Program-made: the position numbers and the translations under genes
In this document: positions 1 through 64,000 of the stretch, one piece after another
Position numbering within the stretch: position 1 is the first letter of the stretch
How the letters are laid out: every line of letters starts with the position of its first letter
Assembly: GCA_045632405.1 (NCBI GenBank)
Contig: JAZQWO010000054.1
Span: 2,291 to 66,290 of the forward strand
From: Eubacteriales bacterium
GTDB lineage: Bacteria; Bacillota; Clostridia; Oscillospirales; CAG-272
Reading direction: 5' to 3'
DNA: 64,000 nucleotides
Notes under the pieces: generated by a model
Databases searched by the model: none
What the model was told of the DNA's origin: nothing
What the model saw: only the letters and a program-made list of their open reading frames with translations

Positions 1-939
1 AACAACTATGCAGTGCTCCTTTGGGAGCTTTGCAAGCTCGTTTCCGTAAATGTGGCGAAGCATATGGGGCAAGCCAACACTGTACTTTGAGCCAATGGCA
101 GCATCACTATATGTAGCCATCACGTTTTTCTGCAAGAACATTTTGCTAATGAACTTGGAAATTTCCTTCACCTTGGGGCGAGCGAACCAGTCAACGCTAC
201 CGCCTGTGATTTCGCGCTCCAGCATGGCGTAGCTTGCAAAAAAGCCGAAGCCGAAGCTCCAATATCCAACGCCCTCAACGCACATACCGTCGTCCTTGTA
301 GCTTGCAAGATAACATTCCATAGCGGAATGAAGCCTTTCTTGATTTTCAAAGAAAAGCTCGGGCGCTTCGTACATCAAAACCGCACCCACAGAGCCTGCG
401 CAAACGGCTGTCCAATTGTTGTCGTGGGTTTCCCAGAAGAATTTGCGCGAAAGATACGGCTCTATTGTTCTGCGTCTTAATTCATATGTAATTCTGTCAA
501 TCAAAAGGCGAGGAAACCTATCCCTGAAAAGGCTTTTGATTTCTGCCAGGGCAAATGCGGCAGAGCCTGCAAAAATGTCAATAAGTCCAAAGTCAAAGTC
601 CTTTGGGGTTTTGCCGTAATATTGCTCTGTGTAGTGACCCAAGGGCGCCCAGGTATAGTCATTCAAGTATGCCCACACGGACTCCAAGAGGTTAGCATAA
701 TACTCCTCGTTATCGGGGTAAATAAGGGACAAAATAGCGCTTGACTGAAGGTGATCGAACTGAAGCCGCCAGATGCCGCGGTCATTTTCGTTCAAAACCT
801 CGTCAGCAGTATGTGGGCGCGGCTTTTCCTTGCCAAACGCTTCATCATACAGCTTTTTCACCTCTTGTCTGTGTTGTTCAAAATCGGGACTTGTGCGCAC
901 GCGCTCCCAAAATGATTTATCACGAGCAAAATCGAGCAT
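1..939 (-). CDS. heparinase II/III-like polysaccharide lyase family protein, N-terminal 313 codons (gene runs off the left window edge)
   Basis: The minus frame is open from ATG 937-939 (MLDFARDKSFWERVR...) to position 1. It is absent from the ORF track because it has no stop in the window. A GGAG RBS lies 6 nt upstream. The motif EGVGYWSFGFGF resembles the heparinase II/III family. Confidence 0.5.
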   Translation of the reverse strand, partial: MLDFARDKSFWERVRTSPDFEQHRQEVKKLYDEAFGKEKPRPHTADEVLNENDRGIWRLQFDHLQSSAILSLIYPDNEEYYANLLESVWAYLNDYTWAPLGHYTEQYYGKTPKDFDFGLIDIFAGSAAFALAEIKSLFRDRFPRLLIDRITYELRRRTIEPYLSRKFFWETHDNNWTAVCAGSVGAVLMYEAPELFFENQERLHSAMECYLASYKDDGMCVEGVGYWSFGFGFFASYAMLEREITGGSVDWFARPKVKEISKFISKMFLQKNVMATYSDAAIGSKYSVGLPHMLRHIYGNELAKLPKEHCIVV

Positions 940-1020
940 ATAGTTCTCCTTTAAAAAGAATTTCTTTTTAATTATGCTACCATAAAAATCCTACAAAAGC
1001 AACCTTTTTAGGGAAATTTA

Positions 1021-1049
1021 TTGACTTTTGCAAAGCAATATTCTATACT
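1021..1049 (+). promoter_or_regulatory. sigma-70-like promoter for the GH127-GH5 pair
   Basis: TTGACT (1021-1026), 17 nt, TATACT (1044-1049). An AAGGAG RBS precedes ATG 1079. Confidence 0.45.
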
Positions 1050-1078
1050 TGAATTATCAAACCTAAGGAGCTTTCGAT

Positions 1079-2893
1079 ATGGATAGAGTTGATTTTTCAA
1101 AAATTAAAATTACAGGCGGATTTTGGGCGCAAAAGCAGGAAATGGTGCGCAACGTTACTATGCGTGCGGTTTATGACAGATTTTACGAAACAGGTAGATT
1201 TGATGCCTTCAAATGCGACCCTAATGCCAAGATTGAGCCACATATTTTTTGGGACTCCGACGTTGCCAAGTGGATTGAGGGTGTTGCATACCTTGCCCGT
1301 GAAAAGCGCGAGCCTGAGCTTGAAAAAATAGTTGACGAGGTTGTTGACGAAATTGAGAAAAACCGCGACACGTGTGGATATTTCAACTCTTTTTACCTTA
1401 CAAGAGAGCAAGAAAACCGCTTTACATACAGGGATTGCCACGAGCTTTATTGCCTCGGTCACTTAATTGAGGCAGCGGTTGCATACTATGAGGCAACAGG
1501 CAAGGACAAGTTTTTGCGCTTAATGTGTGACTATGCAGATTATGTTGAAAGGGTTTTCAAAATCGAAGGCTCTGCCAAGTTCAAAACCCCGGGGCACGAG
1601 GAAATTGAGCTTGCTCTTGTTCGACTTTACGAGTGTACGGGTGAAAAGCGCTACTTAGAGCTTTCAAAGCATTTTGTTGACCAAAAGGGACACGAGGAGA
1701 GCGACCCGCTTTGCGCTTGGACAGAATATGCATACAGCCAGTCCCACAAGCCTGTGCGCGAGCAATTCACAGCCGAGGGTCATGCGGTGCGTGCCGTTTA
1801 TCTCTACTGTGCTATGGCAGATTTGGCTCTCAAATATAATGACGAGGGTCTTTTGACCGCTTGCAAGAAAATTTTTGATAATATTGCTACTAAACGTATG
1901 TACGTAACAGGCGGAATCGGCTCATCTGCCGAGGGTGAGGCATTTACTGTTGACTATGATTTGCCAAACCAGTTGGCCTACACTGAGAGCTGTGCCGCGC
2001 TTGGTCTTGCACTTTTTGCACACCGTATGCTTCTTTTGGAAAATGATGCAAAATATGCATCTGTTGTGGAGCGCGCCATTTACAACGGCTTTATGTCTTC
2101 AACCTCTCTTGACGGACGCGCGTTTTTCTACACTAACCCACTTGAAATTTTGCCGCACATGCTCACCTGCAACACAAGCGTGAAAAACAAAAATCCGCTT
2201 CGCCTGCCAAGTCCGCAAAGGCAAGAGGTGTTTTTCTGCTCCTGCTGTCCGCCTAACATTGTCAGATTTATCCCATCAATTGCTAACTTTATTTACACCG
2301 TGGACAAGGACACGATTTTTGTTCATCAGTTTATGGAAAGCCAAGCAAAAATCAACGTGGATGGGCGCGAAATTGAAATCACGCAAAAAACCGCTTACCC
2401 CTATGACGGCAAGGTGTCAATCAGCGCATCGGGCGGAAATGTAAAGCTGGCGGTGCGCGTGCCTGAGTGGTGCGACTGCTATGAAGGCTGCGAAAACGGC
2501 TATATGTACTATGAAATTAGCGACACAGGGTCGGAAATTTGCCTTGATTTCCAAATGAAGCCGCGATTTGCTTTTGCAAACACAGAGGTGCTTGAGGATG
2601 CGAACAAATGCGCGCTCACATATGGTCCATTAGTTTACTGTATGGAGGGCTGCGACAATTCTGCGCACCTAAGAAACATAGTAATAGACACTGAGGGCGA
2701 GGTTACACTCGGCTTTAACGAAAAACTTGGTGTGCCTACCTTGAGTGCAGACGGTTACACAAGGCACCGCACAAGCAGTCTATATACATATGACCGTGGA
2801 GAGCTTGTAAAAATTAAAGCGCACTACATCCCTTACTTTGCCTTTGCAAACAGAGGAGTTCAGGAAATGCAGGTTTGGGCGTTTTACAAATAA
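1079..2893 (+). CDS. glycoside hydrolase family 127 (DUF1680) beta-L-arabinofuranosidase-like protein
   Basis: 604-aa ORF. The N-terminus KITGGFWAQKQE and the Cys cluster FCSCCPPNIVRF are typical of HypBA1-type GH127 enzymes. Confidence 0.85.
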   Translation: MDRVDFSKIKITGGFWAQKQEMVRNVTMRAVYDRFYETGRFDAFKCDPNAKIEPHIFWDSDVAKWIEGVAYLAREKREPELEKIVDEVVDEIEKNRDTCGYFNSFYLTREQENRFTYRDCHELYCLGHLIEAAVAYYEATGKDKFLRLMCDYADYVERVFKIEGSAKFKTPGHEEIELALVRLYECTGEKRYLELSKHFVDQKGHEESDPLCAWTEYAYSQSHKPVREQFTAEGHAVRAVYLYCAMADLALKYNDEGLLTACKKIFDNIATKRMYVTGGIGSSAEGEAFTVDYDLPNQLAYTESCAALGLALFAHRMLLLENDAKYASVVERAIYNGFMSSTSLDGRAFFYTNPLEILPHMLTCNTSVKNKNPLRLPSPQRQEVFFCSCCPPNIVRFIPSIANFIYTVDKDTIFVHQFMESQAKINVDGREIEITQKTAYPYDGKVSISASGGNVKLAVRVPEWCDCYEGCENGYMYYEISDTGSEICLDFQMKPRFAFANTEVLEDANKCALTYGPLVYCMEGCDNSAHLRNIVIDTEGEVTLGFNEKLGVPTLSADGYTRHRTSSLYTYDRGELVKIKAHYIPYFAFANRGVQEMQVWAFYK

Positions 2894-2904
2894 GGAGAGA
2901 TAAA

Positions 2905-3987
2905 ATGGAGTTTACATTCAAAAAAGGAATGGGCATTGGCGGTTGGCTAACCAACTACAAAAGATTTAACGTTTTGCCAAATGATAAGCGTTTGGAGTTA
3001 ACAATAGGCGACTATGAGCATTTTGATTCATACATTACTGAGTGGGACGTTATCAACATCAAAAATATGGGACTTGACCACATCCGCTTGGGCTTTGACC
3101 AGATTGTTTTAGAGGAATCTCCCTTTGTATACAGAGAGCGCACGATGGCTTTGGTGGAAAATTTTGTCAGCCTTTGCGAAAAGCACGGCTTGGGCATTAT
3201 CCTTAATTTGCATAAATGCATCGGCAACTACTGTGATATTGAAGAGGATGTTACTATTTTTGATAGCTCCGAGCTGCAAGAACGCTTTATTGCCCTTTGG
3301 CTTGAGCTTGAGCGTCGCTTCAAGGATAAAGAGAGCGTTATTTTTGAGCTTTTGAACGAAGTGCGTGACATTGAGCCAAATCTTTGGAATGATTTGGCTG
3401 AAAGAACTTTAAATGCTATAAGAGCGGTAAACAAATCAAGAAAAATCATAATAGGCTCAACCTGTTGGAATAATCCGAATAAGCTACACTCCCTTCGGGT
3501 TTTTGATGATGAAAACGTGATTTATACCTTCCATATGTATGACCCCTCAGAGTTTACGCATCAACGTGGAGTTTTGCATTGGAAGCAGCTTTATTACAAC
3601 AGAAAAATGGAATATCCTGCAAGCTCCGAGAAGTATCGCGAGTTTTACAAGCTCCTTTACGGAAACGAAAATGCGTATGCGGAGTTTGAGCGTGTTGACA
3701 TCAATTATATGCGCACTCTTTTTGAGCCTGTCAAGGAGTTCAAGAAAAAGAACCCTGATAAAATACTTTGGCTTGGAGAGTTTGGCACAATCCGCCACGC
3801 AGATATAAAAAGCCGTGAAAATTGGATGAGGGATGTTATCACTCTTGCGCGCGAATGTGATGTGCCATACTGCGTTTGGAATTACCTCAGCACGCCAAAC
3901 GATGGCAACCGCTTCAGCTTGGTTGACGACGATACAAGAGAAATTTTGAGCGCGGAAATGCTCAAAATCATCAACGGAGAATTTTAA
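2905..3987 (+). CDS. glycoside hydrolase family 5 (cellulase/mannanase-type) protein
   Basis: I chose the start at ATG 2905, behind an AAGGAGAG RBS; the track ORF starts at 2875. Motifs are GIGGWLTNY, the acid/base motif LLNEV and the nucleophile motif WLGEFG. Confidence 0.8.
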   Translation: MEFTFKKGMGIGGWLTNYKRFNVLPNDKRLELTIGDYEHFDSYITEWDVINIKNMGLDHIRLGFDQIVLEESPFVYRERTMALVENFVSLCEKHGLGIILNLHKCIGNYCDIEEDVTIFDSSELQERFIALWLELERRFKDKESVIFELLNEVRDIEPNLWNDLAERTLNAIRAVNKSRKIIIGSTCWNNPNKLHSLRVFDDENVIYTFHMYDPSEFTHQRGVLHWKQLYYNRKMEYPASSEKYREFYKLLYGNENAYAEFERVDINYMRTLFEPVKEFKKKNPDKILWLGEFGTIRHADIKSRENWMRDVITLARECDVPYCVWNYLSTPNDGNRFSLVDDDTREILSAEMLKIINGEF

Positions 3988-4089
3988 TCTGGAAAAAATA
4001 ATATTTTTTTCATTTTTTGAAGGATTTTTGGTCAAATATTCCTTTTTAATATTAAAGGAGTAAACAAGTCCTTTAGGAAGGAGAACAAA

Positions 4090-4941
4090 ATGACAAAAGC
4101 TATTCTGAAAATACTCTCACTAATATTGGCTTTTATTTTGCTCGTACCGCTGGTGATTGCTTGCGGAGAGGAAAACCCCGAAAACGAGCAAACCGCGCTT
4201 CAACGCTTCGAGAAAATGAGCGAATACGAAAAAGCGTTTTTCATTCTGACAAATGATATTGCTGTAAAGAAAATCAGATCCGATGCTACCGCTAACGTTG
4301 CCTGCAAATATAAAGGCTATTCCCTTGTGGCATCCTTAGTTGGATTTACGGTGGAAATGGATGATGAAGCGGAATATTTTCTCTATTCCGAGCAAACCCT
4401 TTCATTAACAATTGCCGGTGGCTCGCAGGTTACACTTGCCAAGCAGGGCTATGCCGATGGAAAGGAATTTATATACACCGCCACCAACGGCTCAGGCAAG
4501 GGCTATTATGCGGAGTCAACAGTTGAAGCGATCAAAGAAAAGCGCCGCAAGCAGCTCGAAAGCGGTCCTGCCGATGACTTTGGTTTAAACGCTTCTAACT
4601 GCCAGGCGGCCTGCACACAAAATGCACACGGCGGTTGGGTTGCTACCTTTACAAATGTCGGCACAGACAGCTTGGGAGAGTTCAAAAAATACATTGATAT
4701 GTCCTTTGGCGACATTCTTGATTCATCCGACCTTATGGGAGTTACCTTAGAGGTTATTGTATCTGCAAATCTTAAGCCTGTTTCCATTAAGCTGGACTAC
4801 ATCTTTAAAGATGCAAATACAAAGCTCACGGTGGAATCAACCTTCACAATTGATGACGATGTTGAGCTACCAACGGTTGACTTGACAGGCTACACAAAAA
4901 AGTCAAGCCTTGGCAATAATTCACCGGGCGTTGGCATGTAA
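4090..4941 (+). CDS. lipoprotein of unknown function (paralog of 5553-6401)
   Basis: Signal peptide with lipobox LVIAC. Clear protein similarity to the next-but-one gene (DDFGLNASNCQ...GGWVATFTNVG versus DDFGLTKDNCQ...GSWVATYTDVT). Confidence 0.75.
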   Translation: MTKAILKILSLILAFILLVPLVIACGEENPENEQTALQRFEKMSEYEKAFFILTNDIAVKKIRSDATANVACKYKGYSLVASLVGFTVEMDDEAEYFLYSEQTLSLTIAGGSQVTLAKQGYADGKEFIYTATNGSGKGYYAESTVEAIKEKRRKQLESGPADDFGLNASNCQAACTQNAHGGWVATFTNVGTDSLGEFKKYIDMSFGDILDSSDLMGVTLEVIVSANLKPVSIKLDYIFKDANTKLTVESTFTIDDDVELPTVDLTGYTKKSSLGNNSPGVGM

Positions 4942-5050
4942 TACAACGAAGGGTTGAGAATTTGATCGATTTTCAAACCAACGGTTGCTTGACACCTCTT
5001 ACCCAAAAATGATATAATATTTATAGAAAATATCACAAGGGGGGACAAAA

Positions 5051-5434
5051 GTGCTTATTATCGTATTTCTTGGATTTTTTATAATGGTAGTCTTTGCCAT
5101 TGTCCTTTTGTTCCGCGTGATTTTTGCAGGCTCGCACACGTTTGTGAAAACCCCGAAAAAGCAGCTTCGCGCCACTATTTTCGGCAAGCGCTCACGCGAT
5201 GTCTTTCGTGCAAGCGGCGTTTACACTAACTATTTTATTACGTTTGAGCTTGGCGAGGGGGACCGCATTGAGTTATCCGTTGACAAAAAGCTATTCAAGG
5301 AAGAAAATATCGGGGTGCGCGGCATCCTTACCTACAAGGGTAATATTTTCCTTTCCTTTGACGAAGAAAAGGACGAAACAGAGGGGGAAAAAAGCACCGT
5401 CATTTTAAACGGTGCGGAATTCACGGAGAAATAA
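5051..5434 (+). CDS. small membrane-anchored protein, DUF2500-like
   Basis: GTG start behind a GGGGGG RBS. One N-terminal TM helix and then a roughly 90-aa soluble domain. The family assignment is from memory only. Confidence 0.55.
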   Translation: MLIIVFLGFFIMVVFAIVLLFRVIFAGSHTFVKTPKKQLRATIFGKRSRDVFRASGVYTNYFITFELGEGDRIELSVDKKLFKEENIGVRGILTYKGNIFLSFDEEKDETEGEKSTVILNGAEFTEK

Positions 5435-5552
5435 TCTTTCACGGATATTTCTCTAACTAAATAATCTACGGTTGTATTACGTTCCGCAGACATAATTATA
5501 ATTAAGTACAGTGAGCCTTTGTGCTTGCAATAAATTTAAGGAGAGAAAAACT

Positions 5553-6401
5553 ATGAAATCATTCACACTGAAACTATTATCACTAATGTTGGTTTGCTTT
5601 ATGCTTTTGCCAATGCTGTTTGCCTGCGGCGAGGAAGAAACACCGCCATCAAGCAATCCGCCCGCCAATGACAAATTAAGTCAATTCGAGGCTATGAGCG
5701 AAAAGGACAAGGCAATCTACATATTAACAACAGATTACGATGACAACGGAAAAATCAGCGGAGATATGAAGCTATCTCTATCCTGCAACTATATGGGCTA
5801 TGCAATTTCTGCCATAGTCAGCGGCAAAACCGTACAGATTGACGCTGATGGCACCTATGTTGACTACACAGAAAGCACAATGTCTATGACAATGGCAGGT
5901 CAGTCCCAGGTTAGCACATCCAAAAGCGGTTACATTGACGGCAAGGAATTCTCATACGTAGAGGTTGACGGCGTGGGACAAGGCGAATACTCCGCAACCA
6001 CAAAAGAGGACTACATTGCAAACAAGGATGACGAGGACCAGGACACCGTTGATGACTTTGGACTTACCAAGGACAATTGCCAGACTATTACCTGCTCCAA
6101 AAACAGCCAGGGCAGCTGGGTAGCAACCTATACTGACGTGACGGAAGAGGGCTTGGCTGAATTCAAGGAGCTTTTAGCGTCCTTTGAGGGTCTTATCAGT
6201 GCGGACGATTTGGTTGATGTAGTGGTTACTCTTACTGTATCAAGCACTCTTCAGCCTATGGGAGTCAAGGTAGCCTTTGAGTTTAGCGGCGAAAACCCAC
6301 CTGTGCTTACTCTTGATGCCACATATGCCATCGGCAATGACGTAGAAGTGCCTGATATCGACTTTTCAACATTCACCGACAAGTCTGCTCCAAACCTATA
6401 A
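5553..6401 (+). CDS. lipoprotein of unknown function (paralog of 4090-4941)
   Basis: Start at ATG 5553, behind an AAGGAGAG RBS. Lipobox LFAC. Same domain order as 4090-4941. Confidence 0.75.
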   Translation: MKSFTLKLLSLMLVCFMLLPMLFACGEEETPPSSNPPANDKLSQFEAMSEKDKAIYILTTDYDDNGKISGDMKLSLSCNYMGYAISAIVSGKTVQIDADGTYVDYTESTMSMTMAGQSQVSTSKSGYIDGKEFSYVEVDGVGQGEYSATTKEDYIANKDDEDQDTVDDFGLTKDNCQTITCSKNSQGSWVATYTDVTEEGLAEFKELLASFEGLISADDLVDVVVTLTVSSTLQPMGVKVAFEFSGENPPVLTLDATYAIGNDVEVPDIDFSTFTDKSAPNL

Positions 6402-6407
6402 TAAAAG

Positions 6408-6437
6408 AAAAATCGCACACCCTGTGTGCGATTTTTT
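6408..6437. terminator. bidirectional rho-independent terminator
   Basis: ATCGCACAC-CCT-GTGTGCGAT stem-loop flanked by an A-run and a T-run, between convergent genes. Confidence 0.7.
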
Positions 6438-6440
6438 ATT

Positions 6441-7526
6441 TTAAATCTTATCAATTATTACAAGCACGGCGGTTACCACAACGGGAATAACTGTGTATGT
6501 AAGAATGAACAAAATCCAGAAGAATTTTGCTTTCTTTACTCCAATGGAAATGCTATCTAACAAAGGATTAGTTTCGTTATTAACACCTATAACCTTATAG
6601 GAAATAAGATACATTACACCGTGAAGGAAAAGCGCGCCCAAAAGTCCAACAAAAAGCGGACCTGTTGCTTCGATATGCTTATATTGTGTGATAATATCAA
6701 GGTTCAAAATTATACTTGTTGCAAAGCACAATGCGCAAATAACGAGCCAAGACCACAAATAAAATTTGATGTCCGCAAGTCTCCAGAAGAATTTACGCGG
6801 TTTTCTGATTTGGTGGGCAATATCCTCCAAAACGCTTTGATTGTACGCCACCGTCATATTAACAGTATCGGTGCAGTCGGAAATATAAGTATATCTAATT
6901 TCCTCGTCAGACTCAACTCTTACAACCCAAATGGGGAAGTAAACAGTTTGTAGAATCTGATATTCCGCCTGAGTAATTTCCTTGCCCTCTTCTGCGCCGA
7001 ATTCCGCAAAGGTGATAACCCTTGTCATATCGTTGCTTCCAAGAACTGTAACATCCTTGTATTTTTCATCGTGTGCATCAAAAGCGTTATGCGCCCCAAC
7101 GTCGAAAAATTCCTCATTCATATCGGCATCAGATGCGAAAAGGTCAGGTATATGTAACTTTTTACCTCTGCTACCAAAGTCCTTAACGCGGCTACGGCAA
7201 GCGCCCTCAAAGCCAACAGTGCACTTATATCTGTCCAAGCGCATATAATGCACAGGAAAATAACATAGCTCTATGGGTGCAGACTTCAATGCTTCAATAT
7301 AGCTCTCCTCTGCACAGCGCAAGCCCTTAATCGCCTTGAGAAGCTTGGCTTTTGCCTGCTTAGCTGTACTCTTTTCTGCAATAACGTACTGATATTCCAA
7401 ATCAGAGAGCATATCGACCAGCTTGTGCTCAGCAACCACCTCGGCAGAATGATAATAGCTTTTATTATATTTACTTGTCTTGATCTCTTCCTTTTCAAAA
7501 GCCCTATCAATATTCTTTATTTTCAT
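6441..7526 (-). CDS. hypothetical membrane protein
   Basis: 361-aa ORF with a GAGGTGA RBS. A soluble N-terminal part of about 230 aa is followed by 3-4 hydrophobic helices. No motif recognised. Confidence 0.6.
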   Translation of the reverse strand: MKIKNIDRAFEKEEIKTSKYNKSYYHSAEVVAEHKLVDMLSDLEYQYVIAEKSTAKQAKAKLLKAIKGLRCAEESYIEALKSAPIELCYFPVHYMRLDRYKCTVGFEGACRSRVKDFGSRGKKLHIPDLFASDADMNEEFFDVGAHNAFDAHDEKYKDVTVLGSNDMTRVITFAEFGAEEGKEITQAEYQILQTVYFPIWVVRVESDEEIRYTYISDCTDTVNMTVAYNQSVLEDIAHQIRKPRKFFWRLADIKFYLWSWLVICALCFATSIILNLDIITQYKHIEATGPLFVGLLGALFLHGVMYLISYKVIGVNNETNPLLDSISIGVKKAKFFWILFILTYTVIPVVVTAVLVIIDKI

Positions 7527-7672
7527 TCTTTCACCTCTAAAATCCGATTATATCAAGAATGTGCTTAAAATATTATATCACACTAAATATAGTAAGTCAA
7601 TGCAAAATATAAATAAATATTTTTATTGAAATTAACTAAACTTTGTGCTATACTATACTATAGTCCAAATAA

Positions 7673-7747
7673 GCTGACGTAGCACAGTGGTAGTGCAGCT
7701 GATTCGTAATCAGCAGGTCGTGAGTTCAAATCTCATCGTCAGCTCCA
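7673..7747 (+). tRNA. tRNA-Thr (anticodon CGU)
   Basis: The cloverleaf folds by hand: acceptor GCTGACG/CGTCAGC, anticodon stem GCTGA/TCAGC with loop TTCGTAA, T-loop TTCAAAT, and an encoded CCA. Confidence 0.9.
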
Positions 7748-7778
7748 TTTTTTTGTCACACGGAAGGAGGGGTAGCAG

Positions 7779-8681
7779 GTGAATCTTTGCGATATTAACG
7801 TAGTTAAACGTATAATGTCAAAGTATGGTACAGGCACAAAAAAGAGCTTTGGTCAAAACTTTCTTATAAACAAGCAAGTGCCTATGGACATAGCTGAAGA
7901 AAGCTATTCCTACCACTCTTATAAAAACGGCTCAAGAGAAAGCGGGGTTATTGAGATAGGTCCCGGCATCGGATGCCTGACAAACGAGCTTTGTCTCTCC
8001 TATGACAAGGTTGTTGCTGTGGAGATTGACAAAACTCTTATCCCCATTTTGGCAGAAACCTTGAGCGAGCATCAAAATGTTTCCGTTATAAACGAGGACT
8101 TTTTGAAAATTGACCTCTGCTCCTTTATAAGTGAGCATTTTGGTGACAACCCTGTTTCCGTTTGTGCGAACTTACCCTATTACATAACCACCCCTATTGT
8201 TATGAAGCTTTTAGAGGGGGCGCGCGACGAAAACGGCAAAAGCAGGCTCACATCTGTTACCGTTATGGTGCAGCGCGAGGTTGCAAACCGCCTGTGTGCA
8301 TCCAACCTTGACGGAGATTACGGTGCTATAACCGCATCAATCAACTATTACGGACAGGCTGTCAAGCTTTTTGATGTAACTCCAGATAACTTTTTGCCGC
8401 CACCTAAGGTGACCTCATCCGTTATCAGAATAGAGCTTTATGACACTCCGCCATACAAGGTAGAGAGTGAAAAAATGCTTTTCAAGGTGATTGAGGGTGC
8501 TTTTGCTCAACGCAGAAAAACTATGGTAAACTCATTAAGCTCTGTTTTTTCAAATATTCCAAAATCAAGAATTGGCGAAATAATTACCGAGCTTGGCTTT
8601 GACATCAATATCAGGGGAGAGCGACTTTCTATACAGGATTTTTGCGCCCTTGCAGATAAATTTTACGAGGAATTGAAATAA
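7779..8681 (+). CDS. rsmA: 16S rRNA (adenine1518/1519-N6)-dimethyltransferase
   Basis: GTG start behind a GGAGGGG RBS. Motifs FGQNFLINK and VIEIGPGIG (SAM site) indicate the KsgA family. Confidence 0.9.
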   Translation: MNLCDINVVKRIMSKYGTGTKKSFGQNFLINKQVPMDIAEESYSYHSYKNGSRESGVIEIGPGIGCLTNELCLSYDKVVAVEIDKTLIPILAETLSEHQNVSVINEDFLKIDLCSFISEHFGDNPVSVCANLPYYITTPIVMKLLEGARDENGKSRLTSVTVMVQREVANRLCASNLDGDYGAITASINYYGQAVKLFDVTPDNFLPPPKVTSSVIRIELYDTPPYKVESEKMLFKVIEGAFAQRRKTMVNSLSSVFSNIPKSRIGEIITELGFDINIRGERLSIQDFCALADKFYEELK

Positions 8682-9451
8682 TGCCATTTTTAGGAACTAT
8701 TGTGAACTGCTTAGCAATTGCAGGCGGCTCCATTTTAGGTATTTTACTCTCGCGCTTGTTTTCCAAAAGCCATAGGCTGGCAACTATACCGGATGCCGCA
8801 ATGAAGGCAATTTCCGTTTTTGTGTGCGTCATTGGTATAAAGGGCTTTATAGATGCGGCAAACAGTCCAACTGCCCACAAAAACATGGCAATCATTGTGT
8901 TGCTTTCCTTAGTTGTTGGCACAGTTGTGGGCACTGCCTGTAACATTGACGGATGGCTTGAGCGCTTTGGCTCTTTTATGGAACGCAAGTTTGTAAAATC
9001 GAAGCCACAGGCTATTGGCGAGTGCGAGATTGACGAAATAAGAAATAGAAAAAGCATATCAAAGGGATTTGTTTCAACCACACTTACCTGCTGTGTGGGC
9101 GCGCTTTCCATTATGGGTGCACTTAACAGCGGATTAACAGGCGGGGCAAACCAAGAGCTTTTGTACACCAAATCGGTTTTGGACTTCATCACTGCTCTTG
9201 TTTTCGCCTCATCCTTTGGTGGCATCGGTGCGCTTTTGTCTATCATTCCCGTGTTCATTTATCAAGGCGGCATTGAGCTTGGAGCAAGCGCCCTTCAAGG
9301 TCCGCTTATGAACTGCATTAATGAAATTTCAGCCACAGGGTCGGTTATTGTTGTGGCTCTCGGCTTGAATATGACAGGTGCAACGAAGATAAAAATTGCC
9401 AATATGCTCCCTGCGGTTTTTTTGCCAATTCTATTTTGTATGTTTATGTAA
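8681..9451 (+). CDS. DUF554 family membrane protein (YqgA-like)
   Basis: MPFLGTIVNCLAIAGGSILG... and ...IPVFIYQGGIELGA...ISATGSVIVVALGLN match the DUF554 pattern. A charged insertion of about 30 aa sits mid-protein. Confidence 0.75.
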   Translation: MPFLGTIVNCLAIAGGSILGILLSRLFSKSHRLATIPDAAMKAISVFVCVIGIKGFIDAANSPTAHKNMAIIVLLSLVVGTVVGTACNIDGWLERFGSFMERKFVKSKPQAIGECEIDEIRNRKSISKGFVSTTLTCCVGALSIMGALNSGLTGGANQELLYTKSVLDFITALVFASSFGGIGALLSIIPVFIYQGGIELGASALQGPLMNCINEISATGSVIVVALGLNMTGATKIKIANMLPAVFLPILFCMFM

Positions 9452-9455
9452 ATTT

Positions 9456-9483
9456 AAAAAGGCTGTCGTCTGACAGCCTTTTT
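9456..9483. terminator. bidirectional rho-independent terminator
   Basis: AAAAA-GGCTGTC-GTCT-GACAGCC-TTTTT between convergent genes. Confidence 0.8.
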
Positions 9484-9484
9484 A

Positions 9485-10291
9485 TTATACGTTTTTGAAT
9501 AGGTTAAGTCCCGATTTTCTAATAACCCAACTAAAAAAGCGAGGGGCAAAGCGAGGAAATGCGCGGAACATAAAGCTCATAAAATGAGCATCAGCACCCA
9601 CAACAATTCTTCTCTTGCGGCGAACCACACGGCGCAATATCTTTTTTGCGGTCTTTTTGGTATCGGCACTGAAGAATTTGATAAGACCCTTGTCCTTTTC
9701 CGTTGCCTCTTGGTTTTTCATAATATTTGTTTTTACAAAGCCTGGCATAACGCAAGACACACGAAGGTCGCGTCTTTCAAAAGATAGTGCTTCAGTAAAG
9801 CGCTCAAGCGCCGCCTTGGATGCGGAATATGCGGCAACCCCCGCAAAGGGACAAAGCGCAGATGCGCTTGAAATATTAACTACCGCGCCACCCTTTTCCA
9901 TAATGGGCATTATGTACTTGCAGGCATAAACTGCGGAAAGATAATTGACGGACATAACGTCCTCTATTCCTTCTATTTCTGCATTTTCCACAGAGGAAAA
10001 CTTAGGCAGCATACCTGCACAATTTATCAAAACAGTGGGGAGAGTGTTCCAATTTGTGAAATAACTCGCCATTTTCTCCCAGCTGCTCTTGTCACAAACA
10101 TCCATAACAGCGCACAAAAAATTTTCAGGTCCAAGCTCCTCACGCAAGAGGTCAAGCCTTGGCAGATTTCTGCCAATACCATATACAATGCAGCCGTATT
10201 TTTTGACAAGCAAGGTGGCAATCTCCTTGCCGATTCCCGAGGATGCCCCTGTCACTATTGCAATTTTACCCTTTAAGTTTAATTTTTTCAT
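9485..10291 (-). CDS. SDR family oxidoreductase
   Basis: Rossmann motif TGASSGIG and catalytic YSASK. Confidence 0.85.
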   Translation of the reverse strand: MKKLNLKGKIAIVTGASSGIGKEIATLLVKKYGCIVYGIGRNLPRLDLLREELGPENFLCAVMDVCDKSSWEKMASYFTNWNTLPTVLINCAGMLPKFSSVENAEIEGIEDVMSVNYLSAVYACKYIMPIMEKGGAVVNISSASALCPFAGVAAYSASKAALERFTEALSFERRDLRVSCVMPGFVKTNIMKNQEATEKDKGLIKFFSADTKKTAKKILRRVVRRKRRIVVGADAHFMSFMFRAFPRFAPRFFSWVIRKSGLNLFKNV

Positions 10292-10355
10292 ATTACCTCT
10301 TTAAAAATCAGCACAGGCATAGTGTCTGTGCTGATTTCTTATTCATAAGCTTTAA

Positions 10356-11381
10356 CTAGCGCTGAACGCGTCCGCTTCCGCCACCCTTAATAAGTCCTTC
10401 AACCTCTGCTACGGAAACAAGGTTGTAGTCACCAAGGATAGTGTGCTTCAAGCAGGATGCAGCAACGGCAAATTCGATAACATCCTGTGATGACTTGTTC
10501 ATCAAGCAAGCGTAAATCAAGCCACCGCCAAAGGAGTCACCGCCGCCAACACGGTCAACGATATGTATATTGTATGAGCGAGAGAAATAATACTCATTCT
10601 CTGCCTTATCGTAAAGCATAGCCGCCCAAATGTTGTCATTTGCGGAAATGCTTGTACGAAGTGTGATAGCAACTCTCTTGCAGCCGAAGCGGTCGCTAAG
10701 CTGCTTAGCAACACTCTTGTAGCCCTCGTGATTAACAACGCCCTTATCAACGTCTGTGTTATCAGCCTTGATGCCGAACACCTTTTCTGCGTCCTCTTCA
10801 TTCGCGATGCAAACATCAACGTAGCTCATAAGCTCGCCCATTACCTTGCCCGCCATTTCGCTTGTCCAAAGGTTCTTTCTAAAGTTAAGGTCACAGCTTG
10901 TTGTGATGCCCTTTGCACGGCAAACCTTCAATGCATCGAGGCAAATTTCGGGAAGCTCACCGCCCAAAGCTGGAGTGATGCCTGTGAAGTGGAACCAGTT
11001 AGCACCGTCCAAAATCCTTTCCCAATCAAAATCCTCTCTCTTTGCCATTGCAATAGCAGAGTAGGCTCTGTCATAAATAACCTTGGAAGGACGCTGAGAT
11101 GCGCCTGTTTCAAGATAGTAAATACCAACTCTTTCGCCACCTCTTACAATATCAGAGGTATCAACGCCATAACGACGGAGAGAGTTAACTGCCGCTTGAC
11201 CTATTTCATGCTTTGGAAGCTTTGTAACATAGGAAGCATCTATACCGTAGTTTGCCAAGGAAACAGCCACATTAGCTTCACCGCCGCCGTAGGTTGCGCC
11301 GAAGGTATCTGTCTGCACAAATCTTGTGTAGCCCTGTGGGTTGAGTCTTAGCATAATTTCGCCGAAGCATACTGTTTTCAT
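10356..11381 (-). CDS. kdgK: PfkB-family sugar kinase, 2-dehydro-3-deoxygluconokinase-like
   Basis: I chose the start MKTVCFGEIMLRLNP at 11381, behind a GAGGTGA RBS. The C-terminal motif is GGGDSFGGG. Confidence 0.75.
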   Translation of the reverse strand: MKTVCFGEIMLRLNPQGYTRFVQTDTFGATYGGGEANVAVSLANYGIDASYVTKLPKHEIGQAAVNSLRRYGVDTSDIVRGGERVGIYYLETGASQRPSKVIYDRAYSAIAMAKREDFDWERILDGANWFHFTGITPALGGELPEICLDALKVCRAKGITTSCDLNFRKNLWTSEMAGKVMGELMSYVDVCIANEEDAEKVFGIKADNTDVDKGVVNHEGYKSVAKQLSDRFGCKRVAITLRTSISANDNIWAAMLYDKAENEYYFSRSYNIHIVDRVGGGDSFGGGLIYACLMNKSSQDVIEFAVAASCLKHTILGDYNLVSVAEVEGLIKGGGSGRVQR

Positions 11382-11440
11382 ATTTGTCACCTCATAAAAG
11401 ATTTTTAACACTTAAATTATATATCAAATTTCATTTATAG

Positions 11441-12325
11441 TCAAGAGTTTTGAATGTACTTTTCGTAATAAAATAGGTATTGCTGTGCAATGCCTGCCCA
11501 CTTGCCAAGGGACACCAAATCTATACCGTTTGGAAAGTACCTCTCAAGTGCGCGCTTCATCCACACGTCAATGGGGAACGCCTGGGTTTTGCCAAAGCCA
11601 AAAAGCAAGGCACAGGATGCCACCTTCAAGCCAACGCCCTTGATTTTGCACATTTCAGAAACACATTCATCAAAGGAATCGCACTCCAAAAGCCTATTTA
11701 GCGACACTTCCCCGCCTGTTATTTGTCTGCACGCATCAATTATGTACTTAGCGCGGAAGCCTGTTTTAAGTGCAAAGATTGCCGCCTCACCTGCATCAAA
11801 AAGCACCTCTGCGCAAGGGAATGAATAGTATGTGTTGCCCATAAAGGTGATTGGCTCACCGTATTTTTCGCAAAGGGCTGCCACTATCTTTTTTATTCTT
11901 GGTATGTTGTTATTTTGAGATATGATAAAGGAGCAAATTGCTTCCCACCCATCCTGGCGCAAAATCCTGATACCGCGGGAGCATTCAATCGCCTTGTCCA
12001 TGTGCTCGCTTTTCAAGGATTTTGATATATGCGAGTCAATGGCATCATAATCTGCATCTAAAGCCAAAAAGCTACGCCACGTTTTTTCATAATCCTCTTT
12101 TGTGGCATTATATATGATAATTTCGCTTTCGCTATTTTGTGCAAAGACAACATATTTGCCGAAAGCTACTCCGCCCACCTCATATTCGTTGCCAAAGAGC
12201 GACACAGGGTCGAACCTGAAGCACTGACCACAGTCAAAGGTTTTAAAAACGCTTATACGCGGAATCCCTGTTATTTTCACACCGAAAACTCCGTTTTCTA
12301 AGACAAACGAGGTTATATTTTCCAT
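11441..12325 (-). CDS. HhH-GPD DNA glycosylase (8-oxoguanine DNA glycosylase / AP lyase-like)
   Basis: Motifs IKGVGLKVASCALLFG and FPIDVWMKRALERYF are typical of Ogg-type enzymes. Confidence 0.8.
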   Translation of the reverse strand: MENITSFVLENGVFGVKITGIPRISVFKTFDCGQCFRFDPVSLFGNEYEVGGVAFGKYVVFAQNSESEIIIYNATKEDYEKTWRSFLALDADYDAIDSHISKSLKSEHMDKAIECSRGIRILRQDGWEAICSFIISQNNNIPRIKKIVAALCEKYGEPITFMGNTYYSFPCAEVLFDAGEAAIFALKTGFRAKYIIDACRQITGGEVSLNRLLECDSFDECVSEMCKIKGVGLKVASCALLFGFGKTQAFPIDVWMKRALERYFPNGIDLVSLGKWAGIAQQYLFYYEKYIQNS

Positions 12326-12412
12326 AAATCCTCCTATTTTACAAAAAACTCTTGCAATAATACTATTATAACTTTATAATTAAATTAAATCAATACCTAA
12401 GGAGAAATTTTA

Positions 12413-13129
12413 ATGGAGCAAATTTATACAATTCCTATAAACGAAGCCTTTGAAAAGGGGATGGAGGAAGGAAATTGCGATTGCCCTATGTGCAAGCTTT
12501 ACGACAAGCTGGAGAAAAAAGAGGTTGAAATGACTCTTGGCCCTTCCATGATGGAGCCTGCCACAAGAATAGAAACAAACGAAAAGGGCTTTTGCCACGC
12601 GCATTACCGTATGCTAATGGCAAAGAACAATAGCCTTTCCCTGGCGCTTATTTTGGAAAGCCACTTGACAGAGCAAAAGGGCAAATTGGATGGAAATGCA
12701 CTTTCCCGAATTTTCGGCGGACTTTCAAATAGCCATTTGAAGGCGACCAAGGCGCTGCGCGGCACTTGCTACATTTGTGAAGCGTTGGAATCTAACTTCC
12801 GCCGTGTAATTGACAACACAGTTATGCTATACGACAGTGACCCCAAATTCCGCGAAAAGCTGCTCCACCAAAAATATTTCTGCTTACCACACTATCAAGA
12901 GCTGCTTGAATATGCAAAATCCGCTTTGAACAAAAGAAAATACGCGGATTTCTTTGATGATATTTCTTCTGTAGAAAAGGACTATTTTGAAAAGATAATC
13001 AAGGACGTTTCCTGGTATTGCAAGAAATTTGATTACAGATACGAAAACGAGCCTTGGTATGACTCCAAGGATGCGGTTGAGCGCGCGGTGCGCTTTCTTT
13101 CAAGCGGTATTGCTCCCGATAAAAAATAA
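12413..13129 (+). CDS. Cys-rich hypothetical protein (resembles the DUF6062 family)
   Basis: 238-aa ORF with a good RBS. CxC/CxxC pairs (CDCPMC, CYIC, FCLPHY). The family name is from memory only. Confidence 0.55.
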   Translation: MEQIYTIPINEAFEKGMEEGNCDCPMCKLYDKLEKKEVEMTLGPSMMEPATRIETNEKGFCHAHYRMLMAKNNSLSLALILESHLTEQKGKLDGNALSRIFGGLSNSHLKATKALRGTCYICEALESNFRRVIDNTVMLYDSDPKFREKLLHQKYFCLPHYQELLEYAKSALNKRKYADFFDDISSVEKDYFEKIIKDVSWYCKKFDYRYENEPWYDSKDAVERAVRFLSSGIAPDKK

Positions 13130-13130
13130 C

Positions 13131-13169
13131 AAAAAAGAGAAAACTCGACCTCGAGTTTTCTCTTTTTTT
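13131..13169. terminator. bidirectional rho-independent terminator
   Basis: AGAGAAAACTCGA-CC-TCGAGTTTTCTCT flanked by an A-run and a T-run. Confidence 0.8.
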
Positions 13170-13170
13170 G

Positions 13171-14676
13171 TTATTCAAGTGTTGCTAACAATCCGTTGAA
13201 GGTAACAGCGTTTGAAAGGGTTGCGCTCTGCGCGTTGCCGTCAAGGTAGAGAACCTGACCGTTTACTATAACGTATGCGGTGAGATAAAGCTCCTTGTCG
13301 GTATGATTGAAGGGCACACCGTTATTTTCGCTCTGCAAGCCTGTTATCTTAATATCAGCAATTGTATTTTTGGTTGTATGCGCCATCAGGTTTGCATTGA
13401 TAGTGCCACGCTTTGCCACTGTTCCATCAAATGCACAGTCACCTACAAGCTCCTTATTGGCGGCAAGCAAGCCATACTCACTGATTTTAAATTCATCAGA
13501 CACGTTACCGTTATAAAATTCAAGCGCCTGATAATTAATTCTGATGCCGAACACAATAGATGGCGCTCCCACCTTTGTGCAGGAATAGCCGAGAGAATTA
13601 AAGATTGGGTCAAGGGATGCGCCTGTTAGTGACTTCTCGCAGTCTTTGCAGGATTTGCTCATAGCACCGCTTGCAAAAAAGCTATCGTACTCAATTTTTG
13701 CATCTCCGTAGTTATGTGTAGGGGCAACGGGGTTGCCGACACTTGCACTATTTGCGTTAAAATAAACCTTGGGCAGGTAATCCTGGAAGGTTTTGCCCGC
13801 ACAATCTGCCTGTGCAGGGTTTGAAAGAATAATATGCACAAGGCCACTATACGGATTTCTTTGTGAACCGCTTGCAAAATAAAATGCGCCTGTGTTACTA
13901 CCACTCTCTGTAATATTCAACTGTGTAACGTCACATTGGAATTCTATATACTTTACATTGGAGCTTCCGCTATGTTCTCTTGTGCTGAACGTCTCGCCCT
14001 CAATGTTCTTAACATCAGGACCGAAAACAATGCCTGTAACACCTAAGCCAATGCCATTATCAAACGCCTTATATTTAATAGTTTCGGCATTTATATAAAG
14101 CTCGCCCTTCATGGCGCTGCATCTAATAAAAGCGTTTCCTTCAATTACCTTCAATTTGGCAGGAAAATTTTCCAACCTTGCAAGTCTAGTTGCCGAACCC
14201 AAAAAGTAACTGGGAATTATTGTAATCGAATTGTTTTCACCAAAATCAAACGATCTTAATTGTCCTGCGCAATCATTAAGGTCTGTGACTGTATTCGTGG
14301 TGCTTGGAAGAACAACCGCGCCGCACTTGCCGTTGAAGTAACCGTTTCTTTTAATGCCGCCGTTAAAGTCTATTTTAGTAACTGTAGTTTCTCCCATTTT
14401 TTCGGGGAAAATATATTTTGCCAAATATTTGCTACCAAGAGATATGCCAAGGCGGTCAAGCTCTGCTTTGATAGCACTGTCATTCAAGCCGTAAATACTT
14501 GCCGCACCTGTATAATATTCCTCGCCCTTGAAAACAACAAAATACTCTGCTTGATCGTTTTCAGTCTTTAAAATTTCGGGGATTTCTTCGGTGTATGCAC
14601 TCTGCGCGCTAACTGTTACGACAAATGCGCAAAGAGCAATCAACGCCACCGCAAGAGTTAAAATTATCTTTTTCAT
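13171..14676 (-). CDS. secreted BspA-type leucine-rich-repeat protein with a C-terminal domain shared with 33275-34459
   Basis: Signal peptide MKKIILTLAVALIALCAFVVTVSA. LRR_5-like repeats (IEGNAFIRCSAMKGELYI...). C-terminal PIFNSLGYS... domain. Confidence 0.75.
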   Translation of the reverse strand: MKKIILTLAVALIALCAFVVTVSAQSAYTEEIPEILKTENDQAEYFVVFKGEEYYTGAASIYGLNDSAIKAELDRLGISLGSKYLAKYIFPEKMGETTVTKIDFNGGIKRNGYFNGKCGAVVLPSTTNTVTDLNDCAGQLRSFDFGENNSITIIPSYFLGSATRLARLENFPAKLKVIEGNAFIRCSAMKGELYINAETIKYKAFDNGIGLGVTGIVFGPDVKNIEGETFSTREHSGSSNVKYIEFQCDVTQLNITESGSNTGAFYFASGSQRNPYSGLVHIILSNPAQADCAGKTFQDYLPKVYFNANSASVGNPVAPTHNYGDAKIEYDSFFASGAMSKSCKDCEKSLTGASLDPIFNSLGYSCTKVGAPSIVFGIRINYQALEFYNGNVSDEFKISEYGLLAANKELVGDCAFDGTVAKRGTINANLMAHTTKNTIADIKITGLQSENNGVPFNHTDKELYLTAYVIVNGQVLYLDGNAQSATLSNAVTFNGLLATLE

Positions 14677-14677
14677 A

Positions 14678-15937
14678 TTAGTTCAATCCTGCAATCTCGG
14701 AGACAGTCTGTCCTTCTGTCCAAGTGATGTTTGCGTATGTGTATTCGCCGTAGGACATAAATTCTCTTGCAAGGCCTGCCTTATGAAGCTCGTGTAGCTC
14801 GTGAGGAGAAACAAGCCCCTTAAAGTCATTGTAATCGTTTGTGTCCCAGTTGTAGAAGTCTGTTACAATATACTTAATGTCTGCTGTATATGTCTTAACT
14901 CCGTTAACCTCTGCAACTGTCAGATTAATAACATCAACATCGTCAAAGTAAGAGCCGATCGCATATTGCCAATTTTGTGTTGCCAATTGCCACTGCATAG
15001 GATGACCCTCTACAAGCTGATTAACCGTCAAGCTTTTGCCTGTTACAGCCAACTGCTCTGCTGCACGAAGAGCTCTGTTTATCGCAGTATTTCTACATGA
15101 AAGAGCACCGCTGTCATCTTTCATAAACTTCAAAACATCAATGTTCTTTGTCGCGCCTGTATTTTCGAGGTAATGCGCCATAAAGTCTGATGCCGCAGGC
15201 ATATCAATCAAGCTGCCACCCGCCGCGATAAGCTTTGCCATACCGAGAACGCCCGGGTCTAAGAACCAGCTGCCGTTAATTTGCTTGTCTGACAAATATG
15301 TGCCTACATTGTAGTCTGCATTCGACGCATTCTGCTGCTTGATTCTATCGGCCGCAGGGGCTGTGACACCATTGATGGAGTAGGTAAAGCCATCAACAGT
15401 AACCTCTTCGGGAGCTGTCAAGGATTCGTAAGAAGCGGTGTTTTCAACCTTTTCGGTTGTTTTGTCTGCTACGTATTTCACGCTATCGCTTTCAAGAACG
15501 AAAACGGAAATAACAAGATTCTTTGTATAATATGCTTTTTCAAGATTTGTTACGCGAACGGAAATTCTTGCGGTTTTCTCAGTCAAGGGAACAACCACAA
15601 TTTTGTCCTTGTTAGCGCCTGTTGCCTTGCCTGTTGAAAAATCAATTGGCAAGCCGTTTTCAATATTGTCCTCATAAGCGATAACTACGCCATACTTGAG
15701 TGCTTTGCCTATTGCCTTTTCATAGCTTTCTAAGGCATCAACATCAACTGTGTACTCACAGCAAATGCTATTTGTTTCCTCATCAATTGCATAGCCGAGG
15801 AAGTTAAAAATTGGGGCTTCGCCATTTGCTCCGCTTTGTGTATAGTCGCTATATATGCCGTTTGCAAAAACGGAAAGTGCGAAAACACACACCGCCATAA
15901 TAGCAATAGCGAAGACTAAGGTTAATTTTTTCTTCAT
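14678..15937 (-). CDS. secreted protein of unknown function
   Basis: Signal peptide. The N-terminal PIFNFLGYA... domain is related to the C-termini of 13171-14676 and 33275-34459. The C-terminal part of about 200 aa is unrecognised. A 1-nt gap to the next gene suggests an operon. Confidence 0.7.
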   Translation of the reverse strand: MKKKLTLVFAIAIMAVCVFALSVFANGIYSDYTQSGANGEAPIFNFLGYAIDEETNSICCEYTVDVDALESYEKAIGKALKYGVVIAYEDNIENGLPIDFSTGKATGANKDKIVVVPLTEKTARISVRVTNLEKAYYTKNLVISVFVLESDSVKYVADKTTEKVENTASYESLTAPEEVTVDGFTYSINGVTAPAADRIKQQNASNADYNVGTYLSDKQINGSWFLDPGVLGMAKLIAAGGSLIDMPAASDFMAHYLENTGATKNIDVLKFMKDDSGALSCRNTAINRALRAAEQLAVTGKSLTVNQLVEGHPMQWQLATQNWQYAIGSYFDDVDVINLTVAEVNGVKTYTADIKYIVTDFYNWDTNDYNDFKGLVSPHELHELHKAGLAREFMSYGEYTYANITWTEGQTVSEIAGLN

Positions 15938-16001
15938 ATTCTCTCTCCTTTGGAATACTTTTACAATTCTATCATACCATAGTGCACTGTCTTTGTCAAT
16001 A

Positions 16002-16655
16002 TTATTTTAATATTATAAAGAGCGCAATCATTACCGCCATCAAGGCAAGAGAGAAAATCAGCACCAAGGGGTTAAAGCGCATAGCCTTGTCGCCCTCTCG
16101 CCGTCCAATAAAGCCCGCACCTCTCATAGCGGTGACAAATGGCTTGTAAATTATCATAACCAAGGCGGAATTAAGACCGCATTTAATTACATTAAAGGGT
16201 AAAAATACGGGCAGAAGCATAGATGCAATCACGCTTCTTGGCACATCCATATAAAACGGCGTTACTATGTAATTCCAAAGAAGCATCAGAGCAACGGTTA
16301 CAAGGGATGAAACGGTCAAGCCTATAACCGCGCCGCTGACTTTCTTGATTTTTTTGTAAATCAGCGCGGAAACGCAGGCGAAGGATGCGCTTGAAATAAC
16401 ATTCATAAAAAACCCGATAATGCCTGTTGTGCTAATGGTCATAAGCTCCAAAAAAGAAACTATTACGGAAATGATAAGTGCCGCCAAGGGACCTATCGAA
16501 AAGCCTGCCATAACTATTATGGCATCCTTGGGGTCGTACCTTAAAAAATCACCGAAGGTGATTGGCACAAAGTGACCTATCAATGTAAAAAGATATGCGA
16601 GAGCCGAGAGCATACCAATGAGCGTTATTTTTCTTGTTCTGCTTATTTTTTCCAT
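16002..16655 (-). CDS. ribU: ECF transporter S component, riboflavin-type
   Basis: 217-aa polytopic membrane protein lying directly behind an FMN riboswitch. Confidence 0.8.
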   Translation of the reverse strand: MEKISRTRKITLIGMLSALAYLFTLIGHFVPITFGDFLRYDPKDAIIVMAGFSIGPLAALIISVIVSFLELMTISTTGIIGFFMNVISSASFACVSALIYKKIKKVSGAVIGLTVSSLVTVALMLLWNYIVTPFYMDVPRSVIASMLLPVFLPFNVIKCGLNSALVMIIYKPFVTAMRGAGFIGRREGDKAMRFNPLVLIFSLALMAVMIALFIILK

Positions 16656-16670
16656 ATCTACCTCGAAAAT

Positions 16671-16850
16671 AAAAAATCCACCTGTGCTTCAGGTGGCGAA
16701 AAACGGCAGGGAGTGTCCATAAAACACGCCCAAAAGCCAACAACCTCTTCCATCCGGACTATCACCGTCGGTCTCGGAGTTGCACCGAGTCAACGCGCAC
16801 GCGCTTGCGGACTATACCGCCGATAAGGAATTACACCTATCCCTGAAGTA
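16671..16850 (-). promoter_or_regulatory. FMN riboswitch (RFN element) with terminator expression platform
   Basis: The minus strand reads CTTCAGGGATAGGTGTAATTCCTTATCGGCGGTATAGTCCGCAAGC...CTCGGTGCAACTCCGAGACCGACGGTGATAGTCCGGATGGAAGAG. It is followed by GCCACCTGAAGCACAGGTGG-TTTTTT. Confidence 0.9.
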
Positions 16851-16874
16851 TTACTATTTTATTCGTTTTTTAAT

Positions 16875-16903
16875 ATTTTAGCACTATGCGCTCATTTAGT
16901 CAA
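16875..16903 (-). promoter_or_regulatory. promoter of the FMN riboswitch-ribU unit
   Basis: TTGACT, 17 nt, TAAAAT on the minus strand. Confidence 0.5.
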
Positions 16904-16970
16904 GTATTTTGTTTACAAAACAGAAATTATGTGGTAGAATAACCTTGTAGTTTATTTTTCGAGGTTTATA

Positions 16971-17990
16971 ATGGAAAAGAAGCATATTTGTATTTTACAC
17001 ACAGGCGGCACTATCGGTATGGTGCGCAGCCAGCAGGGCTATTTGCCAAAAAGCGGTTATTTGGAAACTGCGCTTTCTGCTATTCCCGACCTTATGGCAG
17101 AAAGCATGCCCCATTATACATTTGTTGAAATGAATCCCTTGCTTGACTCCTCAGATATGGCGGTTAACGACTGGAACAAGATAGGCGAGGAAATTGCGAA
17201 AAGATATGAGGACTTTGACGGCTTTGTTGTTCTGCACGGAACGGACACTATGGCATATACTGCCGCCGCACTTTCCTTTATGCTAAAAAACCTTAACAAG
17301 CCTGTTGTTTTGACAGGCTCGCAAATTCCACTTTGCGAGGTTAGAAGCGACGGTGTGGATAACATTGTCACCTCATTGATAATTGCGGGGGACGCCCGTG
17401 TGCGCGAGGTTTGCCTTTACTTCGGTGGTAGGCTTTTGCGTGGCAACAGAGCAACAAAAATGTCGGCTGACGGACTTTTGGCATTTGATTCTCCAAACTG
17501 TCCGCGTCTTGCAGAAGCAGGCATCAGCATAAGGTACTTGCCTGTGCCACCCCCACCAAAGTGTGACGAGGGAGCGCCCCTTACCCTTTGCAAATTTGCA
17601 GATGTGCCAATCGGCGTTTTGAAGGTTTTCCCCGGTATCAGCTTCCCTATTTTCGATAAATTGATGACGGAAAAGCTACGCGGCATCGTGCTTGAAACCT
17701 TTGGCGCAGGCAACATTCCGGGCGAGGGCGATAGCCTTTTGCCTATTATCAGAAAGGCATTTAATGCAGGAAGTGTTGTGGCGGTTTGCTCACAATGCCC
17801 ACAGGGCACGGTTTCCTTGGGCACTTATGCCACAAGCTCCCCCCTCAAGGATGCAGGTGCTGTCAGTGGCTTTGATATGACAACGGAAGCCGCAGTTGCC
17901 AAGCTCTACTACCTCTTTAGCCAAGGCTTTTCCAAGGAAGAAATTAAACGCTTGATGGAAGAGAACCTACGCGGAGAACTAACAAAGTAA
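16971..17990 (+). CDS. ansA: type I L-asparaginase
   Basis: Motifs ILHTGGTIGM and HGTDTMAYTAAALS. Confidence 0.9.
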   Translation: MEKKHICILHTGGTIGMVRSQQGYLPKSGYLETALSAIPDLMAESMPHYTFVEMNPLLDSSDMAVNDWNKIGEEIAKRYEDFDGFVVLHGTDTMAYTAAALSFMLKNLNKPVVLTGSQIPLCEVRSDGVDNIVTSLIIAGDARVREVCLYFGGRLLRGNRATKMSADGLLAFDSPNCPRLAEAGISIRYLPVPPPPKCDEGAPLTLCKFADVPIGVLKVFPGISFPIFDKLMTEKLRGIVLETFGAGNIPGEGDSLLPIIRKAFNAGSVVAVCSQCPQGTVSLGTYATSSPLKDAGAVSGFDMTTEAAVAKLYYLFSQGFSKEEIKRLMEENLRGELTK

Positions 17991-18137
17991 ATTTCACATA
18001 CCGTTGATTTACCTTTACTACCCTTCCACCGCTTTTGTTGCTTCATGCTAATTTACTGTGAGTGCGTTGCGGTCCCCCTCCCCTCACAAGTGGAGGCAAA
18101 AACGGAAGAAAATTTGCGCGGAGAACTAACAAAATAA
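17991..18137 (+). repeat. family-2 intergenic element (core about 18021-18096) plus a second, diverged copy of the last 33 nt of ansA (18105-18137)
   Basis: The signature CCCTTCCACCGC...CGTTGCGGTCCCCCTCCC-loop-GGAGGC is homologous to 32961-33046. The sequence 17958-17990 recurs at 18105-18137 with 5 mismatches. Confidence 0.75.
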
Positions 18138-18143
18138 AAGTAT

Positions 18144-18171
18144 AAAAGTCCGACACGTGTCGGACTTTTTT
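18144..18171. terminator. bidirectional rho-independent terminator
   Basis: AAAA-GTCCGACAC-GTGTCGGAC-TTTTTT. Confidence 0.8.
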
Positions 18172-18370
18172 AATCTGGAACATATTCCATTATATCTTCG
18201 ATTTTACACTCTAAGGCAGAGCAAAGCTTGTTTAGCGTTTTGGTTTCAATATTGTCATTCGCTTTTAGCCTACGTATAGTTTTGCTATCAATTCCGCATT
18301 CCTCACGTAGCTTATAGGTTGAAACACCCTTTTCCTTCATTAAATCCCACAATTTATCAAAAGCTATCAT
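18170..18370 (-). CDS. small XRE-family helix-turn-helix protein
   Basis: 66 aa. ...VSTYKLREECGIDSKTIRRLKANDNIETKTLNKLCSALECKIEDIMEY is a typical Cro/C1 HTH. Confidence 0.8.
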   Translation of the reverse strand: MIAFDKLWDLMKEKGVSTYKLREECGIDSKTIRRLKANDNIETKTLNKLCSALECKIEDIMEYVPD

Positions 18371-18379
18371 TTTTCAACC

Positions 18380-19363
18380 TCATATTGATAAATTATTCTT
18401 CCAAGCATATTTAAGAGTAGATGGAATTCTTTTAACCCTAACCATTTTGACAAGAGCATTGTCTATCTTTTCATACATTAGCGTTTCATAAGTATAAATT
18501 TCACCAAGACGTTCCATTTCTTTTTTTGCTTCAGACAAATTTTCAGTAGATATATAACTTTTTGCTAATTCATTTATTTGCTTTTCTCTATGCTCTTCGA
18601 TTTCTTTTTCAGTCGGAATAACATTTTCGCCTATCATATCACGCAACGCATAAAAAATCATTTCTGCGCGCATGCTCTCCTTTATATACTCATCAGCACT
18701 CATATACGGATAATTTGAAGCAATATCTTCCACACTTTGCCTAAACATATTCTCCACGAACCGTTTCATTTGCTCGTACTCTTTTTGCGGATAGGTCAAA
18801 ATCACAGTCTCTTCTAAAAACTCATCTATTTTACAAAGCAAATTGTTCACAAAAATGTGTTCTTCAAGCTTTTCTGTGCTTTCAGCATGAATATCACATT
18901 CCTTTGCGAAAATATCATTGTACTGCGGAGCAGTTAGAAAGCCATTTACCGTTATATCAAAAATCACTTTTTGTTCGGCATCCAGCAAATTGTTTGTAGG
19001 AAATGAAAACCTGATTTTCTTGCTTTCTCCTACCGACATTCCCACAATTTCTTTTTCCAAATCCTCATAGCTTAACTGTGCGCCAAGATAAACGGGCTCG
19101 TTTTCAGCCTTATCCAAAACTACATTTTCTCCGTTTTCTTGTACCACGGAACCGTTTTCGTCAACGAGATACGCAACATATGATACCTTTACTATGTCCC
19201 CAAGCTGTGCTTTCTTGTCCTCATTATGCATCGATTCCTTGGCGTTTAGTAGCAAAAGTGTGCTCACAGCTCTATCAATATCGTCTTGATGCACCTCAAA
19301 TTCATGCGCCATAATATCAGGCAATTCAACCAGCTTTGACATATCGTAATCATATTTTTTCAT
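18380..19363 (-). CDS. trigger-factor-like protein with an FKBP-type PPIase-like domain
   Basis: GDIVKVSYVAYLVDENG...VGMSVGESKKIRFSFP follows the trigger factor PPIase pattern. The C-terminal part is helical. Confidence 0.55.
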   Translation of the reverse strand: MKKYDYDMSKLVELPDIMAHEFEVHQDDIDRAVSTLLLLNAKESMHNEDKKAQLGDIVKVSYVAYLVDENGSVVQENGENVVLDKAENEPVYLGAQLSYEDLEKEIVGMSVGESKKIRFSFPTNNLLDAEQKVIFDITVNGFLTAPQYNDIFAKECDIHAESTEKLEEHIFVNNLLCKIDEFLEETVILTYPQKEYEQMKRFVENMFRQSVEDIASNYPYMSADEYIKESMRAEMIFYALRDMIGENVIPTEKEIEEHREKQINELAKSYISTENLSEAKKEMERLGEIYTYETLMYEKIDNALVKMVRVKRIPSTLKYAWKNNLSI

Positions 19364-20280
19364 TATACTTGCCTCTTTAATTTTTCAAGTAGCTTTTGAA
19401 AGTTATCGGGTAGCTCGCACTCAAAGGTCACGATTTCCTTTGTGCGAGGGTGTGGAAAGGACAGGATTTTTGCGTGAAGGATTTGACCGTCAAGCAAGGC
19501 TTTGTTGTTTTTTTCAAAGGTGGTTTTGCCGCCACCGTAAACCTCGTCGCCTATTATTGGGTGACCTATGTAGCTTGTGTGGACTCTTATTTGGTGAGTT
19601 CTGCCTGTTTCAAGCTGAAAACGGGCATATGTAAACGAGGGGTATTCCTCTATTACCTCATAATGAGTTATAGCCTCTCTGCCACCTGCCACAACCGCCA
19701 TTTTCTTTCTGTCAACGGGGTGTCTGCCAATGGGCGCATTGACTGTGCCACTGTTTTCCTTATAATGTCCAACAACTATTGCGTGATAAACTCTTTTAAT
19801 GCCGTGATCCTTCAAAAGTGAGGACAAAAACACGTGGCTTTCGTCATTTTTAGCCACCACCAAAAGACCGCTTGTATCCTTGTCAATTCTATGCACAATG
19901 CCCGGGCGGATAACACCGTTAATGCCAGAAAGAGAGCCCTTGCAATGATACAAAAGGGCATTGACAAGTGTTCTGCTTTCGTTACCTGGGGCAGGATGGA
20001 CAACCATACCCGATGGCTTATTGATAACGATAATATCGTCATCCTCAAAAACTATGTCGAGGGGAATATTTTCCGCCTCTACATTCAGCTCCTTTGGCTC
20101 TTGCTCCTCTATTTCAATGTCATCGCCAAGGCGCATACGGTAATTCTTGCCCTCTGCCTTGCCGTTAACGGTGACAAGGCCTGCATCAATCATCCCCTGT
20201 GCACTGGAACGGGTGATGCCAAGAGTTTCAAAAACGTACACGTCTAGGCGTTTTTTTACATTTTCATCAGTTATTTTCAT
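19363..20280 (-). CDS. rluD: RluA-family 23S rRNA pseudouridine synthase
   Basis: S4 domain at the N-terminus. Motifs HRIDKDTSGLLVVAK and THQIRVH. Confidence 0.9.
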   Translation of the reverse strand: MKITDENVKKRLDVYVFETLGITRSSAQGMIDAGLVTVNGKAEGKNYRMRLGDDIEIEEQEPKELNVEAENIPLDIVFEDDDIIVINKPSGMVVHPAPGNESRTLVNALLYHCKGSLSGINGVIRPGIVHRIDKDTSGLLVVAKNDESHVFLSSLLKDHGIKRVYHAIVVGHYKENSGTVNAPIGRHPVDRKKMAVVAGGREAITHYEVIEEYPSFTYARFQLETGRTHQIRVHTSYIGHPIIGDEVYGGGKTTFEKNNKALLDGQILHAKILSFPHPRTKEIVTFECELPDNFQKLLEKLKRQV

Positions 20281-20767
20281 TTTTTACCTTTTTCTTCTTG
20301 CTCTCGTTTATTATGTCAAGAATAAGGGCAAGGACAACAAGTCCTGCACCAATGCATACAAACGCATCTGCCACGTTGAATATCCATTTCCAAAAATCGA
20401 AAAGGCAGAAATCTATCATATCAACTACATAGCCGTAGGCAACTCTGTCTATCATATTTCCAATTCCGCCGCCCGCTATAAAAGCAAGACCGATTTGCAA
20501 AATCATTCTTTCACGGCAGAAGCCGAAAAGATAAAAGCAAATGCCACCAATGGCAACGATAGATATAACCATAAACACCCACCTGTGATTTGCAAGCATA
20601 CCAAATGCCGCGCCTCTGTTTTGAATGTATGTCAAATTCAGTGCGTTTGGGATTATAGGAATGCTTTGTCCAAGTGTCATAAGCTTCAAAACAAGTATTT
20701 TTGTCACCTGGTCAAGAAGCACCACACCAAGAATTACAGGCAGTAAAACAATCAGCTTCTTTTTCAT
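20267..20767 (-). CDS. lspA: lipoprotein signal peptidase II
   Basis: Motifs NRGAAFGML and GNMIDR. Confidence 0.9.
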   Translation of the reverse strand: MKKKLIVLLPVILGVVLLDQVTKILVLKLMTLGQSIPIIPNALNLTYIQNRGAAFGMLANHRWVFMVISIVAIGGICFYLFGFCRERMILQIGLAFIAGGGIGNMIDRVAYGYVVDMIDFCLFDFWKWIFNVADAFVCIGAGLVVLALILDIINESKKKKVKNENN

Positions 20768-20777
20768 TAAAGTTCTC

Positions 20778-21053
20778 CTAAAGCACCGACGCCAGATACC
20801 TTACAACGCCGGAGAGTAAATTCACAAGAATAACCACCACGATAAAGGAAATATCTATGGGGCATCTCCTTGCCCATTCCATTTTCATAACCAAATCACG
20901 CACAGGGCTCAAAATAGGCTCGGTGATTGTATATGAAATACGGTAAATTATAGAATCTCTTGACGATGGAATCCAAGAGCAAATGGCTCTAGCTATGAGC
21001 ATTATGTCAAAAAGGCTCAGTATCAAATTTATTATATAGAAAATTACACCCAT
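20778..21053 (-). CDS. YggT family membrane protein
   Basis: 91 aa with two TM helices, in the conserved sepF-yggT neighbourhood. Confidence 0.75.
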   Translation of the reverse strand: MGVIFYIINLILSLFDIMLIARAICSWIPSSRDSIIYRISYTITEPILSPVRDLVMKMEWARRCPIDISFIVVVILVNLLSGVVRYLASVL

Positions 21054-21069
21054 TAAAGTCTAATCCCCC

Positions 21070-21471
21070 TTAAATGTCAAAAAATTCGTCCTCGTCATCA
21101 TCTGTATTTTCAAACGCCTCACCGCTTACGTCAACATCATTTGGTGCTATGCAATATGAGTTGTCGGTTGCCTTTTTAATGGCAACGCGCATAGCATATG
21201 CCGCACCGCTGATAAAGTCTATCATACGGCGGTAAAGGCTTGGCTCAACACCCTCTAAGTTCAAAAGCACGGTTTTTCCTGCTCTCAAATGGTCAACGGC
21301 AGACAAAAGCTGCTGCATTGTCTTGGGACGGAAAATTTTAAGCTCCAGGGAGCTACCCTCAAGAGTGGCGTTAGCTTCCACATCCACGGTTTCGCCCTCT
21401 ACCTCGTACTCCTCTTCCTCGTCCTCGTAATCGTCATAATTTCTTTTTCTGAATCTTGAAAAAATGCCCAT
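21070..21471 (-). CDS. sepF: cell division protein SepF
   Basis: I chose the start MGIFSRFRKR at 21471, behind a GGAGAAAGG RBS. The core motif is TVLLNLEGV...RMIDFISGAAYA. Confidence 0.85.
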   Translation of the reverse strand: MGIFSRFRKRNYDDYEDEEEEYEVEGETVDVEANATLEGSSLELKIFRPKTMQQLLSAVDHLRAGKTVLLNLEGVEPSLYRRMIDFISGAAYAMRVAIKKATDNSYCIAPNDVDVSGEAFENTDDDEDEFFDI

Positions 21472-21472
21472 T

Positions 21473-22153
21473 TTAGTATTTCCTTTCTCCAAATATGCGG
21501 CTGCCAACTCTCACAAGATTAGCCCCCGCTTCAAGCGCGTAGGTATAGCTCTCACTCATACCCATTGACAAAATAGCATCCTCGTCGTTTTTGAACAAGC
21601 GGTCAAAAAGCTCCTTTGTTTCCCCAAAATATTTGAGGTACTCCTCTCGGCTTTGACACCTTGGTGCCATTGTCATAAGTCCGCGCACGCGTACATTCGC
21701 AAACAATTTTGCTTTTTTGTAAAAATCAGACACGTCCTCAGGCAAAATGCCACCCTTGGACTCCTCTCTGCCACTGTTTACCTCTAAAAGCACGTCCATT
21801 ATTTTGTTGATTTTGGCGGCGCGCTTATTTATTTCCTCAAGCAAGGAAAGCTTGTCAACAGAGTGAATAAGGCTAACCTTGTCGATAATATATTTTACCT
21901 TGTTTGTCTGGAGTGTGCCGATAAAGTGAAGCTCCTTTGTTTTGTCGTAGCTATCGTACTTTTCAAGAAGCTCGTTCACCTTGTTCTCTCCAATTATGCA
22001 ATCTCCCAAGGAGCACACATAATTTATGTCATCTGCATTTTGCATTTTTGTTGCAATAAGCAGCTTGGCTTTTCCTGTCCTGTCATACGTTGCTATATCA
22101 GCGCACACCTTTTCGTAATTCCGTTTAAGGGTCTCCTTATCCATTAAAATCAC
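21473..22153 (-). CDS. YggS/YlmE family pyridoxal-phosphate homeostasis protein
   Basis: Motifs LLIATKMQ, HFIGTLQTNKVKY and SMGMS. Confidence 0.85.
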   Translation of the reverse strand: MILMDKETLKRNYEKVCADIATYDRTGKAKLLIATKMQNADDINYVCSLGDCIIGENKVNELLEKYDSYDKTKELHFIGTLQTNKVKYIIDKVSLIHSVDKLSLLEEINKRAAKINKIMDVLLEVNSGREESKGGILPEDVSDFYKKAKLFANVRVRGLMTMAPRCQSREEYLKYFGETKELFDRLFKNDEDAILSMGMSESYTYALEAGANLVRVGSRIFGERKY

Positions 22154-23063
22154 CTAAAATCCTTACTGCTTCCTCTATGGGATTTACCTTGTCCACGTAT
22201 ATTTTGTGGTAATTCTTCTTTTTGTTAAACCAGGTCAGCTGGCGCTTTGCGTAATGGCGCGTTGCCATTTTAAGCTCTGCCACTCCCACGTCAATTGTGC
22301 CCGTGCCATTGACAACAGGAATAAGCTCCTTGTAGCCGATAGCTCCGCTTGATGTGTAGCGAGGCTCAAGCAAGCCTGCCTCGTAAAGTCCGCGCACCTC
22401 AAACATAAGACCCTCTGCCATCATAATATCAACGCGTCTGTCTATACGACGGTATAGCTCCTCTCTATCCTCGCAGGTGAGGAAAAGCACCTCTGCCTCA
22501 TATGGCGGCTTGGCTTCCTTGGAGCGAGCATCCCACTCGCTTTTGGTAACGCCTGTGCATTTGTAAATTTCAAGAGCGCGTATAACTCTTTTAAGGTTGT
22601 TTTTGTGAGTAGCCTCGGCACTTTCGGGGTCAACCTCGGCAAGCATCTTGTGTACCGCCTCGTTGCCCTCTGCTTTTGCTAATTCCTCAAGCTCGCGCCT
22701 GTATGCCTCATCCTTTGCGGTTTCGCAAAAGGAAGGAATTTCAATAACACTGTCAAGATATAAGCCTGTGCCGCCGCAAAAAATAGGAGTTTTTCCTCTC
22801 TTTTGTATGTCAGCTATAGCTTTTTTGGCAAGGGTGGCATAATCCGCGCAGGAAAAGCATTGGTCGGGACTTTTGATGTCAATCAGGTGATGCTTCACCT
22901 GTGCTAATTCTTCCCTGGTCGGCTTGGCAGTGCCAATGTCCATACCCTTATATACCTGCATAGAATCGCAGGAAATTATCTCGCCATTATATCGCTTGGC
23001 AAGCTCTAATGCCAAGGCGGTTTTACCCACCGCCGTCGGCCCTACTATTGCTATTATTTTCAT
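22137..23063 (-). CDS. miaA: tRNA dimethylallyltransferase
   Basis: I chose the start MKIIAIVGPTAVGKT (P-loop) at 23063. Also DSMQVYKGMDIGTAKP. Confidence 0.9.
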   Translation of the reverse strand: MKIIAIVGPTAVGKTALALELAKRYNGEIISCDSMQVYKGMDIGTAKPTREELAQVKHHLIDIKSPDQCFSCADYATLAKKAIADIQKRGKTPIFCGGTGLYLDSVIEIPSFCETAKDEAYRRELEELAKAEGNEAVHKMLAEVDPESAEATHKNNLKRVIRALEIYKCTGVTKSEWDARSKEAKPPYEAEVLFLTCEDREELYRRIDRRVDIMMAEGLMFEVRGLYEAGLLEPRYTSSGAIGYKELIPVVNGTGTIDVGVAELKMATRHYAKRQLTWFNKKKNYHKIYVDKVNPIEEAVRILGDFNG

Positions 23064-23189
23064 TTTTTCTCCAAAAATCAATGACTGTTTCAATTAAAAA
23101 TTCATAAATCTTAACGGGTCATTCGTGAATGCCCCCTACAATACTTTATCTCTATGAGGGAAATTCGCTGTCAGGCAAGACGCACCGAA

Positions 23190-24284
23190 TTATTCGATGA
23201 GCATTGCATCCCCAAAGGAAAAAAATCTGTATTTTTCATTGACCGCCGTTTTGTAAACATCCATCATTCTTTCCTTACCTGCCAGGGCGGATACAAGCAT
23301 CAAAAGCGTGCTTTCGGGCAGGTGGAAGTTTGTTATCAATGTATCTACCGCCTTGAATTTGTAGCCCGGGTAGATAAATATTCCTGTTTCACCACTTACG
23401 GCTTGAATTTCACCGTTTTCCGTAGCAACACTTTCCAAAACGCGGCAGGATGTTGTGCCAACGGCAATAATTCTGCCCCCTGCCCTCTTGCGCTCATTTA
23501 TAATGCGCGCGCTTTCGGGAGTGACGGAAATGTACTCCGCGTGCATAATATGGTCGGTTATTTTATCAGCCTTAACAGGGCGGAATGTGCCAAGACCTAC
23601 ATGGAGCATAACAGGAACAATTTTAATCCCCTTGGCTTCAATTTTTGCCATCAGCTCCTTTGTAAAGTGCAAGCCCGCGGTTGGAGCAGCACTTGAGCCG
23701 TTTTCCCTTGCATATACGGTTTGATATCTTTCGCGGTCGTCAAGCTTTTCCGTTATGTAGGGGGGCAAGGGCATTGAGCCTATTATGTTCAAAACCTCGA
23801 AAATGCTTGAATATTTTCCCGTATCGTAGGAAAACTCCACAATACGGTTGCCGTCCTCTACAATTTCAACAACTGTGGCTTCCAAGATATCACCGTATTT
23901 AATTTTGCCGCCGATTTTAATTTTCTTGGCAGGGCGAAGAAGCACCTCCCAACGGTTTTGTGCTTTTTGCTTTAGCAAAAGAGTTTCTATTTGCGAGGGG
24001 GCAGATGCAAAATCGTCACCTTGCCTTACCTTTTCACCGAAAATTCTTGCAGGAATAACGCGGGAATCGTTAATAACAAGGGTATCTCCCTCGTTTAAGT
24101 AATCTATTATATCGTAAAAGTGCTTATGCTCCAAGCCCCCATCCCTTTTCACAACCAAAAGGCGTGAGTGGTCGCGAGGCTCAATTGGAGTTTGAGCAAT
24201 TTGTCCCTCAGGTAAATCATAGTAAAAGTCCTTGGTGGACAAGTCAGTTTTAGGTAATTCGTTTCTTATCATTGTAGCAAACAT
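23190..24284 (-). CDS. queA: S-adenosylmethionine:tRNA ribosyltransferase-isomerase
   Basis: Motifs DFYYDLPEGQIAQTP, AAPTAGLHFT and AVGTTSCR. The start may instead be ATG 24272. Confidence 0.9.
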   Translation of the reverse strand: MFATMIRNELPKTDLSTKDFYYDLPEGQIAQTPIEPRDHSRLLVVKRDGGLEHKHFYDIIDYLNEGDTLVINDSRVIPARIFGEKVRQGDDFASAPSQIETLLLKQKAQNRWEVLLRPAKKIKIGGKIKYGDILEATVVEIVEDGNRIVEFSYDTGKYSSIFEVLNIIGSMPLPPYITEKLDDRERYQTVYARENGSSAAPTAGLHFTKELMAKIEAKGIKIVPVMLHVGLGTFRPVKADKITDHIMHAEYISVTPESARIINERKRAGGRIIAVGTTSCRVLESVATENGEIQAVSGETGIFIYPGYKFKAVDTLITNFHLPESTLLMLVSALAGKERMMDVYKTAVNEKYRFFSFGDAMLIE

Positions 24285-24387
24285 TTTCCTTCAAGCATAA
24301 TATGTAGTGATACTTCTCTATCTTATTATTTTATAATATTTTCCGCATTTTTTCAAGTACTTTTACAATTTTGGAGGAATTTAGCGT

Positions 24388-25272
24388 ATGGGTAGAAAAA
24401 AGAGCTTGTTTTTTGGCTGCGCCACTGCCATTATAACCCCATTTTCCGAGGGGTATGTGGACTATTGCGCCTTTGGTGAGCTGATAGAATATCAGCTATC
24501 AAACGGAGCAGATGCCATAGTAGTCCTTGGTACAACGGGGGAAGCGCCCACTGTTTATGAAAATGAGCGCTGCGAGATTATCACCTTCGCAAAGCGAAAA
24601 ATCAAGGGCAGAGTGCCGCTCATTGTGGGCACAGGCTCAAATGCCACGTCCGTTGCTGTCCGTTACACAAAAATGGCTGAGCAGCAGGGGGCGGACGGCT
24701 GTCTTGTGGTTTCCCCATACTATAATAAGGCAACGACTCCAGGTCTTATCCAGCATTACAAGGCGGTTGCCAAGAGCGTGAAAATTCCCATCATTATGTA
24801 TAACGTGCCCTCTCGCACAGGGGTGAACATACCGATGGACGTGTATCGGGCGCTCGCTCCCATAGATAACATAGTAGGAATAAAGGAAGCAGGGGGCAAT
24901 TTGGGCTATACTGCCGAAATTTTGGAAAAATACGGTGATAGCTTTGACCTGTACACAGGCTGCGATGAGCTTATTTTGCCTACTCTTGCCTTGGGCGGCA
25001 AGGGTGCAGTTTCTGTTGTTTCCAACATTTTACCCAGCTACGTGCATCAGCTTTGTGCCGAATATAGGAATGGAAATGTGGAAAAAGCCAAGGAAATTCA
25101 GTTGTATCTGACCCCCATTATCAAGGAGCTTTTTGCGGAGATAAATCCCATTCCCGTAAAAACCGCTCTTTACAAAATGGGGATGTGCAAAAACGAATTC
25201 CGCTTGCCTCTGTGCCACTCTACAAGAGAGAAGCAAATTGGCGAATTGCTAAAGAAATACTGCTTATTATAA
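24388..25272 (+). CDS. dapA: 4-hydroxy-tetrahydrodipicolinate synthase
   Basis: Motifs GTTGEAPT, YNVPSRTG and IVGIKEA. Confidence 0.9.
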   Translation: MGRKKSLFFGCATAIITPFSEGYVDYCAFGELIEYQLSNGADAIVVLGTTGEAPTVYENERCEIITFAKRKIKGRVPLIVGTGSNATSVAVRYTKMAEQQGADGCLVVSPYYNKATTPGLIQHYKAVAKSVKIPIIMYNVPSRTGVNIPMDVYRALAPIDNIVGIKEAGGNLGYTAEILEKYGDSFDLYTGCDELILPTLALGGKGAVSVVSNILPSYVHQLCAEYRNGNVEKAKEIQLYLTPIIKELFAEINPIPVKTALYKMGMCKNEFRLPLCHSTREKQIGELLKKYCLL

Positions 25273-25294
25273 GGCGCGTTTTCGCGCCTTTTTT
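25272..25294 (+). terminator. rho-independent terminator of dapA
   Basis: AGGCGCG-TTTT-CGCGCCT followed by a T-run. Confidence 0.75.
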
Positions 25295-25392
25295 GTGCTT
25301 CTGGTAAAAATTCGCAAAAACTCTTGAATTTGAGTGTGTTTTAATATATTATATAGGTATCACATAAAAATTAAGGACAAGGAGAGATTTTT

Positions 25393-26841
25393 ATGAATAT
25401 CAGCCAAAGACACTTAACTATGCTATGCGACTTTTACGAGCTTACCATGGCGCGTGGATATTTCCACTCAGACATTAAGGACAAAATTGCGTACTTTGAT
25501 GTTTTTTTCAGAAAAGTGCCCGACGGTGGCGGATACGCCATTGCCGCAGGTCTTGAGCAAATAATCGAATATATCAAGTCCATCAAATTTGAAAAGAGCG
25601 ACATTGATTATCTCCGTTCAAAGAACATCTTTGACGAGGAATTTCTTTCATATCTTGAGGGCTTTCGCTTTACAGGTGACATTTGGGCAGTGCCTGAGGG
25701 AACTGTTATTTTCCCAAACGAGCCTATTTTGACTGTGCGTGCCCCTGCTATGGAAGCGCAGTTTATCGAAACATTTATTCTTTTGATATTTAATCACCAG
25801 TGTCTTGTTGCCACAAAGGCATCAAGAATTGTGCGCGCTGCACAGGGTCGCCCTGTTTCCGAGTTTGGCTCACGCCGTGCCCACGGACCCGATGCCGCAA
25901 TTTACGGTGCCCGTGCCGCTTACATTGGCGGCTGCTCATCTACTGCTTGTGCTTTGTCCGACATTATGTTTGGCGTGCCTGCAGGTGGCACTATGGCGCA
26001 CTCCTGGGTGCAGATGTTTGACACTGAGTATGAGGCTTTCAAAACATATTGTCAGCTTTACCCCAAGAACCCTACTCTGCTTGTTGATACCTATAATGTG
26101 CTTGAAAGCGGCATTCCAAACGCAATCAAGGTCTTCAAAGAGGTGCTGACAGAGGAAGAGCAGCAAAATTGCGCTATCCGTCTTGACTCAGGTGATATCA
26201 CATATCTTACAAAGAAGATAAGGAAAATTCTTGATGGTGCCGGACTGCCTAAGTGTAGGATTGTTGTTTCCAACTCTCTTGACGAGTATATCATCCGCGA
26301 CATCCTTATGCAAGGCGCACAGGTCGATGCCTTTGGCGTTGGTGAGCGTATGATAACCTCAAAGAGCGAGCCTGTTTTCGGCTGTGTTTACAAGCTAAGC
26401 GCCGTTGAAAACGAGCAGGGCGAGATTGTGCCAAAAATTAAAATCAGCGAAAACATTGTTAAAATCACAAACCCCGATTTCAAAAAGCTGTACCGCTTCT
26501 ACTCCCGTGATACAGGCAAGGCAGAGGCAGATTTGCTAACCGTTCATGACGAGGTTATCGACGAGAGTTTGCCATATGAGCTTTTCGACCCTGCCCATGT
26601 TTGGAAGCGCAAGACCATGGAAAACTATGCTTTGCGTGAGCTTTTAGTTCCTATTTTCGTCAAAGGTGAGTGCGTTTACAACTCCCCTTCTGTTTCCGAA
26701 ATCAAAGAAAACTGTCGCCGCGAGCTTGAGTCTATGTGGGACGAGGTGTTAAGATTTGAAAACCCACACAACTATTATGTTGACCTTTCTCAAAAGCTTT
26801 GGGACGAAAAGCACGCATTGCTCAAAAAAAGACATCAATAG
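25393..26841 (+). CDS. pncB: nicotinate phosphoribosyltransferase
   Basis: 482 aa. Motifs LCDFYELTMA and EFGSRRAHG. Confidence 0.9.
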   Translation: MNISQRHLTMLCDFYELTMARGYFHSDIKDKIAYFDVFFRKVPDGGGYAIAAGLEQIIEYIKSIKFEKSDIDYLRSKNIFDEEFLSYLEGFRFTGDIWAVPEGTVIFPNEPILTVRAPAMEAQFIETFILLIFNHQCLVATKASRIVRAAQGRPVSEFGSRRAHGPDAAIYGARAAYIGGCSSTACALSDIMFGVPAGGTMAHSWVQMFDTEYEAFKTYCQLYPKNPTLLVDTYNVLESGIPNAIKVFKEVLTEEEQQNCAIRLDSGDITYLTKKIRKILDGAGLPKCRIVVSNSLDEYIIRDILMQGAQVDAFGVGERMITSKSEPVFGCVYKLSAVENEQGEIVPKIKISENIVKITNPDFKKLYRFYSRDTGKAEADLLTVHDEVIDESLPYELFDPAHVWKRKTMENYALRELLVPIFVKGECVYNSPSVSEIKENCRRELESMWDEVLRFENPHNYYVDLSQKLWDEKHALLKKRHQ

Positions 26842-26871
26842 AACACGACAACAAGGGAACACAAAGAAACA

Positions 26872-27744
26872 ATGAAAACCACCAGAGCAATTTATATTAT
26901 CATTTTTTGTGTATGCCTCATTCTTATTGCGGGGATGTGCATATTTGAATTTACTAAAACGGGTACGCTTAGCCAAAGGGCTATCATATCATCAATCGGT
27001 ATTGGACTGGCATCTGTCATTTTTCTTGCCAAGGGCTTTTTGCGAACAAGCGGTGCAAAAACCGACCTGCGAGTTTACGAGTCCGAAAACAAGAAGCATA
27101 TAGAAAATGCTTTTACAGAGCCGGGACGCGAAAAGCACAGACAAGCGCTTTTGATGGGCATTGATTATTTCACTACCCGTCAGTACAAAAAAGGTATCAA
27201 GCACCTTGAGAGTCTTTTGAAAAAGTGCGAAACCACTTGGGATTTTTGTGCTGTTGAAACCTTTCTTGCCCTGTGCTATCACAGATTGGGAGCAAACAAC
27301 AAGGCAATTGAGATTTACGAGGATATTTTGAGGCGTGACCCTCGTCGCTCCACCGTATGGTCGAATCTTGGCAATCTTTATAACGATCTCGGTCAGTCAA
27401 GGAAAGCTCTTGACTGTCTTTCCAAGGCGATAGAAAACGACCCCGAAAACCCTTATGCTTACAGCAATATGTCCGGTGCCTTCATGGGCGTTGGTGCATA
27501 CGATTATGCCATTCCATACGCACAAAAGGCGCTTGAATTCAAATCAAATATGTATCAAGCATCAAGCAATATTGCAATTTCTCTTTATGCTATGGGAAAA
27601 TACGAGGATGCGGAGATATATTACAAGCACGCTGTCAAAAACGGTCAGGACCCGTCAACTCTTAGACGCGCTATGGAAATTTGCAAGGACTCTTTTGTGC
27701 CTTATGATGAGGACGAGGAAAGCAACGAGGAAACGGCTGAATAA
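26872..27744 (+). CDS. membrane-anchored tetratricopeptide-repeat protein
   Basis: Two N-terminal TM helices and then TPR units (AIEIYEDILRRDPRRSTVWSNLGNLY..., ALDCLSKAIENDPENPYAYSNM...). Confidence 0.75.
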   Translation: MKTTRAIYIIIFCVCLILIAGMCIFEFTKTGTLSQRAIISSIGIGLASVIFLAKGFLRTSGAKTDLRVYESENKKHIENAFTEPGREKHRQALLMGIDYFTTRQYKKGIKHLESLLKKCETTWDFCAVETFLALCYHRLGANNKAIEIYEDILRRDPRRSTVWSNLGNLYNDLGQSRKALDCLSKAIENDPENPYAYSNMSGAFMGVGAYDYAIPYAQKALEFKSNMYQASSNIAISLYAMGKYEDAEIYYKHAVKNGQDPSTLRRAMEICKDSFVPYDEDEESNEETAE

Positions 27745-27803
27745 ATAAAAATCGGCCTTCAATTTGCCGCGAATTTTGCGGATAGAAACGGATAAACAAC
27801 CTT

Positions 27804-28601
27804 ATGAACACACTAAAAATACTTACCCTAGGCGATATTTGCGGTCCGCGTGCCGTGGAATATTTGAAAAAGAGCCTTTGGAAATACCGCCGCGCCAACA
27901 AAATTGATTTTGTGGTGGCAAACGGAGAAAATGCAAGCGAGCCAAACGGCATTGACAAGCAAACGGCAGACACCCTTTTTGACGCGGGTGTTGATGTGAT
28001 TACCACAGGCAACCACGTTTGGAGAAAATCGGGAATATTTTCGTACCTTGATGACAAGGACGAGATTTTGCGCCCACTCAACTTTCCATCTGCTAACCCC
28101 GGTCACGGTGATGTCATAGCAACGGTAAACGGATATCGCGTGCTTGTTATGAACGTGCTTGGTCAAGCATATATGGACACTCCATCTGACCCATTTGAGG
28201 CGGTGGAAAAATGCCTCAATCGCCATGCGGGCAGATATGATTTTGCCATACTTGATATACACGCAGAGTCCACAGGCGAAAAAAAGGCTTTGGCTTACAA
28301 TTTTGCCGATGACGTGTCGATTATTTTCGGCACGCACACACACGTGCAAACAAGTGATGCTCAAATTTTGGGCGGCAAATGCGGCTATATAACCGACCTT
28401 GGTATGTGCGGAGATAACGACAGCATACTTGGTGTGAAAAAGGAAGCGGTTATATACAGAATGAAAACAAAAATGCTATCGAAATTCGATTTTGCCACAG
28501 AGGGCGAGATTGAATGTGGCGGTGCAATTTTTGAAATAAACACCAGCAATTGGCAGTGCGTTAGCTGTCAAGGAATAAAATTTACAGGAGAAATAAAATG
28601 A
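27804..28601 (+). CDS. YmdB-like (TIGR00282) metallophosphoesterase
   Basis: Motifs LKILTLGDICG, VVANGENAS, GNHVW and GTHTHVQT. Confidence 0.85.
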   Translation: MNTLKILTLGDICGPRAVEYLKKSLWKYRRANKIDFVVANGENASEPNGIDKQTADTLFDAGVDVITTGNHVWRKSGIFSYLDDKDEILRPLNFPSANPGHGDVIATVNGYRVLVMNVLGQAYMDTPSDPFEAVEKCLNRHAGRYDFAILDIHAESTGEKKALAYNFADDVSIIFGTHTHVQTSDAQILGGKCGYITDLGMCGDNDSILGVKKEAVIYRMKTKMLSKFDFATEGEIECGGAIFEINTSNWQCVSCQGIKFTGEIK

Positions 28602-29878
28602 TTACAAGCGAACTTTTAAAATACGTTAAAAACGGCGGCCTTAACGAGAAGCTTGCCGATATTTACGGTGAGGAAAATGTAGAAAGCCAGATTGAAAGAT
28701 ATACAAGTGCTATTTCCGAGTTTTTAGAAATTTACGGAGAGCGCGAAACCTCTATTTTCTCTGTTCCCGGCAGAAGCGAAATTTCCGGCAACCACACCGA
28801 CCATAACCACGGAAAGGTTTTGGCAGGCTCTATCAATCTTGATATTATTGCCATTTCCGCAAAGACAGACGACGGCGTTATCAGAATTAAAAGCCAGGGC
28901 TTCCCAGAGGATGTAATTGACACAAATTCATACACCTCCCCCGTTGAAACTGACTTTTTCAAGTCAGGCGCTCTCATTGCAGGTATGGCTCACGCATTTG
29001 ATGAGGCAGGCTACGAAAAGGGCGGCTACATAGCATACACAACCTCTAATGTATTCAAGGGCTCAGGTCTTTCATCCTCTGCCGCATTTGAGGTTATGGT
29101 TGGTAATATTTTGAATTTCTTCTATAACGACGGCAAGGTGGAAAACACAGAAATTGCAAAAATGGCACAGTATGCCGAAAATGTTTTCTTCGGTAAGCCC
29201 TGCGGTCTTATGGACCAGATGGCTTGCGCCGTTGGCGGATTTGTACATATTGACTTCAAAAACACAAAGAAGCCTGTTATTGAAAAAATCCCATTTGACT
29301 TGAGCGCAAGCGGCTATGCCCTTTGCATTGTGAACACAGGCGGCAACCACGCGGACTTGAACGACGACTATGCATCTGTTCCTGCGGAAATGAAGAGCGT
29401 TGCAAAGCTTTTCGGTGCTGAATATTTAAGACAAATTTCCAAGAAGAGAGTTCTTGACAACATTCAAGGTATAAGAGGCGCAGTTGGCGACAGAGCTATT
29501 TTGCGTGCAATCCACTTCTTCAACGAAAACGAGCGCGTTACCAAGCAGGCACGTGCCTTGAAAAACGGAAATCTTTCCACATTCTTCAGATACACAAAGG
29601 AATCAGGTCGCTCTAGCTTTATGTACCTGCAAAATGTATTTACCACAAAGAACGTATCCGAGCAGGGTCTTTCCTTGGCTCTTGCAATTACCGACTCCGT
29701 AATGAGCGGTAAGGGTGGCGCATTTAGAGTACACGGTGGTGGATTTGCAGGCACAATCCAGGCCTTTGTTCCATTCAGCCTTGTTGAAAAATACAGAAGC
29801 GCAATTGACTCTGCCTTTGGCAGAGGTGCTTGCCACGTGTTGAGAATTCGCAAGCACGGCGCTATCAAGGTTCTTTAA
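28598..29878 (+). CDS. GHMP-family sugar kinase (galactokinase-like)
   Basis: PGRSEISGNHTDHNHG (galactokinase signature variant) and GSGLSSSAAF (GHMP ATP site). Confidence 0.75.
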   Translation: MITSELLKYVKNGGLNEKLADIYGEENVESQIERYTSAISEFLEIYGERETSIFSVPGRSEISGNHTDHNHGKVLAGSINLDIIAISAKTDDGVIRIKSQGFPEDVIDTNSYTSPVETDFFKSGALIAGMAHAFDEAGYEKGGYIAYTTSNVFKGSGLSSSAAFEVMVGNILNFFYNDGKVENTEIAKMAQYAENVFFGKPCGLMDQMACAVGGFVHIDFKNTKKPVIEKIPFDLSASGYALCIVNTGGNHADLNDDYASVPAEMKSVAKLFGAEYLRQISKKRVLDNIQGIRGAVGDRAILRAIHFFNENERVTKQARALKNGNLSTFFRYTKESGRSSFMYLQNVFTTKNVSEQGLSLALAITDSVMSGKGGAFRVHGGGFAGTIQAFVPFSLVEKYRSAIDSAFGRGACHVLRIRKHGAIKVL

Positions 29879-30684
29879 TGATTAAAGCCTATACTCTTTT
29901 TTCGGGCTCAACGGGTAACTGCATTTATGTAAAGAATGACAATACAGAAATTCTTATTGATGCGGGAAAAAGCTGTGGAGCTATCGAAAAGGCACTCAAC
30001 GGCTTGGGAACATCCCTTCGCCGCATAAGCTCCATTTACATCACTCACGAGCACGCGGACCACACGGCAGGACTTGAGGTTATTTCCAAAAAATTTCAAA
30101 TTCCTGTGCATTTTACCGCTCCTTCATATGAAAATCACGTGCGCGGCGGATCTTTCCTTGAAAGATTTGCAATTTTGGAAAATGTGGAATACGAGCATTC
30201 TGTCGGCTCTCTTAGCCTCTGCTCCTTTCCTATCCCTCACGACAGTGCACAAAATGTTGGCTATGTTATCTCGTCCGCTGATGATACACTGGGTATTGCC
30301 ACGGATATGGGACATTTGACCGCGGTAATAGGTGAGCGCCTTGCGGACTGCTCACGTGTGATTGTGGAGTCAAACCACGATATAAAAATGGTGGAAAACG
30401 GCCCTTATCCCGCATTTTTGAAGCAAAGAATTCTTTCGCCAAACGGACACTTATCAAACGACAAATGCGCCCAGCTTTGCGCTTATCTTTGCGACCACGG
30501 AGTCTGCGAAATTACCCTTGCCCACCTGAGTCGCGAAAACAATTTGCCCCGCTTGGCATTTGACACAGTAAAGAGCTTTTTGCGCTCCTGTGGCTTTGAC
30601 AGTGTACCCTTAAAGGTTGCCTTTGCCGACATTACCGTTGACTGCACAAACGGTGCATCATACCCTTATCCTATTATAAAGTAA
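29878..30684 (+). CDS. MBL-fold metallo-hydrolase (YycJ-like)
   Basis: Start at ATG 29878, overlapping the upstream stop (TAATG). Motif THEHADH. Confidence 0.8.
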   Translation: MIKAYTLFSGSTGNCIYVKNDNTEILIDAGKSCGAIEKALNGLGTSLRRISSIYITHEHADHTAGLEVISKKFQIPVHFTAPSYENHVRGGSFLERFAILENVEYEHSVGSLSLCSFPIPHDSAQNVGYVISSADDTLGIATDMGHLTAVIGERLADCSRVIVESNHDIKMVENGPYPAFLKQRILSPNGHLSNDKCAQLCAYLCDHGVCEITLAHLSRENNLPRLAFDTVKSFLRSCGFDSVPLKVAFADITVDCTNGASYPYPIIK

Positions 30685-30694
30685 GGATTTTAAA

Positions 30695-31423
30695 ATGACA
30701 GATTTTCAAAACAAGCTATTGTCGGTTGCTAACCGAAACAATGCCACGAAAAATTTAATAAACGAAAAGGATGCCATCACTCTTGAAAGGCTATGCAACC
30801 ATATGCTTGAGGTTAACAAGAGCCTTAACCTGACGGCCATCAAGGATGAAAACGGCGTGATTTTAAAGCACATTGTGGATTCAAGCGCTTGCTTGCCGTA
30901 CATACCCGAGGGCGCTCAGCTTTGCGACATTGGCTGCGGCGGCGGCTTTCCCACCCTTGTTATTGCCGTTTTGCGCGGGGACGTGTCTGTTTTAGGCGTT
31001 GACAGTGTTACTAAAAAAGTGAAATACGTTGGCGACACCGCCACACTTTTAGGGCTTTACAACGTGCAGGTTTCCAACGCTCGCGCAGAGGAAATGGGAC
31101 AAAGTGACAAGTACCGTCAAAGCTTTGACGTGGTTACGGCTCGTGCAGTCGGTAGGCTAAACCTAATTACCGAGCTTTGCTTGCCGCTTGTGAAGGTAGG
31201 CGGTTGCTTTCTCGCTATGAAGTCTTTGAGCACAGACGAGGAATTGACAGAGGCAAAGCGCGCCATCGAGCTTTTGGGCGGTCAAGTTGAAAGCGTCAAC
31301 AGCTATGCGCTGACAGACGGAGAGGAAGCTATTGAGCGCACAATTATTGTTATACGCAAGGTGAAAAACACTCCGCCAATGTACCCGCGCAACAACTCAC
31401 AAATTGCAAAAAAACCACTTTAA
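30695..31423 (+). CDS. rsmG: 16S rRNA (guanine527-N7)-methyltransferase
   Basis: GidB pattern: DIGCGGGFP and FDVVTARAV. Confidence 0.9.
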   Translation: MTDFQNKLLSVANRNNATKNLINEKDAITLERLCNHMLEVNKSLNLTAIKDENGVILKHIVDSSACLPYIPEGAQLCDIGCGGGFPTLVIAVLRGDVSVLGVDSVTKKVKYVGDTATLLGLYNVQVSNARAEEMGQSDKYRQSFDVVTARAVGRLNLITELCLPLVKVGGCFLAMKSLSTDEELTEAKRAIELLGGQVESVNSYALTDGEEAIERTIIVIRKVKNTPPMYPRNNSQIAKKPL

Positions 31424-31429
31424 ACAGTT

Positions 31430-31455
31430 AAAACGGGAGTTTTGCTCCCGTTTTT
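31430..31455 (+). terminator. rho-independent terminator of rsmG
   Basis: ACGGGAG-TTTTG-CTCCCGT followed by a T-run. Confidence 0.8.
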
Positions 31456-31587
31456 AGGTTGTATTGATTAAAATTAGATTGAATTTAACAAATTGTTCAC
31501 AATTGTATGGTACAATTAATTATATTTTTTCGCTTTAAAGCGTTAAAGTGTACTTTTATCTGCCCTCGGGCAAGGAAGGAGCCAACT

Positions 31588-32958
31588 ATGGCAACAGTAA
31601 AAAAAGAGCTTACCAAGCTGACCCCTCAGCTTATGTCTTATGTAGATAAATGCTCAATGAACACTACTATTGACCCTGAGCTATACACAAAATTCAATGT
31701 AAAGAGAGGCTTGCGTGACGTTGACGGTAAGGGCGTTGTGGCAGGTCTTACGGAAATTTCCGAAATCAACGCATTTTTAAATTGCGGTGAGAGCAAAATC
31801 CCCTGTGACGGTGAGCTTTACTACCGTGGCGTTAACATACAGGAGCTTGTTGGCGGCTTTTTGGCTGACGACCGCTTTGGATTTGAGGAAGCTATCTATC
31901 TTTTGCTTTTTGGTGCTTTGCCAACAAAGGAAGAGCTTTCTGACTTTGACAGCCTTTTGAAAAGATACAGGAGCTTGCCAAAGAATTTTGTCCGCGACGT
32001 GCTTATGAAGGCAAGCGGCAAGGACATGATGAACATTTTGGCGCGCAGTGTGCTCACCCTTTATGCCTTTGACGACAAGGCGGATGACACATCTATCCCT
32101 AACGTTTTGCGCCAATCATTGCAGCTTATTTCAGAATTACCGCTTTTAGCGGTTTACGCTTACAAGTGCTATGAATATTACGAAAAGAAAAAGAGCCTTG
32201 TTATTCACCAGCCTAAAAACAATTTATCTTTGGCGGAAAATATTCTTTATATGCTTCGTGATGACGGAAAATTCACTCCATTGGAAGCAAAAATCCTTGA
32301 CCTTGCTCTCGTTTTACACGCTGAGCACGGCGGCGGTAACAACTCCACATTTACAACACACGTTGTCACATCCTCAGGCACTGATACATATTCGGTAATT
32401 GCCGCATCCTTAGGCTCCTTGAAGGGTCCGCGCCACGGTGGTGCAAACGCCAAGGTTGTGGAAATGATTGACAACATAAAGAAGAATGTTAAAAACTACG
32501 GCGACGAGGAGGAAATCAAGAGCTACCTCACCAAAATACTTAACAAAGAGGTGTTTGACGGCAAGGGCTTGATTTACGGTATGGGTCACGCGGTTTACTC
32601 TCTTTCCGACCCACGTGCTATGATTTTCCGTGACTTTGTGGAAAAGCTCTCACGTGAAAAGGGCAAGGAAAAGGACTATCTCCTTTGCTCAACCATTGAG
32701 CGCGTTGCTCCTGCAGTTATTGCCAAGGAAAGAAAGATTTACAAGGGCGTTAGCGCCAACATTGACTTTTACAGTGGCTTTATTTACAATATGCTTGGCA
32801 TCCCTCGCGAGCTGTTCACCCCTATATTTGCAATTTCACGTATTGCAGGCTGGAGCGCACACCGTATGGAAGAATTGTTGCTTAACGGAAAGATTATCCG
32901 TCCTGCATATCAAAATATTTCACCAAGAGCGCCCTATACACCGCTTGAAGAAAGATAA
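31588..32958 (+). CDS. citrate synthase
   Basis: I chose the start MATVKKELT at 31588, behind a GGAAGGAG RBS. Motifs LVLHAEHGGGNNSTF, GPRHGGA and YGMGHAVY. Confidence 0.9.
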   Translation: MATVKKELTKLTPQLMSYVDKCSMNTTIDPELYTKFNVKRGLRDVDGKGVVAGLTEISEINAFLNCGESKIPCDGELYYRGVNIQELVGGFLADDRFGFEEAIYLLLFGALPTKEELSDFDSLLKRYRSLPKNFVRDVLMKASGKDMMNILARSVLTLYAFDDKADDTSIPNVLRQSLQLISELPLLAVYAYKCYEYYEKKKSLVIHQPKNNLSLAENILYMLRDDGKFTPLEAKILDLALVLHAEHGGGNNSTFTTHVVTSSGTDTYSVIAASLGSLKGPRHGGANAKVVEMIDNIKKNVKNYGDEEEIKSYLTKILNKEVFDGKGLIYGMGHAVYSLSDPRAMIFRDFVEKLSREKGKEKDYLLCSTIERVAPAVIAKERKIYKGVSANIDFYSGFIYNMLGIPRELFTPIFAISRIAGWSAHRMEELLLNGKIIRPAYQNISPRAPYTPLEER

Positions 32959-33107
32959 TACACACTCCCTCCACCGCGGATTTTGTTTTAGCTGTATTAC
33001 TTGCTCATACGTTGCGGTCCCCCTCCCTCGAAGAAGGAGGCTGGGTGTCCTGCATATCAAAATATTTCACCAAGAGCGCCCTATACACCGCTTGAAGAAA
33101 GATAATA
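32900..33107 (+). repeat. 61-nt perfect direct repeat of the citrate synthase 3' end (32900-32960 and 33047-33107) flanking an 86-nt family-2 element (32961-33046)
   Basis: Both copies were compared base by base. The element carries CCCTCCACCGCGG...CGTTGCGGTCCCCCTCCCTCGAAGAAGGAGGC. Confidence 0.85.
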
Positions 33108-33135
33108 GATACAAATTTCAAGAGCACTACACTTT

Positions 33136-33160
33136 GGCAGTCGGTAAACCGACTGCCTTT
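33136..33160 (+). terminator. terminator following the second citrate synthase 3'-end copy
   Basis: GGCAGTCGG-TAAA-CCGACTGCC followed by TTT. Confidence 0.6.
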
Positions 33161-33274
33161 GTATATTTTAACAATTTTTATATTTTGCATAAATTTTTAA
33201 ATAAAATGCTTGAATATTTATGTAATATGTGATAAACTTACTATGTAACTAAATCGAAACCCAAGGAGGGTACT

Positions 33275-34459
33275 ATGAAATTACGTAAAGTATTACTTAT
33301 TTTAGTTGTTATGGCCGCTTTGATGACGCTTTTGTCCTTCTCTGTTAGTGCAGCAAGCAATTTTAACATCACATGGGACCATGTTGAAAAATCCGAAAAA
33401 TCAACTGGCGGTGTCAACTGTTGGCATAACGATACTAAGGGCTTGCCCGGTGAGAGCGCAATGTTCGACGGCAACATCAACTCTGCTGGCAGTTGGTACT
33501 GCGGCAACGGATTTGCACTGCCAGAGGGCGAAACTGCTACCATCACCTTTATTGAGGAATTTGAAATCAACTCTGTAATTTTCTACGGTTGGTCCAACTG
33601 GAGCTACTTTGAAATCAGATTTCATGATGCAGCGGGCAACGAAACACTTCTTTTCGAAAGTGGCGGTTGGCAGGACACAACCGGTGCGGCGCACGACCTT
33701 GACATTTCCGGTATAAAGGCAAAGTCTATGACTATCAAAACCTTGGATTCCAAGGGCTTGAGAAACCATACATATACAGAGTTCATTATTAATGTTAGCC
33801 ACGAGCATTCATTTGACACATTTGTTGAGCTTATGATGCCACCAACATGCGTTCTTCCGGGTGCGGCTAAATACTCCTGCTACTGTGGTGAGGAGTCAGA
33901 AAAAAACATTGATGCAACAGGCAACCACAACATTGTTGATGACATCGTTTTCAGAAACGGCTTTGGTCAGCCCGGCTTTAAGGGCACAGTTTGCGAAACC
34001 TGCGACACCCAGGACAGCTTTGATGAAGCAAACGTTATCCCTGCTCTTTTCACTATTCTTGGCTACTCCGCAAATGAGGTGACAGGTGCTGTTCAGTTTG
34101 GCTTCGCTGTTCACTATGACGCTATTGCCATTTACAACTCACTAGCAGATGCTCCTCTTGAATTCGGTATCATCTCCACAACAAGAGCAGTTCTTGCAGA
34201 GGGCAATCCTCTCTTGCTTGGTCTTGAAGGACTTGAAAAAGCAAACGATAAGGTTGTTTTGAAGAATTGCACAAGCGAGGAATATGAAATTATCACTTAT
34301 ACCGTTTCAAAAATCCCTGAGGCTCACAGAGATACAGGCATCATCTTGTCTGCGTACATTTTCGACGGACTCGACGTTTTCTATGTAGGTGTTGACTCAT
34401 CCAAGGACGCTCAAGTAGTTACATATAACGATATTTTGAGTGCAGCTGCACAGTATTAA
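33275..34459 (+). CDS. secreted protein with a discoidin/F5-8 type C-like N-terminal domain and a C-terminal domain shared with 13171-14676
   Basis: Signal peptide. The segment ...AMFDGNINSAGSWYCGNG...ITFIEEFEINSVIFYGWSNWSYFEIRF... resembles a carbohydrate-binding jelly-roll. A Cys pair is followed by the ALFTILGYS... domain. Confidence 0.65.
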   Translation: MKLRKVLLILVVMAALMTLLSFSVSAASNFNITWDHVEKSEKSTGGVNCWHNDTKGLPGESAMFDGNINSAGSWYCGNGFALPEGETATITFIEEFEINSVIFYGWSNWSYFEIRFHDAAGNETLLFESGGWQDTTGAAHDLDISGIKAKSMTIKTLDSKGLRNHTYTEFIINVSHEHSFDTFVELMMPPTCVLPGAAKYSCYCGEESEKNIDATGNHNIVDDIVFRNGFGQPGFKGTVCETCDTQDSFDEANVIPALFTILGYSANEVTGAVQFGFAVHYDAIAIYNSLADAPLEFGIISTTRAVLAEGNPLLLGLEGLEKANDKVVLKNCTSEEYEIITYTVSKIPEAHRDTGIILSAYIFDGLDVFYVGVDSSKDAQVVTYNDILSAAAQY

Positions 34460-34470
34460 TAAAAGTAAAC

Positions 34471-34504
34471 AAAACAGGCAGAGAAAATTCTCTGCCTGTT
34501 TTTT
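34471..34504 (+). terminator. rho-independent terminator
   Basis: AAAACAGGCAGAGAAAATTCTCTGCCTGTTTTTT. Confidence 0.8.
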
Positions 34505-34528
34505 GTTATGATAAAAGGGATGCCGATA

Positions 34529-34730
34529 GCGTGATACTCTTAACGGAGTATCACGCTAACTCTATTCGCCTGCGGCGATATGATGCATTTGCTTCGCAAA
34601 TATGATGTTGCTCCACTTCGGTCGCAATGATGCGATGTTTGCCACAATGTGCCGTCAGGCACACATCATTAGGCGTAGCCGTCATCATTAGGCGTAGCCC
34701 AACATCATTTGCCGAAGGCAAACATCATCC
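34529..34730 (+). repeat. structured repeat: the 26-nt hairpin GTGATACTC-TTAACG-GAGTATCAC followed by hairpin-ladder A (word ATGATG / CATCAT)
   Basis: The hairpin at 34531-34554 is identical to the first 26 nt of the 356-nt elements. ATGATG occurs at 34580, 34602 and 34627. CATCAT occurs at 34664, 34683, 34703 and 34723. Mini-hairpins lie between the words. Confidence 0.8.
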
Positions 34731-34752
34731 AAAAAACGCGCAAACGGTGCGC
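34731..34752 (-). terminator. terminator of the 142-aa ORF
   Basis: The minus strand reads GCGCACCGTTTGCGC followed by GTTTTTT. Confidence 0.6.
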
Positions 34753-34809
34753 AAGTGTAGGTAAAAACGCAAAAAAGGTGCGTAAAGTCGGCAAGTTGGC
34801 TTTGAACTC

Positions 34810-35238
34810 TTATGTCAAATCTAGAGAAGTAAAGCCTAAAGCGTTAAGCTTCTTTTGAAAGGCATAGAACTCTGAATACTTCTTTGCATACGGATTCCAG
34901 CCGATCTTTTTCAAGAATCGTGTAAATGCCGTTTTCTTCAATGGTATGTAAAATCTTGTATGGTGAGTGGGTGTAAAGAACTCAAAGAAAGGAAAACATC
35001 TGCCGCCAATGCATTTTAATCTACCCTCTCGTTGTTCGGGCGATATGCCCTGCGCCAAATCGAAGTTTTTAGCGCATTCGTCGAGATTGATTTTTTCGGT
35101 TTCTCCATCACTGTTTTTGAAAACCAACTCTTCCGAGGTAATTTCAATAATGTTTCCAACCGGTATTTTTATTACAGTAGCTTCGTCTTCTATATGATAT
35201 GCCTCTTGAATTGATTTGTAAAATTCGTCCCAACTCAT
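34810..35238 (-). CDS. hypothetical cytoplasmic protein, no recognisable family
   Basis: 142-aa ORF with its own promoter, RBS (GGCGGTGA) and terminator. No signal peptide or TM segment. Confidence 0.6.
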   Translation of the reverse strand: MSWDEFYKSIQEAYHIEDEATVIKIPVGNIIEITSEELVFKNSDGETEKINLDECAKNFDLAQGISPEQREGRLKCIGGRCFPFFEFFTPTHHTRFYIPLKKTAFTRFLKKIGWNPYAKKYSEFYAFQKKLNALGFTSLDLT

Positions 35239-35261
35239 GTTTTCACCGCCTTTTCACCTTT

Positions 35262-35290
35262 ATTATACCACACTCTCGCAAATAAATCAA
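35262..35290 (-). promoter_or_regulatory. promoter of the 142-aa ORF
   Basis: TTGATT, 17 nt, TATAAT with a TG extension on the minus strand. The -35 overlaps the first hairpin arm of ladder B. Confidence 0.5.
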
Positions 35291-35465
35291 GGCGAAGCCT
35301 TGTATATCATCCGCAACTTGTTGCGGTATATCATCAATGCGAAGCATTGTATATCATCAAGCCGCAGGGAGATGCACGCTGGCGCGTGATGAGATACAGC
35401 CCCAAAGGGGCTGATGATATGCACCGCACGTTGTGCGGTGATGATATGCCAAGCCTGCGGCTTGG
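35288..35465. repeat. hairpin-ladder B (word TATATCATC / GATGATAT)
   Basis: TATATCATC occurs at 35303, 35327 and 35350. GATGAGATA/GATGATAT occurs at 35388, 35413 and 35440. The hairpins include CAAGGC-GAA-GCCTTG, CGCAAC-TTG-TTGCG, AATGC-GAA-GCATT, CAGCCCC-AAA-GGGGCTG and CCAAGCC-TGC-GGCTTGG. Confidence 0.8.
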
Positions 35466-35471
35466 ATAAAC

Positions 35472-35508
35472 AAAAAAGGAACTTTTGGTAAACAAAAGTT
35501 CCTTTTTT
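35472..35508. terminator. terminator behind the tRNA pair (bidirectional shape)
   Basis: AAAAAA-GGAACTTTTG-GTAAA-CAAAAGTTCC-TTTTTT. Confidence 0.75.
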
Positions 35509-35510
35509 GT

Positions 35511-35595
35511 TGGTGGGGGATGGTGGATTCGGACCACCGAAGTCAGTGACAACAGATTTACAGTCTGCCCCCTTTGGCCGCTCGGGAAATCCCCC
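35511..35595 (-). tRNA. tRNA-Tyr (anticodon GUA), long variable arm
   Basis: The reverse complement reads GGGGGATTTCCCGAGCGG...GACTGTAAATC...GGTGGTCCGAATCCACCATCCCCCACCA. Confidence 0.9.
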
Positions 35596-35610
35596 AAATG
35601 TTGCAAGATT

Positions 35611-35685
35611 TGGAGCTGGCGAACGGAGTCGAACCATCAACCTGCTGATTACAAATCAGCTGCTCTGCCATTGAGCCACGCCAGC
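35611..35685 (-). tRNA. tRNA-Thr (anticodon UGU)
   Basis: The reverse complement reads GCTGGCGTGGCTCAATGGCAGAGCAGCTGATTTGTAATCAGCAGGTTGATGGTTCGACTCCGTTCGCCAGCTCCA. Confidence 0.9.
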
Positions 35686-35706
35686 ATATTATCTTGCAAC
35701 GGTGAT

Positions 35707-35735
35707 ATTTTATCACATAAATATGAGTTTGTCAA
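35707..35735 (-). promoter_or_regulatory. promoter of the tRNA-Thr/tRNA-Tyr unit
   Basis: TTGACA, 17 nt, TAAAAT on the minus strand, about 22 nt before the tRNA 5' end. Confidence 0.55.
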
Positions 35736-35763
35736 TAGTATTTTTGAAAAAATTTTAAAATTC

Positions 35764-36126
35764 TTATTTGTTTAAAAATTCCTTTAGCTTTTGAAAGCTT
35801 TCCGCACTTATACAATGCTCTATTTTACAGCTGTCCTCGTATGCGGTTTTCTCGCTCACGCCAAGGGTCATAAGTGCCTTTGCTATGACCAGGTGGCGCT
35901 CATATACGGACATTGCAATTTCCATACCCTTTTCTGTTAGGTCAAGATACCCGTTTTCATCAACTGTAATATAGCCCTCCTCGCGGAAGTTTTTCATAGC
36001 TACGCTAACGCTTGGCTTGGATACACCAAGCTCATTTGCCACATCTATGCTTCTAACACAACCCTTTTCCTTTTTGATGGAAAAAACGGCTTCAAGATAG
36101 TTTTCAGCAGATTCCTTTATTATCAT
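35764..36126 (-). CDS. DtxR-family metal-dependent transcriptional regulator (DNA-binding plus dimerisation domains only)
   Basis: Motifs ENYLEAVFSIKKEKGCVRSIDVANELGVSKPSVSVAMKNF and ...YERHLVIAKALM... Confidence 0.8.
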   Translation of the reverse strand: MIIKESAENYLEAVFSIKKEKGCVRSIDVANELGVSKPSVSVAMKNFREEGYITVDENGYLDLTEKGMEIAMSVYERHLVIAKALMTLGVSEKTAYEDSCKIEHCISAESFQKLKEFLNK

Positions 36127-36155
36127 AGCACACCTCCGAAAGAATTACTGCTTAT

Positions 36156-36184
36156 ATTGTACCACAAATAAGCTTTTTTGTCAA
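36156..36184 (-). promoter_or_regulatory. own promoter of the DtxR-family gene
   Basis: TTGACA, 17 nt, TACAAT with a TG extension, in the 62-nt gap after copA. Confidence 0.45.
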
Positions 36185-36188
36185 ACCA

Positions 36189-38618
36189 TTATTTAACTGC
36201 ATAGCCTTGCGCTGAAATTGTTGCCTTTACCTTTTCAATATCGCATTTACCAAACACGGCAACTGTGCCCTTTTTGTGGCTTGGCTCGGCTTTTTCTACA
36301 CCCTCTATGGCTTCAACTGCCGCTTTAACGCGTGCCTCACAGTGTGGGCACATCATACCGTCAACCTTTATGATTATTCCTGCTTCCTTCTTCTTACCAA
36401 ACATTTCATTTTCTCCTTTATCTAATTTAACAAAATTAAGTCTCAACGCATTTGTCACAACACAAAAGCTGGACAGGCTCATTGCCAATGCACCAAACAT
36501 AGGGTTAAGCTCCCATCCTAGCAAGGCAATAAAAGCGCCTGCCGCCAAGGGAATTCCTATGATGTTATAAATAAATGCCCAGAACAGATTTTCCTTGATG
36601 TTTTTCAAGGTTTTTCGGCTCAGCATAATGGCATTTACCACACCCAAAAGGCTATTGTTCATCAGCACCACCGATGCTGAATCAATGGCAATTTGCGTGC
36701 CCGCTCCAATGGCAATACCTGTATCGGCACTTGTCAAGGCAGGGGCATCATTTATGCCGTCCCCAACCATTATTACATTGCCATCTTGCTTCAATTTTTC
36801 AATTTCCATCGCCTTGTCATTTGGCATAACATCGGAAATAATTTCGTCAACACCTGCAAGACTGCCTATCGCCTTGGCGCTGTTTTCGTTATCACCTGTG
36901 AGCATAACCACCTTTACGCCCATTTTCTTCAGCTCTGAAATGGCATAGGCGCTATCCTCTTTTATTTCATCGCGAATAGCAATCACACCCACAGACCTGC
37001 CGCCAAGTGTGAAAAACAGGGGTGTTTTGCCTTCCTTGGAAAGGCGCTGGAAAAGCTCCCTCTCCTTGTCAGTTGCCACAGAAGAAATATGCTTATAGCT
37101 ACTACCCACTATTTCCTGTCCGTCAACAACCCCAGACACTCCGCTGCCTGCCATAGCTTTAAAATCCTCTACCGCCTTGCAGGAAAGCTCCATTTCCTCG
37201 GCTTTTTTCACAATAGCGCGCCCCAGCGGATGCTCGCTTTTGCTTTCCAAGGCGTAAGCGTATTCCAAAAGCTCCCTTGATGTTATATCAAAGGGGATTA
37301 CATCAATCACCTGTGGCTCGCCACGGGTGATTGTTCCTGTTTTATCAAGAACTACAATATTTGCTTTGCCCGCATTTTCAAGGGCGGTTGCATTTTTGAA
37401 AAGAATTCCCCGTCTTGCTCCCACTCCGTTTCCAACCATAATCGCCACAGGAGTTGCAAGTCCCAACGCACAGGGACAGCTGATAACAAGGACAGAAATT
37501 CCTCTTGCCAAGGCATAGCCAAGGTCTGCCCCTGTCAAGCTCCATATGATAAAGGTAACAAGGGCGATTCCCATAACCACAGGGACAAAAAATCCGCTGA
37601 CCTTATCTGCAATTCTTGCAATAGGCGCTTTTGACGAAGCGGAGGCGCTAACAGCTTTTATGATTTCTCCCAAAACGGTATTTTCGCTATCTGTTTCCGC
37701 TTGGCATTTTATATAGCCTGTGTGGGTGGTTGTGCCTGCATACACATGGTCTGCTGTGGTTTTGTCAACAGGCATACTCTCGCCTGTCAAAGCAGACTCG
37801 TCAACGGCACATTCTCCCTCGGTGATAACCGCATCAACAGGGATGCTACCGCCAGAGCGCACGATAAATACGTCGCCCTTTTTAAGACTGCCGGCAGAAA
37901 CCTCTGTTTCCACCCCGTCAACCAGAACGACCGCCGTTTTTGGCTTCAATGATATCAATTCCTTCAACGCATTTGTGGTCTTGCCCTTAGAATAAGCTTC
38001 AAGGGCTTTTCCGACGGTTATAAGCACAAGTATCATACCTGCCGACTCAAAATAAAGGCTATGCAAAAGATGCTGGCTTTTTGCCATTACAAAAAGACAG
38101 ACAACGCTATATCCAAAGGAAACCCCTGACCCTAAGGCGACGAGAGTGTCCATATTGGGCGCGCCCTTGATAAGTCCCATAAAGCCGTTTATAAAGAATT
38201 TGCGGTTGATAATGAGCAGAACCCCGCTTAGCACCAGCTCCAAAATACCAACGGCTAAGCTATTGCTTGCCAAAAAGCTTGGTAGTGGAAAATTCCACAT
38301 AACGTGCCCCATTGACACGTACATAAGAAATAGCAAAAACACAAGAGATACCGCAAGTCTTTTTAACAGTCTCGGTGTTTCCTTGTCCTTTAGCTCATCG
38401 TCGCTTGACACTTGGTTGCCGCTTTTCTTGGCGGCACCGTAGCCTGCGTTTGCAACCGCCTCAATTATTTCACCCGATGTAACAGTACCGCATACTGTCA
38501 TTGAGTTAGTTAAAAGATTAACTGAGCAGGAATCCACTCCGTCAAGAGCTTTGACTGCTTTTTCCACTCTCGCAGCACAGGCGGCGCAGCTCATACCGCT
38601 AACTACATAATATTCCAT
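36189..38618 (-). CDS. copA: copper-translocating P1B-type ATPase with N- and C-terminal heavy-metal-associated domains
   Basis: GMSCAACAARVE at the N-terminus, the CPC motif (SCPCALGLATP), DKTGT, GDGINDAP, and a second HMA domain (GMMCPHCEARVK) at the C-terminus. Confidence 0.9.
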   Translation of the reverse strand: MEYYVVSGMSCAACAARVEKAVKALDGVDSCSVNLLTNSMTVCGTVTSGEIIEAVANAGYGAAKKSGNQVSSDDELKDKETPRLLKRLAVSLVFLLFLMYVSMGHVMWNFPLPSFLASNSLAVGILELVLSGVLLIINRKFFINGFMGLIKGAPNMDTLVALGSGVSFGYSVVCLFVMAKSQHLLHSLYFESAGMILVLITVGKALEAYSKGKTTNALKELISLKPKTAVVLVDGVETEVSAGSLKKGDVFIVRSGGSIPVDAVITEGECAVDESALTGESMPVDKTTADHVYAGTTTHTGYIKCQAETDSENTVLGEIIKAVSASASSKAPIARIADKVSGFFVPVVMGIALVTFIIWSLTGADLGYALARGISVLVISCPCALGLATPVAIMVGNGVGARRGILFKNATALENAGKANIVVLDKTGTITRGEPQVIDVIPFDITSRELLEYAYALESKSEHPLGRAIVKKAEEMELSCKAVEDFKAMAGSGVSGVVDGQEIVGSSYKHISSVATDKERELFQRLSKEGKTPLFFTLGGRSVGVIAIRDEIKEDSAYAISELKKMGVKVVMLTGDNENSAKAIGSLAGVDEIISDVMPNDKAMEIEKLKQDGNVIMVGDGINDAPALTSADTGIAIGAGTQIAIDSASVVLMNNSLLGVVNAIMLSRKTLKNIKENLFWAFIYNIIGIPLAAGAFIALLGWELNPMFGALAMSLSSFCVVTNALRLNFVKLDKGENEMFGKKKEAGIIIKVDGMMCPHCEARVKAAVEAIEGVEKAEPSHKKGTVAVFGKCDIEKVKATISAQGYAVK

Positions 38619-38647
38619 TTTTGCGCCTCCTTTACTTTTCTACATTT

Positions 38648-38675
38648 ATTATATCATTTATTTTTTTCTTGTCAA
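38648..38675 (-). promoter_or_regulatory. copA promoter
   Basis: TTGACA, 16 nt, TATAAT on the minus strand. Confidence 0.5.
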
Positions 38676-38706
38676 TCAAAGAGCCGAAATTACTTCTTTA
38701 AAAAAA

Positions 38707-39092
38707 CGTGGCGCTATTAGCGTGATACTCTTAACGGAGTATCACGCCGTCAAATCCGTCTTCGACGGGTGAAATCCACCTACGGTGGATGAAATCGCTT
38801 TCGCGATGAAATCCTGCTTCGCAGGGTTGTTTTTAGACGGATTTGATTTCATCCAAGGCAACGCTTTGGATTTCATCTGAACGAAGTGAAGATTTCATCG
38901 TTGCTGTGCAACGATTTCATTAAACCAACAGAAAAAGAGGAAACTTTTCGGCTATTAACCGATTTGTTTCCTCTTTCTGTTTGTATAGGGGTTTGGGCTT
39001 AGCCCATTTGCGTTTGACTAGTCAAATGCGATGCTCGCACTTAGCGGTGTTTTCAAATTCTCCGCTAAGAATATCACACATTTAGCGCCACG
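38707..39092 (+). mobile_element. 356-nt TIR-bounded non-coding structured element (38722-39077) sitting between the arms of the feo terminator stem (38707-38716 / 39083-39092)
   Basis: TIRs are GTGATACTCTTAACGGAG and CTCCGCTAAGAATATCAC. Ladder C (GATGAAATC / GATTTCAT) spans 38749-38920. The outer stem CGTGGCGCTA/TAGCGCCACG has a T7 run on the minus strand. An inverted homologous copy lies at 42887-43242. Confidence 0.7.
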
Positions 39093-39094
39093 CA

Positions 39095-39286
39095 TTATTT
39101 TTCTTCATTTTTTGGAATTCCACAGCCACAGGAGCAGCCGTTGCAGTTGCCTGAGCAGGTCTTGCTATCAGGACAACCGATACATTTTTTGCCACTCTTT
39201 TTTGCGTGGATTATATAGGCGATAGCGCCGCCTACCAAAGCCCCAACAATTGCAATAGCAACTACGGTTGAAAGTACAGGTCCCAT
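39095..39286 (-). CDS. FeoB-associated Cys-rich membrane peptide
   Basis: 63 aa. One TM helix and then CIGCPDSKTCSGNCNGCSCGCG. It abuts the feoB stop. Confidence 0.8.
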   Translation of the reverse strand: MGPVLSTVVAIAIVGALVGGAIAYIIHAKKSGKKCIGCPDSKTCSGNCNGCSCGCGIPKNEEK

Positions 39287-41337
39287 TATGCAGCCACCTT
39301 TTCTCCCTTTTTGCCATTTGCTTCAGCCTTTTGTCTTTTGTTGTTTTTTATAATAAGATAAACCAACACAAAAATCACCAAAGCCACAATTGCCCAACCG
39401 AGAATTGGCATCCAGAGGGACGCATATGAAAGCTCAGAGCTAAAAACAGTTCCAAAGAATGTAATCAAGAAGCTTAAGGTGAAGCCAACACTGAATTGCA
39501 AGCCAATTCCTGCAAACAACCACTTTTTGCTATTCATTTCAGAATTCATAGCACCGATTGCCGCAAAGCAAGGCGGTGTGAAAAGGTTGAACACAAGATA
39601 TGATATTGCCAAAACGCCAGGAATAACGGAAAGCTCGCCCAAGCCACCAACCGCCTCCAAATCGTCATTGATAGCGAATGCAAAGCAAACGGAAAGGGTT
39701 GCAACAACATTTTCCTTTGCGATAAAGCCTGTGATAGATGCTGCCGCCAGCTTCCACAGATACCCAACAGCTATTACACCGAAAACAGGCGCAAAAAGAT
39801 AGCCAAATGGAGTTGCGATTGTGGCAAGAATTGAGTCTGACGCATCCTCTGCCGCCAATGAGAAGGTCCAGGTAAATGAGGACATCAGATGAACAACCGC
39901 GTTACATACAAGAATGATAGTTCCTGCCTTTACAACATAAGACCAGCCGCGCTGGAGCATTGATTTTACAGCACCCCAGATGCTTGGTGCCTTATATTCG
40001 GGCAATTCAATTATGAAATAGGATTTTTTCCTTCTTTGTCCTGTTACAAGGTTAACAAGCAACGCGCCAAAGAAGATAATAACAATTCCCATAAAGTACA
40101 TCAGAGGAGCTACCCACCATTTTTCCGCAAAGAACCTTGAGAACAAGGCAATTACAGGAAGCTTAGCGCCACAAGGCATAAAGGGGGCAAGCATTGCCGT
40201 TGCACGGCGTTCCCTCTCGTTGCGGATGGTACGTGATGCCATAACGCCTGGGATGGCACAACCAACACCGATAACAAAAGGAATTACGGATTTACCCGAA
40301 AGACCAACCTTTTTGAAAATAGGGTCTAAAACAACGGACACGCGCGCCATATAGCCACAGTCCTCAAGAAGTGCAATCAAGAAGTACATCACCATAACGA
40401 GAGGCAAAAAGCCCACAACTGCGCCAACACCGCCAATGATACCGTCAACGATTAGTGAGGACAAAAACGCGGGAGCATTTTCAAGCCAACCAGAAACTGC
40501 CTCTCCAAACCAATCAATAACATTCACAAGTCCCCAAACGTGATATTCGTTTGCTTCGCCTGCGTCGAAGGTATAGCCCTCTGCAAGCCAAACACCCGGT
40601 CCTGCCTGAGAAATCCAGAAAACGAGGAACATAACTGCAGCAAAAATCGGAATACCAAGCCACTTGTTGATAAGAATATCGTCTATTTTGTCTTGCTTGT
40701 TTTTCTCGTTTGTATTTATTTTGCGAGCCTCAACCTCGCTAACTATCTTATTAACAAATGCAAATCTTTTCCTATCTGCCTTTTCTGCAAGCTCCTTGTC
40801 GGTAATGTCACTCTCCGCCTGCACAAATGGGGCTCTTTGTGTTTTGCCAACCGATTCAGTAGCCTTTTTCACCACGTCCTCAAGTCCTTTTGCGGAAATG
40901 GACACGGTATCAATAACAGGGCAACCAAGAAGCTCGGACAAGCGCGCGGAATCAATTTTTGTTTCCTTTTTCTTATTAATATCCGCCTTGTTAAGAGCAA
41001 CAACCACAGGAATACCAAGCTCCAAGAGCTGTGTTGTGAAAAACAAGCTGCGGCTAAGGTTAGTTGCATCTACAATGTTAATGATAGCATCCGGCTTTTC
41101 GTTTTTTATATAGTCACTTGTAACACCCTCCTCAGATGTAAAGGGCGTCATAGAATATGTGCCGGGCAAATCCACCGCCATAATGTCCGCGCCGCCGCAC
41201 AATGACTTTTTTATGGGATGAGATTTTTTATCAACAGTAACACCCGCCCAGTTGCCCACTTTTTCCTGACTTCCTGTCAAAGCATTGAACATAGTGGTTT
41301 TGCCACTGTTGGGGTTACCTGCTAATGCGATTATCAT
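39286..41337 (-). CDS. feoB: ferrous iron transporter B
   Basis: N-terminal G domain (ALAGNPNSGKTT) and a polytopic C-terminal permease. Confidence 0.95.
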   Translation of the reverse strand: MIIALAGNPNSGKTTMFNALTGSQEKVGNWAGVTVDKKSHPIKKSLCGGADIMAVDLPGTYSMTPFTSEEGVTSDYIKNEKPDAIINIVDATNLSRSLFFTTQLLELGIPVVVALNKADINKKKETKIDSARLSELLGCPVIDTVSISAKGLEDVVKKATESVGKTQRAPFVQAESDITDKELAEKADRKRFAFVNKIVSEVEARKINTNEKNKQDKIDDILINKWLGIPIFAAVMFLVFWISQAGPGVWLAEGYTFDAGEANEYHVWGLVNVIDWFGEAVSGWLENAPAFLSSLIVDGIIGGVGAVVGFLPLVMVMYFLIALLEDCGYMARVSVVLDPIFKKVGLSGKSVIPFVIGVGCAIPGVMASRTIRNERERRATAMLAPFMPCGAKLPVIALFSRFFAEKWWVAPLMYFMGIVIIFFGALLVNLVTGQRRKKSYFIIELPEYKAPSIWGAVKSMLQRGWSYVVKAGTIILVCNAVVHLMSSFTWTFSLAAEDASDSILATIATPFGYLFAPVFGVIAVGYLWKLAAASITGFIAKENVVATLSVCFAFAINDDLEAVGGLGELSVIPGVLAISYLVFNLFTPPCFAAIGAMNSEMNSKKWLFAGIGLQFSVGFTLSFLITFFGTVFSSELSYASLWMPILGWAIVALVIFVLVYLIIKNNKRQKAEANGKKGEKVAA

Positions 41338-41362
41338 ACTTTTCTCCTTTCATTGCAAGGAA

Positions 41363-41380
41363 AGTTAGTCAACACTAACT
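41363..41380. promoter_or_regulatory. palindromic operator-like site AGTTAGTCAACACTAACT
   Basis: Inverted arms AGTTAGT/ACTAACT in the feoA-feoB gap. A near-identical 18-mer lies at 41643-41660. Confidence 0.4.
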
Positions 41381-41403
41381 CCTGCGCAAAAAAATATTAA
41401 AGA

Positions 41404-41622
41404 TTATTCTCTGATTTCAATAACCTCGCAAAGATTTTTGTCAAAGCTATATCTGCTATCCTTGATAGATACAGTGCAACCGCTTCTGCGCTGTGCAATT
41501 ACCGTAATTGGCTCTCCACTGTAGCAGCCAAGAGAAAACAAGAAGGAATTCAATTCATCATCGTCCGTGTCAACACGCACAACGATATATTCCACGCCCT
41601 CTTTTGCGTCACGTAAGGTCAT
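41404..41622 (-). CDS. feoA: ferrous iron transport protein A
   Basis: I chose the start MTLRDAKEGVEY at 41622, behind an AGGAGGG RBS. It is a 72-aa SH3-like FeoA. Confidence 0.85.
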   Translation of the reverse strand: MTLRDAKEGVEYIVVRVDTDDDELNSFLFSLGCYSGEPITVIAQRRSGCTVSIKDSRYSFDKNLCEVIEIRE

Positions 41623-41642
41623 AAAAACCCTCCTTTCAAGCA

Positions 41643-41660
41643 AGTTAGTCTTGCCTAACT
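41643..41660. promoter_or_regulatory. palindromic operator-like site AGTTAGTCTTGCCTAACT
   Basis: It lies between the -10 box and the RBS of feoA and has the same arms as 41363-41380. Confidence 0.45.
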
Positions 41661-41666
41661 GCGTAT

Positions 41667-41695
41667 ATTTTAGCCTACTTACTGTCATTTGTCAA
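41667..41695 (-). promoter_or_regulatory. feoA promoter
   Basis: TTGACA, 17 nt, TAAAAT on the minus strand. Confidence 0.6.
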
Positions 41696-41834
41696 GTACC
41701 TTTCAAAAGTTTTTTAAAATTTTAGCAATTATGCCCTCGCAAAGCAAAATTTTACATAAAAATTTTATGCAACTTTACAGAGAAAAAATACGTGCAAGCC
41801 GCCTCTTGGCTCGCACGTATTTTTAATATACTTT

Positions 41835-42770
41835 TCAATACACATAGAAAGGCTCGCCAAAAGCGCCCTCGCAATAGTAAATGCTAAAGGTATCACCAAT
41901 TTCGTACCGACGGTAATCCTGACCGTAAACAGCTATTTCGGTTTTTTCACCGTTGATTTCTACAATCAGATAATAGTCCGTAGAGTCGCCCGAGGTATCC
42001 TTGTCCTTGCCTATTATTTCCTGCTCCATTTTATATGGCTCACTTGTGTCAAGAGCGAAGTTCAAGTGATTTGCACTGCTCCAGGTAAGGGCGAAGAAAA
42101 TAAAGCAAACTATAAAAATGGATGCAATTTTTTCGCTTTTTCTGTTGTCCTTCAACCTTGCCGCGCCTGTGAAAAGCAAATACCCCGCCAAAGCACCAAG
42201 CAAAACGCCAATTATTAAGGCAGGCAGCCAAAACTTCACACTTCCCTTTTCGCCTTCAACATAATTATACATTCTCATATCGTTAAAGAACAAGAGAAAA
42301 TCCAAGCAAACGCCTGTTACCATAATGCCTCTGATTTTAAGCTCCCTGTAACCGCCGAAAAGTGAGGTAAAGGAAAGCAGAAATACAAGGAACCCATACC
42401 AAATGGTTATCATATCGTAAATCAAAAGCACCTTGCCGCCAAAAAACAGAGTCAGTATCCAACCGACGCCAAGCATAACCAAGCCTATTCTGAATGGTAT
42501 AACTCTTTGCTCCTTATTGGCTATGGCGCATATAATAAACGGCACGCCTATCAATAGTCTGATAATAACATTAAAGGCAAAATTATCTGCCAAGGCGGGC
42601 ACTCTTGCAATTAAAATCAACCATACCAAAAACGCGGCAATGGCTACCCACATTATATTAAATTTGGGGAATTTTCTTTTTTTCTTTATACCAAAGGTTT
42701 CCTCGTCAATGGCGCTGTTTTCCGTCGCTGCGCACTCCTCAGTTGTGTTTTCTATATCAAATTCGTCCAT
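41835..42770 (-). CDS. hypothetical polytopic membrane protein
   Basis: 311 aa. An acidic N-terminus, about 7 hydrophobic helices and a roughly 70-aa C-terminal soluble tail. No motif recognised. Confidence 0.6.
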   Translation of the reverse strand: MDEFDIENTTEECAATENSAIDEETFGIKKKRKFPKFNIMWVAIAAFLVWLILIARVPALADNFAFNVIIRLLIGVPFIICAIANKEQRVIPFRIGLVMLGVGWILTLFFGGKVLLIYDMITIWYGFLVFLLSFTSLFGGYRELKIRGIMVTGVCLDFLLFFNDMRMYNYVEGEKGSVKFWLPALIIGVLLGALAGYLLFTGAARLKDNRKSEKIASIFIVCFIFFALTWSSANHLNFALDTSEPYKMEQEIIGKDKDTSGDSTDYYLIVEINGEKTEIAVYGQDYRRYEIGDTFSIYYCEGAFGEPFYVY

Positions 42771-42872
42771 ATGCTCAACTCCTTTATTAAATTATAACAG
42801 AAAAACGCCCCTGTGTCAATCAACCAACGGTTGATTATCTCAACTGTAAATATTGATTTTGTCAAAACAAAA

Positions 42873-43256
42873 ACGGCAGATATAGGGTGATGTCCTTAGC
42901 GGAGAATTATTGCTTTGACAAAAGTGCAAGCATCGCATTTGACTGGTCAAACGCAATATGGGCTAAGCCCAAACCCTTATTACAAGCAGAAAGAGAGAAC
43001 AAATTGGGAAAACCGAAATGTCCTCTCTTTTTCTGTTGGATAAATGAAATCGTGGTTGAACCACGATGAAATCTTCGCACGGCTCAGATGAAATCCAAGG
43101 TCAAGACCTTGGATGAAATCAAATCCGTCCGAGCTTAACCCTGCGAAGCAGGATTTCACCGCGAAGCGATTTCATCCACCATAGGTGGATTTCACCCGTC
43201 GAAGACGGATTTGACTGCGTGATACTCCGTTAAGAGTATCACTCTATCTCTGCCGT
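42873..43256 (-). mobile_element. inverted second copy of the 356-nt structured element (42887-43242) between the arms of the EF-G-like gene terminator stem (42873-42885 / 43244-43256)
   Basis: The reverse complement aligns over its full length with 38722-39077 and has the same length. The first 26 nt are identical. The outer stem ACGGCAGATATAG/CTATCTCTGCCGT differs from the stem at the other copy. Confidence 0.7.
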
Positions 43257-43269
43257 TTTTTGCTATTAT

Positions 43270-45315
43270 TTATTTCTTTTCGTTCTTTGGTACTTTAGCT
43301 GCCAACTGTGAGGGCACTTCCTCGTAGCGAACGAAGTGGAATGTAAAGTCGCCTCTGCCCTGTGTCATTGCGCGAAGAGCAATAACGTAGTCAACCATTT
43401 CGGACTTTGGAACCTCAGCCTCAACGATTGTATATTTTGGGCGCTTTGGATTTGGCTCCATACCCATTACTCTGCCGCGACGCTTGTTAAGGTCGCCCAT
43501 TACGTCACCAACCATATGCTCAGGCACGCTAACCTTCAAAACACCAACAGGCTCAAGGAGTACAGGATTTGCATTTACAAGCTCCTTATATGCCAAGCGA
43601 GCCGCAAGCACGAAGGAAATTTCGTTAGAGTCAACGTCGTGGTATGAGCCGCCTGTCAAATCTGCCGCCAAATTAACCATTGGGTAGCCGAGAAGCACGC
43701 CTTCCTTCATAGCCTCGCGCAAGCCCTTTTCAACCGCTGGGTAGTAGCCCTTTGGAACTTCGCCGCCTACAACGCTCTGTGTAAAGGTCAAGCCGTCATC
43801 CTCACCGTGTGAGAATGTAATCTTAACGTGACCGTACTGACCAGCGCCACCTGACTGCTTCTTGTGCTTTCCTTCTGTTTCAATTCTCTTCTTGATTGTT
43901 TCTCTGTATGCAATCTTTGGTGTTTCAAGCTTAACGTTAACACCGTATCTGTTCTTGAGCTTACATACAACTGTATCAAGGTGAACGTCACCGATACCCT
44001 TGAGAAGCAGTTCGCCTGTTTCAACAAAGTTTTCGTACTTAACGGTCTTGTCCTCGTCAAGAATCTTTGCAATAGAGGTAGCAACCTTGTCCTCGTCCTT
44101 GCCGTCGGTCTTAATTGCCATTGTCATATTAGCCTCAGGGAACTCAATCTTCTTATATTCCATATCAGAGGTTTCACAAAGTGTATCGTTGGTATTTGTA
44201 TTAGCAAGCTTGGAAATAACACCTATATCACCGCAAGCAAGGCTATCAACCTCAGTCTGCTTCTTACCGCAGATGGTGAATATCTTAGCAAACTTTTCAA
44301 CCTGACCTGTTGTTGTGTTCTTGAGCATCATATCCTTCTTGAGCTCACCGTTCATAACCTTAAAGAAAGAAACACGGCCTACAAATGGGTCAGCAATTGT
44401 CTTAAATACCATCAAGCGGCACTCGCCCTCGCGCTCGATAGCAACATCAGCACCGTTAACATCCTTTTCAACCTTCTTAGCAGTATGTCTTGGGAAGGAC
44501 TCAGCTATCGCGGTCAAGATTGAGTAAATACCTCTCATATTTTCGGATGAGCCGCACCATACAGGAACGATAGCGCCGGAAATCATACCCTCGTGGAGAG
44601 CTAAGGCACATTCCTCCTGTGTAAATCTTTCACCTGCGAAGAACTTTTCAAGCATTTCCTCGTTGGTCTGCGCAACGGCTTCCATAAATACTTCGCCGTA
44701 CTTTTCTGCAACCGCACGACGGGACGGAGTCATATCCTCCTCCTGTCTTTCACCGTTTGGCAAGTAACGGAAGCACTTCATAGTCATTAGGTCAATCATC
44801 ATTGTACCTGTTGCTTCCTTAACAGGAATAAATACAGGACAAAGTGCGTTGCCAAACTCGTCACGGAGCTGGTTGAATACGCTGTCAAAATCAGCATCGG
44901 GGTCGTCACATTTGTTTACAAAGAATGCTCTTGGAATTCCTGCTTCAAGCGCGTTATACCAAGCAATCTCCGCGCCAACCTCTAAGCCTGCCTTTGCGTC
45001 AATATTGATAAGAGCCGCATCAGCTACACGCAGTGCGCTTGCAACCTCACCTGCAAAGCCCAAAAAGCCTGGGCAGTCAAGCAAGTTAATCTTAATGCCG
45101 TTCCACTCAAGGTTAACAACGGACAAGCCGATAGAAATTCCTCTCTTTATTTCCTCGCTGTCATAGTCGGAAACAGTATTACCGTCGCAAATTCTGCCAA
45201 GACGGTCTGTTGCCTTTGCCTTGAAAAGCATTGACTCGATTGTAGCGGTCTTACCGCTGCCACTGTGTCCGATAATGCACACGTTTCTTACATTGTTAGT
45301 GATAAATTTTGCCAT
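43270..45315 (-). CDS. elongation factor G-like translational GTPase (non-canonical paralog type)
   Basis: 681 aa with five EF-G domains. The G1 motif GHSGSGKTA replaces the canonical AHIDAGKTT. Confidence 0.8.
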   Translation of the reverse strand: MAKFITNNVRNVCIIGHSGSGKTATIESMLFKAKATDRLGRICDGNTVSDYDSEEIKRGISIGLSVVNLEWNGIKINLLDCPGFLGFAGEVASALRVADAALINIDAKAGLEVGAEIAWYNALEAGIPRAFFVNKCDDPDADFDSVFNQLRDEFGNALCPVFIPVKEATGTMMIDLMTMKCFRYLPNGERQEEDMTPSRRAVAEKYGEVFMEAVAQTNEEMLEKFFAGERFTQEECALALHEGMISGAIVPVWCGSSENMRGIYSILTAIAESFPRHTAKKVEKDVNGADVAIEREGECRLMVFKTIADPFVGRVSFFKVMNGELKKDMMLKNTTTGQVEKFAKIFTICGKKQTEVDSLACGDIGVISKLANTNTNDTLCETSDMEYKKIEFPEANMTMAIKTDGKDEDKVATSIAKILDEDKTVKYENFVETGELLLKGIGDVHLDTVVCKLKNRYGVNVKLETPKIAYRETIKKRIETEGKHKKQSGGAGQYGHVKITFSHGEDDGLTFTQSVVGGEVPKGYYPAVEKGLREAMKEGVLLGYPMVNLAADLTGGSYHDVDSNEISFVLAARLAYKELVNANPVLLEPVGVLKVSVPEHMVGDVMGDLNKRRGRVMGMEPNPKRPKYTIVEAEVPKSEMVDYVIALRAMTQGRGDFTFHFVRYEEVPSQLAAKVPKNEKK

Positions 45316-45517
45316 GGTTACTGCCCTCGCTTCTTATGTATTACTCTCAATATATGAGAGTTTAATGTTGATATATTTATTCTATCACTAATTTATAAGA
45401 CTTTCAATAGTTTTTGTGCATTTTGTTTATATTTTTATTATTTTTTTGATATTTTTGTGCAAATTGCCATACAAATTTGAGAAAACTAAATATCTTGCAA
45501 GTGGAATAAATGTGTGC

Positions 45518-45796
45518 TATGCCTTGCGAGAGTGAAACGAACCAGTTTTGGAACGGACAAAAACCCCGTCTTTGGCGTTAAAATTTTTTGAAATATTTTT
45601 ATATATCGGCAAAATTTTGTCTTAAACACGAGCTTTTTGGCTCGTTCTAAAATGCCTCGCACCTAAAACCTAACTATTTAGAGATGATTTTTGGTGCGGA
45701 GGAGGAAGGCTTATTGGCATAAGCCAACGACCACAATCCTAAAAGCGCTTTAAATAGTAGGCTTTAGGCTGGTTCGTCTCACTCTCGCAAGGCATA
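45518..45796. repeat. 279-bp non-coding element closed by a 28-bp inverted repeat
   Basis: TATGCCTTGCGAGAGTGAAACGAACCAG (45518-45545) pairs with CTGGTTCGTCTCACTCTCGCAAGGCATA (45769-45796) at 27 of 28 positions. Internal hairpins are present and there is no ORF. Confidence 0.7.
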
Positions 45797-45827
45797 CTAT
45801 ATAGACTAACTAACACAGGAGTTTTTT

Positions 45828-46487
45828 ATGATAACATACAAGGAAATTAAGCAAAGCGAGGCAATTTCAACATATATAAGGAAGGCGGATGAGAGCCTCT
45901 GTGCTCTTGGCTACACGGAGCATAGCTTTGCCCACGTGGGCTTGGTAGCTAATCGCGCTGAATATATTCTTTCCGCTCTGGGCTATGATTGGCGCGAGGT
46001 GGAGCTTGTTAAAATTGCGGCGCATTTGCACGATATAGGCAATATTGTCAACCGCCGCGAGCATTCCCAAAGCGGCGCGGTTATGGCTTTTAGAATTCTT
46101 GATAAATTAGACATGTCGCCGTCTGAAATTGCCACCATCGTTTCCGCAATCGGCAATCACGACGAGGGAACAGGCGAGGCTGTCAGTCCCGTTGCCGCCG
46201 CCCTTATCATAGCGGACAAAAGCGACGTGCGCAGAACGCGCGTGCGAAACAACGATTTTGCCACCTTTGATATACACGATAGAGTTAACTACTCCGTTAT
46301 AGAAACTGACCTTTTCATAAACGAGGAAAAAACAAAAATCACCCTTAGCTTAACTATTGACACGGAAATCAGCCCTGTTATGGACTACTTTGAAATCTTT
46401 TTAAACCGTATGTTAATGTGCAAGAAGGCGGCCAAGGCGCTGAATTTGGAATTCAAGCTCACAGTTAACGGTCAAGCTCTAATATGA
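45828..46487 (+). CDS. HD-domain phosphohydrolase
   Basis: Motifs HSFAHV, AAHLHDIGN and GNHDE. Confidence 0.75.
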   Translation: MITYKEIKQSEAISTYIRKADESLCALGYTEHSFAHVGLVANRAEYILSALGYDWREVELVKIAAHLHDIGNIVNRREHSQSGAVMAFRILDKLDMSPSEIATIVSAIGNHDEGTGEAVSPVAAALIIADKSDVRRTRVRNNDFATFDIHDRVNYSVIETDLFINEEKTKITLSLTIDTEISPVMDYFEIFLNRMLMCKKAAKALNLEFKLTVNGQALI

Positions 46488-46488
46488 C

Positions 46489-46521
46489 AAAAACAGCAGG
46501 CGTAACGCCTGCTGTTTTTTT
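46489..46521. terminator. bidirectional rho-independent terminator
   Basis: ACAGCAGGCG-TAA-CGCCTGCTGT flanked by an A-run and a T-run. Confidence 0.8.
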
Positions 46522-46529
46522 AGATTTGT

Positions 46530-48023
46530 TTAGTTTTGCTCAATTATATTTGTAGGAGCTTTAATCTCTGTCTTTGCAGTTGAAATGTTGTAGAACTTAA
46601 AGATAAGTGTGCTCTTTACTGCAACAGAGTTATTGTTGCCCTCTGCGTATCCGGATGGAACGGTGAGAGCAAAGTCAACTGTTGTTGTGCTTTCAATGTA
46701 CTCAAGCTGGAATGTGCCCTGGAACTTAACATCAAGCTTGGAGTTGAGAGCATTAACCTTAAGACCGTCCGCTATCATCTTTACGATCCGCACGTACACG
46801 TTGATTTCAAGTGCCTCAGCAAACTGTGCAATTGTCAAGCTAAGGTATGCATTTGCCATTGCCTCAAGGTCGTCAATTGTTGGGTATTCCATTGGGTTGC
46901 CGTCTTCATCTGTACCTGCCATCATAGACATAACAAGGTCATATACCACAACGTCCATCATTTCCGCAGGAATCATTTCAGTGATTTCAAGTGCTGCATA
47001 AGCTGCAACTGCCGCCTTTGCATCTGCCTCGTCAAACTCACCTGTTGACATAAGAACATTAACAAGAACACCCTGGAGCTGCTCGTCTGCCATGATTGAT
47101 GCATAAAGCTCGTTGATGTTCATGCCGTATGCTTCTGTTAAGGATGCATTCAAAAATTCAATGTACTCAGAAACAGTCATAGAAAGCATGCCCTTTGCTG
47201 TGAGAATAACATCGTTGTATGTTACATCGTCACCTGCGTGAGCGAGAATGTCATTCAAAACGTCACCAAGTGTCTTTGTTTCAGGGTCAATTGCTGCAAG
47301 GTAAGAAATGAGCTTATCAAGTGTAGGCTTCAAATCAACAACCATGCTACCCTTGTTTTCCTTAATATTAAAGGAAGTGAGCAATGCGCCGCCAAGCTGA
47401 TTGATAACTGCGTCAATTTCTTCCTGTGGAATTTCAACGCCTGCAAAAATCTGCTCAAGCATTGCTTTTGTTGCTGCTATTTCCTCATTATTTTCAAGGT
47501 CAAGCTCGCTTGTACTGAATGCGTCCAGCTCTTCGACGTAGCTATATACCGCATTGTCAACAACATAAAGAACAGTGCCGTTCATAGAGGTCTTGTATTC
47601 GCCGTCCTTAGAATCCTTGGACTTAACCTCTGCATCAACCTTTAAGTTGCATCCGTTTTCTGTCTTAGCCGCTGTGATTGTGAACTTTGCAATGCCGTTC
47701 AAATAGTCATTTTCAAGAGTTTCTCCGTTGAGCCACTCGTCCTTGTCCATCAAAAGGTTAAAATTAACCTCAAGTGTCAAGGTGTTTGCATTTTCAAATT
47801 GCTTTGCAACCGCACCTGCAAGAACAACGCCAACGTTATCCTTTTTTGTTTCTGTGGCTTCGCCGCAGTTGTCGCACTTATTGTCGCCATTGCCGTCAAA
47901 ATGAACAGCGCAGTCAATCTTGTTTTCCTTAGAGGACTCTGTTGGTGCAGTTTCGTCATCTCCGCAGGCAATCAAGCTGAATGTAAGCAAAAGTGCCATA
48001 AGTACCAATAATAATTTTTTCAT
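46530..48023 (-). CDS. lipoprotein of unknown function
   Basis: Signal peptide with lipobox LIAC. It is 497 aa and has an acidic helical C-terminal half. Confidence 0.7.
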   Translation of the reverse strand: MKKLLLVLMALLLTFSLIACGDDETAPTESSKENKIDCAVHFDGNGDNKCDNCGEATETKKDNVGVVLAGAVAKQFENANTLTLEVNFNLLMDKDEWLNGETLENDYLNGIAKFTITAAKTENGCNLKVDAEVKSKDSKDGEYKTSMNGTVLYVVDNAVYSYVEELDAFSTSELDLENNEEIAATKAMLEQIFAGVEIPQEEIDAVINQLGGALLTSFNIKENKGSMVVDLKPTLDKLISYLAAIDPETKTLGDVLNDILAHAGDDVTYNDVILTAKGMLSMTVSEYIEFLNASLTEAYGMNINELYASIMADEQLQGVLVNVLMSTGEFDEADAKAAVAAYAALEITEMIPAEMMDVVVYDLVMSMMAGTDEDGNPMEYPTIDDLEAMANAYLSLTIAQFAEALEINVYVRIVKMIADGLKVNALNSKLDVKFQGTFQLEYIESTTTVDFALTVPSGYAEGNNNSVAVKSTLIFKFYNISTAKTEIKAPTNIIEQN

Positions 48024-48118
48024 TGTCTTTTCTCCTTTTGTGTATTTGAATATTACTATTCTATTATTATTATAACATTTTTTCTCGATTTAGTCAACAT
48101 TTTTTAGTTGAGTAAAAT

Positions 48119-49936
48119 TTATCCTATTGTTACACCGCCAAAATTTTCACAGCCTTCAAAGGCATCCTCGTTAATTCCGTCAGTCACCGCACCCCCTATT
48201 GTAAACACAGTGAGATTATAGCAGTTACCAAAGGTGCGGTAGCTGATAACGCCTACATCACCTAAAATGTTAACCGTTTCCAAAGCGTAACAGTTATAAA
48301 ACGCTTCCTTGCCTATGGCATAAAGATTATACTCAAAGGTTACCTCACGTAGGCTCTCGCAGCCGTAGAAGGCTCTGCCGTCAACATAGTCAATTCGGTC
48401 GCCCAAATCAATTTCAGTTAAATTTATACAACCTTCAAAGGCGGCGGTTCGCACAACGCCCACACCGTTTGGCAAATAAACTCTTTCAATGTTTATGTTT
48501 CCGAAGAATGAGCGCTCGCCTATGATATGTGTTCCGTTTGGCACGTAATATTCTTTATCGTATCTGCCACGAGGATATGCCACAAGCTGTGTCCTTGCCT
48601 CGTTGTAAAGCACGCCCTCAATGGAGCAAAAGCTGGGGTTTTGCGCGCTGACCACGAAATTCTCCAAGGAGTCGCAACATGTAAATGCCAACGGTTCAAT
48701 TTGTGTAACTGTTTCCGATATCCAGATTTCACGAAGAGATACGCAATCAAAGAAGGTATATTCGTTGATTTTCGTCACTCCGCTGGGAATTTTTATAACC
48801 TCTACCATGTATCTGCCATCAAATGCACAGTCCTCAATGGAAACAACAGGGTAGCCGAGATATGTGCTTGGTATTTCAACCACAGTATCGGTTCCGTTAT
48901 ACTTTACAAGGGAATAGCCATTTGAGTATATCTTTTCAAATTGGAATTTTTGAACACTCTTGTCCCAAATGGCGTAAAGCTCCATATCTCCCCAAGAAAA
49001 AATTTCCTCTCCGACCTCATATTCTATTTCTCCTGCCGGCTCACTGCTCCAGCCCAGCAAGGCTTTGCCGCTATCAGAAAAGATATCCCCAAGGGTTAAA
49101 AAGCCGTTTTCATCTGTAATCAGCTCCACCTTTTCGCCCGAGCCGTCGTTTTTATGAAGGGTTACGGTAATTTCACTGTCCGCCCACAAGGCTATAAGGG
49201 TTATATCCTTTGTCACCTTGTCGTTTGCAAAATCCCACTCGTCATAAGTGTCAAGCCTTAACCAACAAATAAGCTTGTACCCCTCATATTCCGTATGTAT
49301 ATTTGCGCTTATGCGCTCCCCTGCCTTTACCATTATGCTCTCCACAGGTGTGCCTCCGTCAGTATCAAAGGTAACGGTATAGTAGGTTGCTTGACTCTCA
49401 CTTGGCTTACTGCTATCTGTTGTATCTCCGCCAGCAACGGAGCTGTCAGTAGAGCTTTCCACGTCCGCGTTAGTTCCGTTTGTTAAGGTGCTACCCGTGT
49501 TTTCTGTGCCGAATTCCAAGGGGAAAACCAAGCGAAACAACAAAATCACTCCCGCAACTGTCATAACAATGGTGGCAACGATAGAAACAATCAAGCCGAT
49601 TATGAGCGCCCTTTTGCCACTTCTCTTTTCCTTGGGCCTTGGTTCTTCTTCATTATTTATATCTACGGTGTTGTCTTTCTCTGCCACTTCCTCGGAAGCA
49701 GAGGGTGGCAAGGTGTCCTCTTCTTTAATATCAACCGTTATTTCATCGTCCAAAAGCTCATCAAAGGAAACCTCAAAAAGCTTGGCTATCTTTTTGAGCT
49801 TGTCAATCTCAGGCTGGCTGATTCCCGCTTCCCATTTATAAACCGCCTGGCGCGACACCTCAAGCTTCGTTGCAAGCTGCTCCTGGCTCCAGCCCTTCTG
49901 CTTTCTCAAATATGTAATTTTTTGTGATAATTCCAT
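48119..49936 (-). CDS. membrane-tethered XRE-type HTH protein with extracytoplasmic InlB-B-repeat and BspA-type LRR domains
   Basis: The N-terminus reads LRKQKGWSQEQLATKLEVSRQAVYKWE. One TM helix (ALIIGLIVSIVATIVMTVAGVILLF). Then YTVTFDTDGG...LIALW repeats and LRR_5-like repeats. Confidence 0.8.
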   Translation of the reverse strand: MELSQKITYLRKQKGWSQEQLATKLEVSRQAVYKWEAGISQPEIDKLKKIAKLFEVSFDELLDDEITVDIKEEDTLPPSASEEVAEKDNTVDINNEEEPRPKEKRSGKRALIIGLIVSIVATIVMTVAGVILLFRLVFPLEFGTENTGSTLTNGTNADVESSTDSSVAGGDTTDSSKPSESQATYYTVTFDTDGGTPVESIMVKAGERISANIHTEYEGYKLICWLRLDTYDEWDFANDKVTKDITLIALWADSEITVTLHKNDGSGEKVELITDENGFLTLGDIFSDSGKALLGWSSEPAGEIEYEVGEEIFSWGDMELYAIWDKSVQKFQFEKIYSNGYSLVKYNGTDTVVEIPSTYLGYPVVSIEDCAFDGRYMVEVIKIPSGVTKINEYTFFDCVSLREIWISETVTQIEPLAFTCCDSLENFVVSAQNPSFCSIEGVLYNEARTQLVAYPRGRYDKEYYVPNGTHIIGERSFFGNINIERVYLPNGVGVVRTAAFEGCINLTEIDLGDRIDYVDGRAFYGCESLREVTFEYNLYAIGKEAFYNCYALETVNILGDVGVISYRTFGNCYNLTVFTIGGAVTDGINEDAFEGCENFGGVTIG

Positions 49937-49963
49937 TATGCTCTCCTATAATGTAGTGATTTC

Positions 49964-49992
49964 ATTATATCACAAAGCATAGATTTAGTCAA
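49964..49992 (-). promoter_or_regulatory. promoter of the HTH-LRR gene
   Basis: TTGACT, 17 nt, TATAAT on the minus strand. Confidence 0.55.
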
Positions 49993-50032
49993 CAAACTTC
50001 CGTTTACCAATGTCAACCGACAGTTTACATTT

Positions 50033-50054
50033 GCGATTTTTGCATAAAAATCGC
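50033..50054. promoter_or_regulatory. A/T-rich palindrome GCGATTTTT-GCAT-AAAAATCGC upstream of the HTH-LRR promoter
   Basis: 9-bp perfect arms. A related palindrome lies at 52385-52398, and both are followed by CACACTC. Confidence 0.35.
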
Positions 50055-50085
50055 ACACTCTGTGCCGTTTTTTCTCCAAAACGAT

Positions 50086-50117
50086 AAAAAAGACTGTTGC
50101 GTGCAACAGTCTTTTTT
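50086..50117. terminator. terminator of the 743-aa repeat protein gene
   Basis: AAAAA-AGACTGTTGC-GT-GCAACAGTCT-TTTTT. Confidence 0.8.
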
Positions 50118-50123
50118 GTATCA

Positions 50124-52295
50124 TTATTTCTTAACCTTGTAAGTAACGTGAATTGCTTGACCGCCTGTCAAAAGAAGCATTTCAACAGCAGGAACTGAGA
50201 ATTCACCAGCCTTAACTCTGAGAGGCTTGTCAATGATACCTCTTGCAAGAACCTTAACACACTTAGCCTTCTTATCGATAAGCTTCTTGTCCTTCATAGA
50301 CTGAATTGTAACAAGCTCGTGTGCCTCATAATTCTTAGAAAGTGTATCAACATTAATGATTGCCTTCTTGTTGTCCTTAGGACCGATATAGTCAACGCTT
50401 TCCTCAACGTGAAGCTCAACATGCTTTTCTTCAACAATCTGGTGAGCTTCCTCTGCGCTAACGCTTTCAACAACGATTTCAGGCTCTACGTAAGGAACTT
50501 CCTCTACCTCTTCAACAACAGGCTCTTCGACAACTGGCTCTTCAACCACAGGCTCGGGAACAACCTCAACAACAGGCTCTTCAACCACTGGCTCGGGAAC
50601 AACCTCAACAATTGGTTCAACGATTGGCTCTTCCTTAGGCTTTGTGGACATAACAACTACTGCATCATCAGCAATAAGTGCCTTGATCAGCTTGCGAGCA
50701 AGAAGTGGCTCGTTTGGCTCATATGGGTACTTAGCAACATAATCAACTGTCTTTGCCTTTTCATCCTTTTCAATGCCGAACTTAGCCATTGTGATATCAA
50801 CAAGCTCTTTTGCCTTTCTAAGACCAAGACCACTCTTAATCTTAACAAGCATTGGAACATCCTCGAATATCTTAGCATCAATTGGCTCGTGGTGATACTT
50901 GGACTCGTCAAACTCATTTGGATCAAGGGCACAGTAGAGACAAATTGTCTTGCCGCGGAGCTTAACCTTGAAGAGCTGATCTCTACCTCTGTTATAGCTA
51001 TCGAACTTCCAGCTAATTCTGGACTTAACACCCTTGTAGGAAAGGATGTGGTTCTTGAGCTCACTGTAATAATCCTTAACAGTATCGTCGCTCTGAATGA
51101 GATTAGCGGTGAAGCTACGGCTATATTTGATGTCAATTCTGTTTCCTTCATTATCATAATATGTAGGAACAAGAACGCCATCTGCGTCCTCAGCAGGTGC
51201 AGGCTCAGTAGCAGTCTCTTCAACCACCGGCTCTTCGACAACCTCAGCAACCGGCTCTTCGACAACAGGTTCTTCAACCACAGGCTCTTCGACAACCTCA
51301 GCAACCGGCTCTTCGACAACCTCAGCAACTGGCTCTTCTACAATTGGTTCTTCAACCACCGGCTCTTCGATAACCTCAACAGGCTCTTCAACCACCGGCT
51401 CCTCGACAACAGGCTCGGGAACAACCTCAACAATTGGTTCAACAACAGGCTCCTCTGCCTTAGCTGCCTCAATTGCGTAAAGCGGAATTGTGAATACGGA
51501 GTCAATTTCTCCTCTTTCAATAACAACATCACCGTCAGGAACAACACTCCAGCCAAGGAATCTGTCGCTTTCGTCAAAGTCGTTAGGAAGTCTGAGCTTG
51601 AAGTAGTGAGACTCCTTATAAAGAACTCTATCCTCGCTTGTAAGTGTGTAAGCAATATCAACTACACTCTCGCCAAGGAATGGCTCGTCGCTGACAACAA
51701 TGTCGCTATCCTCAAGTGCCATAACAGGATAAAGGTTGATTGTGAACACATAGTTTTCATGTCCGTCCTTGAAAGCAATGTCACCGTTTGGCTTGAAGCC
51801 CCAGCCGAGAACGTCTGCTTCAGGAAGAACTGCGTTGAGTCTAAAGCCCTCGCTCGCGATAACCACGTCTGTTTGAGTGTCAACATAGTTAAACTTAACG
51901 CATACGCCCTCGGAGTAATCAAGCTCGTCAACAGGGATAGCGCGCTTTTCAACAGGAGTGGACTCAACAACAGGAGCTTCAGCCCAGATAGCATATAACT
52001 TTATGCCATGCAAAACAACTATTTTATGCTTAGTAAGAGGCTTTTTGCCGCCGGGCTTCTTGCTCCAGCCAACAAGTCTCTTTCCTTTCTTTGACGCACT
52101 GTGAATCTGTGTAGATGAGAGCCACGGGCGTTTTTCTCTAAAAATTTCTTTATTGCCATCGTCACCGTCTAAGTATACAACCTGACAACGCACAACAAGG
52201 AACAAAATTGCCAAAAGAAGTGCAATACCAAGAACAACGGCGCATCCAATTATGCTAAGGTTGAAAATATCGATGGCTGCAAACATGTTTGTCAT
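50124..52295 (-). CDS. membrane-anchored repeat protein: three InlB-B-type repeats, two acidic P/V/E linkers, a central unknown domain and a C-terminal uL15-like domain
   Basis: I chose the start MTNMFAAIDIF at 52295, behind GGATGGAG; the track ORF starts at 52355. The C-terminus KVLARGIIDKPLRVKAGEFSVPAVEMLLLTGGQA follows the ribosomal uL15 C-terminal pattern (KILGNG.L.K.LTVKA.KFS.SA.EA.EAAGG). Confidence 0.7.
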   Translation of the reverse strand: MTNMFAAIDIFNLSIIGCAVVLGIALLLAILFLVVRCQVVYLDGDDGNKEIFREKRPWLSSTQIHSASKKGKRLVGWSKKPGGKKPLTKHKIVVLHGIKLYAIWAEAPVVESTPVEKRAIPVDELDYSEGVCVKFNYVDTQTDVVIASEGFRLNAVLPEADVLGWGFKPNGDIAFKDGHENYVFTINLYPVMALEDSDIVVSDEPFLGESVVDIAYTLTSEDRVLYKESHYFKLRLPNDFDESDRFLGWSVVPDGDVVIERGEIDSVFTIPLYAIEAAKAEEPVVEPIVEVVPEPVVEEPVVEEPVEVIEEPVVEEPIVEEPVAEVVEEPVAEVVEEPVVEEPVVEEPVAEVVEEPVVEETATEPAPAEDADGVLVPTYYDNEGNRIDIKYSRSFTANLIQSDDTVKDYYSELKNHILSYKGVKSRISWKFDSYNRGRDQLFKVKLRGKTICLYCALDPNEFDESKYHHEPIDAKIFEDVPMLVKIKSGLGLRKAKELVDITMAKFGIEKDEKAKTVDYVAKYPYEPNEPLLARKLIKALIADDAVVVMSTKPKEEPIVEPIVEVVPEPVVEEPVVEVVPEPVVEEPVVEEPVVEEVEEVPYVEPEIVVESVSAEEAHQIVEEKHVELHVEESVDYIGPKDNKKAIINVDTLSKNYEAHELVTIQSMKDKKLIDKKAKCVKVLARGIIDKPLRVKAGEFSVPAVEMLLLTGGQAIHVTYKVKK

Positions 52296-52343
52296 TATCT
52301 CCATCCGCCTTTCTTTGTCATAAGACATATAAATTGTAATTTT

Positions 52344-52372
52344 ATTATACAACACTGAATTTTTTTTGTCAA
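52344..52372 (-). promoter_or_regulatory. promoter of the repeat protein gene
   Basis: TTGACA, 17 nt, TATAAT on the minus strand. Confidence 0.55.
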
Positions 52373-52384
52373 TAAATTTTTTTT

Positions 52385-52398
52385 ATTTTGCGCAAAAT
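52385..52398. promoter_or_regulatory. A/T-rich palindrome ATTTTGC-GCAAAAT just upstream of the -35 box
   Basis: 7-bp perfect arms. It is followed by CACACTCCGTCCACCG (52402-52417), which matches the end of family-2 elements. Confidence 0.35.
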
Positions 52399-52569
52399 TC
52401 TCACACTCCGTCCACCGTTTTTGCTTTTTTGCCTGTTTTTTGCATCTTTTCAAGCAAGTCCTTGAAGCTACCAAGCCAAAGAATTGAAATTTACTATTGA
52501 TTTTGTCGAAGGTTTTAGCTATAATGTTTATAATATGATATGATATTCATAGCAAGAAGGAGATAAAAA

Positions 52570-53814
52570 ATGGTAACAGAAATTATTAACAAGCTTGGCA
52601 CATTTGACAGCGAGGTTGCAAATGCAGTTAATGCTGAGCTTAAAAGACAAAAAAGAGGACTTGAGCTTATCGCTTCCGAAAACTTGGTTTCCGAGGCTGT
52701 TATGCTTGCAATGGGCACACCGCTCACAAACAAATACGCAGAGGGTTACCCTGCAAAGAGATACTACGGCGGATGCGAATGCGTTGACGTGGTAGAAAAC
52801 ATCGCTATCGAAAGAGCTTGCAAGCTTTTCGGTGCAAATTACGCAAATGTTCAGCCACATAGTGGCGCGCAGGCTAACACTGCGGTTTACTTTGCTCTTT
52901 TAAAGCCAGGTGACACTGTTCTCGGTATGAGCTTGGCTCACGGCGGTCACTTGACACACGGCTCACCTGTTAATATGTCAGGTAGCTATTTCAACTTCCT
53001 TTCCTACGGTGTTAATGACAACGGCTTCATCGACTATGATGAGCTTGAAAAAATCGCAAGAGAAAATAGCCCTAAGCTTATTGTTGCAGGTGCTTCTGCT
53101 TACCCAAGAGTTATCGACTTTGAGCGCATTTCCAAGCTTGCTAAGGAAATTGGCGCATACTTTATGGTAGATATGGCTCACATTGCAGGTCTTGTTGCTG
53201 CAGGTCAGCACCCAAGCCCAATGCCATATGCTGATGTAGTTACAACTACAACACACAAAACCCTCCGCGGTCCACGTGGCGGTCTTATCCTCTGCAACGA
53301 CGAGGAAATTGCTAAAAAAATCAACAAGGCTATCTTCCCAGGCACACAGGGTGGCCCGCTTATGCACACAATCGCTTCTAAGGCTGTATGCTTTGGTGAA
53401 GCATTGAAGCCTGAATTCAAGACATATCAGGAGCAGATTGTTAAAAATGCCAAGGCTTTGGCAGACACTCTCTTGGCTGAGGGCTTCAACCTGGTTTCCG
53501 GCGGCACTGACAACCACTTGATGCTTCTCGACCTTCGCCCCTTCTCTATCACAGGTAAGGAGCTTGAAAAGCGCCTTGACGAGTGCTACATCACAGTTAA
53601 CAAAAATGCAATTCCAAACGACCCTGAGAAGCCATTTGTTACAAGCGGTGTACGTATCGGTACTCCTGCCGTTACATCAAGAGGTCTTAAGGAAGAGGAT
53701 ATGGTTACTCTCGGCAAGCTCATTAAGCTTGTAGCAACAGAATTTGAAACAAAGGCTGATTATATCAGAGCCGAGGTTACAAAAATCTGCGAGAAGTATC
53801 CAATCTACGAATAA
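52570..53814 (+). CDS. glyA: serine hydroxymethyltransferase
   Basis: Motifs [23 protein letters not shown] and others. Confidence 0.95.
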
Positions 53815-54260
53815 TGCGAGGAGAATATTCTACCAAGCAGCGTGACGCTATTCTCTCTTTTTTGAAGGAGAATAACGCACACGTGAGCGCCTCTGACATT
53901 GTTTTCCACTTGAAGGAGCAGGGCTACAAAATCAGCACTGCCACAGTTTACCGCACCCTTGACAAGCTTGTTTCAGACGGAGTGGCGCGAAAAATGGTGG
54001 TAGGGGACGGCTCAGGCGCTTGCTATCAGTATCTTGACGGAGACGAATGCTCAGAGCATTTTCACTTGAAGTGTATAAAATGCGGCAAACTCATACATTT
54101 GAGCTGCGAGTTTCTACACTCCCTTGAGCAACACATATTTGAGGATCACGGCTTCACTGTCAGCTCCGGCAGAACCGTTATTTACGGTACCTGTGCGCAC
54201 TGTGACGGAACGGTGGAAAACGATAAATGCCACTGCAACTGTCATATGACCGACAGCTGA
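53814..54260 (+). CDS. Fur-family transcriptional repressor
   Basis: The ATG overlaps the glyA stop (TAATG). Winged helix (STATVYRTLDKL), HFHLKCIKCG and CAHCDG Zn sites. Confidence 0.85.
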   Translation: MRGEYSTKQRDAILSFLKENNAHVSASDIVFHLKEQGYKISTATVYRTLDKLVSDGVARKMVVGDGSGACYQYLDGDECSEHFHLKCIKCGKLIHLSCEFLHSLEQHIFEDHGFTVSSGRTVIYGTCAHCDGTVENDKCHCNCHMTDS

Positions 54261-54379
54261 ATTATCACGGATTTTGATAACATTTTAAAAAAAGTTGAAT
54301 TTCCTATTGATTTTTAAAAAGATTTGTGATATAATGCTTTCGCTTATGGACTTTAATTTAAAAAATACGGAGGAAAATT

Positions 54380-54904
54380 ATGACTGCTTTAAATATAGTT
54401 TTAGCAATTTTGCTTTTCTTAGCTGCAATCTTTCTTATAGTTGCGGTGCTTATCCAATCCGGTAAGGACAAGGGTGTTTCAGGTGCTATCACAGGTGGCT
54501 CTTCCGAAACATACTATGGCAGAAACAAGGGCAAGTCAAAGGATAAGAAGCTTTCTCTTATCACTACTATCGTTGCTATTGCTTTCATTTTGCTCGCTAT
54601 TGTTGCTTACATTACTCAGCCTTATACTGACGAGGGTGACTACTGGGAGCGTGTGTTTGGTATCGGCGATTACAGCAAGCCTGCTACATCTACCGCCGCT
54701 TCTTCAACAACAGGCTCTTCTGACAAGAACAGCTCCACTGATGTAAGCTCAAACACAACAACAGACAATAGCTCTAACGACGTTGAAACAGATGCATCCA
54801 CTGTTGACTCTAACACAAACGAGCCAAGCGATGACATCGAGAGCAGCACTCCATCTTCTGAAAACGAGGATGTGCCAAGCTCCGACAACGTAGCAAACGA
54901 CTAA
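54380..54904 (+). CDS. secG: preprotein translocase subunit SecG with a roughly 90-aa Ser/Thr/Asp-rich C-terminal extension
   Basis: The N-terminus LLFLAAIFLIVAVLIQSGKDKGVSGAITGG is typical of SecG. A second TM helix is followed by a low-complexity tail. Confidence 0.8.
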   Translation: MTALNIVLAILLFLAAIFLIVAVLIQSGKDKGVSGAITGGSSETYYGRNKGKSKDKKLSLITTIVAIAFILLAIVAYITQPYTDEGDYWERVFGIGDYSKPATSTAASSTTGSSDKNSSTDVSSNTTTDNSSNDVETDASTVDSNTNEPSDDIESSTPSSENEDVPSSDNVAND

Positions 54905-54994
54905 TCTGCTATACATAACCGCTTTGGAAAGTTATCCGAGGCGGTTTATTTTTTCACATTTTATGTATTATAAATATTGAAAGGAGGGATTCTT

Positions 54995-57319
54995 TTGAAT
55001 TTAAAGGAGCTTATTCTTGATTTAGTAAATCAAAATGAATATATTCCACTCTCCCCTAACGAAATGCTGTCCTTTTTCAACGATGGTGGACAGGAGATTG
55101 ACGACGGGGATTTTTGGAGAACTATACAGGAAATGGAGGGCGAGGATTTTTCCATTGCCTTTTCACGCAAAAACAAAATTTTATCAGCCGAGCGCCTGGG
55201 TCAGTACAAGGGTGTGTTTTCCGCATCCGCCAAGGGTGGCTTTGGATTTGTAACCACAGAGTCGGGCGAATTTTTCATTCCCCCGTCTCTTACCTTCTGC
55301 GCACTTTCCGGTGACACGGTTGTTTGCAAGCGCCTCGAGCGCTCCTCTCGCTTTTTCGGCAAGGGCAACGAGGCGGAGATTATTGCAATTTTGGACAGAG
55401 GAGTCAGCGAAATTATAGGCACTCTTACCATATATAATAACGGCAGAGGTAACGCAGGGCACATCACCCCCGACAACGAAAGAATCAAGCCGTCTGTTTT
55501 GGTGTCATCAAAGGCGCTTCAAGGCGCTATGCACGGCGACAAGGTTGTAGGTAAAATCATCAGCTATCCAAAAACGGAAAACGACCCTATCAGATGTGAA
55601 ATCACCGAGGTTTTGGGTCGTGCCGATAGCCAAGAAGCAAACTACCGCGCGGTTTTACACTCCAACGGCATCACCGTTGGCTTCCCACAGAGCGTGCTTG
55701 ACGAGGCAGAGGCGGTTAGCCAAGAGAAACTAGATATAGGTGACAGGCTTGACTTGCGCGACAAAATCATTTTCACCATTGACTCCCACGAGGCAAAGGA
55801 CTTAGACGATGCCATTTCCTTAGAGGAAACAGAGGACGGATACCTACTTGGCGTTCATATTGCAGATGTTTCCCACTATGTGCGTGAAGGGTCGCGCCTT
55901 GATAAAGAAGCTCTTTCACGAGGAACAAGCGTTTACTTCACCGACAAGGTTGTGCCTATGCTGCCGAAGCAGCTATCAAACGGTATTTGCTCTTTGAACG
56001 AGAAGGAAGACCGTTATACTCTTTCCGCCCTTATCTCTCTTGACAAGCGAGGCGAGATTGTTTCCTGTCAAATTGCAAATTCGGTTATAAACTCCAAAAT
56101 AAAGGGTATTTATGCGGAGCTAAACGACATTTTGGAAAAGGATGAAAATAGCGAATTTTACGAGAAATACGCACACGTTATCAAGGATTTTTACAAAATG
56201 TACGATTTGTACAAGGCTTTGAAGCAGAAAAGCGACAAGCGAGGAGCTATGGAGCTGGAGAGCGAAGAAACCAAAATTATTCTTGACGAAAACGGACACC
56301 CTGTTGAAATCGTCAAGCGTGAGCGCGGCGAGAGCGAGCGACTTATTGAGCAATTTATGCTCTGTGCAAACGAAGCGGTTGCCACATATCTTTATAATGC
56401 AGGAATGCCTTGCGTTTACAGAGTACACGACGAGCCTGATATGGAAAAGATTGGCGCATTTTCCCTTTTTGCAAGGAATTTAGGCGTTGACACCTCACCC
56501 TTGAGAACTAAAAATAAAATCACCTCGTCACAGTTGAACAAGGTGCTTGAGAGCGCAAAACAGAAGGATTGCTTCCCTATTGTTTCTTCGATTTTGCTCC
56601 GCTCACTTATGAAAGCGCGATACTCCCCTCTGCAAAAATCTCATTTTGGACTTGCAACAGAGTATTACTGTCATTTCACCTCTCCTATCAGACGTTACCC
56701 CGATTTAACCGTTCATAGAATTATCAAGGCTATGCTTGACGGCAAAATAACCGAGGAGACGGTTAGCGGTTATGAGGACTTTGCTGCCCATTCTGCTCTT
56801 TTGTCAAGTGACAACGAGGTAAAGGCGGTGCACGCGGAGCGCGATATTGACGACCTATACAAGTGCGTTTATATGCGTGACCGAATTGGCGAGGAGTACG
56901 AGGCGGTGATTTGCTCCGTTACATCCTTCGGATTTTTTGCAAAGACGAAAAATCTGTGCGAGGGTCTTGTTTCTGTTGACTCCTTGGGTGGCGGCTTCTT
57001 CTATGACAGAGATAACTACACCCTTTCCCGTGGAAAGACAGTTTACCGCTTGGGTCAGCGCGTCAAGATAAAGGTTGACGATGTTGATATTGCCGCTCGT
57101 CAAATTAACTTTTATTTAATAAAGGAAGAAAAGGGCGCAGAGGACAAGGGCGAGGAAAATGCTCCCGTAGCCTTTGAAAAGCCAAGACGCCAAAAAGGTG
57201 AGGACAAGCCATACCGCCGCGAAAGGTCGCGAGCCCCAAAGCACAAGCGACGCATATTTGAAACCTTTATGCAGTTTGAACAAAAGCACAAAAGGAAGCG
57301 CACCAAAAAGCGCAGATAG
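54995..57319 (+). CDS. rnr: ribonuclease R
   Basis: I chose the TTG start at 54995, 6-7 nt after a GGAGGG RBS; the track ORF starts at 54977. RNB domain (IDSHEAKDLDDA), a C-terminal S1 domain and a basic tail. Confidence 0.9.
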   Translation: MNLKELILDLVNQNEYIPLSPNEMLSFFNDGGQEIDDGDFWRTIQEMEGEDFSIAFSRKNKILSAERLGQYKGVFSASAKGGFGFVTTESGEFFIPPSLTFCALSGDTVVCKRLERSSRFFGKGNEAEIIAILDRGVSEIIGTLTIYNNGRGNAGHITPDNERIKPSVLVSSKALQGAMHGDKVVGKIISYPKTENDPIRCEITEVLGRADSQEANYRAVLHSNGITVGFPQSVLDEAEAVSQEKLDIGDRLDLRDKIIFTIDSHEAKDLDDAISLEETEDGYLLGVHIADVSHYVREGSRLDKEALSRGTSVYFTDKVVPMLPKQLSNGICSLNEKEDRYTLSALISLDKRGEIVSCQIANSVINSKIKGIYAELNDILEKDENSEFYEKYAHVIKDFYKMYDLYKALKQKSDKRGAMELESEETKIILDENGHPVEIVKRERGESERLIEQFMLCANEAVATYLYNAGMPCVYRVHDEPDMEKIGAFSLFARNLGVDTSPLRTKNKITSSQLNKVLESAKQKDCFPIVSSILLRSLMKARYSPLQKSHFGLATEYYCHFTSPIRRYPDLTVHRIIKAMLDGKITEETVSGYEDFAAHSALLSSDNEVKAVHAERDIDDLYKCVYMRDRIGEEYEAVICSVTSFGFFAKTKNLCEGLVSVDSLGGGFFYDRDNYTLSRGKTVYRLGQRVKIKVDDVDIAARQINFYLIKEEKGAEDKGEENAPVAFEKPRRQKGEDKPYRRERSRAPKHKRRIFETFMQFEQKHKRKRTKKRR

Positions 57320-57367
57320 TTCTCTTGTAAAGCAAACGTTTTTGCGCTAAAAAACCATACAAAATAT

Positions 57368-57489
57368 GCCTTCTCCAGCGGAGAAGGGGGACCAAGCTTG
57401 CTTGGTGGATGAGGAGAGCATTTTTAGATTGCACTATTTTGTCCTCCTCATCCGTCTGCTTCGCATCCACCTTCCCCGCTGGGGAAGGC
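57368..57489 (-). repeat. family-2 intergenic element, reverse orientation, larger variant
   Basis: The reverse complement ends ...CTTGGTCCCCCTTCTCC-GCT-GGAGAAGGC. Hairpins are CCTTCTCC-AGC-GGAGAAGG, GGATGAGGAG...CTCCTCATCC, TGC-TTC-GCA and CCTTCCCC-GCT-GGGGAAGG. Confidence 0.65.
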
Positions 57490-57574
57490 TTTTTAGTGCA
57501 TCAGCCCCTTTTTGTTGAACTTCAAATTAAGCGTTCATCCGTTTGGATAAATTTTAAAACATTCAATAAAAACC

Positions 57575-57670
57575 GTGATATACTCCTTACAAAGCTATTG
57601 CTGTCATTCCGAGCGAAGCCAAAGAATCTATGGGATTTGCTACCTTGTCATCCTCAATCCGCAGGCGAAA
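57575..57670 (+). repeat. degenerate remnant resembling the GTGATACTC... element start plus mini-hairpin debris
   Basis: GTGATATACTCCTTAC compared with GTGATACTCTTAAC. It also contains GAGCGAAGCC, and CCGCAGGCGA equals part of the reverse complement of hairpin TCGCC-TGC-GGCGA at 34566. Confidence 0.35.
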
Positions 57671-57774
57671 TATTTTCTGAACCAACTCAAAAATCAATCA
57701 CTTTAGATTTATATTTGCAATTTTCACAATCACATATGATACAATAGCCACAAAGTTAATTAAGGGAGAAAATT

Positions 57775-58038
57775 ATGTACGAAACAATAAAAAGCATTTG
57801 GTATGAAAAGCTACAGTTAGGAAACCAAAACATTACAAACAATGACAAAATCACTGATTTGTGCAAAAAGCAAGATGCTCTTGAAGAAAAAATCAAATCA
57901 AGTCTTGGAGAAAAGGAACAGCTTCTTTTAGAAGAATTGATAGACAGTTATTTTGAGCTAACAGACCTTTTACAAGCTGATGCTTTTGTTAAGGGATTTA
58001 AGTTAGGTGGCGGAATTACCATTGAAGTTTTGAAGTAA
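57775..58038 (+). CDS. small hypothetical protein
   Basis: 87-aa ORF behind a GGGAGAA RBS. Predicted helical, with no motif recognised. Confidence 0.5.
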   Translation: MYETIKSIWYEKLQLGNQNITNNDKITDLCKKQDALEEKIKSSLGEKEQLLLEELIDSYFELTDLLQADAFVKGFKLGGGITIEVLK

Positions 58039-58232
58039 TTTTTGTATATTTCTTACAATTATATATAATAATAATTGGTGAATTTTAGAAATTTATAAGA
58101 AATTCACAAATTGTATGAAAAATTTCAAAAAAATATACCATTAAATAAAACTTTGTGCTATAATTATCGTGTGCGCCTTGAGCGCAGACACAATTAATTG
58201 GTTAATAAATTTATATGGAGGTACTTAAGAGA

Positions 58233-60869
58233 ATGAGTACAAAGAAGTATGTTTACCTCTTTACTGAGGGCGACGCAACAATGAGAGAAATTCTCGGCGG
58301 TAAGGGTGCTAACCTTGCTGAAATGACCAAGATTGGTCTTCCTGTTCCACAGGGCTTCACAATTTCTACTGAAGCTTGTACACAGTACTATGAGGACGGC
58401 AGACAGATCAATGACGAAATCCAGGCACAAATCATGGAATACATCGACAAGATGGAAGCTATCACAGGCAAAAAGTTCGGTGACACTGAGAACCCACTTC
58501 TCGTTTCCGTTCGTTCCGGTGCTAGAGCTTCCATGCCAGGTATGATGGATACAATCCTTAACCTCGGTCTTAACGAAGACGTTGTTAACGTTATGGCTGA
58601 AAAGTCCGGCAACGCTCGTTGGGCTTGGGACTGCTACAGAAGATTTATCCAGATGTACTCTGACGTAGTTATGGAAGTTGGTAAGAAGTACTTTGAAGAG
58701 CTTATCGACAAGATGAAGGAAGAAAAGGGTGTTACTCAGGACGTTGAGCTTTCCGCTGACGACTTGAAGGAGCTCGCTAACCAGTTCAAGGCTGAATACA
58801 AGGGCAAGATTGGTACAGACTTCCCATCCGATCCTAAGGAACAGCTCATGGGTGCAGTTAAGGCTGTATTCCGTTCTTGGGACAACCCACGTGCTAACTA
58901 CTACAGAATGCAGAACGAAATCCCATATTCTTGGGGTACTGCTGTTAACGTACAGGCAATGGCATTCGGTAACATGGGTGATGACTGTGGTACAGGTGTT
59001 GCATTTACTCGTGACCCTGCTACAGGTGAAAAGAAGCTTATGGGTGAATTCCTTCCAAACGCACAGGGCGAGGACGTAGTTGCCGGTGTTCGTACACCAT
59101 ACCCAATCGCTCAGATGGAACAGATGTTCCCAGAAGCATACAAGCAGTTCGTAGAGGTTTGCGGCATTCTCGAAAACCACTACAGAGACATGCAGGACAT
59201 GGAGTTCACTGTTGAACACGGTAAGCTCTTCATGCTCCAGACAAGAAACGGTAAGAGAACTGCAAAGGCAGCTCTTAAGATCGCTGTTGACCTCGTTAAC
59301 GAGGGTATGATCACAAAGGAAAAGGCTCTCTTGATGATCGATCCTAAGCAGCTTGACGCTCTTCTCCACCCACAGTTCGACGCAAAGGCACTCAAGGCTG
59401 CTAAGCCTGTTGCTTCTGCTCTTCCTGCTTCTCCAGGTGCAGCTTGCGGTAAGATCGTATTTACCGCTGAGGATGCTGTTGAATGGGGCAAGGCTGGTGA
59501 AAAGGTTGTTCTTGTTCGTCTTGAGACATCTCCTGAAGATATTGAGGGTATGCACTACGCTCAGGGTATCTTGACAGTACGTGGTGGTATGACATCTCAC
59601 GCAGCCGTTGTTGCTCGTGGTATGGGTACTTGCTGTGTATCCGGTTGCGGCGCAATCAAGATGGATGAAGAAAACAAGAAGTTTGTTCTCGATGGCAGAA
59701 CATACGTTGAAGGTGATTACATCTCTCTCGACGGTTCTACAGGTAACATCTACGGTGAGGCTATCCCAACTGTTCCTGCTTCCGTTGACGGTGAGTTTGG
59801 TATTATCATGGGCTGGGCTGACGAATACAGACAGCTCCAGGTTAGAACAAATGCAGATACTCCTGCAGACGCTCAGACAGCAAGAAGATTCGGTGCTGAA
59901 GGTATCGGTCTTTGCCGTACAGAGCACATGTTCTTCGATCCAGACAGAATTTCCGCTATTCGTGAAATGATCTGCTCTGACACTGTTGAAGAAAGAGAAG
60001 CTGCTCTTGCTAAGCTTCTTCCAATGCAGCAGGGCGACTTTGAGAAGCTCTATGAGGCTCTTGAAGGTCACCCAGTAACAATCCGTTTCTTGGATCCACC
60101 TCTCCACGAGTTCGTTCCAACTGACGAAAAGGACATCGAGCTTCTTGCACAGACACAGGGCAAGACAGTTGAAGATATCAAGAATATCATCGCTTCTCTC
60201 CATGAGTTCAACCCAATGATGGGTCACCGTGGTTGCCGTTTGACTGTAACATATCCTGAAATCGCTAAGATGCAGACAAGAGCTGTTATCCGTGCGGCTA
60301 TCAATGTTAAGAAGGCTCATCCAGATTGGTCTATCGTTCCTGAAATTATGATTCCATTGGTTGGCGAAATCAAGGAATTCAACTTTGTTAAGAAGATCGT
60401 TGTTGCTTGCGCTGACGAGGAAATCGCAAACGCTGGCTCTGACCTCAAGTACGAAGTTGGTACAATGATGGAAATTCCAAGAGCTTGCTTGACAGCTGAC
60501 GAAATCGCTAAGGATGCTGAGTTCTTCTGCTTCGGTACAAACGACTTGACACAGATGACATTCGGCTTCAGCCGTGATGACGCTGGTAAGTTCTTGACAG
60601 CTTACTACGAAAGCAAGATTTACGAAAACGATCCATTCGCAAGAATCGACCAAAACGGTGTTGGTAAGCTTATGTCCATGGCAGTTGACATGGGTAAGGA
60701 AGTAAGACCTAACATGCACATCGGTATCTGCGGCGAGCACGGCGGCGACCCAACATCTGTTGAGTTCTGCCACAAGATTGGCTTGTCCTATGTATCTTGC
60801 TCACCATTCAGAGTTCCGATTGCAAGACTTGCTGCTGCTCAGGCTGCTATTAAGAACCCACGCAAATAA
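58233..60869 (+). CDS. ppdK: pyruvate, phosphate dikinase
   Basis: I chose the start MSTKKYVYLFTEGDATMREILGGKGANLAEM by comparison with known PPDK N-termini. Motifs GGMTSHAAVVARG (catalytic His) and CGEHGGDP. Confidence 0.95.
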   Translation: MSTKKYVYLFTEGDATMREILGGKGANLAEMTKIGLPVPQGFTISTEACTQYYEDGRQINDEIQAQIMEYIDKMEAITGKKFGDTENPLLVSVRSGARASMPGMMDTILNLGLNEDVVNVMAEKSGNARWAWDCYRRFIQMYSDVVMEVGKKYFEELIDKMKEEKGVTQDVELSADDLKELANQFKAEYKGKIGTDFPSDPKEQLMGAVKAVFRSWDNPRANYYRMQNEIPYSWGTAVNVQAMAFGNMGDDCGTGVAFTRDPATGEKKLMGEFLPNAQGEDVVAGVRTPYPIAQMEQMFPEAYKQFVEVCGILENHYRDMQDMEFTVEHGKLFMLQTRNGKRTAKAALKIAVDLVNEGMITKEKALLMIDPKQLDALLHPQFDAKALKAAKPVASALPASPGAACGKIVFTAEDAVEWGKAGEKVVLVRLETSPEDIEGMHYAQGILTVRGGMTSHAAVVARGMGTCCVSGCGAIKMDEENKKFVLDGRTYVEGDYISLDGSTGNIYGEAIPTVPASVDGEFGIIMGWADEYRQLQVRTNADTPADAQTARRFGAEGIGLCRTEHMFFDPDRISAIREMICSDTVEEREAALAKLLPMQQGDFEKLYEALEGHPVTIRFLDPPLHEFVPTDEKDIELLAQTQGKTVEDIKNIIASLHEFNPMMGHRGCRLTVTYPEIAKMQTRAVIRAAINVKKAHPDWSIVPEIMIPLVGEIKEFNFVKKIVVACADEEIANAGSDLKYEVGTMMEIPRACLTADEIAKDAEFFCFGTNDLTQMTFGFSRDDAGKFLTAYYESKIYENDPFARIDQNGVGKLMSMAVDMGKEVRPNMHIGICGEHGGDPTSVEFCHKIGLSYVSCSPFRVPIARLAAAQAAIKNPRK

Positions 60870-60952
60870 TCGAGGGTGCGTATGAGAGCATAGAACAGAG
60901 GCGACTAAACAAGTTACCTATTAGTTCTACCTTCATATTCAAATAACAATGT

Positions 60953-60986
60953 AGGGAATTTGCCGAAAGGTAAATTCCCTATTTTT
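60953..60986 (+). terminator. rho-independent terminator downstream of ppdK
   Basis: AGGGAATTT-loop-AAATTCCCT followed by ATTTTT. Confidence 0.6.
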
Positions 60987-61116
60987 ATGTCGCCTCTTAA
61001 CCACGACTGCTACTCTACCGTACAAAGTACGCCTACGTCCCTCGAAGGGTCGTTTTTCGGCTTCGCCGAGAGATATATTCACTTCATTAATGTTTATTAC
61101 TTGAACTAAATAAATT

Positions 61117-61152
61117 AAGACTGTACTAATTTCGGTTAGTACAGTCTTTTTT
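61117..61152 (+). terminator. strong orphan hairpin with T-run, 250 nt after ppdK
   Basis: AAGACTGTACTAA-TTTCGG-TTAGTACAGTCTT followed by TTTT. No annotated gene ends here. Confidence 0.5.
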
Positions 61153-61305
61153 CGGCATTTTTAAGGCGCGGAAATAAACCCACGGTTCTATTAAAATAAA
61201 AGACGCGGGCTTGTCCCGTGCGTTATTTTTTGCAAGCCCCTTGTTTTTGGCAGAATTTTGTGATAATATGATTTACAGGGACACTTCCCTTAACAAGGAG
61301 ATTCT

Positions 61306-62589
61306 ATGGATATTGCAAGAATTAAAAGAGTTAAGCCGCTAATGGACAGGCGCTTCGGTATGTTTATACACTGGGGTATTTATGCTATTCCTGCAAGAAG
61401 CTCGCGAAGCGAATGGATAAGAAATGTAGATAGAGTGACTATCGAGGAATATCAGCCCTATTTCGATAGCTTTAATCCCGTTGACTACAACCCGCGCGAG
61501 TGGGCGCGCTTGGCAAAGAAGGCGGGCATGAAATATGCTGTGCTGACAACAAAGCATCACGACGGCTTTTGTCTTTTCGACAGTCAATATACAGACTATA
61601 AATCAACAAATACACCCTGCGGCAGAGATTTGGTAAAGGAATATGTTGAGGCGTTTCGTGCCGAGGGCATTATGGTTGGTCTTTACTACTCTTTGCTTGA
61701 CTGGCATCACCCCGATTACCCTGCATATGGGGACATGCACCATCCAATGCGAGACAACGAGGAATACAAGGGTCAGGGCGAGCATTTCCACCGCTATGTT
61801 GAATATTTGCACAATCAAGTAAGAGAGCTGCTTACCAACTATGGCAAAATTGACATTATGTGGTTTGACTTCCATTACGGAGAGATGACGGGGGAAAAGT
61901 GGGAAGCCACCAAGCTCATCAAAATGGCGCGGGAGATCAACCCCGACTTGATTATTGATGACCGAATTGGCGGTGACATCAAGGTTGATGAGCCTGTTTA
62001 TTACGCAGGTGACTTTGGCTCTCCCGAGCAGATGATACCTGCGGGGGGTGTTAAGGATTACCGTGGAAATCCTATTCCTTGGGAAACCTGTATGACCTTA
62101 AATGACAACTGGGGCTATAGCCAGCGCGATATGAACTACAAGCTTCCAAAGCACGTTATCCGTATGCTTGTTGAATGTACCTCTAAGGGTGGCAATCTTA
62201 TTTTGAATGTTGGCCCCGATGCGCGCGGCAACATCCCTAAAAAGAGCATTGAAATTCTTTCCGAGGTTGGGGAGTGGATGCGTTTAAACGGCGAGAGCAT
62301 ATACGGCTGTGGCATTATGGATTACCCAAAGCCAGAATGGGGACGCATCACCAAGGGAGAAAAGGCGGTTTATCTACACGTCATCGACTTAAATCAGGAT
62401 GTTATTTCAATGACGGACTTCCCATACAAGGTTAAGGCGGCAACTCGCCTTTGCGACGGCTCACGGCTTTCTATGGCGGAGCCTTGGAATGTCGATAGCT
62501 ACGACGGAGACAACAATATTTTTGTGCATATGCCACCATTCCCACTGCTTGACCCTGTTTGCGAGGTTATCAAATTAGAGCTTGAATAA
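61306..62589 (+). CDS. alpha-L-fucosidase (GH29)
   Basis: Motifs FGMFIHWGIYA, TKHHDGFCLFDS and MWFD. Confidence 0.9.
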   Translation: MDIARIKRVKPLMDRRFGMFIHWGIYAIPARSSRSEWIRNVDRVTIEEYQPYFDSFNPVDYNPREWARLAKKAGMKYAVLTTKHHDGFCLFDSQYTDYKSTNTPCGRDLVKEYVEAFRAEGIMVGLYYSLLDWHHPDYPAYGDMHHPMRDNEEYKGQGEHFHRYVEYLHNQVRELLTNYGKIDIMWFDFHYGEMTGEKWEATKLIKMAREINPDLIIDDRIGGDIKVDEPVYYAGDFGSPEQMIPAGGVKDYRGNPIPWETCMTLNDNWGYSQRDMNYKLPKHVIRMLVECTSKGGNLILNVGPDARGNIPKKSIEILSEVGEWMRLNGESIYGCGIMDYPKPEWGRITKGEKAVYLHVIDLNQDVISMTDFPYKVKAATRLCDGSRLSMAEPWNVDSYDGDNNIFVHMPPFPLLDPVCEVIKLELE

Positions 62590-62593
62590 GTTT

Positions 62594-62629
62594 CAAGAGA
62601 GCAGTTTTCTGCTCTCTTGCTTGTTTTTT
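62594..62629 (+). terminator. rho-independent terminator
   Basis: CAAGAGAGCAG-TTTT-CTGCTCTCTTG followed by CTTGTTTTTT. Confidence 0.75.
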
Positions 62630-62680
62630 ATTGAAAAATCTCGATATTTATGATATCATATAATAAAGCGAGGTGGTTGT

Positions 62681-63151
62681 GTGAGAATAGCATTTGTGTG
62701 CCACGGCAACATATGCAGAAGCCCAATGGCAGAATTTGTTTTTAAGAATATGATAGATATTAAGGGTGTATCCCATTTATATTCTGTGGTTTCACGCGCC
62801 ACAAGTGACGAGGAAATTTGGCGCGGTGTTGGTAACCCAATACACACGGGCACTCTTGGCATTTTCAAAAAATATAATATTCCCTATGATAAAAGCAAAA
62901 GGGCAGTTCAGCTAACGCGGCAGGACTATGACGAATATGACCTATTCATAGGAATGGACTTCGCCAATCTTCGCAATATGCTGCGCATTTTCGGCTCTGA
63001 CCCACAAAGCAAGATTAAGCTGCTCCTTGACTATGCGGCAGAGCATAAAGAGGTTGCTGACCCTTGGTACACTGGGGACTTTGAAGCAACGTACCGAGAT
63101 ATTATTCGCGGCTGCGATGCCTTTTTATCGGCACAGGGTGAGAAAAAATGA
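62681..63151 (+). CDS. low-molecular-weight protein-tyrosine phosphatase
   Basis: GTG start behind a GAGGTGG RBS. Motifs CHGNICRS (P-loop) and a DP motif near the C-terminus. Confidence 0.85.
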   Translation: MRIAFVCHGNICRSPMAEFVFKNMIDIKGVSHLYSVVSRATSDEEIWRGVGNPIHTGTLGIFKKYNIPYDKSKRAVQLTRQDYDEYDLFIGMDFANLRNMLRIFGSDPQSKIKLLLDYAAEHKEVADPWYTGDFEATYRDIIRGCDAFLSAQGEKK

Positions 63152-63831
63152 GATATAGCAAAATAATTAAGGGTGTTTTCAAAAGCCGCCCAAACAGATT
63201 TGTTGCACGGGTTGAGATTGATGGCAGTATAGAAACCGTCCACGTAAAAAACACAGGCAGATGCCGCGAGCTTTTGGTTGAGGACGCTACTGTATATTTA
63301 AGCGTGTCGGACAATCCCGAACGCAAGACGAAATATGACCTTATTTGTGTTGAAAAAGAAACACAGGGTGGGGTTTTTCTTATAAATATGGACTCGCAAA
63401 TAGTTAACGATGTGGCAGGCGAATATTTGCGCGCACTTTTCCCAAATGCTAATATTAGGCGCGAGGTGACATTTGGCAAATCCCGCTTTGATTTCTATAT
63501 TGAGAATGACGGTAAACGGATTTTTTGCGAAGCCAAGGGCGTTACCTTGGAAAACGACGGGGTTGTTTCCTTTCCCGACGCACCCACAGAGCGCGGAGTT
63601 AAGCATTTGAACGAGCTGATGTCTGCCATTTCACAGGGCTATGAGGCGATGATTTTGTTTATTGTACAAATGACGGGAGTGAAATATTTTACTCCAAATG
63701 ACAAAACACACAAGCTATTTGGAGATACACTAAGACTTTGTAAAAGCAAGGGAGTTAAAATTATGGCAGTTGACTGCAATGTTACTCCCAATTCAATTAT
63801 TCCAAAGGGAGAAATGGAGGTGCGCCTATGA
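63148..63831 (+). CDS. sfsA: sugar fermentation stimulation protein SfsA
   Basis: Motifs GVFKSRPNRFVARV, HVKNTGRC and CEAKGVTL. Confidence 0.85.
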   Translation: MRYSKIIKGVFKSRPNRFVARVEIDGSIETVHVKNTGRCRELLVEDATVYLSVSDNPERKTKYDLICVEKETQGGVFLINMDSQIVNDVAGEYLRALFPNANIRREVTFGKSRFDFYIENDGKRIFCEAKGVTLENDGVVSFPDAPTERGVKHLNELMSAISQGYEAMILFIVQMTGVKYFTPNDKTHKLFGDTLRLCKSKGVKIMAVDCNVTPNSIIPKGEMEVRL

Positions 63832-64000
63832 CAATGGTGCTCATTACCGCCTTGGGAGTTGGCGGTGCTACGGTTATAGGTGCTATAATCGGCTTTATTT
63901 TTAAAAATATTTCCCACAAATTCAGTGATATTGTGCTTTCCTTTGCGGCAGGCGTTATGCTTTGTGCATCGATTTTAGGATTGATTTTGCCATCATATGA
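63828..64000 (+). CDS. ZIP-family metal transporter, N-terminal fragment (runs off the right edge)
   Basis: ATGA overlap with the sfsA stop. MTMVLITALGVGGATVIGAIIGFIF...SFAAGVMLCAS is typical of a ZupT/GufA-type N-terminus. Confidence 0.6.
   Translation, partial: MTMVLITALGVGGATVIGAIIGFIFKNISHKFSDIVLSFAAGVMLCASILGLILPSY

Follow-up and report, generated by a model that had tools for sequence, protein, structure and literature searches.

A small non-coding repeat behind ansA and other gene ends in a genus of Clostridia: long target duplications and a predominantly silent divergence between the duplicated ends

Why should the end of a housekeeping gene be present twice, the second time in other codons for the same amino acids, with a short stretch of non-coding DNA between the two versions? 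The question is raised by the asparaginase gene ansA in a window of 64,000 nucleotides from an Eubacteriales bacterium of the order Oscillospirales (assembly GCA_045632405.1, contig JAZQWO010000054.1, positions 2,291 to 66,290 of the forward strand; all coordinates below are those of this window). A companion case exists at the citrate synthase gene of the same window, with the same distance between the two versions. Two matters have to be understood: what lies between the gene ends, and why they differ as they do.

Anatomy of the ansA locus

The ansA reading frame, taken from the list of open reading frames and identified as a type I asparaginase by its Pfam domains PF00710 and PF17763, extends from 16971 to 17990 on the forward strand. 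Its last eleven codons, namely ten sense codons and the TAA stop at 17958-17990, make up the expressed gene end, henceforth copy 1. An orphan gene end, copy 2, is found on the same strand at 18105-18137, contiguous with the native terminator, and the similarity between the two spans 17957-17991 on the copy 1 side. As the initial annotation had stated, they differ by five nucleotides distributed over four codons, all differences being synonymous, and both read EENLRGELTK followed by a stop. The repeat is far above chance: the direct repeat scores 20, against 8 for the next-best repeat within the same 420-nt stretch.

The DNA that separates the copies, all of it on the forward strand, is composite. 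It begins with a spacer, from the stop codon to the first conserved box (17991-18019). The first 12 nt or so of this spacer are unique, while its last 18 nt or so resemble the AT-rich 5' extension of subfamily copies, as seen in a comparison with the loci C24, C18, L155, L127 and L168; the spacer has no similarity with the sequence located 3' of copy 2 (7 matches out of 29). Next comes box A (18020-18032), consisting of a 5' word and TCCACCGC, which is invariant in an alignment of 44 copies of the family. A variable, T-rich middle part of 36 nt follows (18033-18068), the hallmark of what will be termed the long form, and after it box B, which starts with GCGGTCCCCCT and is again invariant, together with a 3' hairpin ending in GGAGGC (18069-18097), the arms of which change in concert between subfamilies. 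A ragged linker of 7 nt (18098-18104), of variable length (3-9 nt) at other loci, leads to copy 2. The initial annotation had described a conserved core of about 76 nt; the two boxes and the hairpin do answer to this description, whereas the 36-nt middle is poorly conserved. Past copy 2, a terminator scan finds a bidirectional intrinsic terminator (18144-18172) that is common to ansA and to a convergent gene of the minus strand coding for a protein with the Pfam domain HTH_26 (18170-18370). The best explanation of this arrangement is that positions 18003-18104, approximately, are one copy of a small non-coding, non-autonomous repeat located between the ansA stop codon and its native terminator.

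At the citrate synthase gene (32900-33107, forward strand) the same construction is made of a 61-nt copy 1, an 86-nt element and an identical 61-nt copy 2. The offset of 147 nt previously noticed at both genes (here 32900 versus 33047) is correct. In the neighbourhood of ansA, an FMN riboswitch (98.7 bits) lies on the minus strand at 16738-16854, directly upstream of the gene on the opposite strand, and farther away the window contains Gut-1 RNA motifs at 38747-38817 and 43148-43217.

Which of the two gene ends is the resident one can be asked of the relatives, since orthologues of ansA are present in 11 genomes of the genus. In the two that are closest at this locus, G003 and G015, the site is empty: they possess the stop codon, a terminator and the convergent gene seen in the window, but lack the element. 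This terminator is homologous to the one that stands behind copy 2, and the same relation is observed at a trxB-like locus. By their terminators, the element-free relatives thus match the copy 2 side, so that copy 2 and its downstream sequence represent the ancestral arrangement. The initial annotation had suggested comparing the ansA 3' ends of close relatives with each of the two copies. In this comparison the codons are divided (2:2 at ansA, 12 versus 13 at the trxB-like locus), an uninformative polarisation because the species of the genus are about 20% apart and saturated at silent sites. A sliding window of identity along ansA is likewise uninformative as to a recombination tract, all relatives being approximately 80% identical. 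At a LuxR-type gene of genome G014, the closest element-free relative matches copy 2 at six of the seven sites that differ.

The repeat family and its variable period

The genome that holds the window, G000 (2.26 Mb in 66 contigs, 97.7% complete, 0.25% contamination), carries at least 15 copies of the family. When it is searched as a whole with the conserved box, eight copies come out in a common order: copy 1 and a short stretch that varies, then the element and copy 2, and lastly native downstream sequence. As the initial annotation had it, the ansA and citrate synthase elements belong to a single family. The offsets are 146, 151, 163, 146, 147, 147 and 181 nt, one more copy having a decayed copy 2. 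Within the genus the element is found in 36 of 50 genomes, and its long form is confined to this genus among 200 genomes representing 97 genera of the bacterial family. About 50 long-form loci of the genus, drawn from more than 15 independent assemblies, were retrieved for comparison. They repeat the succession of copy 1, element and copy 2, as does nearly every long-form copy.

A pattern of this kind might be produced by computers rather than by cells, if two strains contributing to a metagenome-assembled genome had been stitched together around a repeat. Most of the genomes used here are indeed metagenome-assembled, and the period is near common read and k-mer lengths. However, the layout recurs at all these loci in independent assemblies with differing periods, the copies differ at the level of species divergence, the sequences that follow the two stops are unrelated, and the contamination of G000 is as low as stated above; an artefact is hardly credible.

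Looser motifs reveal short forms of the element, where 2-5 nt stand in place of the 36-nt middle, most of them without duplication. One short form, C24, displays a duplication of 71 nt that covers the stop codon and the entire terminator. In the window itself, a short-form variant on the minus strand (57369-57414) has ACCAAGC/GCTTGGT as its first stem, instead of ACCGC/GCGGT, and this stem is supported because the change is compensatory; it covaries again (ACCAC/GTGGT) at loci behind a gene ending in AASFLGRQFEG. Single-sequence folds of the element are no better than those of shuffled sequence, and no Rfam family matches it at gathering or at permissive thresholds. A role of the middle part as a guide towards the target was considered and rejected, as it has no complementarity to the element's own target. 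Between ansA of G000 and the orthologous insertion of another species (L155) the middle parts are unrelated, with 11 identical positions out of 36.

Several small-repeat families abound in G000, where no larger repeat unit is found around the short forms. At L183:434-480 (G014:C31), copy 1 and the element are separated by a small hairpin repeat, present also at G014 C43 and C24. This spacer might belong to the element, as an extension of its 5' part, or be a second repeat nested there; since it is another repeat of G014, it is ruled out as a foreign terminator. At L243 (G064:C68), a variant of the element with the same 5' word and 3' hairpin and a different interior duplicates the end of a LuxR-type gene, and a partial further unit follows.

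The coincidence of the 147-nt offsets had led to the idea of an exact period that would recur at further loci. The survey gives it no support. Over 36 loci the period varies between 124 and 194 nt with a median of 151, and 19 of them fall within 145-151 with no fixed value; in sharing 147 nt, ansA and citrate synthase stand at the mode of the periods and do not follow a rule. The mode exists because a target duplication of about 55 nt (the most frequent length, in a range of 26-100 nt) adds to roughly 90-95 nt of element. Those short elements that do have a duplication show periods of 98-138 nt, with duplicated segments of 45-70 nt, and therefore the constant is the duplication, and not a unit of 147 nt. 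Elements occupy the short gaps found behind genes, so that the duplication includes the last codons of the gene.

Units may also be found in series. At L013, L014 and L015 (in G018), and at L164, L168, L173, L184 and L196, two to four units, each made of a gene end and an element, follow one another in tandem with a period between 98 and 160 nt; such arrays, present in several genomes, show that units recombine or duplicate. In the L196 array, 8 of 12 codons distinguish the first copy from the two behind it; every one of these differences is silent, TCA/AGC and AGA/CGT exchanges being among them.

The junctions invite a comparison with retroelements. At long-form loci, copy 2 always begins 18-22 nt past box B, which corresponds to the 3' end of the element followed by a ragged linker of 3-9 nt, and the 5' extension varies in length from one locus to another. 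In descriptive terms, a fixed 3' end, a variable 5' truncation and variable target duplications are shared with non-LTR and SINE-like retroelements. Furthermore, some of the duplications stop exactly at the U-tract of the terminator, that is, at an RNA 3' end, and the orientation of the element is biased, co-directional with the upstream gene. Primary insertion by reverse transcription would concern only the origin of new copies, and it is compatible with the explanation that we favour below. Yet many other duplications end at or near the stop codon, which is not an RNA end, and the reverse transcriptase domain RVT_1, present in nine of the 50 genomes of the genus, has no match in the element-rich G000, G014, G018, G051 and G056. 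We see this route as improbable, without thinking it far-fetched.

Silent divergence between the two gene ends

In the coding parts of the copy pairs, 36 loci taken together, 111 of the codons that differ are synonymous and 43 are non-synonymous, when random single-base changes are expected to be synonymous in 21.6% of cases (binomial P ~1e-40). Third positions account for 124 of the 189 differing bases at the same loci. The synonymous-only difference first noticed at ansA is exact for that gene; for the family as a whole it is a bias, and not an absolute one. Some of the synonymous swaps require several steps (AGA/CGT, TCA/AGC, CGG/AGA, TTA/CTC), and one stop codon may also be exchanged for another. 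Straight after the stop, the similarity between the copies falls to the random level (7/29, 6/30, 13/47). In three families where a gene start is duplicated, with the element in opposite orientation, the ribosome-binding site and the ATG are kept in both copies, and the spacer between them is scrambled.

The differences are not spread evenly. They cluster beside long identical tracts (Fisher combined p = 3e-5, 23 loci), in two kinds of pattern: identical, then diverged toward the stop, at C54:66908, L195, L193 and L175; or diverged, identical and diverged again, at pyrI and ansA. Crossovers inside the two copies would yield exactly such patterns.

Several species carry the element behind the same genes: ansA, citrate synthase, the trxB-like gene, pyrI and seven others that are named by their C-terminal peptides. 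At these recurrent gene ends, the junction codon and the linker are often unchanged between species; the trxB-like junction of G000 differs from that of G051. For ansA, a metagenome scan gave one useful contig, L155, which comes from another species (93% protein identity). Its insertion is at the same codon and has the same period, and only silent changes distinguish the orphan copies of L155 and G000; in G018 the ansA element is of the short form, where G000 has the long one. The AASFLGRQFEG gene end (L256, L257-L260) carries the element in five related species, three times in the short form and twice with a long middle. With both forms at a fixed site, it would seem that one derives from the other, the long from the short or vice versa. 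At this gene, the orphan copies retain their frame and stop in G014, G053 and G001, with synonymous differences only between G014 and G053. The expressed copies of different species are more alike than the orphan copies, and this fits a shared incoming cassette facing resident orphan ends. Some orphan copies use codons (AGC, CGT) that are absent from the functional alleles of 24 sampled species.

The initial annotation had left two possibilities side by side: either one copy had been imported from a diverged lineage, or all changes had accumulated in the expressed copy. The latter supposes that insertion duplicated the target, that the copies were identical at that time, and that they diverged in place, only silent changes surviving in the copy that is expressed. 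Identical or near-identical copies do exist as a minority, at citrate synthase (61/61), C24, L127 and L023, and their identity includes non-coding sequence and terminators; duplication at insertion is therefore real. But if the divergence had been generated on the spot, the unconstrained copy should change faster, and mostly in a non-synonymous way: some 36% synonymous changes would be expected, when 72% are observed, and about 90% in the well-kept loci. Orphan copies differ only silently from species to species, at ansA (G000 versus L155) as well as at the AASFLGRQFEG gene, and the non-coding similarity is gone abruptly at the stop, yet the sequence behind copy 2 can be aligned with that of other species. 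Divergence in place is accordingly an unlikely account, and the idea that every change belongs to the expressed copy is disfavoured with it.

Orphan copies that differ only silently between species, in two orthologous sets, would be compatible as well with selection acting directly on the orphan copy. It might be translated, through read-through, ribosome hopping or the removal of one period from the messenger, or it might become the gene end again after loss of the element by recombination between the copies. The preservation of frame and stop across species in these two sets goes in that direction. So does the ansA frame of G000, which, as first reported, is uninterrupted over the 38 codons that separate its two stops; in the orthologous insertion of the other species, however, a stop closes this frame, so that the openness is not conserved. 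Only nine of the 36 periods are multiples of three, and with respect to the codons of copy 2 the element occurs evenly in all three phases (14:9:13). Translation or read-through through the element is rejected on these three grounds, and the caution expressed at the outset against programmed read-through was well founded. No consistent start codon is present at the junctions across loci, and nothing in these sequences would point to either splicing or hopping. Loss through recombination between copies is plausible, in that arrays exist, but selection after loss cannot act while a lineage still holds the element. Finally, a minority of orphan copies are decaying (L194, 5:8; L066, 2:6; C18; and G064, where two replacements are seen). 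We regard a selected orphan copy as rather unlikely.

The explanation that we favour, with a confidence hardly above even, is that of a non-autonomous repeat that makes long target duplications, the gene-end copies being alleles that homologous recombination has brought together from diverged lineages. In the case of ansA, the resident gene end would be the downstream copy (18105-18137) with the terminator. The upstream expressed copy and the element would have come from a diverged lineage and been attached to this end through homologous recombination, crossovers occurring either where the copies are coding and conserved or in the element, which is conserved too. Each copy would then have been shaped by selection as a real gene end, and this would be the reason why the differences are only synonymous, why both stops are kept and why similarity ends at the stop. 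Import from a diverged lineage, the other possibility retained initially, thus becomes the best-supported reading after the survey of the genus. The anatomy, the synonymous bias of the family, the mosaics, the recurrence at the same genes and the lack of read-through are shown; recombination between lineages is inferred to be the cause, in preference to selection acting on the orphan copy. Homologous recombination at 20% divergence is normally rare, and this counts against the explanation, as do the AGC and CGT codons of some orphan copies mentioned above.

One can go a step further and imagine a self-propagating 'knock-in cassette'. With the gene on its left and the duplicated conserved end on its right acting as homology arms, the element of about 100 nt might home into the same gene of other species by means of host recombination and without any enzyme of its own, leaving the recipient's gene end behind as an orphan. 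We put this forward tentatively, and doubt it more than we trust it. If true, a tiny non-coding repeat of gut Clostridia would combine two unusual properties: it would duplicate some 55 nt of its target, and it would spread between diverged species together with a replacement gene end. Selfish DNA would have a new way to move without its own enzyme, and recombination between species would have a marker. On the practical side, gene callers and analyses of selection are liable to be misled by orphan gene ends, and the conserved element is a likely hotspot of recombination and of assembly breaks.

Enzymes, known mobile elements and distant relatives

Within its draft completeness of 97.7%, G000 has no match to RVT_1, to Y1_Tnp (PF01797), to DDE_Tnp_1 or to the IS1634 transposase (NF033559). 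The latter exceeds its cut-off in one of the 50 genomes of the genus, which is not an element-rich one, and none of the four tracks the element. This lack of a co-occurring enzyme fits a spread by host recombination.

In IS1634 and in IS1549, a member of the IS1634 family, direct repeats of variable length, from 8 to 514 bp, have been described with no mechanism proposed (PMC2266710), and this is the only published precedent that we found for long, variable target duplications. The present element shares this feature, with its 26-100 nt; by contrast, members of the IS1634 family are 1.5-2 kb long and encode a DDE transposase, whereas it measures about 45-100 nt, is non-coding and shows no matching terminal inverted repeats. 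The ends of the 44 aligned copies have none, the only pairings being internal (ACCGC/GCGGT) and in the 3' hairpin. MITEs, which are also short, non-autonomous, multi-copy and flanked by direct repeats, differ by a duplication that is short and fixed, when it is long and variable here. No parent insertion sequence, or kilobase-scale element with the same two ends, is present in G000.

With REP, BIME and REPIN sequences (associated with RAYT, Y1), the family has in common that it is small, extragenic, hairpin-forming, multi-copy and located behind genes, and its short forms and alphaproteobacterial relatives are, like them, mostly without duplication. However, REPs make no target duplication, while the long form nearly always has one of about 55 nt, and G000 gives no match to Y1_Tnp. 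Diversity-generating retroelements, too, display two copies of a gene 3' end a short distance apart. Here the differences are not specific to adenine (G/A, C/T and A/G at silent sites in ansA), the targets are housekeeping genes, and RVT_1 is missing from G000.

Genomic islands and prophages that integrate at the 3' ends of genes (those for tRNA, tmRNA and some proteins) provide another parallel: the incoming DNA supplies the expressed end, the resident end is displaced downstream, and the two ends differ by neutral or silent changes. One could therefore think of a miniature site-specific integrative element, mobilised in trans by a tyrosine or serine integrase, whose attachment site includes a gene end that replaces that of the host, as islands do at tRNA genes. 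The step pattern that islands leave, with identical left parts, diverged right parts and unrelated sequences after the stop, is indeed seen. But islands depend on a site-specific integrase, have one attachment site only and bring kilobases of cargo, while here dozens of gene ends are concerned by less than 110 nt of DNA with no linked integrase seen. Some 30 target genes each have a different repeat, so that there is no common attachment core, and the phage and plasmid collections contain no copy of the element. A device of this sort is very unlikely; a classical, site-specific version of the integrating element evoked in the initial annotation does not fit, because every locus carries a different repeat.

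Homing of introns and inteins with co-conversion also resembles what is proposed here: the insertion enters empty alleles through recombinational repair, flanks of the donor are carried along, and the flanks become mosaic. The difference is that homing depends on a site-specific endonuclease and makes no target duplication, while in the present case the duplicated gene end would itself take the part of a homology arm.

The family is undescribed. The same box architecture is present in many copies in Alphaproteobacteria, namely in Brevundimonas, Caulobacter, Asticcacaulis, Rhizomicrobium and Sphingomonas. An arrangement of a Shine-Dalgarno sequence plus a start codon located 3' of these relatives was considered and set aside, as it holds in 11 of 95 cases only. 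In the alphaproteobacterial form, a C-rich word and CCACCGC are followed by a loop or a hairpin, then by GCGGTCCCCCTCC and by a hairpin with GGAGG at its end; there is no flanking duplication. A small repeat is in this way common to two phyla, in the present genus of Clostridia and in Alphaproteobacteria.

Follow-up and report, generated by a model that had tools for sequence, protein, structure and literature searches.

Small bacterial repeats such as REP elements and MITEs are usually thought to insert with few or no duplicated target bases. REP elements of E. coli sit directly after stop codons, and the elements of the REP/BIME/REPIN class are in general short, GC-rich imperfect palindromes that lie extragenically near gene 3' ends, typically just after stops. 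They are non-autonomous, occur in many copies per genome, are co-transcribed with the upstream gene, and form mosaics and inverted doublets. The REP/REPIN elements of the Proteobacteria, which are mobilised by RAYT proteins, are not known to duplicate tens of target bases. MITEs such as Correia, RUP, bcr1, and MITEAba12 are transcribed into structured RNA and show presence/absence polymorphism, and their flanking direct repeats are derived from the target; these duplications are short, of fixed length (2–10 bp), and fade with time. Prokaryotic MITEs have been described as non-coding, intergenic elements of less than 500 bp with a short terminal inverted repeat and flanking direct repeats (PMC10969869). 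The only bacterial elements reported with long and variable direct repeats, ranging from 8 to 514 bp, are IS1549/IS1634, for which no mechanistic model was given (PMC2266710). Variable duplications of tens of bases, together with a precise 3' and a ragged 5' junction, are also produced by non-LTR retrotransposons and SINEs, a eukaryotic class whose short members are transcribed and non-autonomous. Here, we describe a repeat of uncultured gut Clostridia that shares features with all of these systems and duplicates the ends of the genes next to which it resides.

The locus is located in a stretch of 64 kb, referred to as the window, in which all of the following features lie on the plus strand unless noted otherwise. 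The citrate synthase gene gltA occupies positions 31588..32958 and encodes 456 amino acids. Its ORF as listed starts at 31507, and the start at 31588 was chosen on the basis of homologue length (456 aa); the resulting translation begins with MATVKKELTK and has homologues with PF00285. The TAA stop codon is at 32956-32958. The initial annotation had described a perfect 61-nt repeat of the gene end around an 86-nt insert, and both reading of the sequence and a repeat finder confirmed it: copy 1 (32900..32960) and copy 2 (33047..33107) are identical at 61/61 positions with a period of 147, and a weaker similarity continues to 32965/33112. Copy 1 is translated and comprises the final 59 nt of gltA, stop codon included, in agreement with the position of the TAA, plus 2 nt. 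Copy 2 is untranslated and runs on into the ancestral downstream flank. Between the two copies lies the element (32961..33046), with the sequence quoted in that annotation and a covariance model score of 84.8 bits. The sole terminator-like site is the intrinsic terminator at 33136..33167, a 9-bp stem (33136-33157) followed by a T-rich tail, which, as had been noted, is found only 3' of copy 2. Translation of copy 2 by stop readthrough was considered and rejected, as a TAG is met after 10 codons. A GGAGG-ATG start present in some copies 2 was also dismissed, its spacing being too short, its conservation lacking, and its frame often wrong.

The tripartite structure is not an assembly artefact, because independent assemblies (L028-L030, L033, and L034) as well as DNA and RNA contigs span all three parts. 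Moreover, the gltA insertion is polymorphic within one species. Two empty alleles, L031 and L032, encode a citrate synthase identical to that of the occupied window, L028-L030, and L033. In these alleles, a single gene end runs into TAATAGGTAC..., and exactly one 61-nt copy is followed by the downstream flank. Thus, the element was inserted at gltA and the gene end was duplicated; the comparison with the empty sites, which have neither element nor second copy, did not reveal a plain tandem duplication. The retention of exactly one copy in empty alleles of the same species is also consistent with the earlier suggestion that the repeats permit precise loss of the element. The empty alleles nest among occupied ones, and the same left insertion boundary is common to lineages that have diverged by 11% and 18.5%. 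Hence, the insertion was kept through approximately 18% nucleotide divergence despite its loss-prone long repeats, which implies selection or frequent re-acquisition.

The gltA element starts with a 5' arm (CTCCCTCC, 32965-32972), followed by two hairpins and a 3' tail (CTGGGT, 33041-33046). In hairpin 1, ACCGC (32973-32977) pairs with GCGGT (33014-33018) and encloses a variable loop of 36 nt (32978-33013), while hairpin 2 is formed by CCTCCCTC (33022-33029) and GAAGGAGG (33033-33040). Related long-loop elements measure 81–86 nt, and no ORF is present in the 86-nt insert. A weak inverted repeat of 7–8 nt, CTCCYTC...GAGGGAG, is situated a few nucleotides inside both ends and also provides one strand of hairpin 2. 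Pair counts revealed covariation of the inner pairs of hairpin 2. Its variable position carries A, T, and G at roughly equal frequency, and the type of mismatch says nothing about the functional strand. No promoter was found inside the element.

A second long-loop element resides at the asparaginase gene ansA (16971..17990; 339 aa, homologues with PF00710 and PF17763). Copy 1 of this duplication (17957..17991), consisting of gene end and stop, is followed by a stretch (17992-18017) that is probably left over, in diverged form, from the duplicated ansA 3'UTR and resembles the 3'UTR of L158. Then come the element itself (18018..18102), recognised by alignments and a covariance model score of 73.3 bits, copy 2 (18104..18138), which is identical to copy 1 at 30/35 positions with a period of 147, and finally the terminator (18144-18169), again 3' of copy 2. 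All four differing codons are synonymous, and both copies encode EENLRGELTK*. The initial annotation had recognised the same design here and stressed the common 147-nt period. The likeness in design around the same core was upheld; the period, however, is not a fixed constant, since across the family it ranges from 124 to 173 nt (mostly 142–156 nt), and the value of 147 at ansA results solely from the 27-nt diverged 3'UTR remnant behind copy 1. No other direct repeats of such design than those at gltA and ansA occur in the 64-kb window. The 13-mer core has three occurrences there, compared with 0.48 expected by chance; the third match, on the minus strand at 5254, is inside a CDS and was attributed to chance. 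In addition, the window contains a REPIN-like doublet (57363..57494) of two diverged compact module copies in inverted orientation (57363-57416, minus strand, and 57444-57494, plus strand), with covariance model scores of 33.6 and 20.2 bits. The doublet is located 3' of an ORF ending at 57319 and is devoid of a flanking duplication.

Altogether, about 30 long-loop elements were found at approximately 19 independent loci in MAGs of uncultured Clostridia, with at least nine copies in the MAG SIG635. The copies beyond the window adjoin duplicated flanks as well: the duplications tabulated at these loci are about 40–90 nt long, variable in length, and different in sequence at every locus. Nearly all copies are positioned 0–30 nt 3' of a stop codon on the same strand or of its terminator. 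A same-strand ORF precedes 29 of the 31 copies, and 13 of these 29 lie at most 9 nt from the stop codon. The 3' junction is fixed, with copy 2 starting 20–24 nt after ...CCCCCTC, roughly 5 nt beyond hairpin 2. The 5' junction is imprecise, containing 0–13 nt of filler, and falls either 0–12 nt past a stop or directly after a terminator hairpin and its T-run (L003, L004, L012, L024, L026, and L027). By eye, no microhomology was detected at the junctions. Two insertions do not reside at gene 3' ends; L022 is situated between divergent genes with a sigma-70 promoter downstream of it, and L020 has an antisense orientation at the 5' end of a gene. Tandem arrays occur at L006, L007, L018, L023, and L024. 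The strong co-orientation and the clustering after stops and terminators are not expected of random DNA insertion and require selection or target preference. GC skew tracks the local gene orientation and does not separate replication from transcription.

The two-hairpin module of which the element represents a long-loop variant resembles REP/BIME elements and is widespread in gut Clostridia; we found it at a minimum of 120 metagenome loci. Like REP elements, the module forms mosaics with other hairpin modules (L105 and L127) and the inverted doublet mentioned above. The long-loop subfamily differs from REP elements in its variable hairpin 1 loop of 33–36 nt and in its hosts, uncultured gut Clostridia. 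Most compact relatives lack a flanking duplication, and the sole compact copy with a repeat, L044, was set aside as a plain tandem duplication of a unit composed of X and the element, which represents another design. An association with DUF559 was seen solely for compact composite forms of the module, and a tblastn search did not yield a DUF559 match in the window. With MITEs, the long-loop elements share size, lack of coding capacity, copy number, intergenic location, transcription, target-derived repeats, and presence/absence polymorphism. In contrast to MITEs, their duplications are long (40–90 bp) and variable and are still similar after long divergence, and the elements themselves show a strong orientation bias with respect to the gene upstream. 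The initial annotation had thus rightly regarded the 61-nt repeat as far longer than a usual target duplication. Long and variable duplications upon insertion are shared with the IS1634 family; IS1549 and IS1634 themselves are autonomous DDE insertion sequences of 1.5–2 kb from Mycobacterium and Mycoplasma.

Neither a transposase nor a reverse transcriptase, integrase, or other mobility gene was detected near the copies at 25 loci, covering up to 8 kb; specifically, RAYT, IS200-type, and IS1634-type genes were not seen at the examined loci. Only housekeeping genes emerged as neighbours of the long-loop elements when ORFs were clustered and scanned in batch against Pfam. Searches with the window, the element, the L105 composite, and the doublet did not retrieve an Rfam family at gathering or permissive thresholds, and weak matches to TCV_Pr and plant miRNAs were spurious. 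Plasmid and phage collections contained no match; a single hit to a viral contig lay inside a CDS and was ascribed to chance. A description of the module was not found in the literature on the core motif, long target duplications, clostridial REP elements, Firmicutes RAYT proteins, and stop-codon MITEs.

Copy 2 has remained gene-like, and several observations point to exchange between it and copy 1. Among the codon differences between copy 1 and copy 2, 64 are synonymous and 24 nonsynonymous. The strain polymorphisms CGT/CGA, GCG/GCA, and CCC/AAA occur in either copy and in all combinations, and their presence in both copies indicates gene conversion or recombination. Copy 2 of L034 carries the C-terminus of another lineage. 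A diversity-generating retroelement with a TR/VR pair was rejected, because the copy differences are of all types, mostly synonymous, and not adenine-specific, and no reverse transcriptase was found near the examined copies.

We consider it most plausible, with a probability of about 0.68, that the element is a non-autonomous mobile repeat inserting with staggered target cuts of approximately 60 bp, and that the resulting direct repeats drive loss, amplification, and concerted evolution. At gltA, insertion would have occurred at the DNA level just 3' of the stop codon, between target nicks about 61 bp apart, and a second copy of the gene's final 59 nt and the following 2 nt would then have arisen by gap repair. 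Copy 1 completes gltA, and copy 2 is the ancestral gene end, which has kept its connection to the ancestral terminator; located within the 3'UTR, the element is co-transcribed with gltA. Recombination between the direct repeats may have led to precise loss of the element and thereby to the empty alleles, and unequal exchange could account for the tandem arrays in which gene end and element are repeated. Gene conversion, together with exchange with element-free alleles of other strains, may keep the untranslated copy 2 gene-like. The mobilising enzyme would act in trans. As one of two options, the initial annotation had proposed that the insertion was primed or made with a very long stagger, exactly at a stop codon. 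Such a mode of insertion fits the data, but its restriction to stop codons does not, as some elements follow a terminator and L020 and L022 lie elsewhere.

Staggered cutting is not the only conceivable route to such a structure. RNA contigs run from copy 1 through the element into copy 2, which shows that the element is co-transcribed with gltA, and in one run the depth over the element was about fivefold that of the gene body, although RNA abundance is poorly reflected by contig depth. An RNA-mediated, SINE-like process would start from such RNA, trimmed back to hairpin 2 and reverse transcribed, with the reverse transcriptase switching onto an mRNA 3' end or priming on a nicked target. The cDNA of gene end plus element, built in at the homologous gene end, would yield both the duplication and the tandem arrays. 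This process would explain why the 3' junction is precise and the 5' junction fuzzy, why duplication lengths vary, why 5' junctions fall where mRNA 3' ends are expected (after stops and terminators), and why 29/31 copies point in the same direction as the gene upstream. Nevertheless, we regard it as unlikely. A reverse transcriptase was near none of the examined copies, and we found neither an A-tail nor 5'-truncated copies, nor transduced foreign sequence 3' of the element. Furthermore, one would not expect 3' ends of sense mRNAs at L022 or L020, two places unlikely to be sense-transcribed. A self-splicing intron or IStron would leave RNA joined across the element; a joint skipping the 147 nt was not observed in the contigs of four metatranscriptomes, which run through the element but drop rare forms. 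Excision within a sample is invisible in Logan contigs, since identical repeats leave the empty allele without any 31-mer of its own.

Alternatively, the element might be a 3'UTR module selected by the host, an RNA-stabilising or terminator-like hairpin cassette, with the duplicated gene end as a by-product of its arrival. Such a role would be compatible with staggered insertion; as the explanation of the locus, it appears quite improbable. Unlike the drifting loop, the core is conserved: between L034, which was found through its protein and not by a DNA pattern, and the window, 39/39 core but 16/28 loop positions match. GGCGGTGG followed by a T-run, which forms a terminator-like hairpin with CCACCGC, was gained independently in the loops of L001, L015, L018, and L034. 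A host function would also be in line with the location right after stop codons, as in the case of E. coli REP, with co-transcription at a depth at least equal to that of the gene body, and with the persistence of the orthologous gltA insertion in spite of its deletion-prone repeats. On the other hand, empty alleles coexist within the same species, close relatives lack the element, and the predicted fold is not more stable than that of shuffled sequence (z of −0.3 to −1.0, near zero on both strands).

Replication slippage unrelated to the element, or an att-type integration scar as favoured by the initial annotation, is very improbable: direct repeats do flank the insert, and L044 is a plain tandem duplication, yet the element lies exactly between the copies at approximately 19 loci with a fixed 3' junction, empty alleles lack second copy and element together, the repeats are target-derived and differ per locus without a common att core, an insert of 81–86 nt devoid of an ORF and without an integrase nearby does not qualify as phage or ICE, and the copies do not form an adenine-specific template/variable repeat pair.

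Staggered insertion of a mobile repeat, as favoured here, would have consequences beyond the two genes of the window. A regular duplication of 40–90 bases would suggest a mechanism of insertion that has so far escaped recognition, and the duplicated stretch includes the last 10–25 codons of housekeeping genes. The elements thereby create spare gene C-termini, which annotation pipelines overlook, and they break short-read assemblies at gene ends. For gut bacteria, the family would offer a natural system in which to study repeat-driven precise loss, amplification, and concerted evolution, the recombination that keeps an untranslated gene fragment gene-like, and the role of conserved 3'UTR hairpins.

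Sequence reading and a repeat finder both recovered the perfect duplication at the citrate synthase gene gltA reported in the initial annotation: 32900-32960 and 33047-33107 are identical at all 61 positions, with a period of 147 nt. The first copy consists of the last 59 nt of gltA, whose ORF stops with TAA at 32956-32958 and whose true product has 456 aa, plus 2 nt. The 86 nt separating the copies (32961-33046) include the core GGTCCCCCTCC as originally quoted, and the sole terminator-like site indeed lies after the second copy (33136-33157, with a T-rich tail). Contigs encoding an identical or near-identical protein were then fetched for comparison. Two of them (L031 and L032) are empty, with one gene end directly joined to TAATAGGTACAAATTTC... 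and the terminator. In the window and in L028, L029, L030, and L033, the gene end is followed by the 86-nt element, a second gene end, and the flank found in the empty contigs. The ancestral arrangement could thus be read from empty alleles, as had been proposed: copy 1 joins the gene body and copy 2 the ancestral 3′ flank. Hence the 61 nt present twice derive from the target. The structure also occurs in DNA contigs of several bovine gut metagenomes and in independent assemblies, and thus is no artefact. We conclude that it is an insertion with target duplication, polymorphic among strains.

In a gltA tree built without the duplicated 61 nt, both empty alleles nest among occupied alleles of one species (≤2.9% nucleotide divergence). 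The element is also present in the more distant L034 (11% diverged) and L014 (18.5%), where the duplication begins at the same base (GTCCTGC/GTCCGGC). In the partial locus L016 the start lies one base to the left, unless the C there is counted as the element's last nucleotide, in which case the start is shared. L035 (17%) and L036 (24%) lack the element. These sequences would be explained most simply by a single old insertion, with the empty alleles arising through secondary loss or import.

The asparaginase gene ansA was said to share this design and its 147-nt period. The design holds, as 17957-17991 and 18104-18138 are 30/35 identical, lie 147 nt apart, and enclose the same core. The common period is not a fixed constant; it results from similar duplication and element lengths. 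All six ansA relatives at 84-91% identity are empty and run from the stop codon through a short UTR into a CCGACAC...GTCGG terminator, matching copy 2 of the window and its flank. Since the longer UTR of comparison locus L158 resembles the 27 nt after ansA copy 1, the original duplication probably measured ~62 nt, like the 61 nt of gltA. An FMN riboswitch (16738-16854, minus strand, 98.7 bits) directly precedes ansA, on the other strand. The 64-kb window contains no direct repeats of this design beyond these two, and a third match to the 13-mer core (5254, minus strand) is a chance occurrence inside a CDS. Degenerate 15/24/39-nt repeats (…GGCTCTTCAACNAC…) form a long run at 50473-51446, within large overlapping ORFs (50124-52355, minus; 50319-51998, plus), and probably represent a repetitive low-complexity protein.

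Scanning one genome per species for the pattern returned 27 loci, 25 of them real; all 25 belong to MAGs of uncultured gut Clostridia, Oscillospiraceae or Eubacteriales. Two matches to Gut-1 RNA (RF01706) above the gathering score, at 38747-38817 (plus) and 43148-43217 (minus), fit a gut Clostridia origin of the window. The association with duplicated gene ends extends to the family, nearly all copies consisting of a gene end (sometimes with its terminator), an element of 81-86 nt, and the duplicate. Periods range from 124 to 173 nt, mostly 142-156 nt, and the duplications thus measure roughly 40-90 nt. A same-strand ORF precedes 29/31 long-loop copies, and 13 of these 29 elements lie ≤9 nt from the stop codon; elements in L003, L004, L012, L024, L026, and L027 directly follow a terminator hairpin and T-run. 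The left boundary is identical among orthologous loci of different MAGs (gltA, jag/khpB, L019/L023, and L010/L013), and we estimate about 19 independent insertion events. Tandem arrays of up to three elements and four gene ends (L006, L007, L018, L023, and L024) would arise by unequal exchange between the direct repeats. In the L007 array (4208-4714), nonsynonymous differences separate the internal gene-end copies (ESGA, ENGA, ESEA, ESKA), and in one of them the stop codon TAA has become CAA. Two contigs of one MAG, in L007 and at the L002 contig end, stop inside the array, indicating that such repeats break short-read assemblies.

Unconstrained drift of an untranslated copy is expected to give synonymous and nonsynonymous changes at roughly 1:3. 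Across loci, codon differences between copies 1 and 2 comprised 64 synonymous and 24 nonsynonymous changes. Within the window's species, the polymorphisms CGT/CGA, GCG/GCA, and CCC/AAA are found in either copy or in both, in every combination, and empty alleles carry them too. Copy 2 of L034 encodes a C-terminus typical of another lineage (APYVPIEERK, as in L014). No route to translation of copy 2 was found: stop readthrough meets TAG after 10 codons, and where a GGAGG-ATG is present its spacing is too short and it lacks conservation. We infer that copy 2 stays gene-like through gene conversion between the two copies and through homologous exchange with alleles that lack the element.

Scanning metagenomes for the 3′ domain yielded at least 120 loci, among which the window element is a variant of a far commoner compact module: CTCCYTCC-ACCGC-(2-6 nt loop)-GCGGT-CC-CCTCCCTC-(3-5 nt loop)-GAGGGAGG-C. 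Among the matches listed, the length of loop 1 is bimodal (2-6 or 33-36 nt), and flanking duplication is essentially limited to the long-loop subfamily; the sole compact case with a repeat, L044, is a plain tandem duplication. Compact modules occur in both orientations, directly after stop codons (e.g. of Lon in L127) and as parts of mosaics that also contain other GC-rich hairpin modules (between cobalamin genes in L105). The ~190-nt multi-hairpin composite of L105, with the module at its end, has covarying long-range stems (e.g. GGGAGTAGT...ACTACTCC) and no Rfam match, and occurs four times in 10 kb amid cobalamin-biosynthesis genes in both orientations (540-740, 2230-2410, 3084-3320 on the minus strand, and 6123-6150). 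A covariance model from 28 long-loop copies scored the two window elements at 84.8 and 73.3 bits and further revealed a REPIN-like inverted doublet of diverged compact modules (57363-57416, minus; 57444-57494, plus) whose stems covary with the canonical module. Its facing halves lie 27 nt apart, downstream of an ORF ending at 57319, with no visible flanking duplication. Hairpin 1 is invariant in the alignment, and the inner pairs of hairpin 2 carry compensatory changes (observed score reached in 0/500 shuffles). L034, found via its protein and thus unbiased by the DNA pattern, matches the window at 39/39 core and 16/28 loop positions. The alignments indicate constraint on the hairpin core and drift in the loop. 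In L001, L015, L018, and L034 (three different loci, the first two being orthologous), the loop carries GGCGGTGG or GGCGGTAT and then a T-rich run. These sequences would pair with the 5′ CCACCGC into a terminator-like hairpin, and some copies may therefore have turned into terminators. The module matched no Rfam family, and we found no literature on the element.

Among the matches listed, a small DUF559 (Vsr-like PD-(D/E)xK) gene lies beside compact modules in at least seven different contexts, and an eighth locus, L084, has two weaker matches. In 5/7 contexts the module is downstream of this gene in reverse orientation, adjoining the stop codon in L047 (251-1300) and L102 (929-1616); further loci are L049, L108, L151, and L154. 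L047 and L102 share a ~690-nt unit of promoter region, DUF559 gene, module, and more hairpins, whereas L048, L055, and L122 retain both ends but lack the ORF. By sequence, this resembles an autonomous element with MITE-like internal-deletion derivatives. The gene was not found in the window or in long-loop loci. Its Vsr-like endonuclease product is the sole protein seen that may be a partner of the repeat family.

The data directly document that a defined unit of 81-86 nt has inserted and duplicated 40-90 nt of target; they also document presence/absence polymorphism, arrays, and inter-copy exchange. Insertion presumably proceeds at the DNA level, a trans-acting factor placing the element between widely staggered nicks. 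DNA of 86 bp is stiff, lying below the persistence length; speculatively, the ends may thus not meet and may attack target sites several helical turns apart. The 99 ORFs around long-loop copies are all of ordinary housekeeping type, and none encodes a transposase, reverse transcriptase or integrase. Long, variable target duplications like these have a sole bacterial precedent in IS1549/IS1634 (8-514 bp), for which no model was proposed (PMC2266710).

An RNA-mediated route would explain why the 3′ junction is constant (copy 2 begins 20-24 nt past ...CCCCCTC) and the 5′ junction ragged (0-13 nt ahead of CTCCYTCC), why junctions fall at likely mRNA 3′ ends, and why elements are co-oriented with genes. 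We nevertheless consider it improbable: the ORFs near long-loop copies include no reverse transcriptase, no truncated elements were found, and L020 (antisense, at the 5′ end of a gene) and L022 (in the gap separating divergent genes, 5′ of a sigma-70 promoter) do not suit it. Plain replication slippage is dismissed, since the element sits exactly between the copies at ~19 loci and empty alleles lack both element and second copy. The att-type site-specific integration initially favoured is rejected, as the repeats differ per locus and no integrase is nearby. A diversity-generating retroelement fails because copy differences are not adenine-specific and no reverse transcriptase is nearby. As for an intron, contigs from four bovine metatranscriptomes begin in copy 1, cross the element, and extend unbroken into copy 2 (32902-33078), and no spliced form was seen. 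Their depth equals or exceeds that of the gene body (~5-fold in one run), these contigs being unstranded, with undefined RNA ends and rare forms hidden. The element thus belongs to the gltA 3′UTR.

We conclude that the feature is a real, REP/MITE-like non-autonomous repeat, presumably inserted as DNA. It is set apart from known repeats of this kind by target duplications of unusual length, which copy the 3′ ends of genes, by long persistence, and by concerted evolution of the duplicates.

Follow-up and report, generated by a model that had tools for sequence, protein, structure and literature searches.

Hairpin-ladder modules of gut Clostridia include the Rfam motif Gut-1 and are probably the core of small mobile elements

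Described relatives and the ladder architecture

Extragenic repeats of the REP, BIME, and REPIN types consist of short units, each a tag plus a hairpin, that are clustered in opposite orientations at gene ends or terminators and are associated with an HUH tyrosine transposase of single-strand DNA. The hairpin sequence of classical REPs is conserved. Arrays of REP units are thought to stem from alternative processing (PMC3733652), and the same work describes TIRtrons or TIRYTs (Di Nocera et al. 2013), RAYT-like genes with long terminal inverted repeats that are unrelated to the GTAG REPs and form moderately abundant families elsewhere in the same genome. MITEs and the palindrome-associated elements derived from IS200/IS605 are small and non-coding, with terminal inverted repeats, presence/absence polymorphism, and a gene-carrying partner with the same ends. 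The attC site of integrons is a single bulged hairpin with R and L boxes. A last relative is listed as an RNA: the Gut-1 motif was rated 'certainly RNA' from covariation, and its location was given as human-gut sequences, nothing more (Weinberg et al. 2010, PMC2864571). It has been listed since 2010 without a function or a known host organism.

We analyzed a 64-kb stretch of DNA (the window) in which an initial annotation had pointed out four intergenic modules, A, B, C, and an inverted copy of C (here C'). In each, a short word is repeated in direct copies with a different mini-hairpin after each copy, and its reverse complement is then repeated in the same way. Our preferred reading, to which we assign a probability of roughly 0.58, is that these ladders are the fast-changing core of small non-autonomous mobile elements of gut Clostridia, built as opposed REP-like arrays and moved by a RAYT-like enzyme. 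The features concerned are the following.

34527–34558, plus strand: left terminal hairpin of the element carrying module A, TAGC-GTGATACTC-TTAACG-GAGTATCAC-GCTA (core 34531–34551; repeat family D5)
34566–34730, plus strand: module A, ATGATG three times (and one degenerate copy), then CATCAT four times, with mini-hairpins between
34810–35238, minus strand: 142-aa ORF between modules A and B, without a known family, a strain-variable cargo
35288–35465, minus strand: module B, TATATCATC three times, then GATGAGATA/GATGATAT three times; inverted relative to A, with the minus strand as the tag strand of the first half
38701–38717, strand not assigned: left arm of the bidirectional host terminator that element C interrupts, AAAAAAACGTGGCGCTA
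38718–39082, plus strand: element C, about 360 bp, flanked by the split host terminator
38720–38747: left terminal hairpin, within element C
38747–38817, plus strand: match to Gut-1 (RF01706), the first half of module C, 52.3 bits
38749–38920: ladder module C, within element C
38841–38922, minus strand: weaker Gut-1 match, second half of module C, 34.5 bits, below the gathering score
38928–38981: internal bidirectional terminator, within element C
38985–39042: conserved block of element C, GGGTTTGGGCTTAGCCC..GCGTTTGACTAGTCAAATGC
39057–39077: right terminal repeat, within element C
39083–39100, strand not assigned: right arm of the same interrupted host terminator, TTAGCGCCACGCATTATTTTT
42869–42885 and 43244–43260: host terminator arms around element C'
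42882–43248, minus strand: element C', inverted copy of C (inverted repeats I1, I2, I4, I5, I6)
42887–42907: right terminal repeat of C'
42922–42980: conserved block of C'
43044–43215: ladder of C'
43148–43217, minus strand: Gut-1 match, first half of module C', 58 bits
43217–43246: left terminal hairpin of C'

All word positions given in the initial annotation agreed with the sequence, and the architecture is real: in each of the four modules a word of 6–9 nt occurs three or four times and is followed by its reverse complement, with a regular word spacing of 19–25 nt within a module. Each module was compared with 1000 dinucleotide-preserving shuffles. The three ATGATG and four CATCAT of module A were reached by 0 of 1000, as were the TGAAAT counts of C and C' (3/4 and 4/3; 0 of 1000 each), and the exact 6-mer ATATCA of module B (3/2) was matched by 1 of 1000. 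Between the words of a module lie five to seven perfect mini-hairpins (stem of at least 5, loop of 3–5), compared to about 0.7 in shuffles; the four modules have 5, 7, 5, and 5 (shuffle mean 0.6–0.7, maximum 4). RNA folding z-scores are −3.0 for A, −5.7 for B, −4.9 for C, and −5.3 for C'. The anti-word always matches the word, over at least 9 different words, and at least 7 word subfamilies were distinguished. The compensatory changes claimed between C and C' are also present, at two pairs (CGTTGC/GCAACG versus CGTGGT/ACCACG). The heptamer GCGAAGC, complement included, has 18 copies in the window, where 9.5 ± 2.8 are expected, but the earlier count of at least 9 in the intergenic patches was slightly overstated, with 6 copies in the four modules and 1 in the 57.4 kb patch.

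The modules had been described as sharing an architecture and not a sequence, and this does not hold, given that C and C' represent a single element, at 88% identity. Ahead of A, C, and C' stands a conserved 28-nt hairpin, GCGTGATACTC-TTAACG-GAGTATCACGC, which is part of the same feature; the copy before A is identical to that before C. Moreover, the first hairpin of module A (aactctattcgcctgcggcga) is that of the commonest subfamily in other genomes. Two trivial explanations were rejected, a CRISPR-like array because the repeats are only 6–9 nt long and the spacers palindromic, and an assembly artefact because these modules recur in independent assemblies.

Identical words at a regular spacing would also be expected of iterons, i.e. 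binding sites of a sequence-specific DNA- or RNA-binding protein (at an origin or in an operator array, for example) with the hairpins as mere spacers. We give this reading practically no credence: at least 9 words occur in otherwise homologous elements, three of them in the window, so that as many proteins would be needed, the spacers are strongly constrained to remain perfect hairpins, and the elements occupy terminators throughout the chromosome.

Gut-1 and the anatomy of the element

The initial annotation recognized no described Rfam family in the modules. This was wrong, as C and C' match Gut-1 above its gathering score of 50 bits. Such a match had been named in advance as a refutation; it refutes the novelty of the half-module and leaves the architecture untouched. 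The Rfam model spans half a module and essentially one word subfamily: its layout, three hairpins with GUGAAAU-like linkers, recurs with other words in A, B, and other subfamilies, although module A scores 23.9 bits with the model (below threshold), module B gives no match, and copies of the GTGATAT family are also below threshold. A scan of 34300–43500 against Rfam at a permissive threshold returned only Gut-1, tRNAs, and noise, with nothing for the remaining element. The anti-word half can be seen in the seed alignment of Gut-1 itself, in the 3' flank that is not modelled, where BAAZ01000095 has GUGAUAU four times and then AUAUCAC four times. The Gut-1 'sRNA' of Rfam is the first half of one ladder subfamily. 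Its description (PMC2864571) contains no palindromic second half, terminal repeats, terminator insertion, strain polymorphism, or RAYT link, and within the literature searched RF01706 is cited by the original paper alone. Under our reading, this orphan motif would acquire a concrete identity as one half of the core in a mobile repeat that is widespread among uncultured Clostridia of the gut and rumen.

The modules had been treated as free-standing features; they lie instead inside a mobile element that had been overlooked. C and C' are two copies of one element, some 360 bp long, whose terminal inverted repeats measure 21 nt; GTGATAYTCTTARCGGAGWAT is found at both ends, as in a MITE. A complete element is about 340–400 bp long: the ladder and a bidirectional terminator belonging to the element itself, together with a conserved block, are enclosed by a left terminal hairpin and a right terminal repeat, and the whole sits at the apex of the hairpin of a host intrinsic terminator. 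A strain 98% identical to the window (L017) lacks 38722–39082 and has an intact terminator hairpin, AAAAAAACGTGGCGCTA-CT-TAGCGCCACGCATTATTTTT, at the empty site, a presence/absence polymorphism in a place conserved in other respects. Complementary terminator arms flank 33 of the 33 elements that could be scored (median arm length 12 nt). TT or TTT is found on both sides of most copies with no clear target duplication, and the sole empty/filled pair fits a 2-nt TT duplication or none. The elements split host terminators and supply their own replacement terminator. They resemble MITEs and IS200/IS605-derived elements in all the properties listed above, including the gene-carrying partner with the same ends, whereas they differ by having only TT/TTT on both sides, by inserting at the apex of a terminator hairpin, and by their expandable array interior.

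The terminal motif was found in at least 119 loci of MAGs from many species of gut Clostridia. We compared 36 complete elements pairwise, and the closest pair, 98.5% identical, came from different species-representative genomes. The terminal motif had no match among the IMG/VR viral contigs and element C had none among the PLSDB plasmids, so there is no sign of a phage or plasmid vehicle. Folded as single-stranded DNA, element C reaches −82.7 kcal/mol (z = −10.2). A right terminal repeat for the element of module A was looked for and not found, and an exact-protein look-up of the 311-aa ORF adjoining C' returned no match. Three metagenome contigs (L003, L004, and L002) end inside modules, where their assemblies were broken.

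Strain variation at the A–B locus

The small ORF between modules A and B is variable and sits between a 394-aa gene and tRNA-Tyr. Among 97%-identical strains, the 142-aa ORF of the window is replaced by a 147-aa ORF (L006) or a 126-aa ORF (L010) and is absent in two others (L008 and L009), in which the 190 bp standing in for A, ORF, and B gave no Rfam family match. Where the window has module A, L006 carries another ladder, with GTGATAT words, after the same hairpin, and it has B-type half-modules on both sides of its ORF.

An exchangeable ORF of this kind could mean that the modules are structure-specific recombination sites bounding gene cassettes, comparable to integron attC or pdif and read as folded DNA by a recombinase. 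Recognition would then depend on structure over sequence, as for attC, and imperfect palindromes next to variable small ORFs are common to both. The half-modules on both sides of the ORF in L006, the varied cargo ORFs of elements sharing these ends, and the 11-6-11 layout of the left terminal hairpin, which resembles the core site of a tyrosine recombinase and has its 6-nt loop flipped in L035 and L124, are consistent with this explanation. We nevertheless consider it very unlikely. Only one variable locus was observed, 33 of the 36 complete elements have no cargo, and a scan of ten ORFs around the modules revealed neither an integron integrase nor any other integrase or recombinase domain. 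In addition, the enzyme gene present at these ends encodes an HUH transposase, not a tyrosine or serine recombinase, and the modules are multi-hairpin arrays of 165–180 bp, in contrast to the single hairpin of attC.

Below the level of the ORF, module B varies among strains by units. Its second half has four units in L010, and the window and L001 each lack a different one. A wholesale replacement of hairpins, considered for this module, was rejected when the third strain showed differential unit loss from a four-unit array. One strain lost a second-half unit with the first half unchanged, and a compensatory double change was seen within the species (AATGC/GCATT versus AACAC/GTGTT). The suspicion of the initial annotation that a generative process had left its trace was well founded, as units are gained and lost between strains, two neighbouring units of module A are identical (TAGGCGTAGCC), and a block is duplicated in L117. 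Since they change unit by unit between strains, the elements could serve as strain markers.

In the mobile-element reading, the arrays would gain or lose single units between identical tags, through slippage or through enzyme cutting at the tag, and the stems would be kept perfect despite rapid two-sided changes. A bolder version, which we regard as quite improbable, takes the [hairpin + tag] unit itself, about 20 nt long, to be the smallest thing that moves: an HUH enzyme of the RAYT-like kind would read only a 7–9 nt tag plus any hairpin, excise the single-stranded unit, and insert it on the 3' side of a further tag, so that a plain word...anti-word stem is decorated stepwise on both arms. 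If this were true, each array would record a series of such events, and what is called the 'Gut-1 RNA' would arise at the level of DNA and not from an RNA gene.

Opposed units, RNA signals, and the transposase link

Our preferred reading treats the ladder as two opposed arrays of REP-like units, each probably formed by a short C-poor tag and a freely varying hairpin. Units of the first half would occupy the plus strand and those of the second half the minus strand, with the result that the second half has the reverse complement of the word and mirror-image loops. The loop asymmetry reported in the initial annotation is real and general, and B is indeed inverted relative to A. Among the distinct hairpins of 58 modules from other genomes (105 in the first half and 71 in the second, with only the tag constant), first-half loops are TNC/TNNC in 47 cases and GNA/GNNA in 6, and second-half loops are GNA/GNNA in 31 and TNC/TNNC in 2. 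Units of opposite orientation that pair in predicted folds, as in REP, BIME, and REPIN sequences, are present, with mirrored loops. In the commonest subfamily the ends of the element are themselves in unit format, GTGATAYTC... and ...hairpin + ATATCAC. The strand on which the unit is read gave conflicting signals. Tag-adjacent wobble pairs point to the tag strand, the plus strand being more stable in the first half in 51 of the 58 modules and the G.U-closed hairpins lying on the tag strand, whereas loop types and internal G.T mismatches (in second-half stems, G.T 7 and A.C 0 on the plus strand) point to the anti-tag strand.

Several differences separate the ladders from REPs and BIMEs. The putative tags (GTGATAT, GTGAAGT, GTGATGT, GTGAAAT, GTTATGA, ATGATG, GATGATATA, and others) are not GTAG tags; the tag is constant and the hairpin free, the reverse of classical REPs; the units form two blocks and do not alternate; the array is enclosed in an element of about 360 bp with its own terminator and terminal repeats; and the hosts are Clostridia, not Proteobacteria as for the repeats of E. 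coli and Pseudomonas.

The initial annotation interpreted the word and anti-word as covarying and predicted a rod of stacked four-way junctions. The junctions are unsupported, as the match is equally expected from the same tagged unit on opposite strands, and the words never vary within a subfamily, so that there is no true pairwise covariation. The lengths of the two halves vary independently of each other (r = −0.03), and the coupling of unit numbers between halves that a selected rod predicts was looked for and not found. Predicted folds do pair word with anti-word, and this pairing is thermodynamically plausible; a competing long-range helix closes the first half alone in module C and in every subfamily. 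If the pairing folds the element into a compact rod, this would follow from the layout and not be its purpose.

The folds also bear on the possibility that the ladder functions as a structured RNA, either the Gut-1 sRNA or part of a 3' UTR, that a mobile element merely carries. The transcript would then begin at the left end, run through the ladder, and stop at the internal terminator, and the word:anti-word rod with its branching hairpins could, for example, block exonucleases, serve as a protein sponge, or have a regulatory role. RNA-level signals exist and argue against our proposal. Besides the Gut-1 scores and the covariation behind the rating of that motif, the minimum-free-energy fold of module B is the full ladder (z = −5.7). 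RNAalifold, applied to 13 modules, gave the word:anti-word helices and the hairpins with 8 pairs changed on both sides, and conserved U.G pairs close the first-half hairpins of the plus strand. Finally, a bidirectional terminator directly follows the ladder, and 18 of 27 elements have a gene that points into their ladder side. On the other hand, a promoter for the ladder was looked for and not found, and where the neighbouring genes are in tandem, the upstream gene enters by the opposite end in 7 of 9 cases, so that its transcription would be stopped by the internal terminator before the ladder. Loop types are mirrored between halves, so no single strand has stable GNA/GNRA loops throughout. 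The unit numbers of the halves vary independently, the words of a module are identical with no helix-by-helix covariation, and units are gained, lost, and swapped among 97%-identical strains, unlike in a conserved RNA. Maintenance of a DNA palindrome likewise yields two-sided changes, and we caution that hairpin covariation in repeated DNA alone does not prove an RNA gene. We consider the RNA explanation unlikely.

An enzyme of the HUH/RAYT type had been suggested in the initial annotation, and this link is upheld by relatives that have the same terminal repeats and carry RAYT-like genes; within the 64-kb window, tblastn with RAYT fragments found no such gene. In L059, exactly the same terminal repeats enclose a promoter together with a RAYT-like ORF in degraded form, the C-terminal fragment of which matches NCBIfam REP_Tyr_transpos with E = 1.3e-8. 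Intact homologues are present in L167, with near-identical ends, and in L139, with variant ends. A RAYT-like gene between inverted copies of the same repeats, typical of REPIN-RAYT systems and TIRtrons, thus occurs in the relatives only and not in the window. All three loci fit the description of TIRtrons, but Clostridia, Firmicutes, terminator targeting, and internal arrays of tags and hairpins occur 0 times in the text of PMC3733652. Against REP_Tyr_transpos (NF047646), the intact proteins score E = 1e-18 to 4e-20 and 64.5–72.2 bits, without reaching its curated cut-off of 80 bits, and their Pfam Y1_Tnp match is below threshold; judged by sequence scores, they are relatives, not equivalogs, of the NF047646 family. 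The only match with a solved structure is E. coli TnpA-REP (4ER8; E = 6e-8 for P0001), in which the HUH and YxY motifs align (NHLHIMV with EHMHCIW and NYIYENP with DYIYINP). We infer that a RAYT-like HUH tyrosine transposase of the TIRYT type, encoded in gene-carrying relatives that have the same ends, both makes and moves the family as single-stranded DNA.

No account of this element turned up in literature searches on RAYTs and REPINs in Firmicutes and on MITEs in Clostridia terminators. It would extend the REP/RAYT world, known mainly from Proteobacteria, to Clostridia in an unusual form, and the combination of a conserved tag and a free hairpin, if confirmed, informs what HUH transposases really read. 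The coexistence of three different tags within one 64-kb window is awkward for sequence-specific recognition by one enzyme and counts against our reading, as do the freely varying hairpins, the lack of a clear target duplication, and the protein scores under the curated cut-off. In favour of the link, the core of the terminal repeat lies about 46 nt upstream in about 37 of 120 metagenome loci sharing the RAYT promoter; against it, only about a quarter of the shared-promoter loci have a RAYT gene downstream. Many RAYT loci also have classical GTAGGGG REP doublets as separate repeats; these may be the true substrate of the enzyme, in which case the terminal repeats could be handled by something else. 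Three loci (L091, L226, and L260) speak for the link: they have a ladder where other RAYT loci have the GTAGGGG doublets.

Word-hairpin ladders and their units

Four intergenic modules in the window carry a short word of 6-9 nt (the tag) in direct copies in the first half and its reverse complement (the anti-word) in the second, with a small hairpin at each step.

34566-34730: module A
35288-35465: module B
38749-38920: module C
43044-43215: module C', an inverted copy of C
16738-16854, minus strand: FMN riboswitch (98.7 bits), ordinary and with no relation to the ladders

This layout, described in the initial annotation, was confirmed in all four, and the feature is real and statistically solid. 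In 1000 dinucleotide shuffles per module, the word/anti-word pattern was never reached for A, C, or C' and once for B, perfect mini-hairpins numbered 5-7 per module vs 0.6-0.7 expected, and the modules folded much better than shuffles (z -3.0 to -5.7). Comparison of both copies bore out the compensatory pair changes between C and C'. The mirror-image loop bias is also real: among distinct hairpins of 58 modules in other genomes, TNC/TNNC loops outnumber GNA/GNNA loops 47 to 6 in first halves, vs 2 to 31 in second halves. The heptamer GCGAAGC or its complement is in excess in the window (18 vs 9.5 expected), but the claimed minimum of nine in these and related patches came to 7 in the modules and one related patch.

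Loop polarity is coupled to the word, and second-half stem mismatches read on the plus strand are G.T in 7 cases and A.C in 0. This polarity and asymmetry indicate that each unit is a tag with its hairpin and has an orientation; the second half consists of the first half's kind of units on the opposite strand, and the ladder is composed of such units in two opposed blocks. Element ends of the commonest subfamily share the unit format, the left beginning GTGATAC and the right having a small hairpin then ATATCAC or ACATCAC. Predicted folds favor word:anti-word pairing; the opposed layout would equally yield matching words without pairing. A competing helix between module start and center (e.g. 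ctattcgcc / ggcgaatag) is conserved in every subfamily. Across all subfamilies the anti-word is always the complement of the word; half lengths are independent of each other in 30 GTGATAT-family modules (r = -0.03), with no coupling of unit numbers.

Units turn over singly. Among 97-98% identical strains the second half of B contains three or four units; the window and strain L001 each lack a different one and L010 keeps both, which bears out the anticipated gain or loss of single units between strains. Stems differ through two-sided changes among strains of this species, and one strain has a GTGATAT ladder at the site of module A. Duplication is evident from identical neighboring units in A and from a block present twice in locus L117.

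A further hairpin-rich intergenic patch (57380-57500), which resembles the cargo, rich in GGAGG/CCTCC, that elements L106 and L111 carry, contains a long helix of GGTGGATGAGGAG (57404-57416) with CTCCTCATC..CACC. One arm is split by 15 nt (57453-57467) that bear a GCTTCGC mini-hairpin and duplicate CATC, and that look like a single step of hairpin plus duplicated word.

A mobile repeat inserted in terminators

Each ladder forms the variable core of an element in a mobile repeat family that targets terminators. The perfect hairpin GCGTGATACTC-TTAACG-GAGTATCACGC precedes A, C, and C' alike, and C and C' belong to inverted copies (88% identity) of a ~360-bp unit with 21-nt inverted repeats, GTGATAYTCTTARCGGAGWAT, at its ends. 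A same-species contig with 98% identical flanks lacks exactly 38722-39082 and has an intact terminator hairpin at this empty site; in the window, element C occupies the loop of this hairpin, and C' is also flanked by terminator arms. The region of A, a 142-aa ORF, and B varies among strains, which may have another ORF, another ladder, or nothing instead.

Scanning species-representative genomes revealed the terminal motif at at least 119 loci; the matches listed are all MAGs of gut or rumen Clostridia (Oscillospiraceae, Acutalibacteraceae, Christensenellaceae, Ruminococcus, and others). Complete elements, mostly 340-400 bp long, have the order left hairpin, ladder, bidirectional terminator, conserved block, and right repeat. 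In 33 out of 33 scorable elements, complementary host-terminator arms flank the element, with TT or TTT adjoining both sides and no clear duplication. Subfamilies are defined by the words GTGATAT, GTGAAGT, GTGATGT, GTGAAAT, GTTATGA, ATGAATT, and GCGATATA, beyond which the window modules use ATGATG and GATGATATA. Some copies are 97-98.5% identical across different species representatives; searches of viral contigs and plasmids yielded none.

Several side observations were made. The stretch from a 394-aa gene to tRNA-Tyr (34522-35500) is a strain-variable hotspot (window, L006, L008, L009, L010) with small ORFs of 142, 147, and 126 aa lacking a known family; in L008 and L009 it holds an unrelated 190 bp whose last part repeats the tRNA-Tyr 3' end in inverted orientation. 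C and C' lie 4.5 kb apart on either side of feoA-feoB and a 311-aa ORF (38718-43248), and the segment that they bound is potentially invertible or composite; its reversed form was found in no strain, and a look-up of the 311-aa protein gave no match. The terminal hairpin TAGCGTGATACTC-TTAACG-GAGTATCACGCTA stands alone at a host-terminator apex, the stem merely longer, in L034 (~510-570), L055, L097, and L103, and may represent a minimal form of the element or what excision left behind. In L035 and L124 its 6-nt loop has the opposite orientation with respect to the ladder. A nested ~45-nt mini-element, GGGGTTCCCCGAAGCGAA...GAGCTTTGGGG, lies at varied positions inside ladder elements (L027, L126, L133, L129, L021), replacing a hairpin unit in the first two. 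Metagenome contigs L003, L004, and L002 terminate inside A or B (34566-34586, 35370-35377, 35422); ladder arrays break short-read assemblies, and elements are probably under-represented in MAGs as a result. A separate 66-nt direct repeat (32900-32965 and 33047-33112; 97% identical, 147 bp apart), at the 3' end of a 483-aa ORF (31507-32958), differs in copy number in strains L002 and L009.

Relation to the Gut-1 motif

The architecture had not been recognized as an Rfam family, but Gut-1 (RF01706), a model of three hairpins separated by GUGAAAU, scores 52.3 bits on the first half of C and 58 bits on that of C', above its gathering threshold of 50. Below it fall the second half of C (34.5 bits, opposite strand) and module A (23.9 bits), and among 16 related loci almost only the GTGAAAT subfamily reaches it. 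Weinberg et al. 2010 (PMC2864571) say of Gut-1 only that it was found in human-gut sequences. In their raw seed alignment, the 3' flank outside the model contains an anti-word array, and words vary from seed to seed, which indicates that the ladder architecture is general and that the known family is half of a ladder. Gut-1 accounts for part of the element; the literature searched has no description of the rest.

It is possible that the ladder functions as RNA, given the terminator directly after it and the genes reading into the ladder side of the element in 18 of 27 cases. Genes read into the opposite end in 26 of 29 cases, and in tandem contexts the upstream gene enters that end in 7 of 9, so that its transcript would stop short of the ladder; a search for a promoter for the ladder found none.

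RAYT-like genes with the same ends

Relatives that carry genes between the same ends encode enzymes resembling RAYTs (REP-associated tyrosine transposases, HUH type). Locus L059 is an 844-bp element ending exactly as ladder elements do and containing a promoter, a degraded ORF whose C-terminal fragment matches NCBIfam REP_Tyr_transpos (E = 1.3e-8), and a DUF7660 ORF. Its joined RAYT fragments retrieved 678 matches, including intact homologues of 170-200 aa that match REP_Tyr_transpos at E = 1e-18 to 4e-20, under the curated cut-off; their only match among solved structures was E. coli TnpA-REP, with HUH and tyrosine motifs aligned. Intact RAYT-like genes lie between near-identical ends in L167 and, within a terminator, between variant ends in L139. 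Scanning metagenomes for the shared promoter gave 120 loci, about 37 of them with the terminal-repeat core ~46 nt upstream; about a dozen continue with the transposase and the rest with other cargo. Between terminal motif and promoter, some RAYT loci have classical GTAGGGG REP doublets, and a ladder occupies this slot in L091, L226, and L260.

The proposed HUH/RAYT link is supported by these relatives; that such an enzyme makes or moves the elements, acting on the tags, is what we infer, and the hairpins would matter in single-stranded DNA form. TIRtrons/TIRYTs are RAYT-like genes between long terminal repeats, accompanied by families of those repeats (PMC3733652), and the ladder family is best placed with the REP/BIME/REPIN-TIRtron kind, as a new variant. 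In L095 (4054-4566), an intact RAYT-like ORF has a classical REP-type inverted repeat, GTAGGGGACGGCGCCCTCGACGTCCC ... GGGACGTCGAGGGCGCCGTCCCCTAC, inside its coding sequence.

Follow-up and report, generated by a model that had tools for sequence, protein, structure and literature searches.

Two inverted copies of a structured repeat bracket the feoA-feoB genes in the 64,000-nucleotide stretch of DNA analysed here (the window). This raises the question of whether they are mobile elements that inserted into terminators or structured parts of the 3′ UTRs beside which they lie. All features that an earlier note on this DNA had described were found where it had placed them. The repeat pair was confirmed at 38722–39077 (plus strand, copy L) and 42887–43242 (minus strand, copy R), with both lengths exactly 356 nt. 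This length holds for the repeat but not for the mobile unit, which is 362 nt because three further nucleotides at each end belong to the element. Thus, the complete copy L spans 38719–39080 (+; AGC + 356 nt + ACA), and the complete copy R, which is inverted, spans 42884–43245 (−; AGA + 356 nt + CCT on the minus strand). Global alignment of the two copies gave 302 identities over 361 positions (84%), in line with the earlier estimate of roughly four-fifths; a MAFFT mean column identity of 88% counts the flanks too. The proposed lack of a conserved ORF also held, as the copies have no common ORF of 50 aa or more, and no counterpart of the 60-aa ORF at 42887–43069 of copy R was found in copy L.

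The common start ascribed to copy L, copy R and a third sequence, module A, was recovered at all three sites. Within the 26-mer GTGATACTCTTAACGGAGTATCACGC, a 24-nt core, GTGATACTCTTAACGGAGTATCAC, has exactly three occurrences in the window, starting from 34531, 38722 and 43242 (−), and none in shuffled sequences; all three sites continue to ...CGC. Folding and exact repeats define the 5′ terminal repeat of copy L as a 9-bp hairpin, GTGATACTC-TTAACG-GAGTATCAC (38722–38747, +), with its equivalent in copy R at 43217–43242 (−), and conservation within the family is highest in this hairpin. The 3′ ends, CTCCGCTAAGAATATCAC in copy L (39060–39077) and CTCCGCTAAGGACATCAC in copy R (42887–42904, −), each repeat the first 18 nt in inverted, imperfect form, as had been suggested. 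The 18-nt end pattern has five matches in the window against 0.07 expected, and the imperfect terminal inverted repeats extend over about 21 bp per element, NNN followed by G[T/G]GATRYNCTTARCGGAG. Module A (34531–34725, +) begins with this 5′ hairpin as well, but the ladder behind it has a different rung word, ATGATG/CATCAT; it lies inside a 977-nt stretch that is variable between strains. No matching distal end was found in the window, so module A is a one-ended relative.

Each copy splits a host terminator. Copy L separates the proximal arm of the feo-operon terminator (39083–39092, −) from its distal half (38700–38716, −), which consists of the arm at 38707–38716 and a minus-strand TTTTTTT. 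Copy R separates the proximal arm of the terminator of the EF-G-like gene (43248–43255) with its A-run (together 43248–43260, −) from the distal arm (42874–42881) with its T-run (together 42869–42881, −). The arms are CGTGGCGCTA/TAGCGCCACG around copy L and CGGCAGAG../..ATCTGCCG around copy R; each site thus has its own stem, as the earlier note had described, with A and T runs next to it. Between arm and element lies a dinucleotide that is present on both sides: TT at copy L, a putative crossover core (38717–38718, +, repeated at 39081–39082), and AT at copy R (43246–43247, −, repeated at 42882–42883).

Empty sites were found in relatives for both copies. Copy L is occupied in the window and at the related locus L126, whose ortholog is 99.4% identical, and empty at L127 and L128, where the two arms are joined in the terminator GCGTGGCGCT-AAGT-AGCGCCACGTTTTTTT. 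The site of copy R is empty at L126 and L127 (CGGCAGAG-AT-ATCTGCCGTTTTT); this AT forms the centre of a GATA loop in the empty site and stands on both sides of the element in the occupied one. Metagenome contigs of runs X1 and X3 likewise join position 42880 to 43245 at the depth of the flanks, skipping 364 nt. At both sites an insertion thus adds 364 nt, i.e. 362 + 2, and the exact ends and a 2-bp duplication, which the earlier note had expected such sites to define, could be read. Four independent assemblies and three read sets contributed the empty-site contigs, which are therefore unlikely to be assembly artefacts. The empty sites of copy L have a central AG where AA would be expected, so that a strict crossover model requires a later substitution, and the duplication at either window site may be 3 bp instead of 2 bp. 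Since related strains have intact, empty terminators at both sites, L and R each stem from an insertion event of their own, in which a non-autonomous mobile element of 362 bp entered the site. This insertion polymorphism bears out the preferred reading of the earlier note, a MITE-like non-autonomous insertion in terminator loops, and refutes its alternative, a closing helix that belongs to the element and covaries, because intact stems exist in strains without the element.

The element family is multicopy and abundant across gut and rumen Clostridia. Among the matches listed, 120 genome loci were sampled, and at least 104 of them passed a crude family test. The metagenome depth of the element interior was 10–40 times that of the flanks, and copy L was found in all four metagenomes examined. 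Many family matches lie at contig ends. The split-stem context, which the earlier note had proposed to check in further copies, recurs: complete elements between site-specific inverted arms were seen in 8 of 10 cases and then in about 20 more. Hence the repeat is no 3′ UTR conserved by vertical descent, and split terminator stems also surround further copies, the two points on which the earlier note had made its reading depend. The 54 distinct flanks of hairpin-type ends have a common profile, in which an A-run (72–87% A at −19 to −14) leads to a G/C-rich arm of about 10 nt and then to the dinucleotide. The latter is TT in 29 of the 54, AT in 17 and AA in only 4, a polarity expected of a fixed crossover core and not of a random staggered cut. 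The target arms change from site to site, an unusual trait in a serine integrase.

The same terminal repeats and split-terminator context also bound cargo cassettes of 0.8–4.6 kb, consisting of a promoter plus a gene, and the same ends bound elements of 5–11 kb with, at one end, a TnpX/TndX-type large serine recombinase that has Resolvase, Recombinase, zinc ribbon and DUF4368 domains. The earlier note had envisaged a longer autonomous relative with the same TIRs and a transposase; such relatives do exist, but their enzyme is a serine recombinase (DUF4368). In nine loci the serine recombinase lies about 73–90 nt from the element end, the terminal repeat following the stop codon at this distance in L021, L050, L067 and L106. 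At L121–L125 the inverted repeat is present at both ends of elements of 5.2–10.9 kb, and the site-specific arms match clearly around L121, L123 and L124 and imperfectly around L122 and L125. One recombinase protein (P0009) occurs in identical form at three separate genomic sites. The non-coding elements have 20–22 nt in common with the recombinase-proximal end, at 95% identity. We infer that the TnpX/TndX-type recombinase is likely the mobilising enzyme. As tblastn found no DUF4368-type recombinase within the 64-kb window, its action in trans is an assumption. No circle or tandem junction was detected in two metagenome-contig scans or in the family loci examined. Multi-targeting recombinases of TndX-like type have been described as a clade in which 63% carry DUF4368 and one member has a TT core and T/A-enriched attB ends (Durrant et al., 2022; PMC10083194).

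The interior of the element is highly structured. The hairpin ladder noticed earlier (38747–38920, +, in copy L; 43044–43217, −, in copy R) was resolved into four (A/G)TGAAAT rungs, each with a short hairpin, a central segment, and four ATTTCAT rungs, each with a hairpin. It is followed by a conserved 3′ domain (38926–39077, +, in copy L; 42887–43038, −, in copy R), which closes with the 3′ terminal repeat and comprises a long hairpin S1, GGGC-TTA-GCCC and GCGTTTGAC/GTCAAATGC. Both copies have the hairpins TGGGC-TT-AGCCCA and GCGTTTGAC-NN-GTCAAATGC, as had been reported. In an alignment of 36 family members, double compensatory changes were seen at 10 of the 29 pairs predicted for the 3′ domain, and the rung words co-vary between subfamilies. 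Both copies fold far more stably than shuffled sequences: the element strand has a z-score of −12.1 in L and of −9.5 in R, and the opposite strand of L has one of −12.3. The copies match the Rfam family Gut-1 (RF01706) with 52.3 and about 58 bits (52–59) against a gathering score of 50. The match covers only 38747–38817 in copy L and 43148–43217 in copy R, i.e. 71 of 362 nt in the 5′ half of the ladder. These mobile elements thus contain, as one part, Gut-1, a previously unexplained RNA motif, which was rated a likely RNA and originates from gut metagenomes only (Weinberg et al., 2010; PMC2864571). That the interior acts as an RNA is supported by indirect evidence. Family sequences reach a depth of up to 900 in metatranscriptome assemblies, with the flanks of this genome near 0, in contigs that carry no strand information and possibly include DNA. 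No internal promoter was found in the element, whole-element MFE showed no strand asymmetry (p = 0.84), and a strand-symmetric wobble test gave only a weak bias (24:13, p = 0.10; with related sequences, 36:20, p = 0.04).

Several other explanations have to be weighed against mobility by a serine recombinase. Vertical inheritance as a structured segment within the 3′ UTRs of feo and EF-G, with a co-varying closing helix, would fit the perfect closing stem at each copy, unlike between sites, and the presence of copy L in every metagenome examined. It is refuted by the empty sites, as close relatives with flanks about 94–98% identical have intact, element-free terminators at both sites; the same element also occurs at more than 100 unrelated sites, and we give this reading practically no credence. 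Only slightly more probable, and still very improbable, is that the inverted copies make the 3.8-kb feoA-feoB block invertible or a composite transposon, as the earlier note had considered. The copies are indeed homologous and inverted, and 83 nt of their 5′ ends are 96% identical, but the block is ancestral, because gene order and orientation are the same in L126, with one copy, and in L127 and L128, with no copy at the sites covered. Moreover, the overall identity of 84% is low, and the differing junction dinucleotides, TT and AT, would block serine-recombinase exchange between L and R. Strand-switching joints were not among the contigs of four metagenomes, which break inside the repeats and could not show them.

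If a DDE transposase moved the element as a classical MITE, with a staggered cut of 2 bp (or 3 bp) and a preference for hairpin loops like that of IS1397/ISKpn1 for REP loops or of IS30-family elements for palindromes, the serine-recombinase elements would be further cargo of the same transposon. The TIRs, short duplication, small size and lack of an ORF are textbook MITE anatomy, many unrelated cargoes lie between the same ends, and one cassette (L089) carries an rve/IS481-like transposase. However, this is one rve gene among about 120 loci listed, and no DDE gene recurs at a fixed place from the ends, where the serine recombinase does in nine loci. The prevalence of TT or AT (46 of 54 flanks) also counts against a DDE staggered cut, which should yield both polarities, as does the TT core with A/T-rich ends published for one member of the DUF4368 clade (PMC10083194), and we regard this explanation as unlikely. 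Less easily set aside, though still doubtful, is that the primary entity is a structured, trans-acting ncRNA gene, the full-length Gut-1, with the terminal repeats as its vehicle and selection keeping the RNA; such a reading complements the mobile-element explanation and leaves it standing. It draws on the strong covariation in the 3′ domain, the co-varying rung words, the metatranscriptome abundance, the rating of Gut-1 as a likely RNA (PMC2864571), the near-identical copy L retained in a related strain, and a ladder that occurs without terminal repeats (35286–35470). On the other hand, besides the missing internal promoter and the weak strand asymmetry, L and R are opposite in orientation relative to the flanking host genes, so that read-through would give opposite strands, and the hairpins also fit selection acting on the DNA, or selection for an insert that folds harmlessly whichever way round it lies.

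Taken together, L and R are probably recombinase-mobilised non-autonomous elements in terminator loops, with a separate structured non-coding cargo. An autonomous relative elsewhere in the genome would supply the recombinase in trans, and the element would be excised as a circle whose joined ends (repeat-NN-repeat) form an attP-like palindrome. This site would then recombine with an attB-like palindrome, the terminator, laid out as A-run, G/C arm of about 10 bp, WT in the loop, arm′ and T-run, and the 2-bp “duplication” would be the crossover dinucleotide. The 3′ domain and the ladder, which begins with Gut-1, would be separate non-coding cargo with base pairing under selection, most likely as RNA from host-gene read-through. 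One idea is that a self-folding insert might leave the split terminator usable.

The closest known systems are TnpX/TndX-like transposons of the DUF4368 clade (Tn4451, Tn5397; PMC10083194), which have the same domain set as the autonomous relatives found here. Like the present family, this clade has many insertion sites and a 2-bp core, and the attB logo of one DUF4368-clade member agrees with the TT core and A/T-rich ends seen here (PMC10083194). The present family sits in terminators, whereas terminators or hairpins are mentioned nowhere in Durrant et al. (2022; PMC10083194). We found no description in the literature of a 362-bp ORF-less derivative, or of same-ended promoter-plus-gene cassettes. 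Tn4451 and Tn5397 have a GA core. Bacterial MITEs (Correia/CREE, RUP and ISs-derived) are likewise small, ORF-less, multicopy and intergenic, often near terminators, with TIRs, a short duplication and ends in common with a longer autonomous element. The present family differs from them in its candidate enzyme, a serine recombinase instead of a DDE transposase, in its structure-like target, the loop of a terminator palindrome, and in its interior, a conserved co-varying hairpin module instead of a deleted transposase remnant.

IS1397 and ISKpn1 (IS3 family), autonomous DDE elements with a 3–4 bp duplication, insert in the loops of REP palindromes and target one conserved repeat family; IS30-family elements prefer palindromes. 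L and R resemble IS1397/ISKpn1 in their precise loop insertion in an extragenic palindrome with a short duplication, but here the elements are non-coding and each site has a different palindrome. 23S rRNA intervening sequences are foreign segments in an RNA hairpin loop with a long closing stem and resemble L and R in placement; the targets here are terminators and not rRNA helices. One cassette of the family (L028) encodes PF05635, a “23S rRNA-intervening sequence protein”. SCC elements without ccr and CIMEs are non-autonomous, kilobase-sized, and moved in trans by site-specific recombinases at one chromosomal att site. As proposed here, they keep the recombination sites alone and borrow the enzyme from an autonomous relative; the elements described here measure 0.03–0.4 kb and occupy hundreds of different terminators. 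Gut-1 as published is a stand-alone ncRNA without terminal repeats, 3′ domain or genomic context, and its gut-metagenome origin agrees with the present family (PMC2864571).

The two structured sequences flanking the feo genes in inverted orientation, at 38722-39077 (+) and 42887-43242 (-), are each 356 nt long and align end to end. Their global identity is 84%, close to the four-fifths estimated by eye in the earlier note. Including three nucleotides at each end they form 362-nt elements, hereafter copy L (38719-39080 (+), in the terminator loop of the feo operon) and copy R (42884-43245 (-), in the terminator of the EF-G-like gene). The 24-nt core of their shared terminal hairpin, GTGATACTCTTAACGGAGTATCAC, is present exactly three times in the window and zero times in shuffled sequences. 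At the 3′ end of each copy the first 18 nt recur imperfectly in inverted form; the terminal inverted repeats measure 18 nt plus 3 nt per end, with two to four mismatches between the ends, and are conserved family-wide. Each copy lies inside a perfect stem that differs between the two sites and is bordered by A and T runs. No ORF of at least 50 aa is common to copies L and R, and the folding z-scores of both copies against shuffles are −9.5 to −12.3. The observation of paired 356-nt copies is thus confirmed. An Rfam scan detected the Gut-1 RNA (RF01706, gathering threshold 50 bits) in copy L (52.3 bits, 38747-38817 (+)) and in copy R (58 bits, 43148-43217 (-)), in both cases within the first 71 nt after the 5′ hairpin, and five more matches of 51–59 bits were found in related loci.

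We retrieved contigs of three close relatives covering the feo region (L126, L127 and L128) via the 63-aa peptide adjoining FeoB; exact-protein look-ups with FeoB and with the 311-aa protein gave no match. L126 contains copy L (99.4% identical), and its copy R site is an intact terminator, AAAAAACGGCAGAG-AT-ATCTGCCGTTTTTG, with no element. The copy L site is empty in both L127 and L128, where it reads GCGTGGCGCT-AAGT-AGCGCCACGTTTTTTT, and L127 also lacks copy R. Metagenome contigs from runs X1 and X3 skip 364 nt at copy R at a depth equal to that of the flanks, run X2 holds an empty-site variant at the same position, and copy L was found in four of four metagenome runs. Copies L and R are therefore insertions, shown directly by their empty sites. 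Each adds 364 nt, which divide into an element of 362 nt (3 + 356 + 3) and a target-site duplication of 2 bp, TT for copy L or AT for copy R; a duplication of 3 bp is also possible. At copy R, the AT forms the centre of the empty GATA loop and the same AT is found on either side of the element. At copy L, both junctions are AA on the gene strand (TT on the element strand) and the empty sites read AG, a one-base discrepancy at the loop centre between the window (39081-39083) and both L127 (6204-6207) and L128.

These sites decide between the explanations of the split stems. The earlier note favoured a MITE-like element that inserts into terminator hairpin loops, and this is supported by empty sites at both loci and by the insertion polymorphism, which also indicates the ends and the duplication (362 nt + 2 bp). 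Its alternative, a closing helix that belongs to the element and covaries, is refuted by the intact terminators at the empty sites. Likewise, vertical inheritance as part of a 3′ UTR is ruled out by the empty sites in relatives and metagenome contigs. In run X4, a 1469-nt alternative sequence at copy R corresponds to the L127 arrangement, with an unrelated 429-aa ORF downstream of the intact terminator; we rejected it as a longer family member. In L127 the ORF (1071-2360) matches no Pfam family and separates the intact EF-G terminator from the 311-aa gene.

The gene order EF-G-like, 311-aa protein, FeoA, FeoB, 63-aa peptide and P-type ATPase is unchanged with or without the elements, which indicates that the feo block is ancestral. 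For the same reason, the proposal that the block inverts or acts as a composite unit is unsupported. Two sigma-70-type promoters, each a perfect 12/12 match with a TG extension, are located just downstream of the insertions, one for the P-type ATPase gene (38648-38675 (-)) and one for the 311-aa gene (42791-42819 (-)). If the elements weakened termination, transcription would continue directly into these two genes. The Rfam scan also returned an FMN riboswitch (98.7 bits, 16738-16854 (-)) and three tRNA genes (7673-7744 (+) and 35514-35685 (-)), which are unrelated to the elements.

Pattern matching of both ends in species-representative genomes revealed at least 120 loci. Among the matches listed, at least 104 satisfy a crude test of family membership, and three are plainly chance matches. 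Nearly all hosts of the matches listed are Clostridia MAGs from ruminant and human guts, including Oscillospiraceae, Acutalibacteraceae, Christensenellaceae and Ruminococcus, and many of these matches coincide with contig ends. In the metagenome runs, element depth is 10–40 times that of the flanks, and several copies can occupy a single 8-kb locus (e.g. L037). A viral origin was rejected: IMG/VR gave 18 matches, every one of them a chance match within a coding sequence.

Complete elements span 234–392 nt, and nearly all of them have the arrangement [A-run + ~10-nt arm]-NN-RGC-GTGATAC...ATCAC-NNN-NN-[arm′ + T-run]. The split palindromes and T-runs seen around the two window copies thus hold for nearly all complete members. 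The palindromic arms are host-specific and different at each site. Across 54 distinct flanks of the hairpin end, A accounts for 72–87% at positions −19 to −14 and the next ~10 nt are G/C-rich; the junction dinucleotide is TT in 29 of 54, AT in 17 and AA in just 4. The polarity of the duplicated dinucleotide is fixed with respect to the element. Based on the flank profile and the dinucleotide counts, the target is the loop of an intrinsic, largely bidirectional-looking terminator.

Much shorter units of ~30 nt, AGC-GTGATACTC-TTAACG-GAGTATCAC-GCT, occur alone inside a site-specific terminator stem in three loci (L043:529-560, L091:6945-6975 and L083), in L043 flanked by AT on both sides. These solo units look like minimal elements consisting of two terminal half-sites, and every full element has such a unit as its 5′ hairpin. 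In two loci (L044:3144-3169 and L092:3606-3631) the 5′ hairpin has its loop in the opposite orientation to the remaining element (TTAACG vs CGTTAA), as if the palindrome had inverted.

The interior of the element comprises a ladder and a 3′ domain. The ladder begins after the 5′ hairpin and contains four copies of a 7–8-nt word, each followed by a 4–8-bp hairpin, then a central segment and four complementary words with hairpins. The rung words vary by subfamily and always co-vary between the ladder halves (GTGAAAT/ATTTCA, GTGATATT/AATATCAC, GTGATGTT/AACATCAC, GTGAAGTT/AACTTCAC, GTTATGA/TCATAAC and further pairs), and they look like the outer 8 nt of the terminal repeat. The 3′ domain of ~150 nt is conserved across subfamilies. 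Among 36 aligned members, double compensatory changes occur at 10 of its 29 predicted pairs (at one of them AU 14, GC 14 and UA 6), which indicates that base pairing is under selection. Four loci (L006, L012, L062 and L112) carry an extra hairpin module of ~48 nt (GTGTAGGGGTTCCCCGAAGCGAAGTATGAGCTTTGGGGGTTCACGTAT) within the 3′ domain, and the same module is present in a contig of the metatranscriptome run X31.

We did not detect strand asymmetry by MFE. The ratio of G:U to A:C on RNAalifold stems was 55:3, which we discount because these stems were chosen on one strand; a strand-symmetric re-test gave weakly biased ratios of 24:13 and 36:20. A search for internal promoters in the elements found none, and copies L and R have opposite orientations with respect to their host genes. 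Metatranscriptome assemblies are rich in family sequences but carry no strand or end information. The predicted equilibrium probability that the split stem re-forms is 0.94–0.96 on both strands, and the same with shuffled interiors, so that this prediction carries no information on the interior. That the interior fold might preserve host termination is an attractive idea.

A third copy of the 5′ hairpin begins module A (34531-34725 (+)), a one-ended relative within a strain-variable stretch of 977 nt (34523-35499) that is replaced by an unrelated 197 nt in L126 and adjoins two tRNA genes. The stretch contains module A (5′ hairpin and ladder, rung ATGATG/CATCAT), ORF142 and a second ladder, and no distal terminal repeat is present in it. 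ORF142 (34810-35238 (-)) was rejected as a ladder partner, having no Pfam match and no relative in the family loci. The second ladder (35286-35470, rung ATATCATC/GATGATAT) is free-standing, without the family terminal repeats, and its MFE structure has nested rung helices and side hairpins (z = −8.7). Ladders thus exist outside repeat-bounded elements.

Identical inverted ends in a split-stem context also bound cargo cassettes of 0.8–4.6 kb at seven loci (L003, L024, L028, L039, L051, L069 and L101). Next to one end stand a conserved hairpin and an extended −10 promoter (TCGGCAGAGAAC..TCTCTGCCGATTTGTGnTATAATGG) that points towards the cargo, which includes a PF05635 four-helix-bundle ('23S rRNA intervening-sequence') protein, DUF559, a C5 methyltransferase paired with a neighbouring ORF, and a large helicase-like protein. 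A RAYT-like ORF without a Pfam match occurs in L024 as cargo only. One end type is found ~73–90 nt past the stop codon of a large serine recombinase (L021, L050, L067 and L106), whose close relatives have Resolvase, Recombinase, zinc ribbon and DUF4368 domains. Recombinases with the Resolvase, Recombinase and zinc-ribbon domains (plus DUF4368) are encoded in L021, L067, L106 and L121-L125. The last five, on long contigs, are complete elements of 5.2–10.9 kb with the recombinase at one end and defence-type cargo. Both of their ends carry the inverted repeat G[T/G]GATGTNCTTAACGGAG; beyond these lie site-specific arms, which match clearly in L121, L123 and L124 and only imperfectly in L122/L125. 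One identical recombinase, P0009, is present at three different sites. The cargo of L121-L125 comprises SIR2_2, ResIII helicase, N6/N4 and D12 methyltransferases, an Eco57I-type enzyme and NOV_C, and the recombinase element in L122 adjoins a type II-A CRISPR-Cas locus.

The longer autonomous relative with the same terminal repeats that the earlier note envisaged was found, but its enzyme is a large serine recombinase and no DDE transposase. No serine recombinase of the Resolvase/Recombinase/DUF4368 type is encoded in copies L and R or anywhere in the 64-kb window, so the window copies could be non-autonomous members only. Judging from the common ends, the context and the recombinase position, a DUF4368 serine recombinase probably mobilises all members of the family. 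An attP-like palindrome would then arise where the ends of an excised circle meet, the terminator would act as an attB-like palindrome, and the duplicated 2 bp would serve as crossover core. The junction equals the empty-target dinucleotide at copy R (AT, AT, AT) and at ~20 other complete elements. The AG/AA mismatch at copy L is one base off a strict crossover-core model; we take the AG to be a later substitution. Circle or tandem junctions were absent from two scans of metagenome contigs and from the family loci, assemblies being poorly suited to rare 364-bp circles. Movement by a DDE transposase with a 2-bp cut is the minority alternative. Separately, derivation of the element interior from the recombinase element was rejected, as the common sequence is just the ~22 terminal nt.

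Landing in terminator loops points to a low-cost insertion strategy, in which genes stay intact and the stem is able to close again around the inserted element. Such a strategy may account for the abundance of the family in gut and rumen Clostridia and many MAG assembly breaks. We consider it possible, if rather doubtful, that gut Clostridia host an unrecognised system of terminator-landing DUF4368 cassettes with full-length Gut-1 as functional, ornate RNA cargo. In such a system the recombinase would take intrinsic terminators as a generic genome-wide landing site, and the shuttled units would be alike in their ~21-bp ends only: 30-nt hairpins, 362-nt RNA cassettes, promoter-plus-gene cassettes and 5–11 kb defence islands. 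The ladder and 3′ domain could rebuild a working terminator around the insertion, they could act through their repeated GTGAWRTT words, which imitate the outer 8 nt of the recombinase-binding end, or they could be cut out of read-through RNA in the manner of rRNA intervening sequences. Annotators should treat the repeats as interruptions of real terminators, not as genes or conserved 3′ UTRs.

Gut-1 was listed just as a likely ncRNA of uncultivated human-gut bacteria (Weinberg et al., 2010; PMC2864571), and our literature search found no description of its genomic context. Our comparison places it as a fragment of the 362-nt element. Gut-1, in Rfam since 2010 without context, thereby gains a genomic identity as the first fifth of a mobile terminator-embedded element, and its function becomes testable. 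On the enzyme side, a multi-targeting TndX-like recombinase clade has been described in which 63% of members carry DUF4368; one member has a TT core with T/A-enriched ends in its attB logo, and terminators are not mentioned (Durrant et al., 2022; PMC10083194). Our data suggest that at least some of the "relaxed" A/T-flanked TT targets of multi-targeting DUF4368 recombinases are intrinsic terminators, which bears on the site choice of enzymes under development as genome-integration tools. Our literature search found no account of serine recombinases that target terminator loops, ORF-less derivatives of serine-recombinase elements or terminator-targeting MITEs.

Terminator-targeting class C group II introns carry ribozyme domains such as domain V and insert just after the stem, whereas the elements described here insert in the loop; the Rfam scan found no group II intron match in the window. 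REP/BIME sequences with RAYT have a GTAG-type head, a short conserved palindrome and a Y1 transposase, and lack terminal repeats and duplication. The present elements differ in having terminal repeats, a 2-bp duplication and palindromic arms that are host-specific and change from site to site. IS1397 and ISKpn1, which target the loop of a palindrome, provide a precedent for loop targeting, but they use a DDE enzyme and are directed at a single repeat family. Several features agree with MITEs: at 362 nt and without coding capacity the element is within their size (<~600 bp), and it shares terminal inverted repeats, duplication, insertion polymorphism and many copies with them. Because its same-end partner encodes a large serine recombinase and no DDE transposase, however, the element is MITE-like in its working but not DDE-derived. 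It would fit as a non-autonomous member of a serine-recombinase transposon family.
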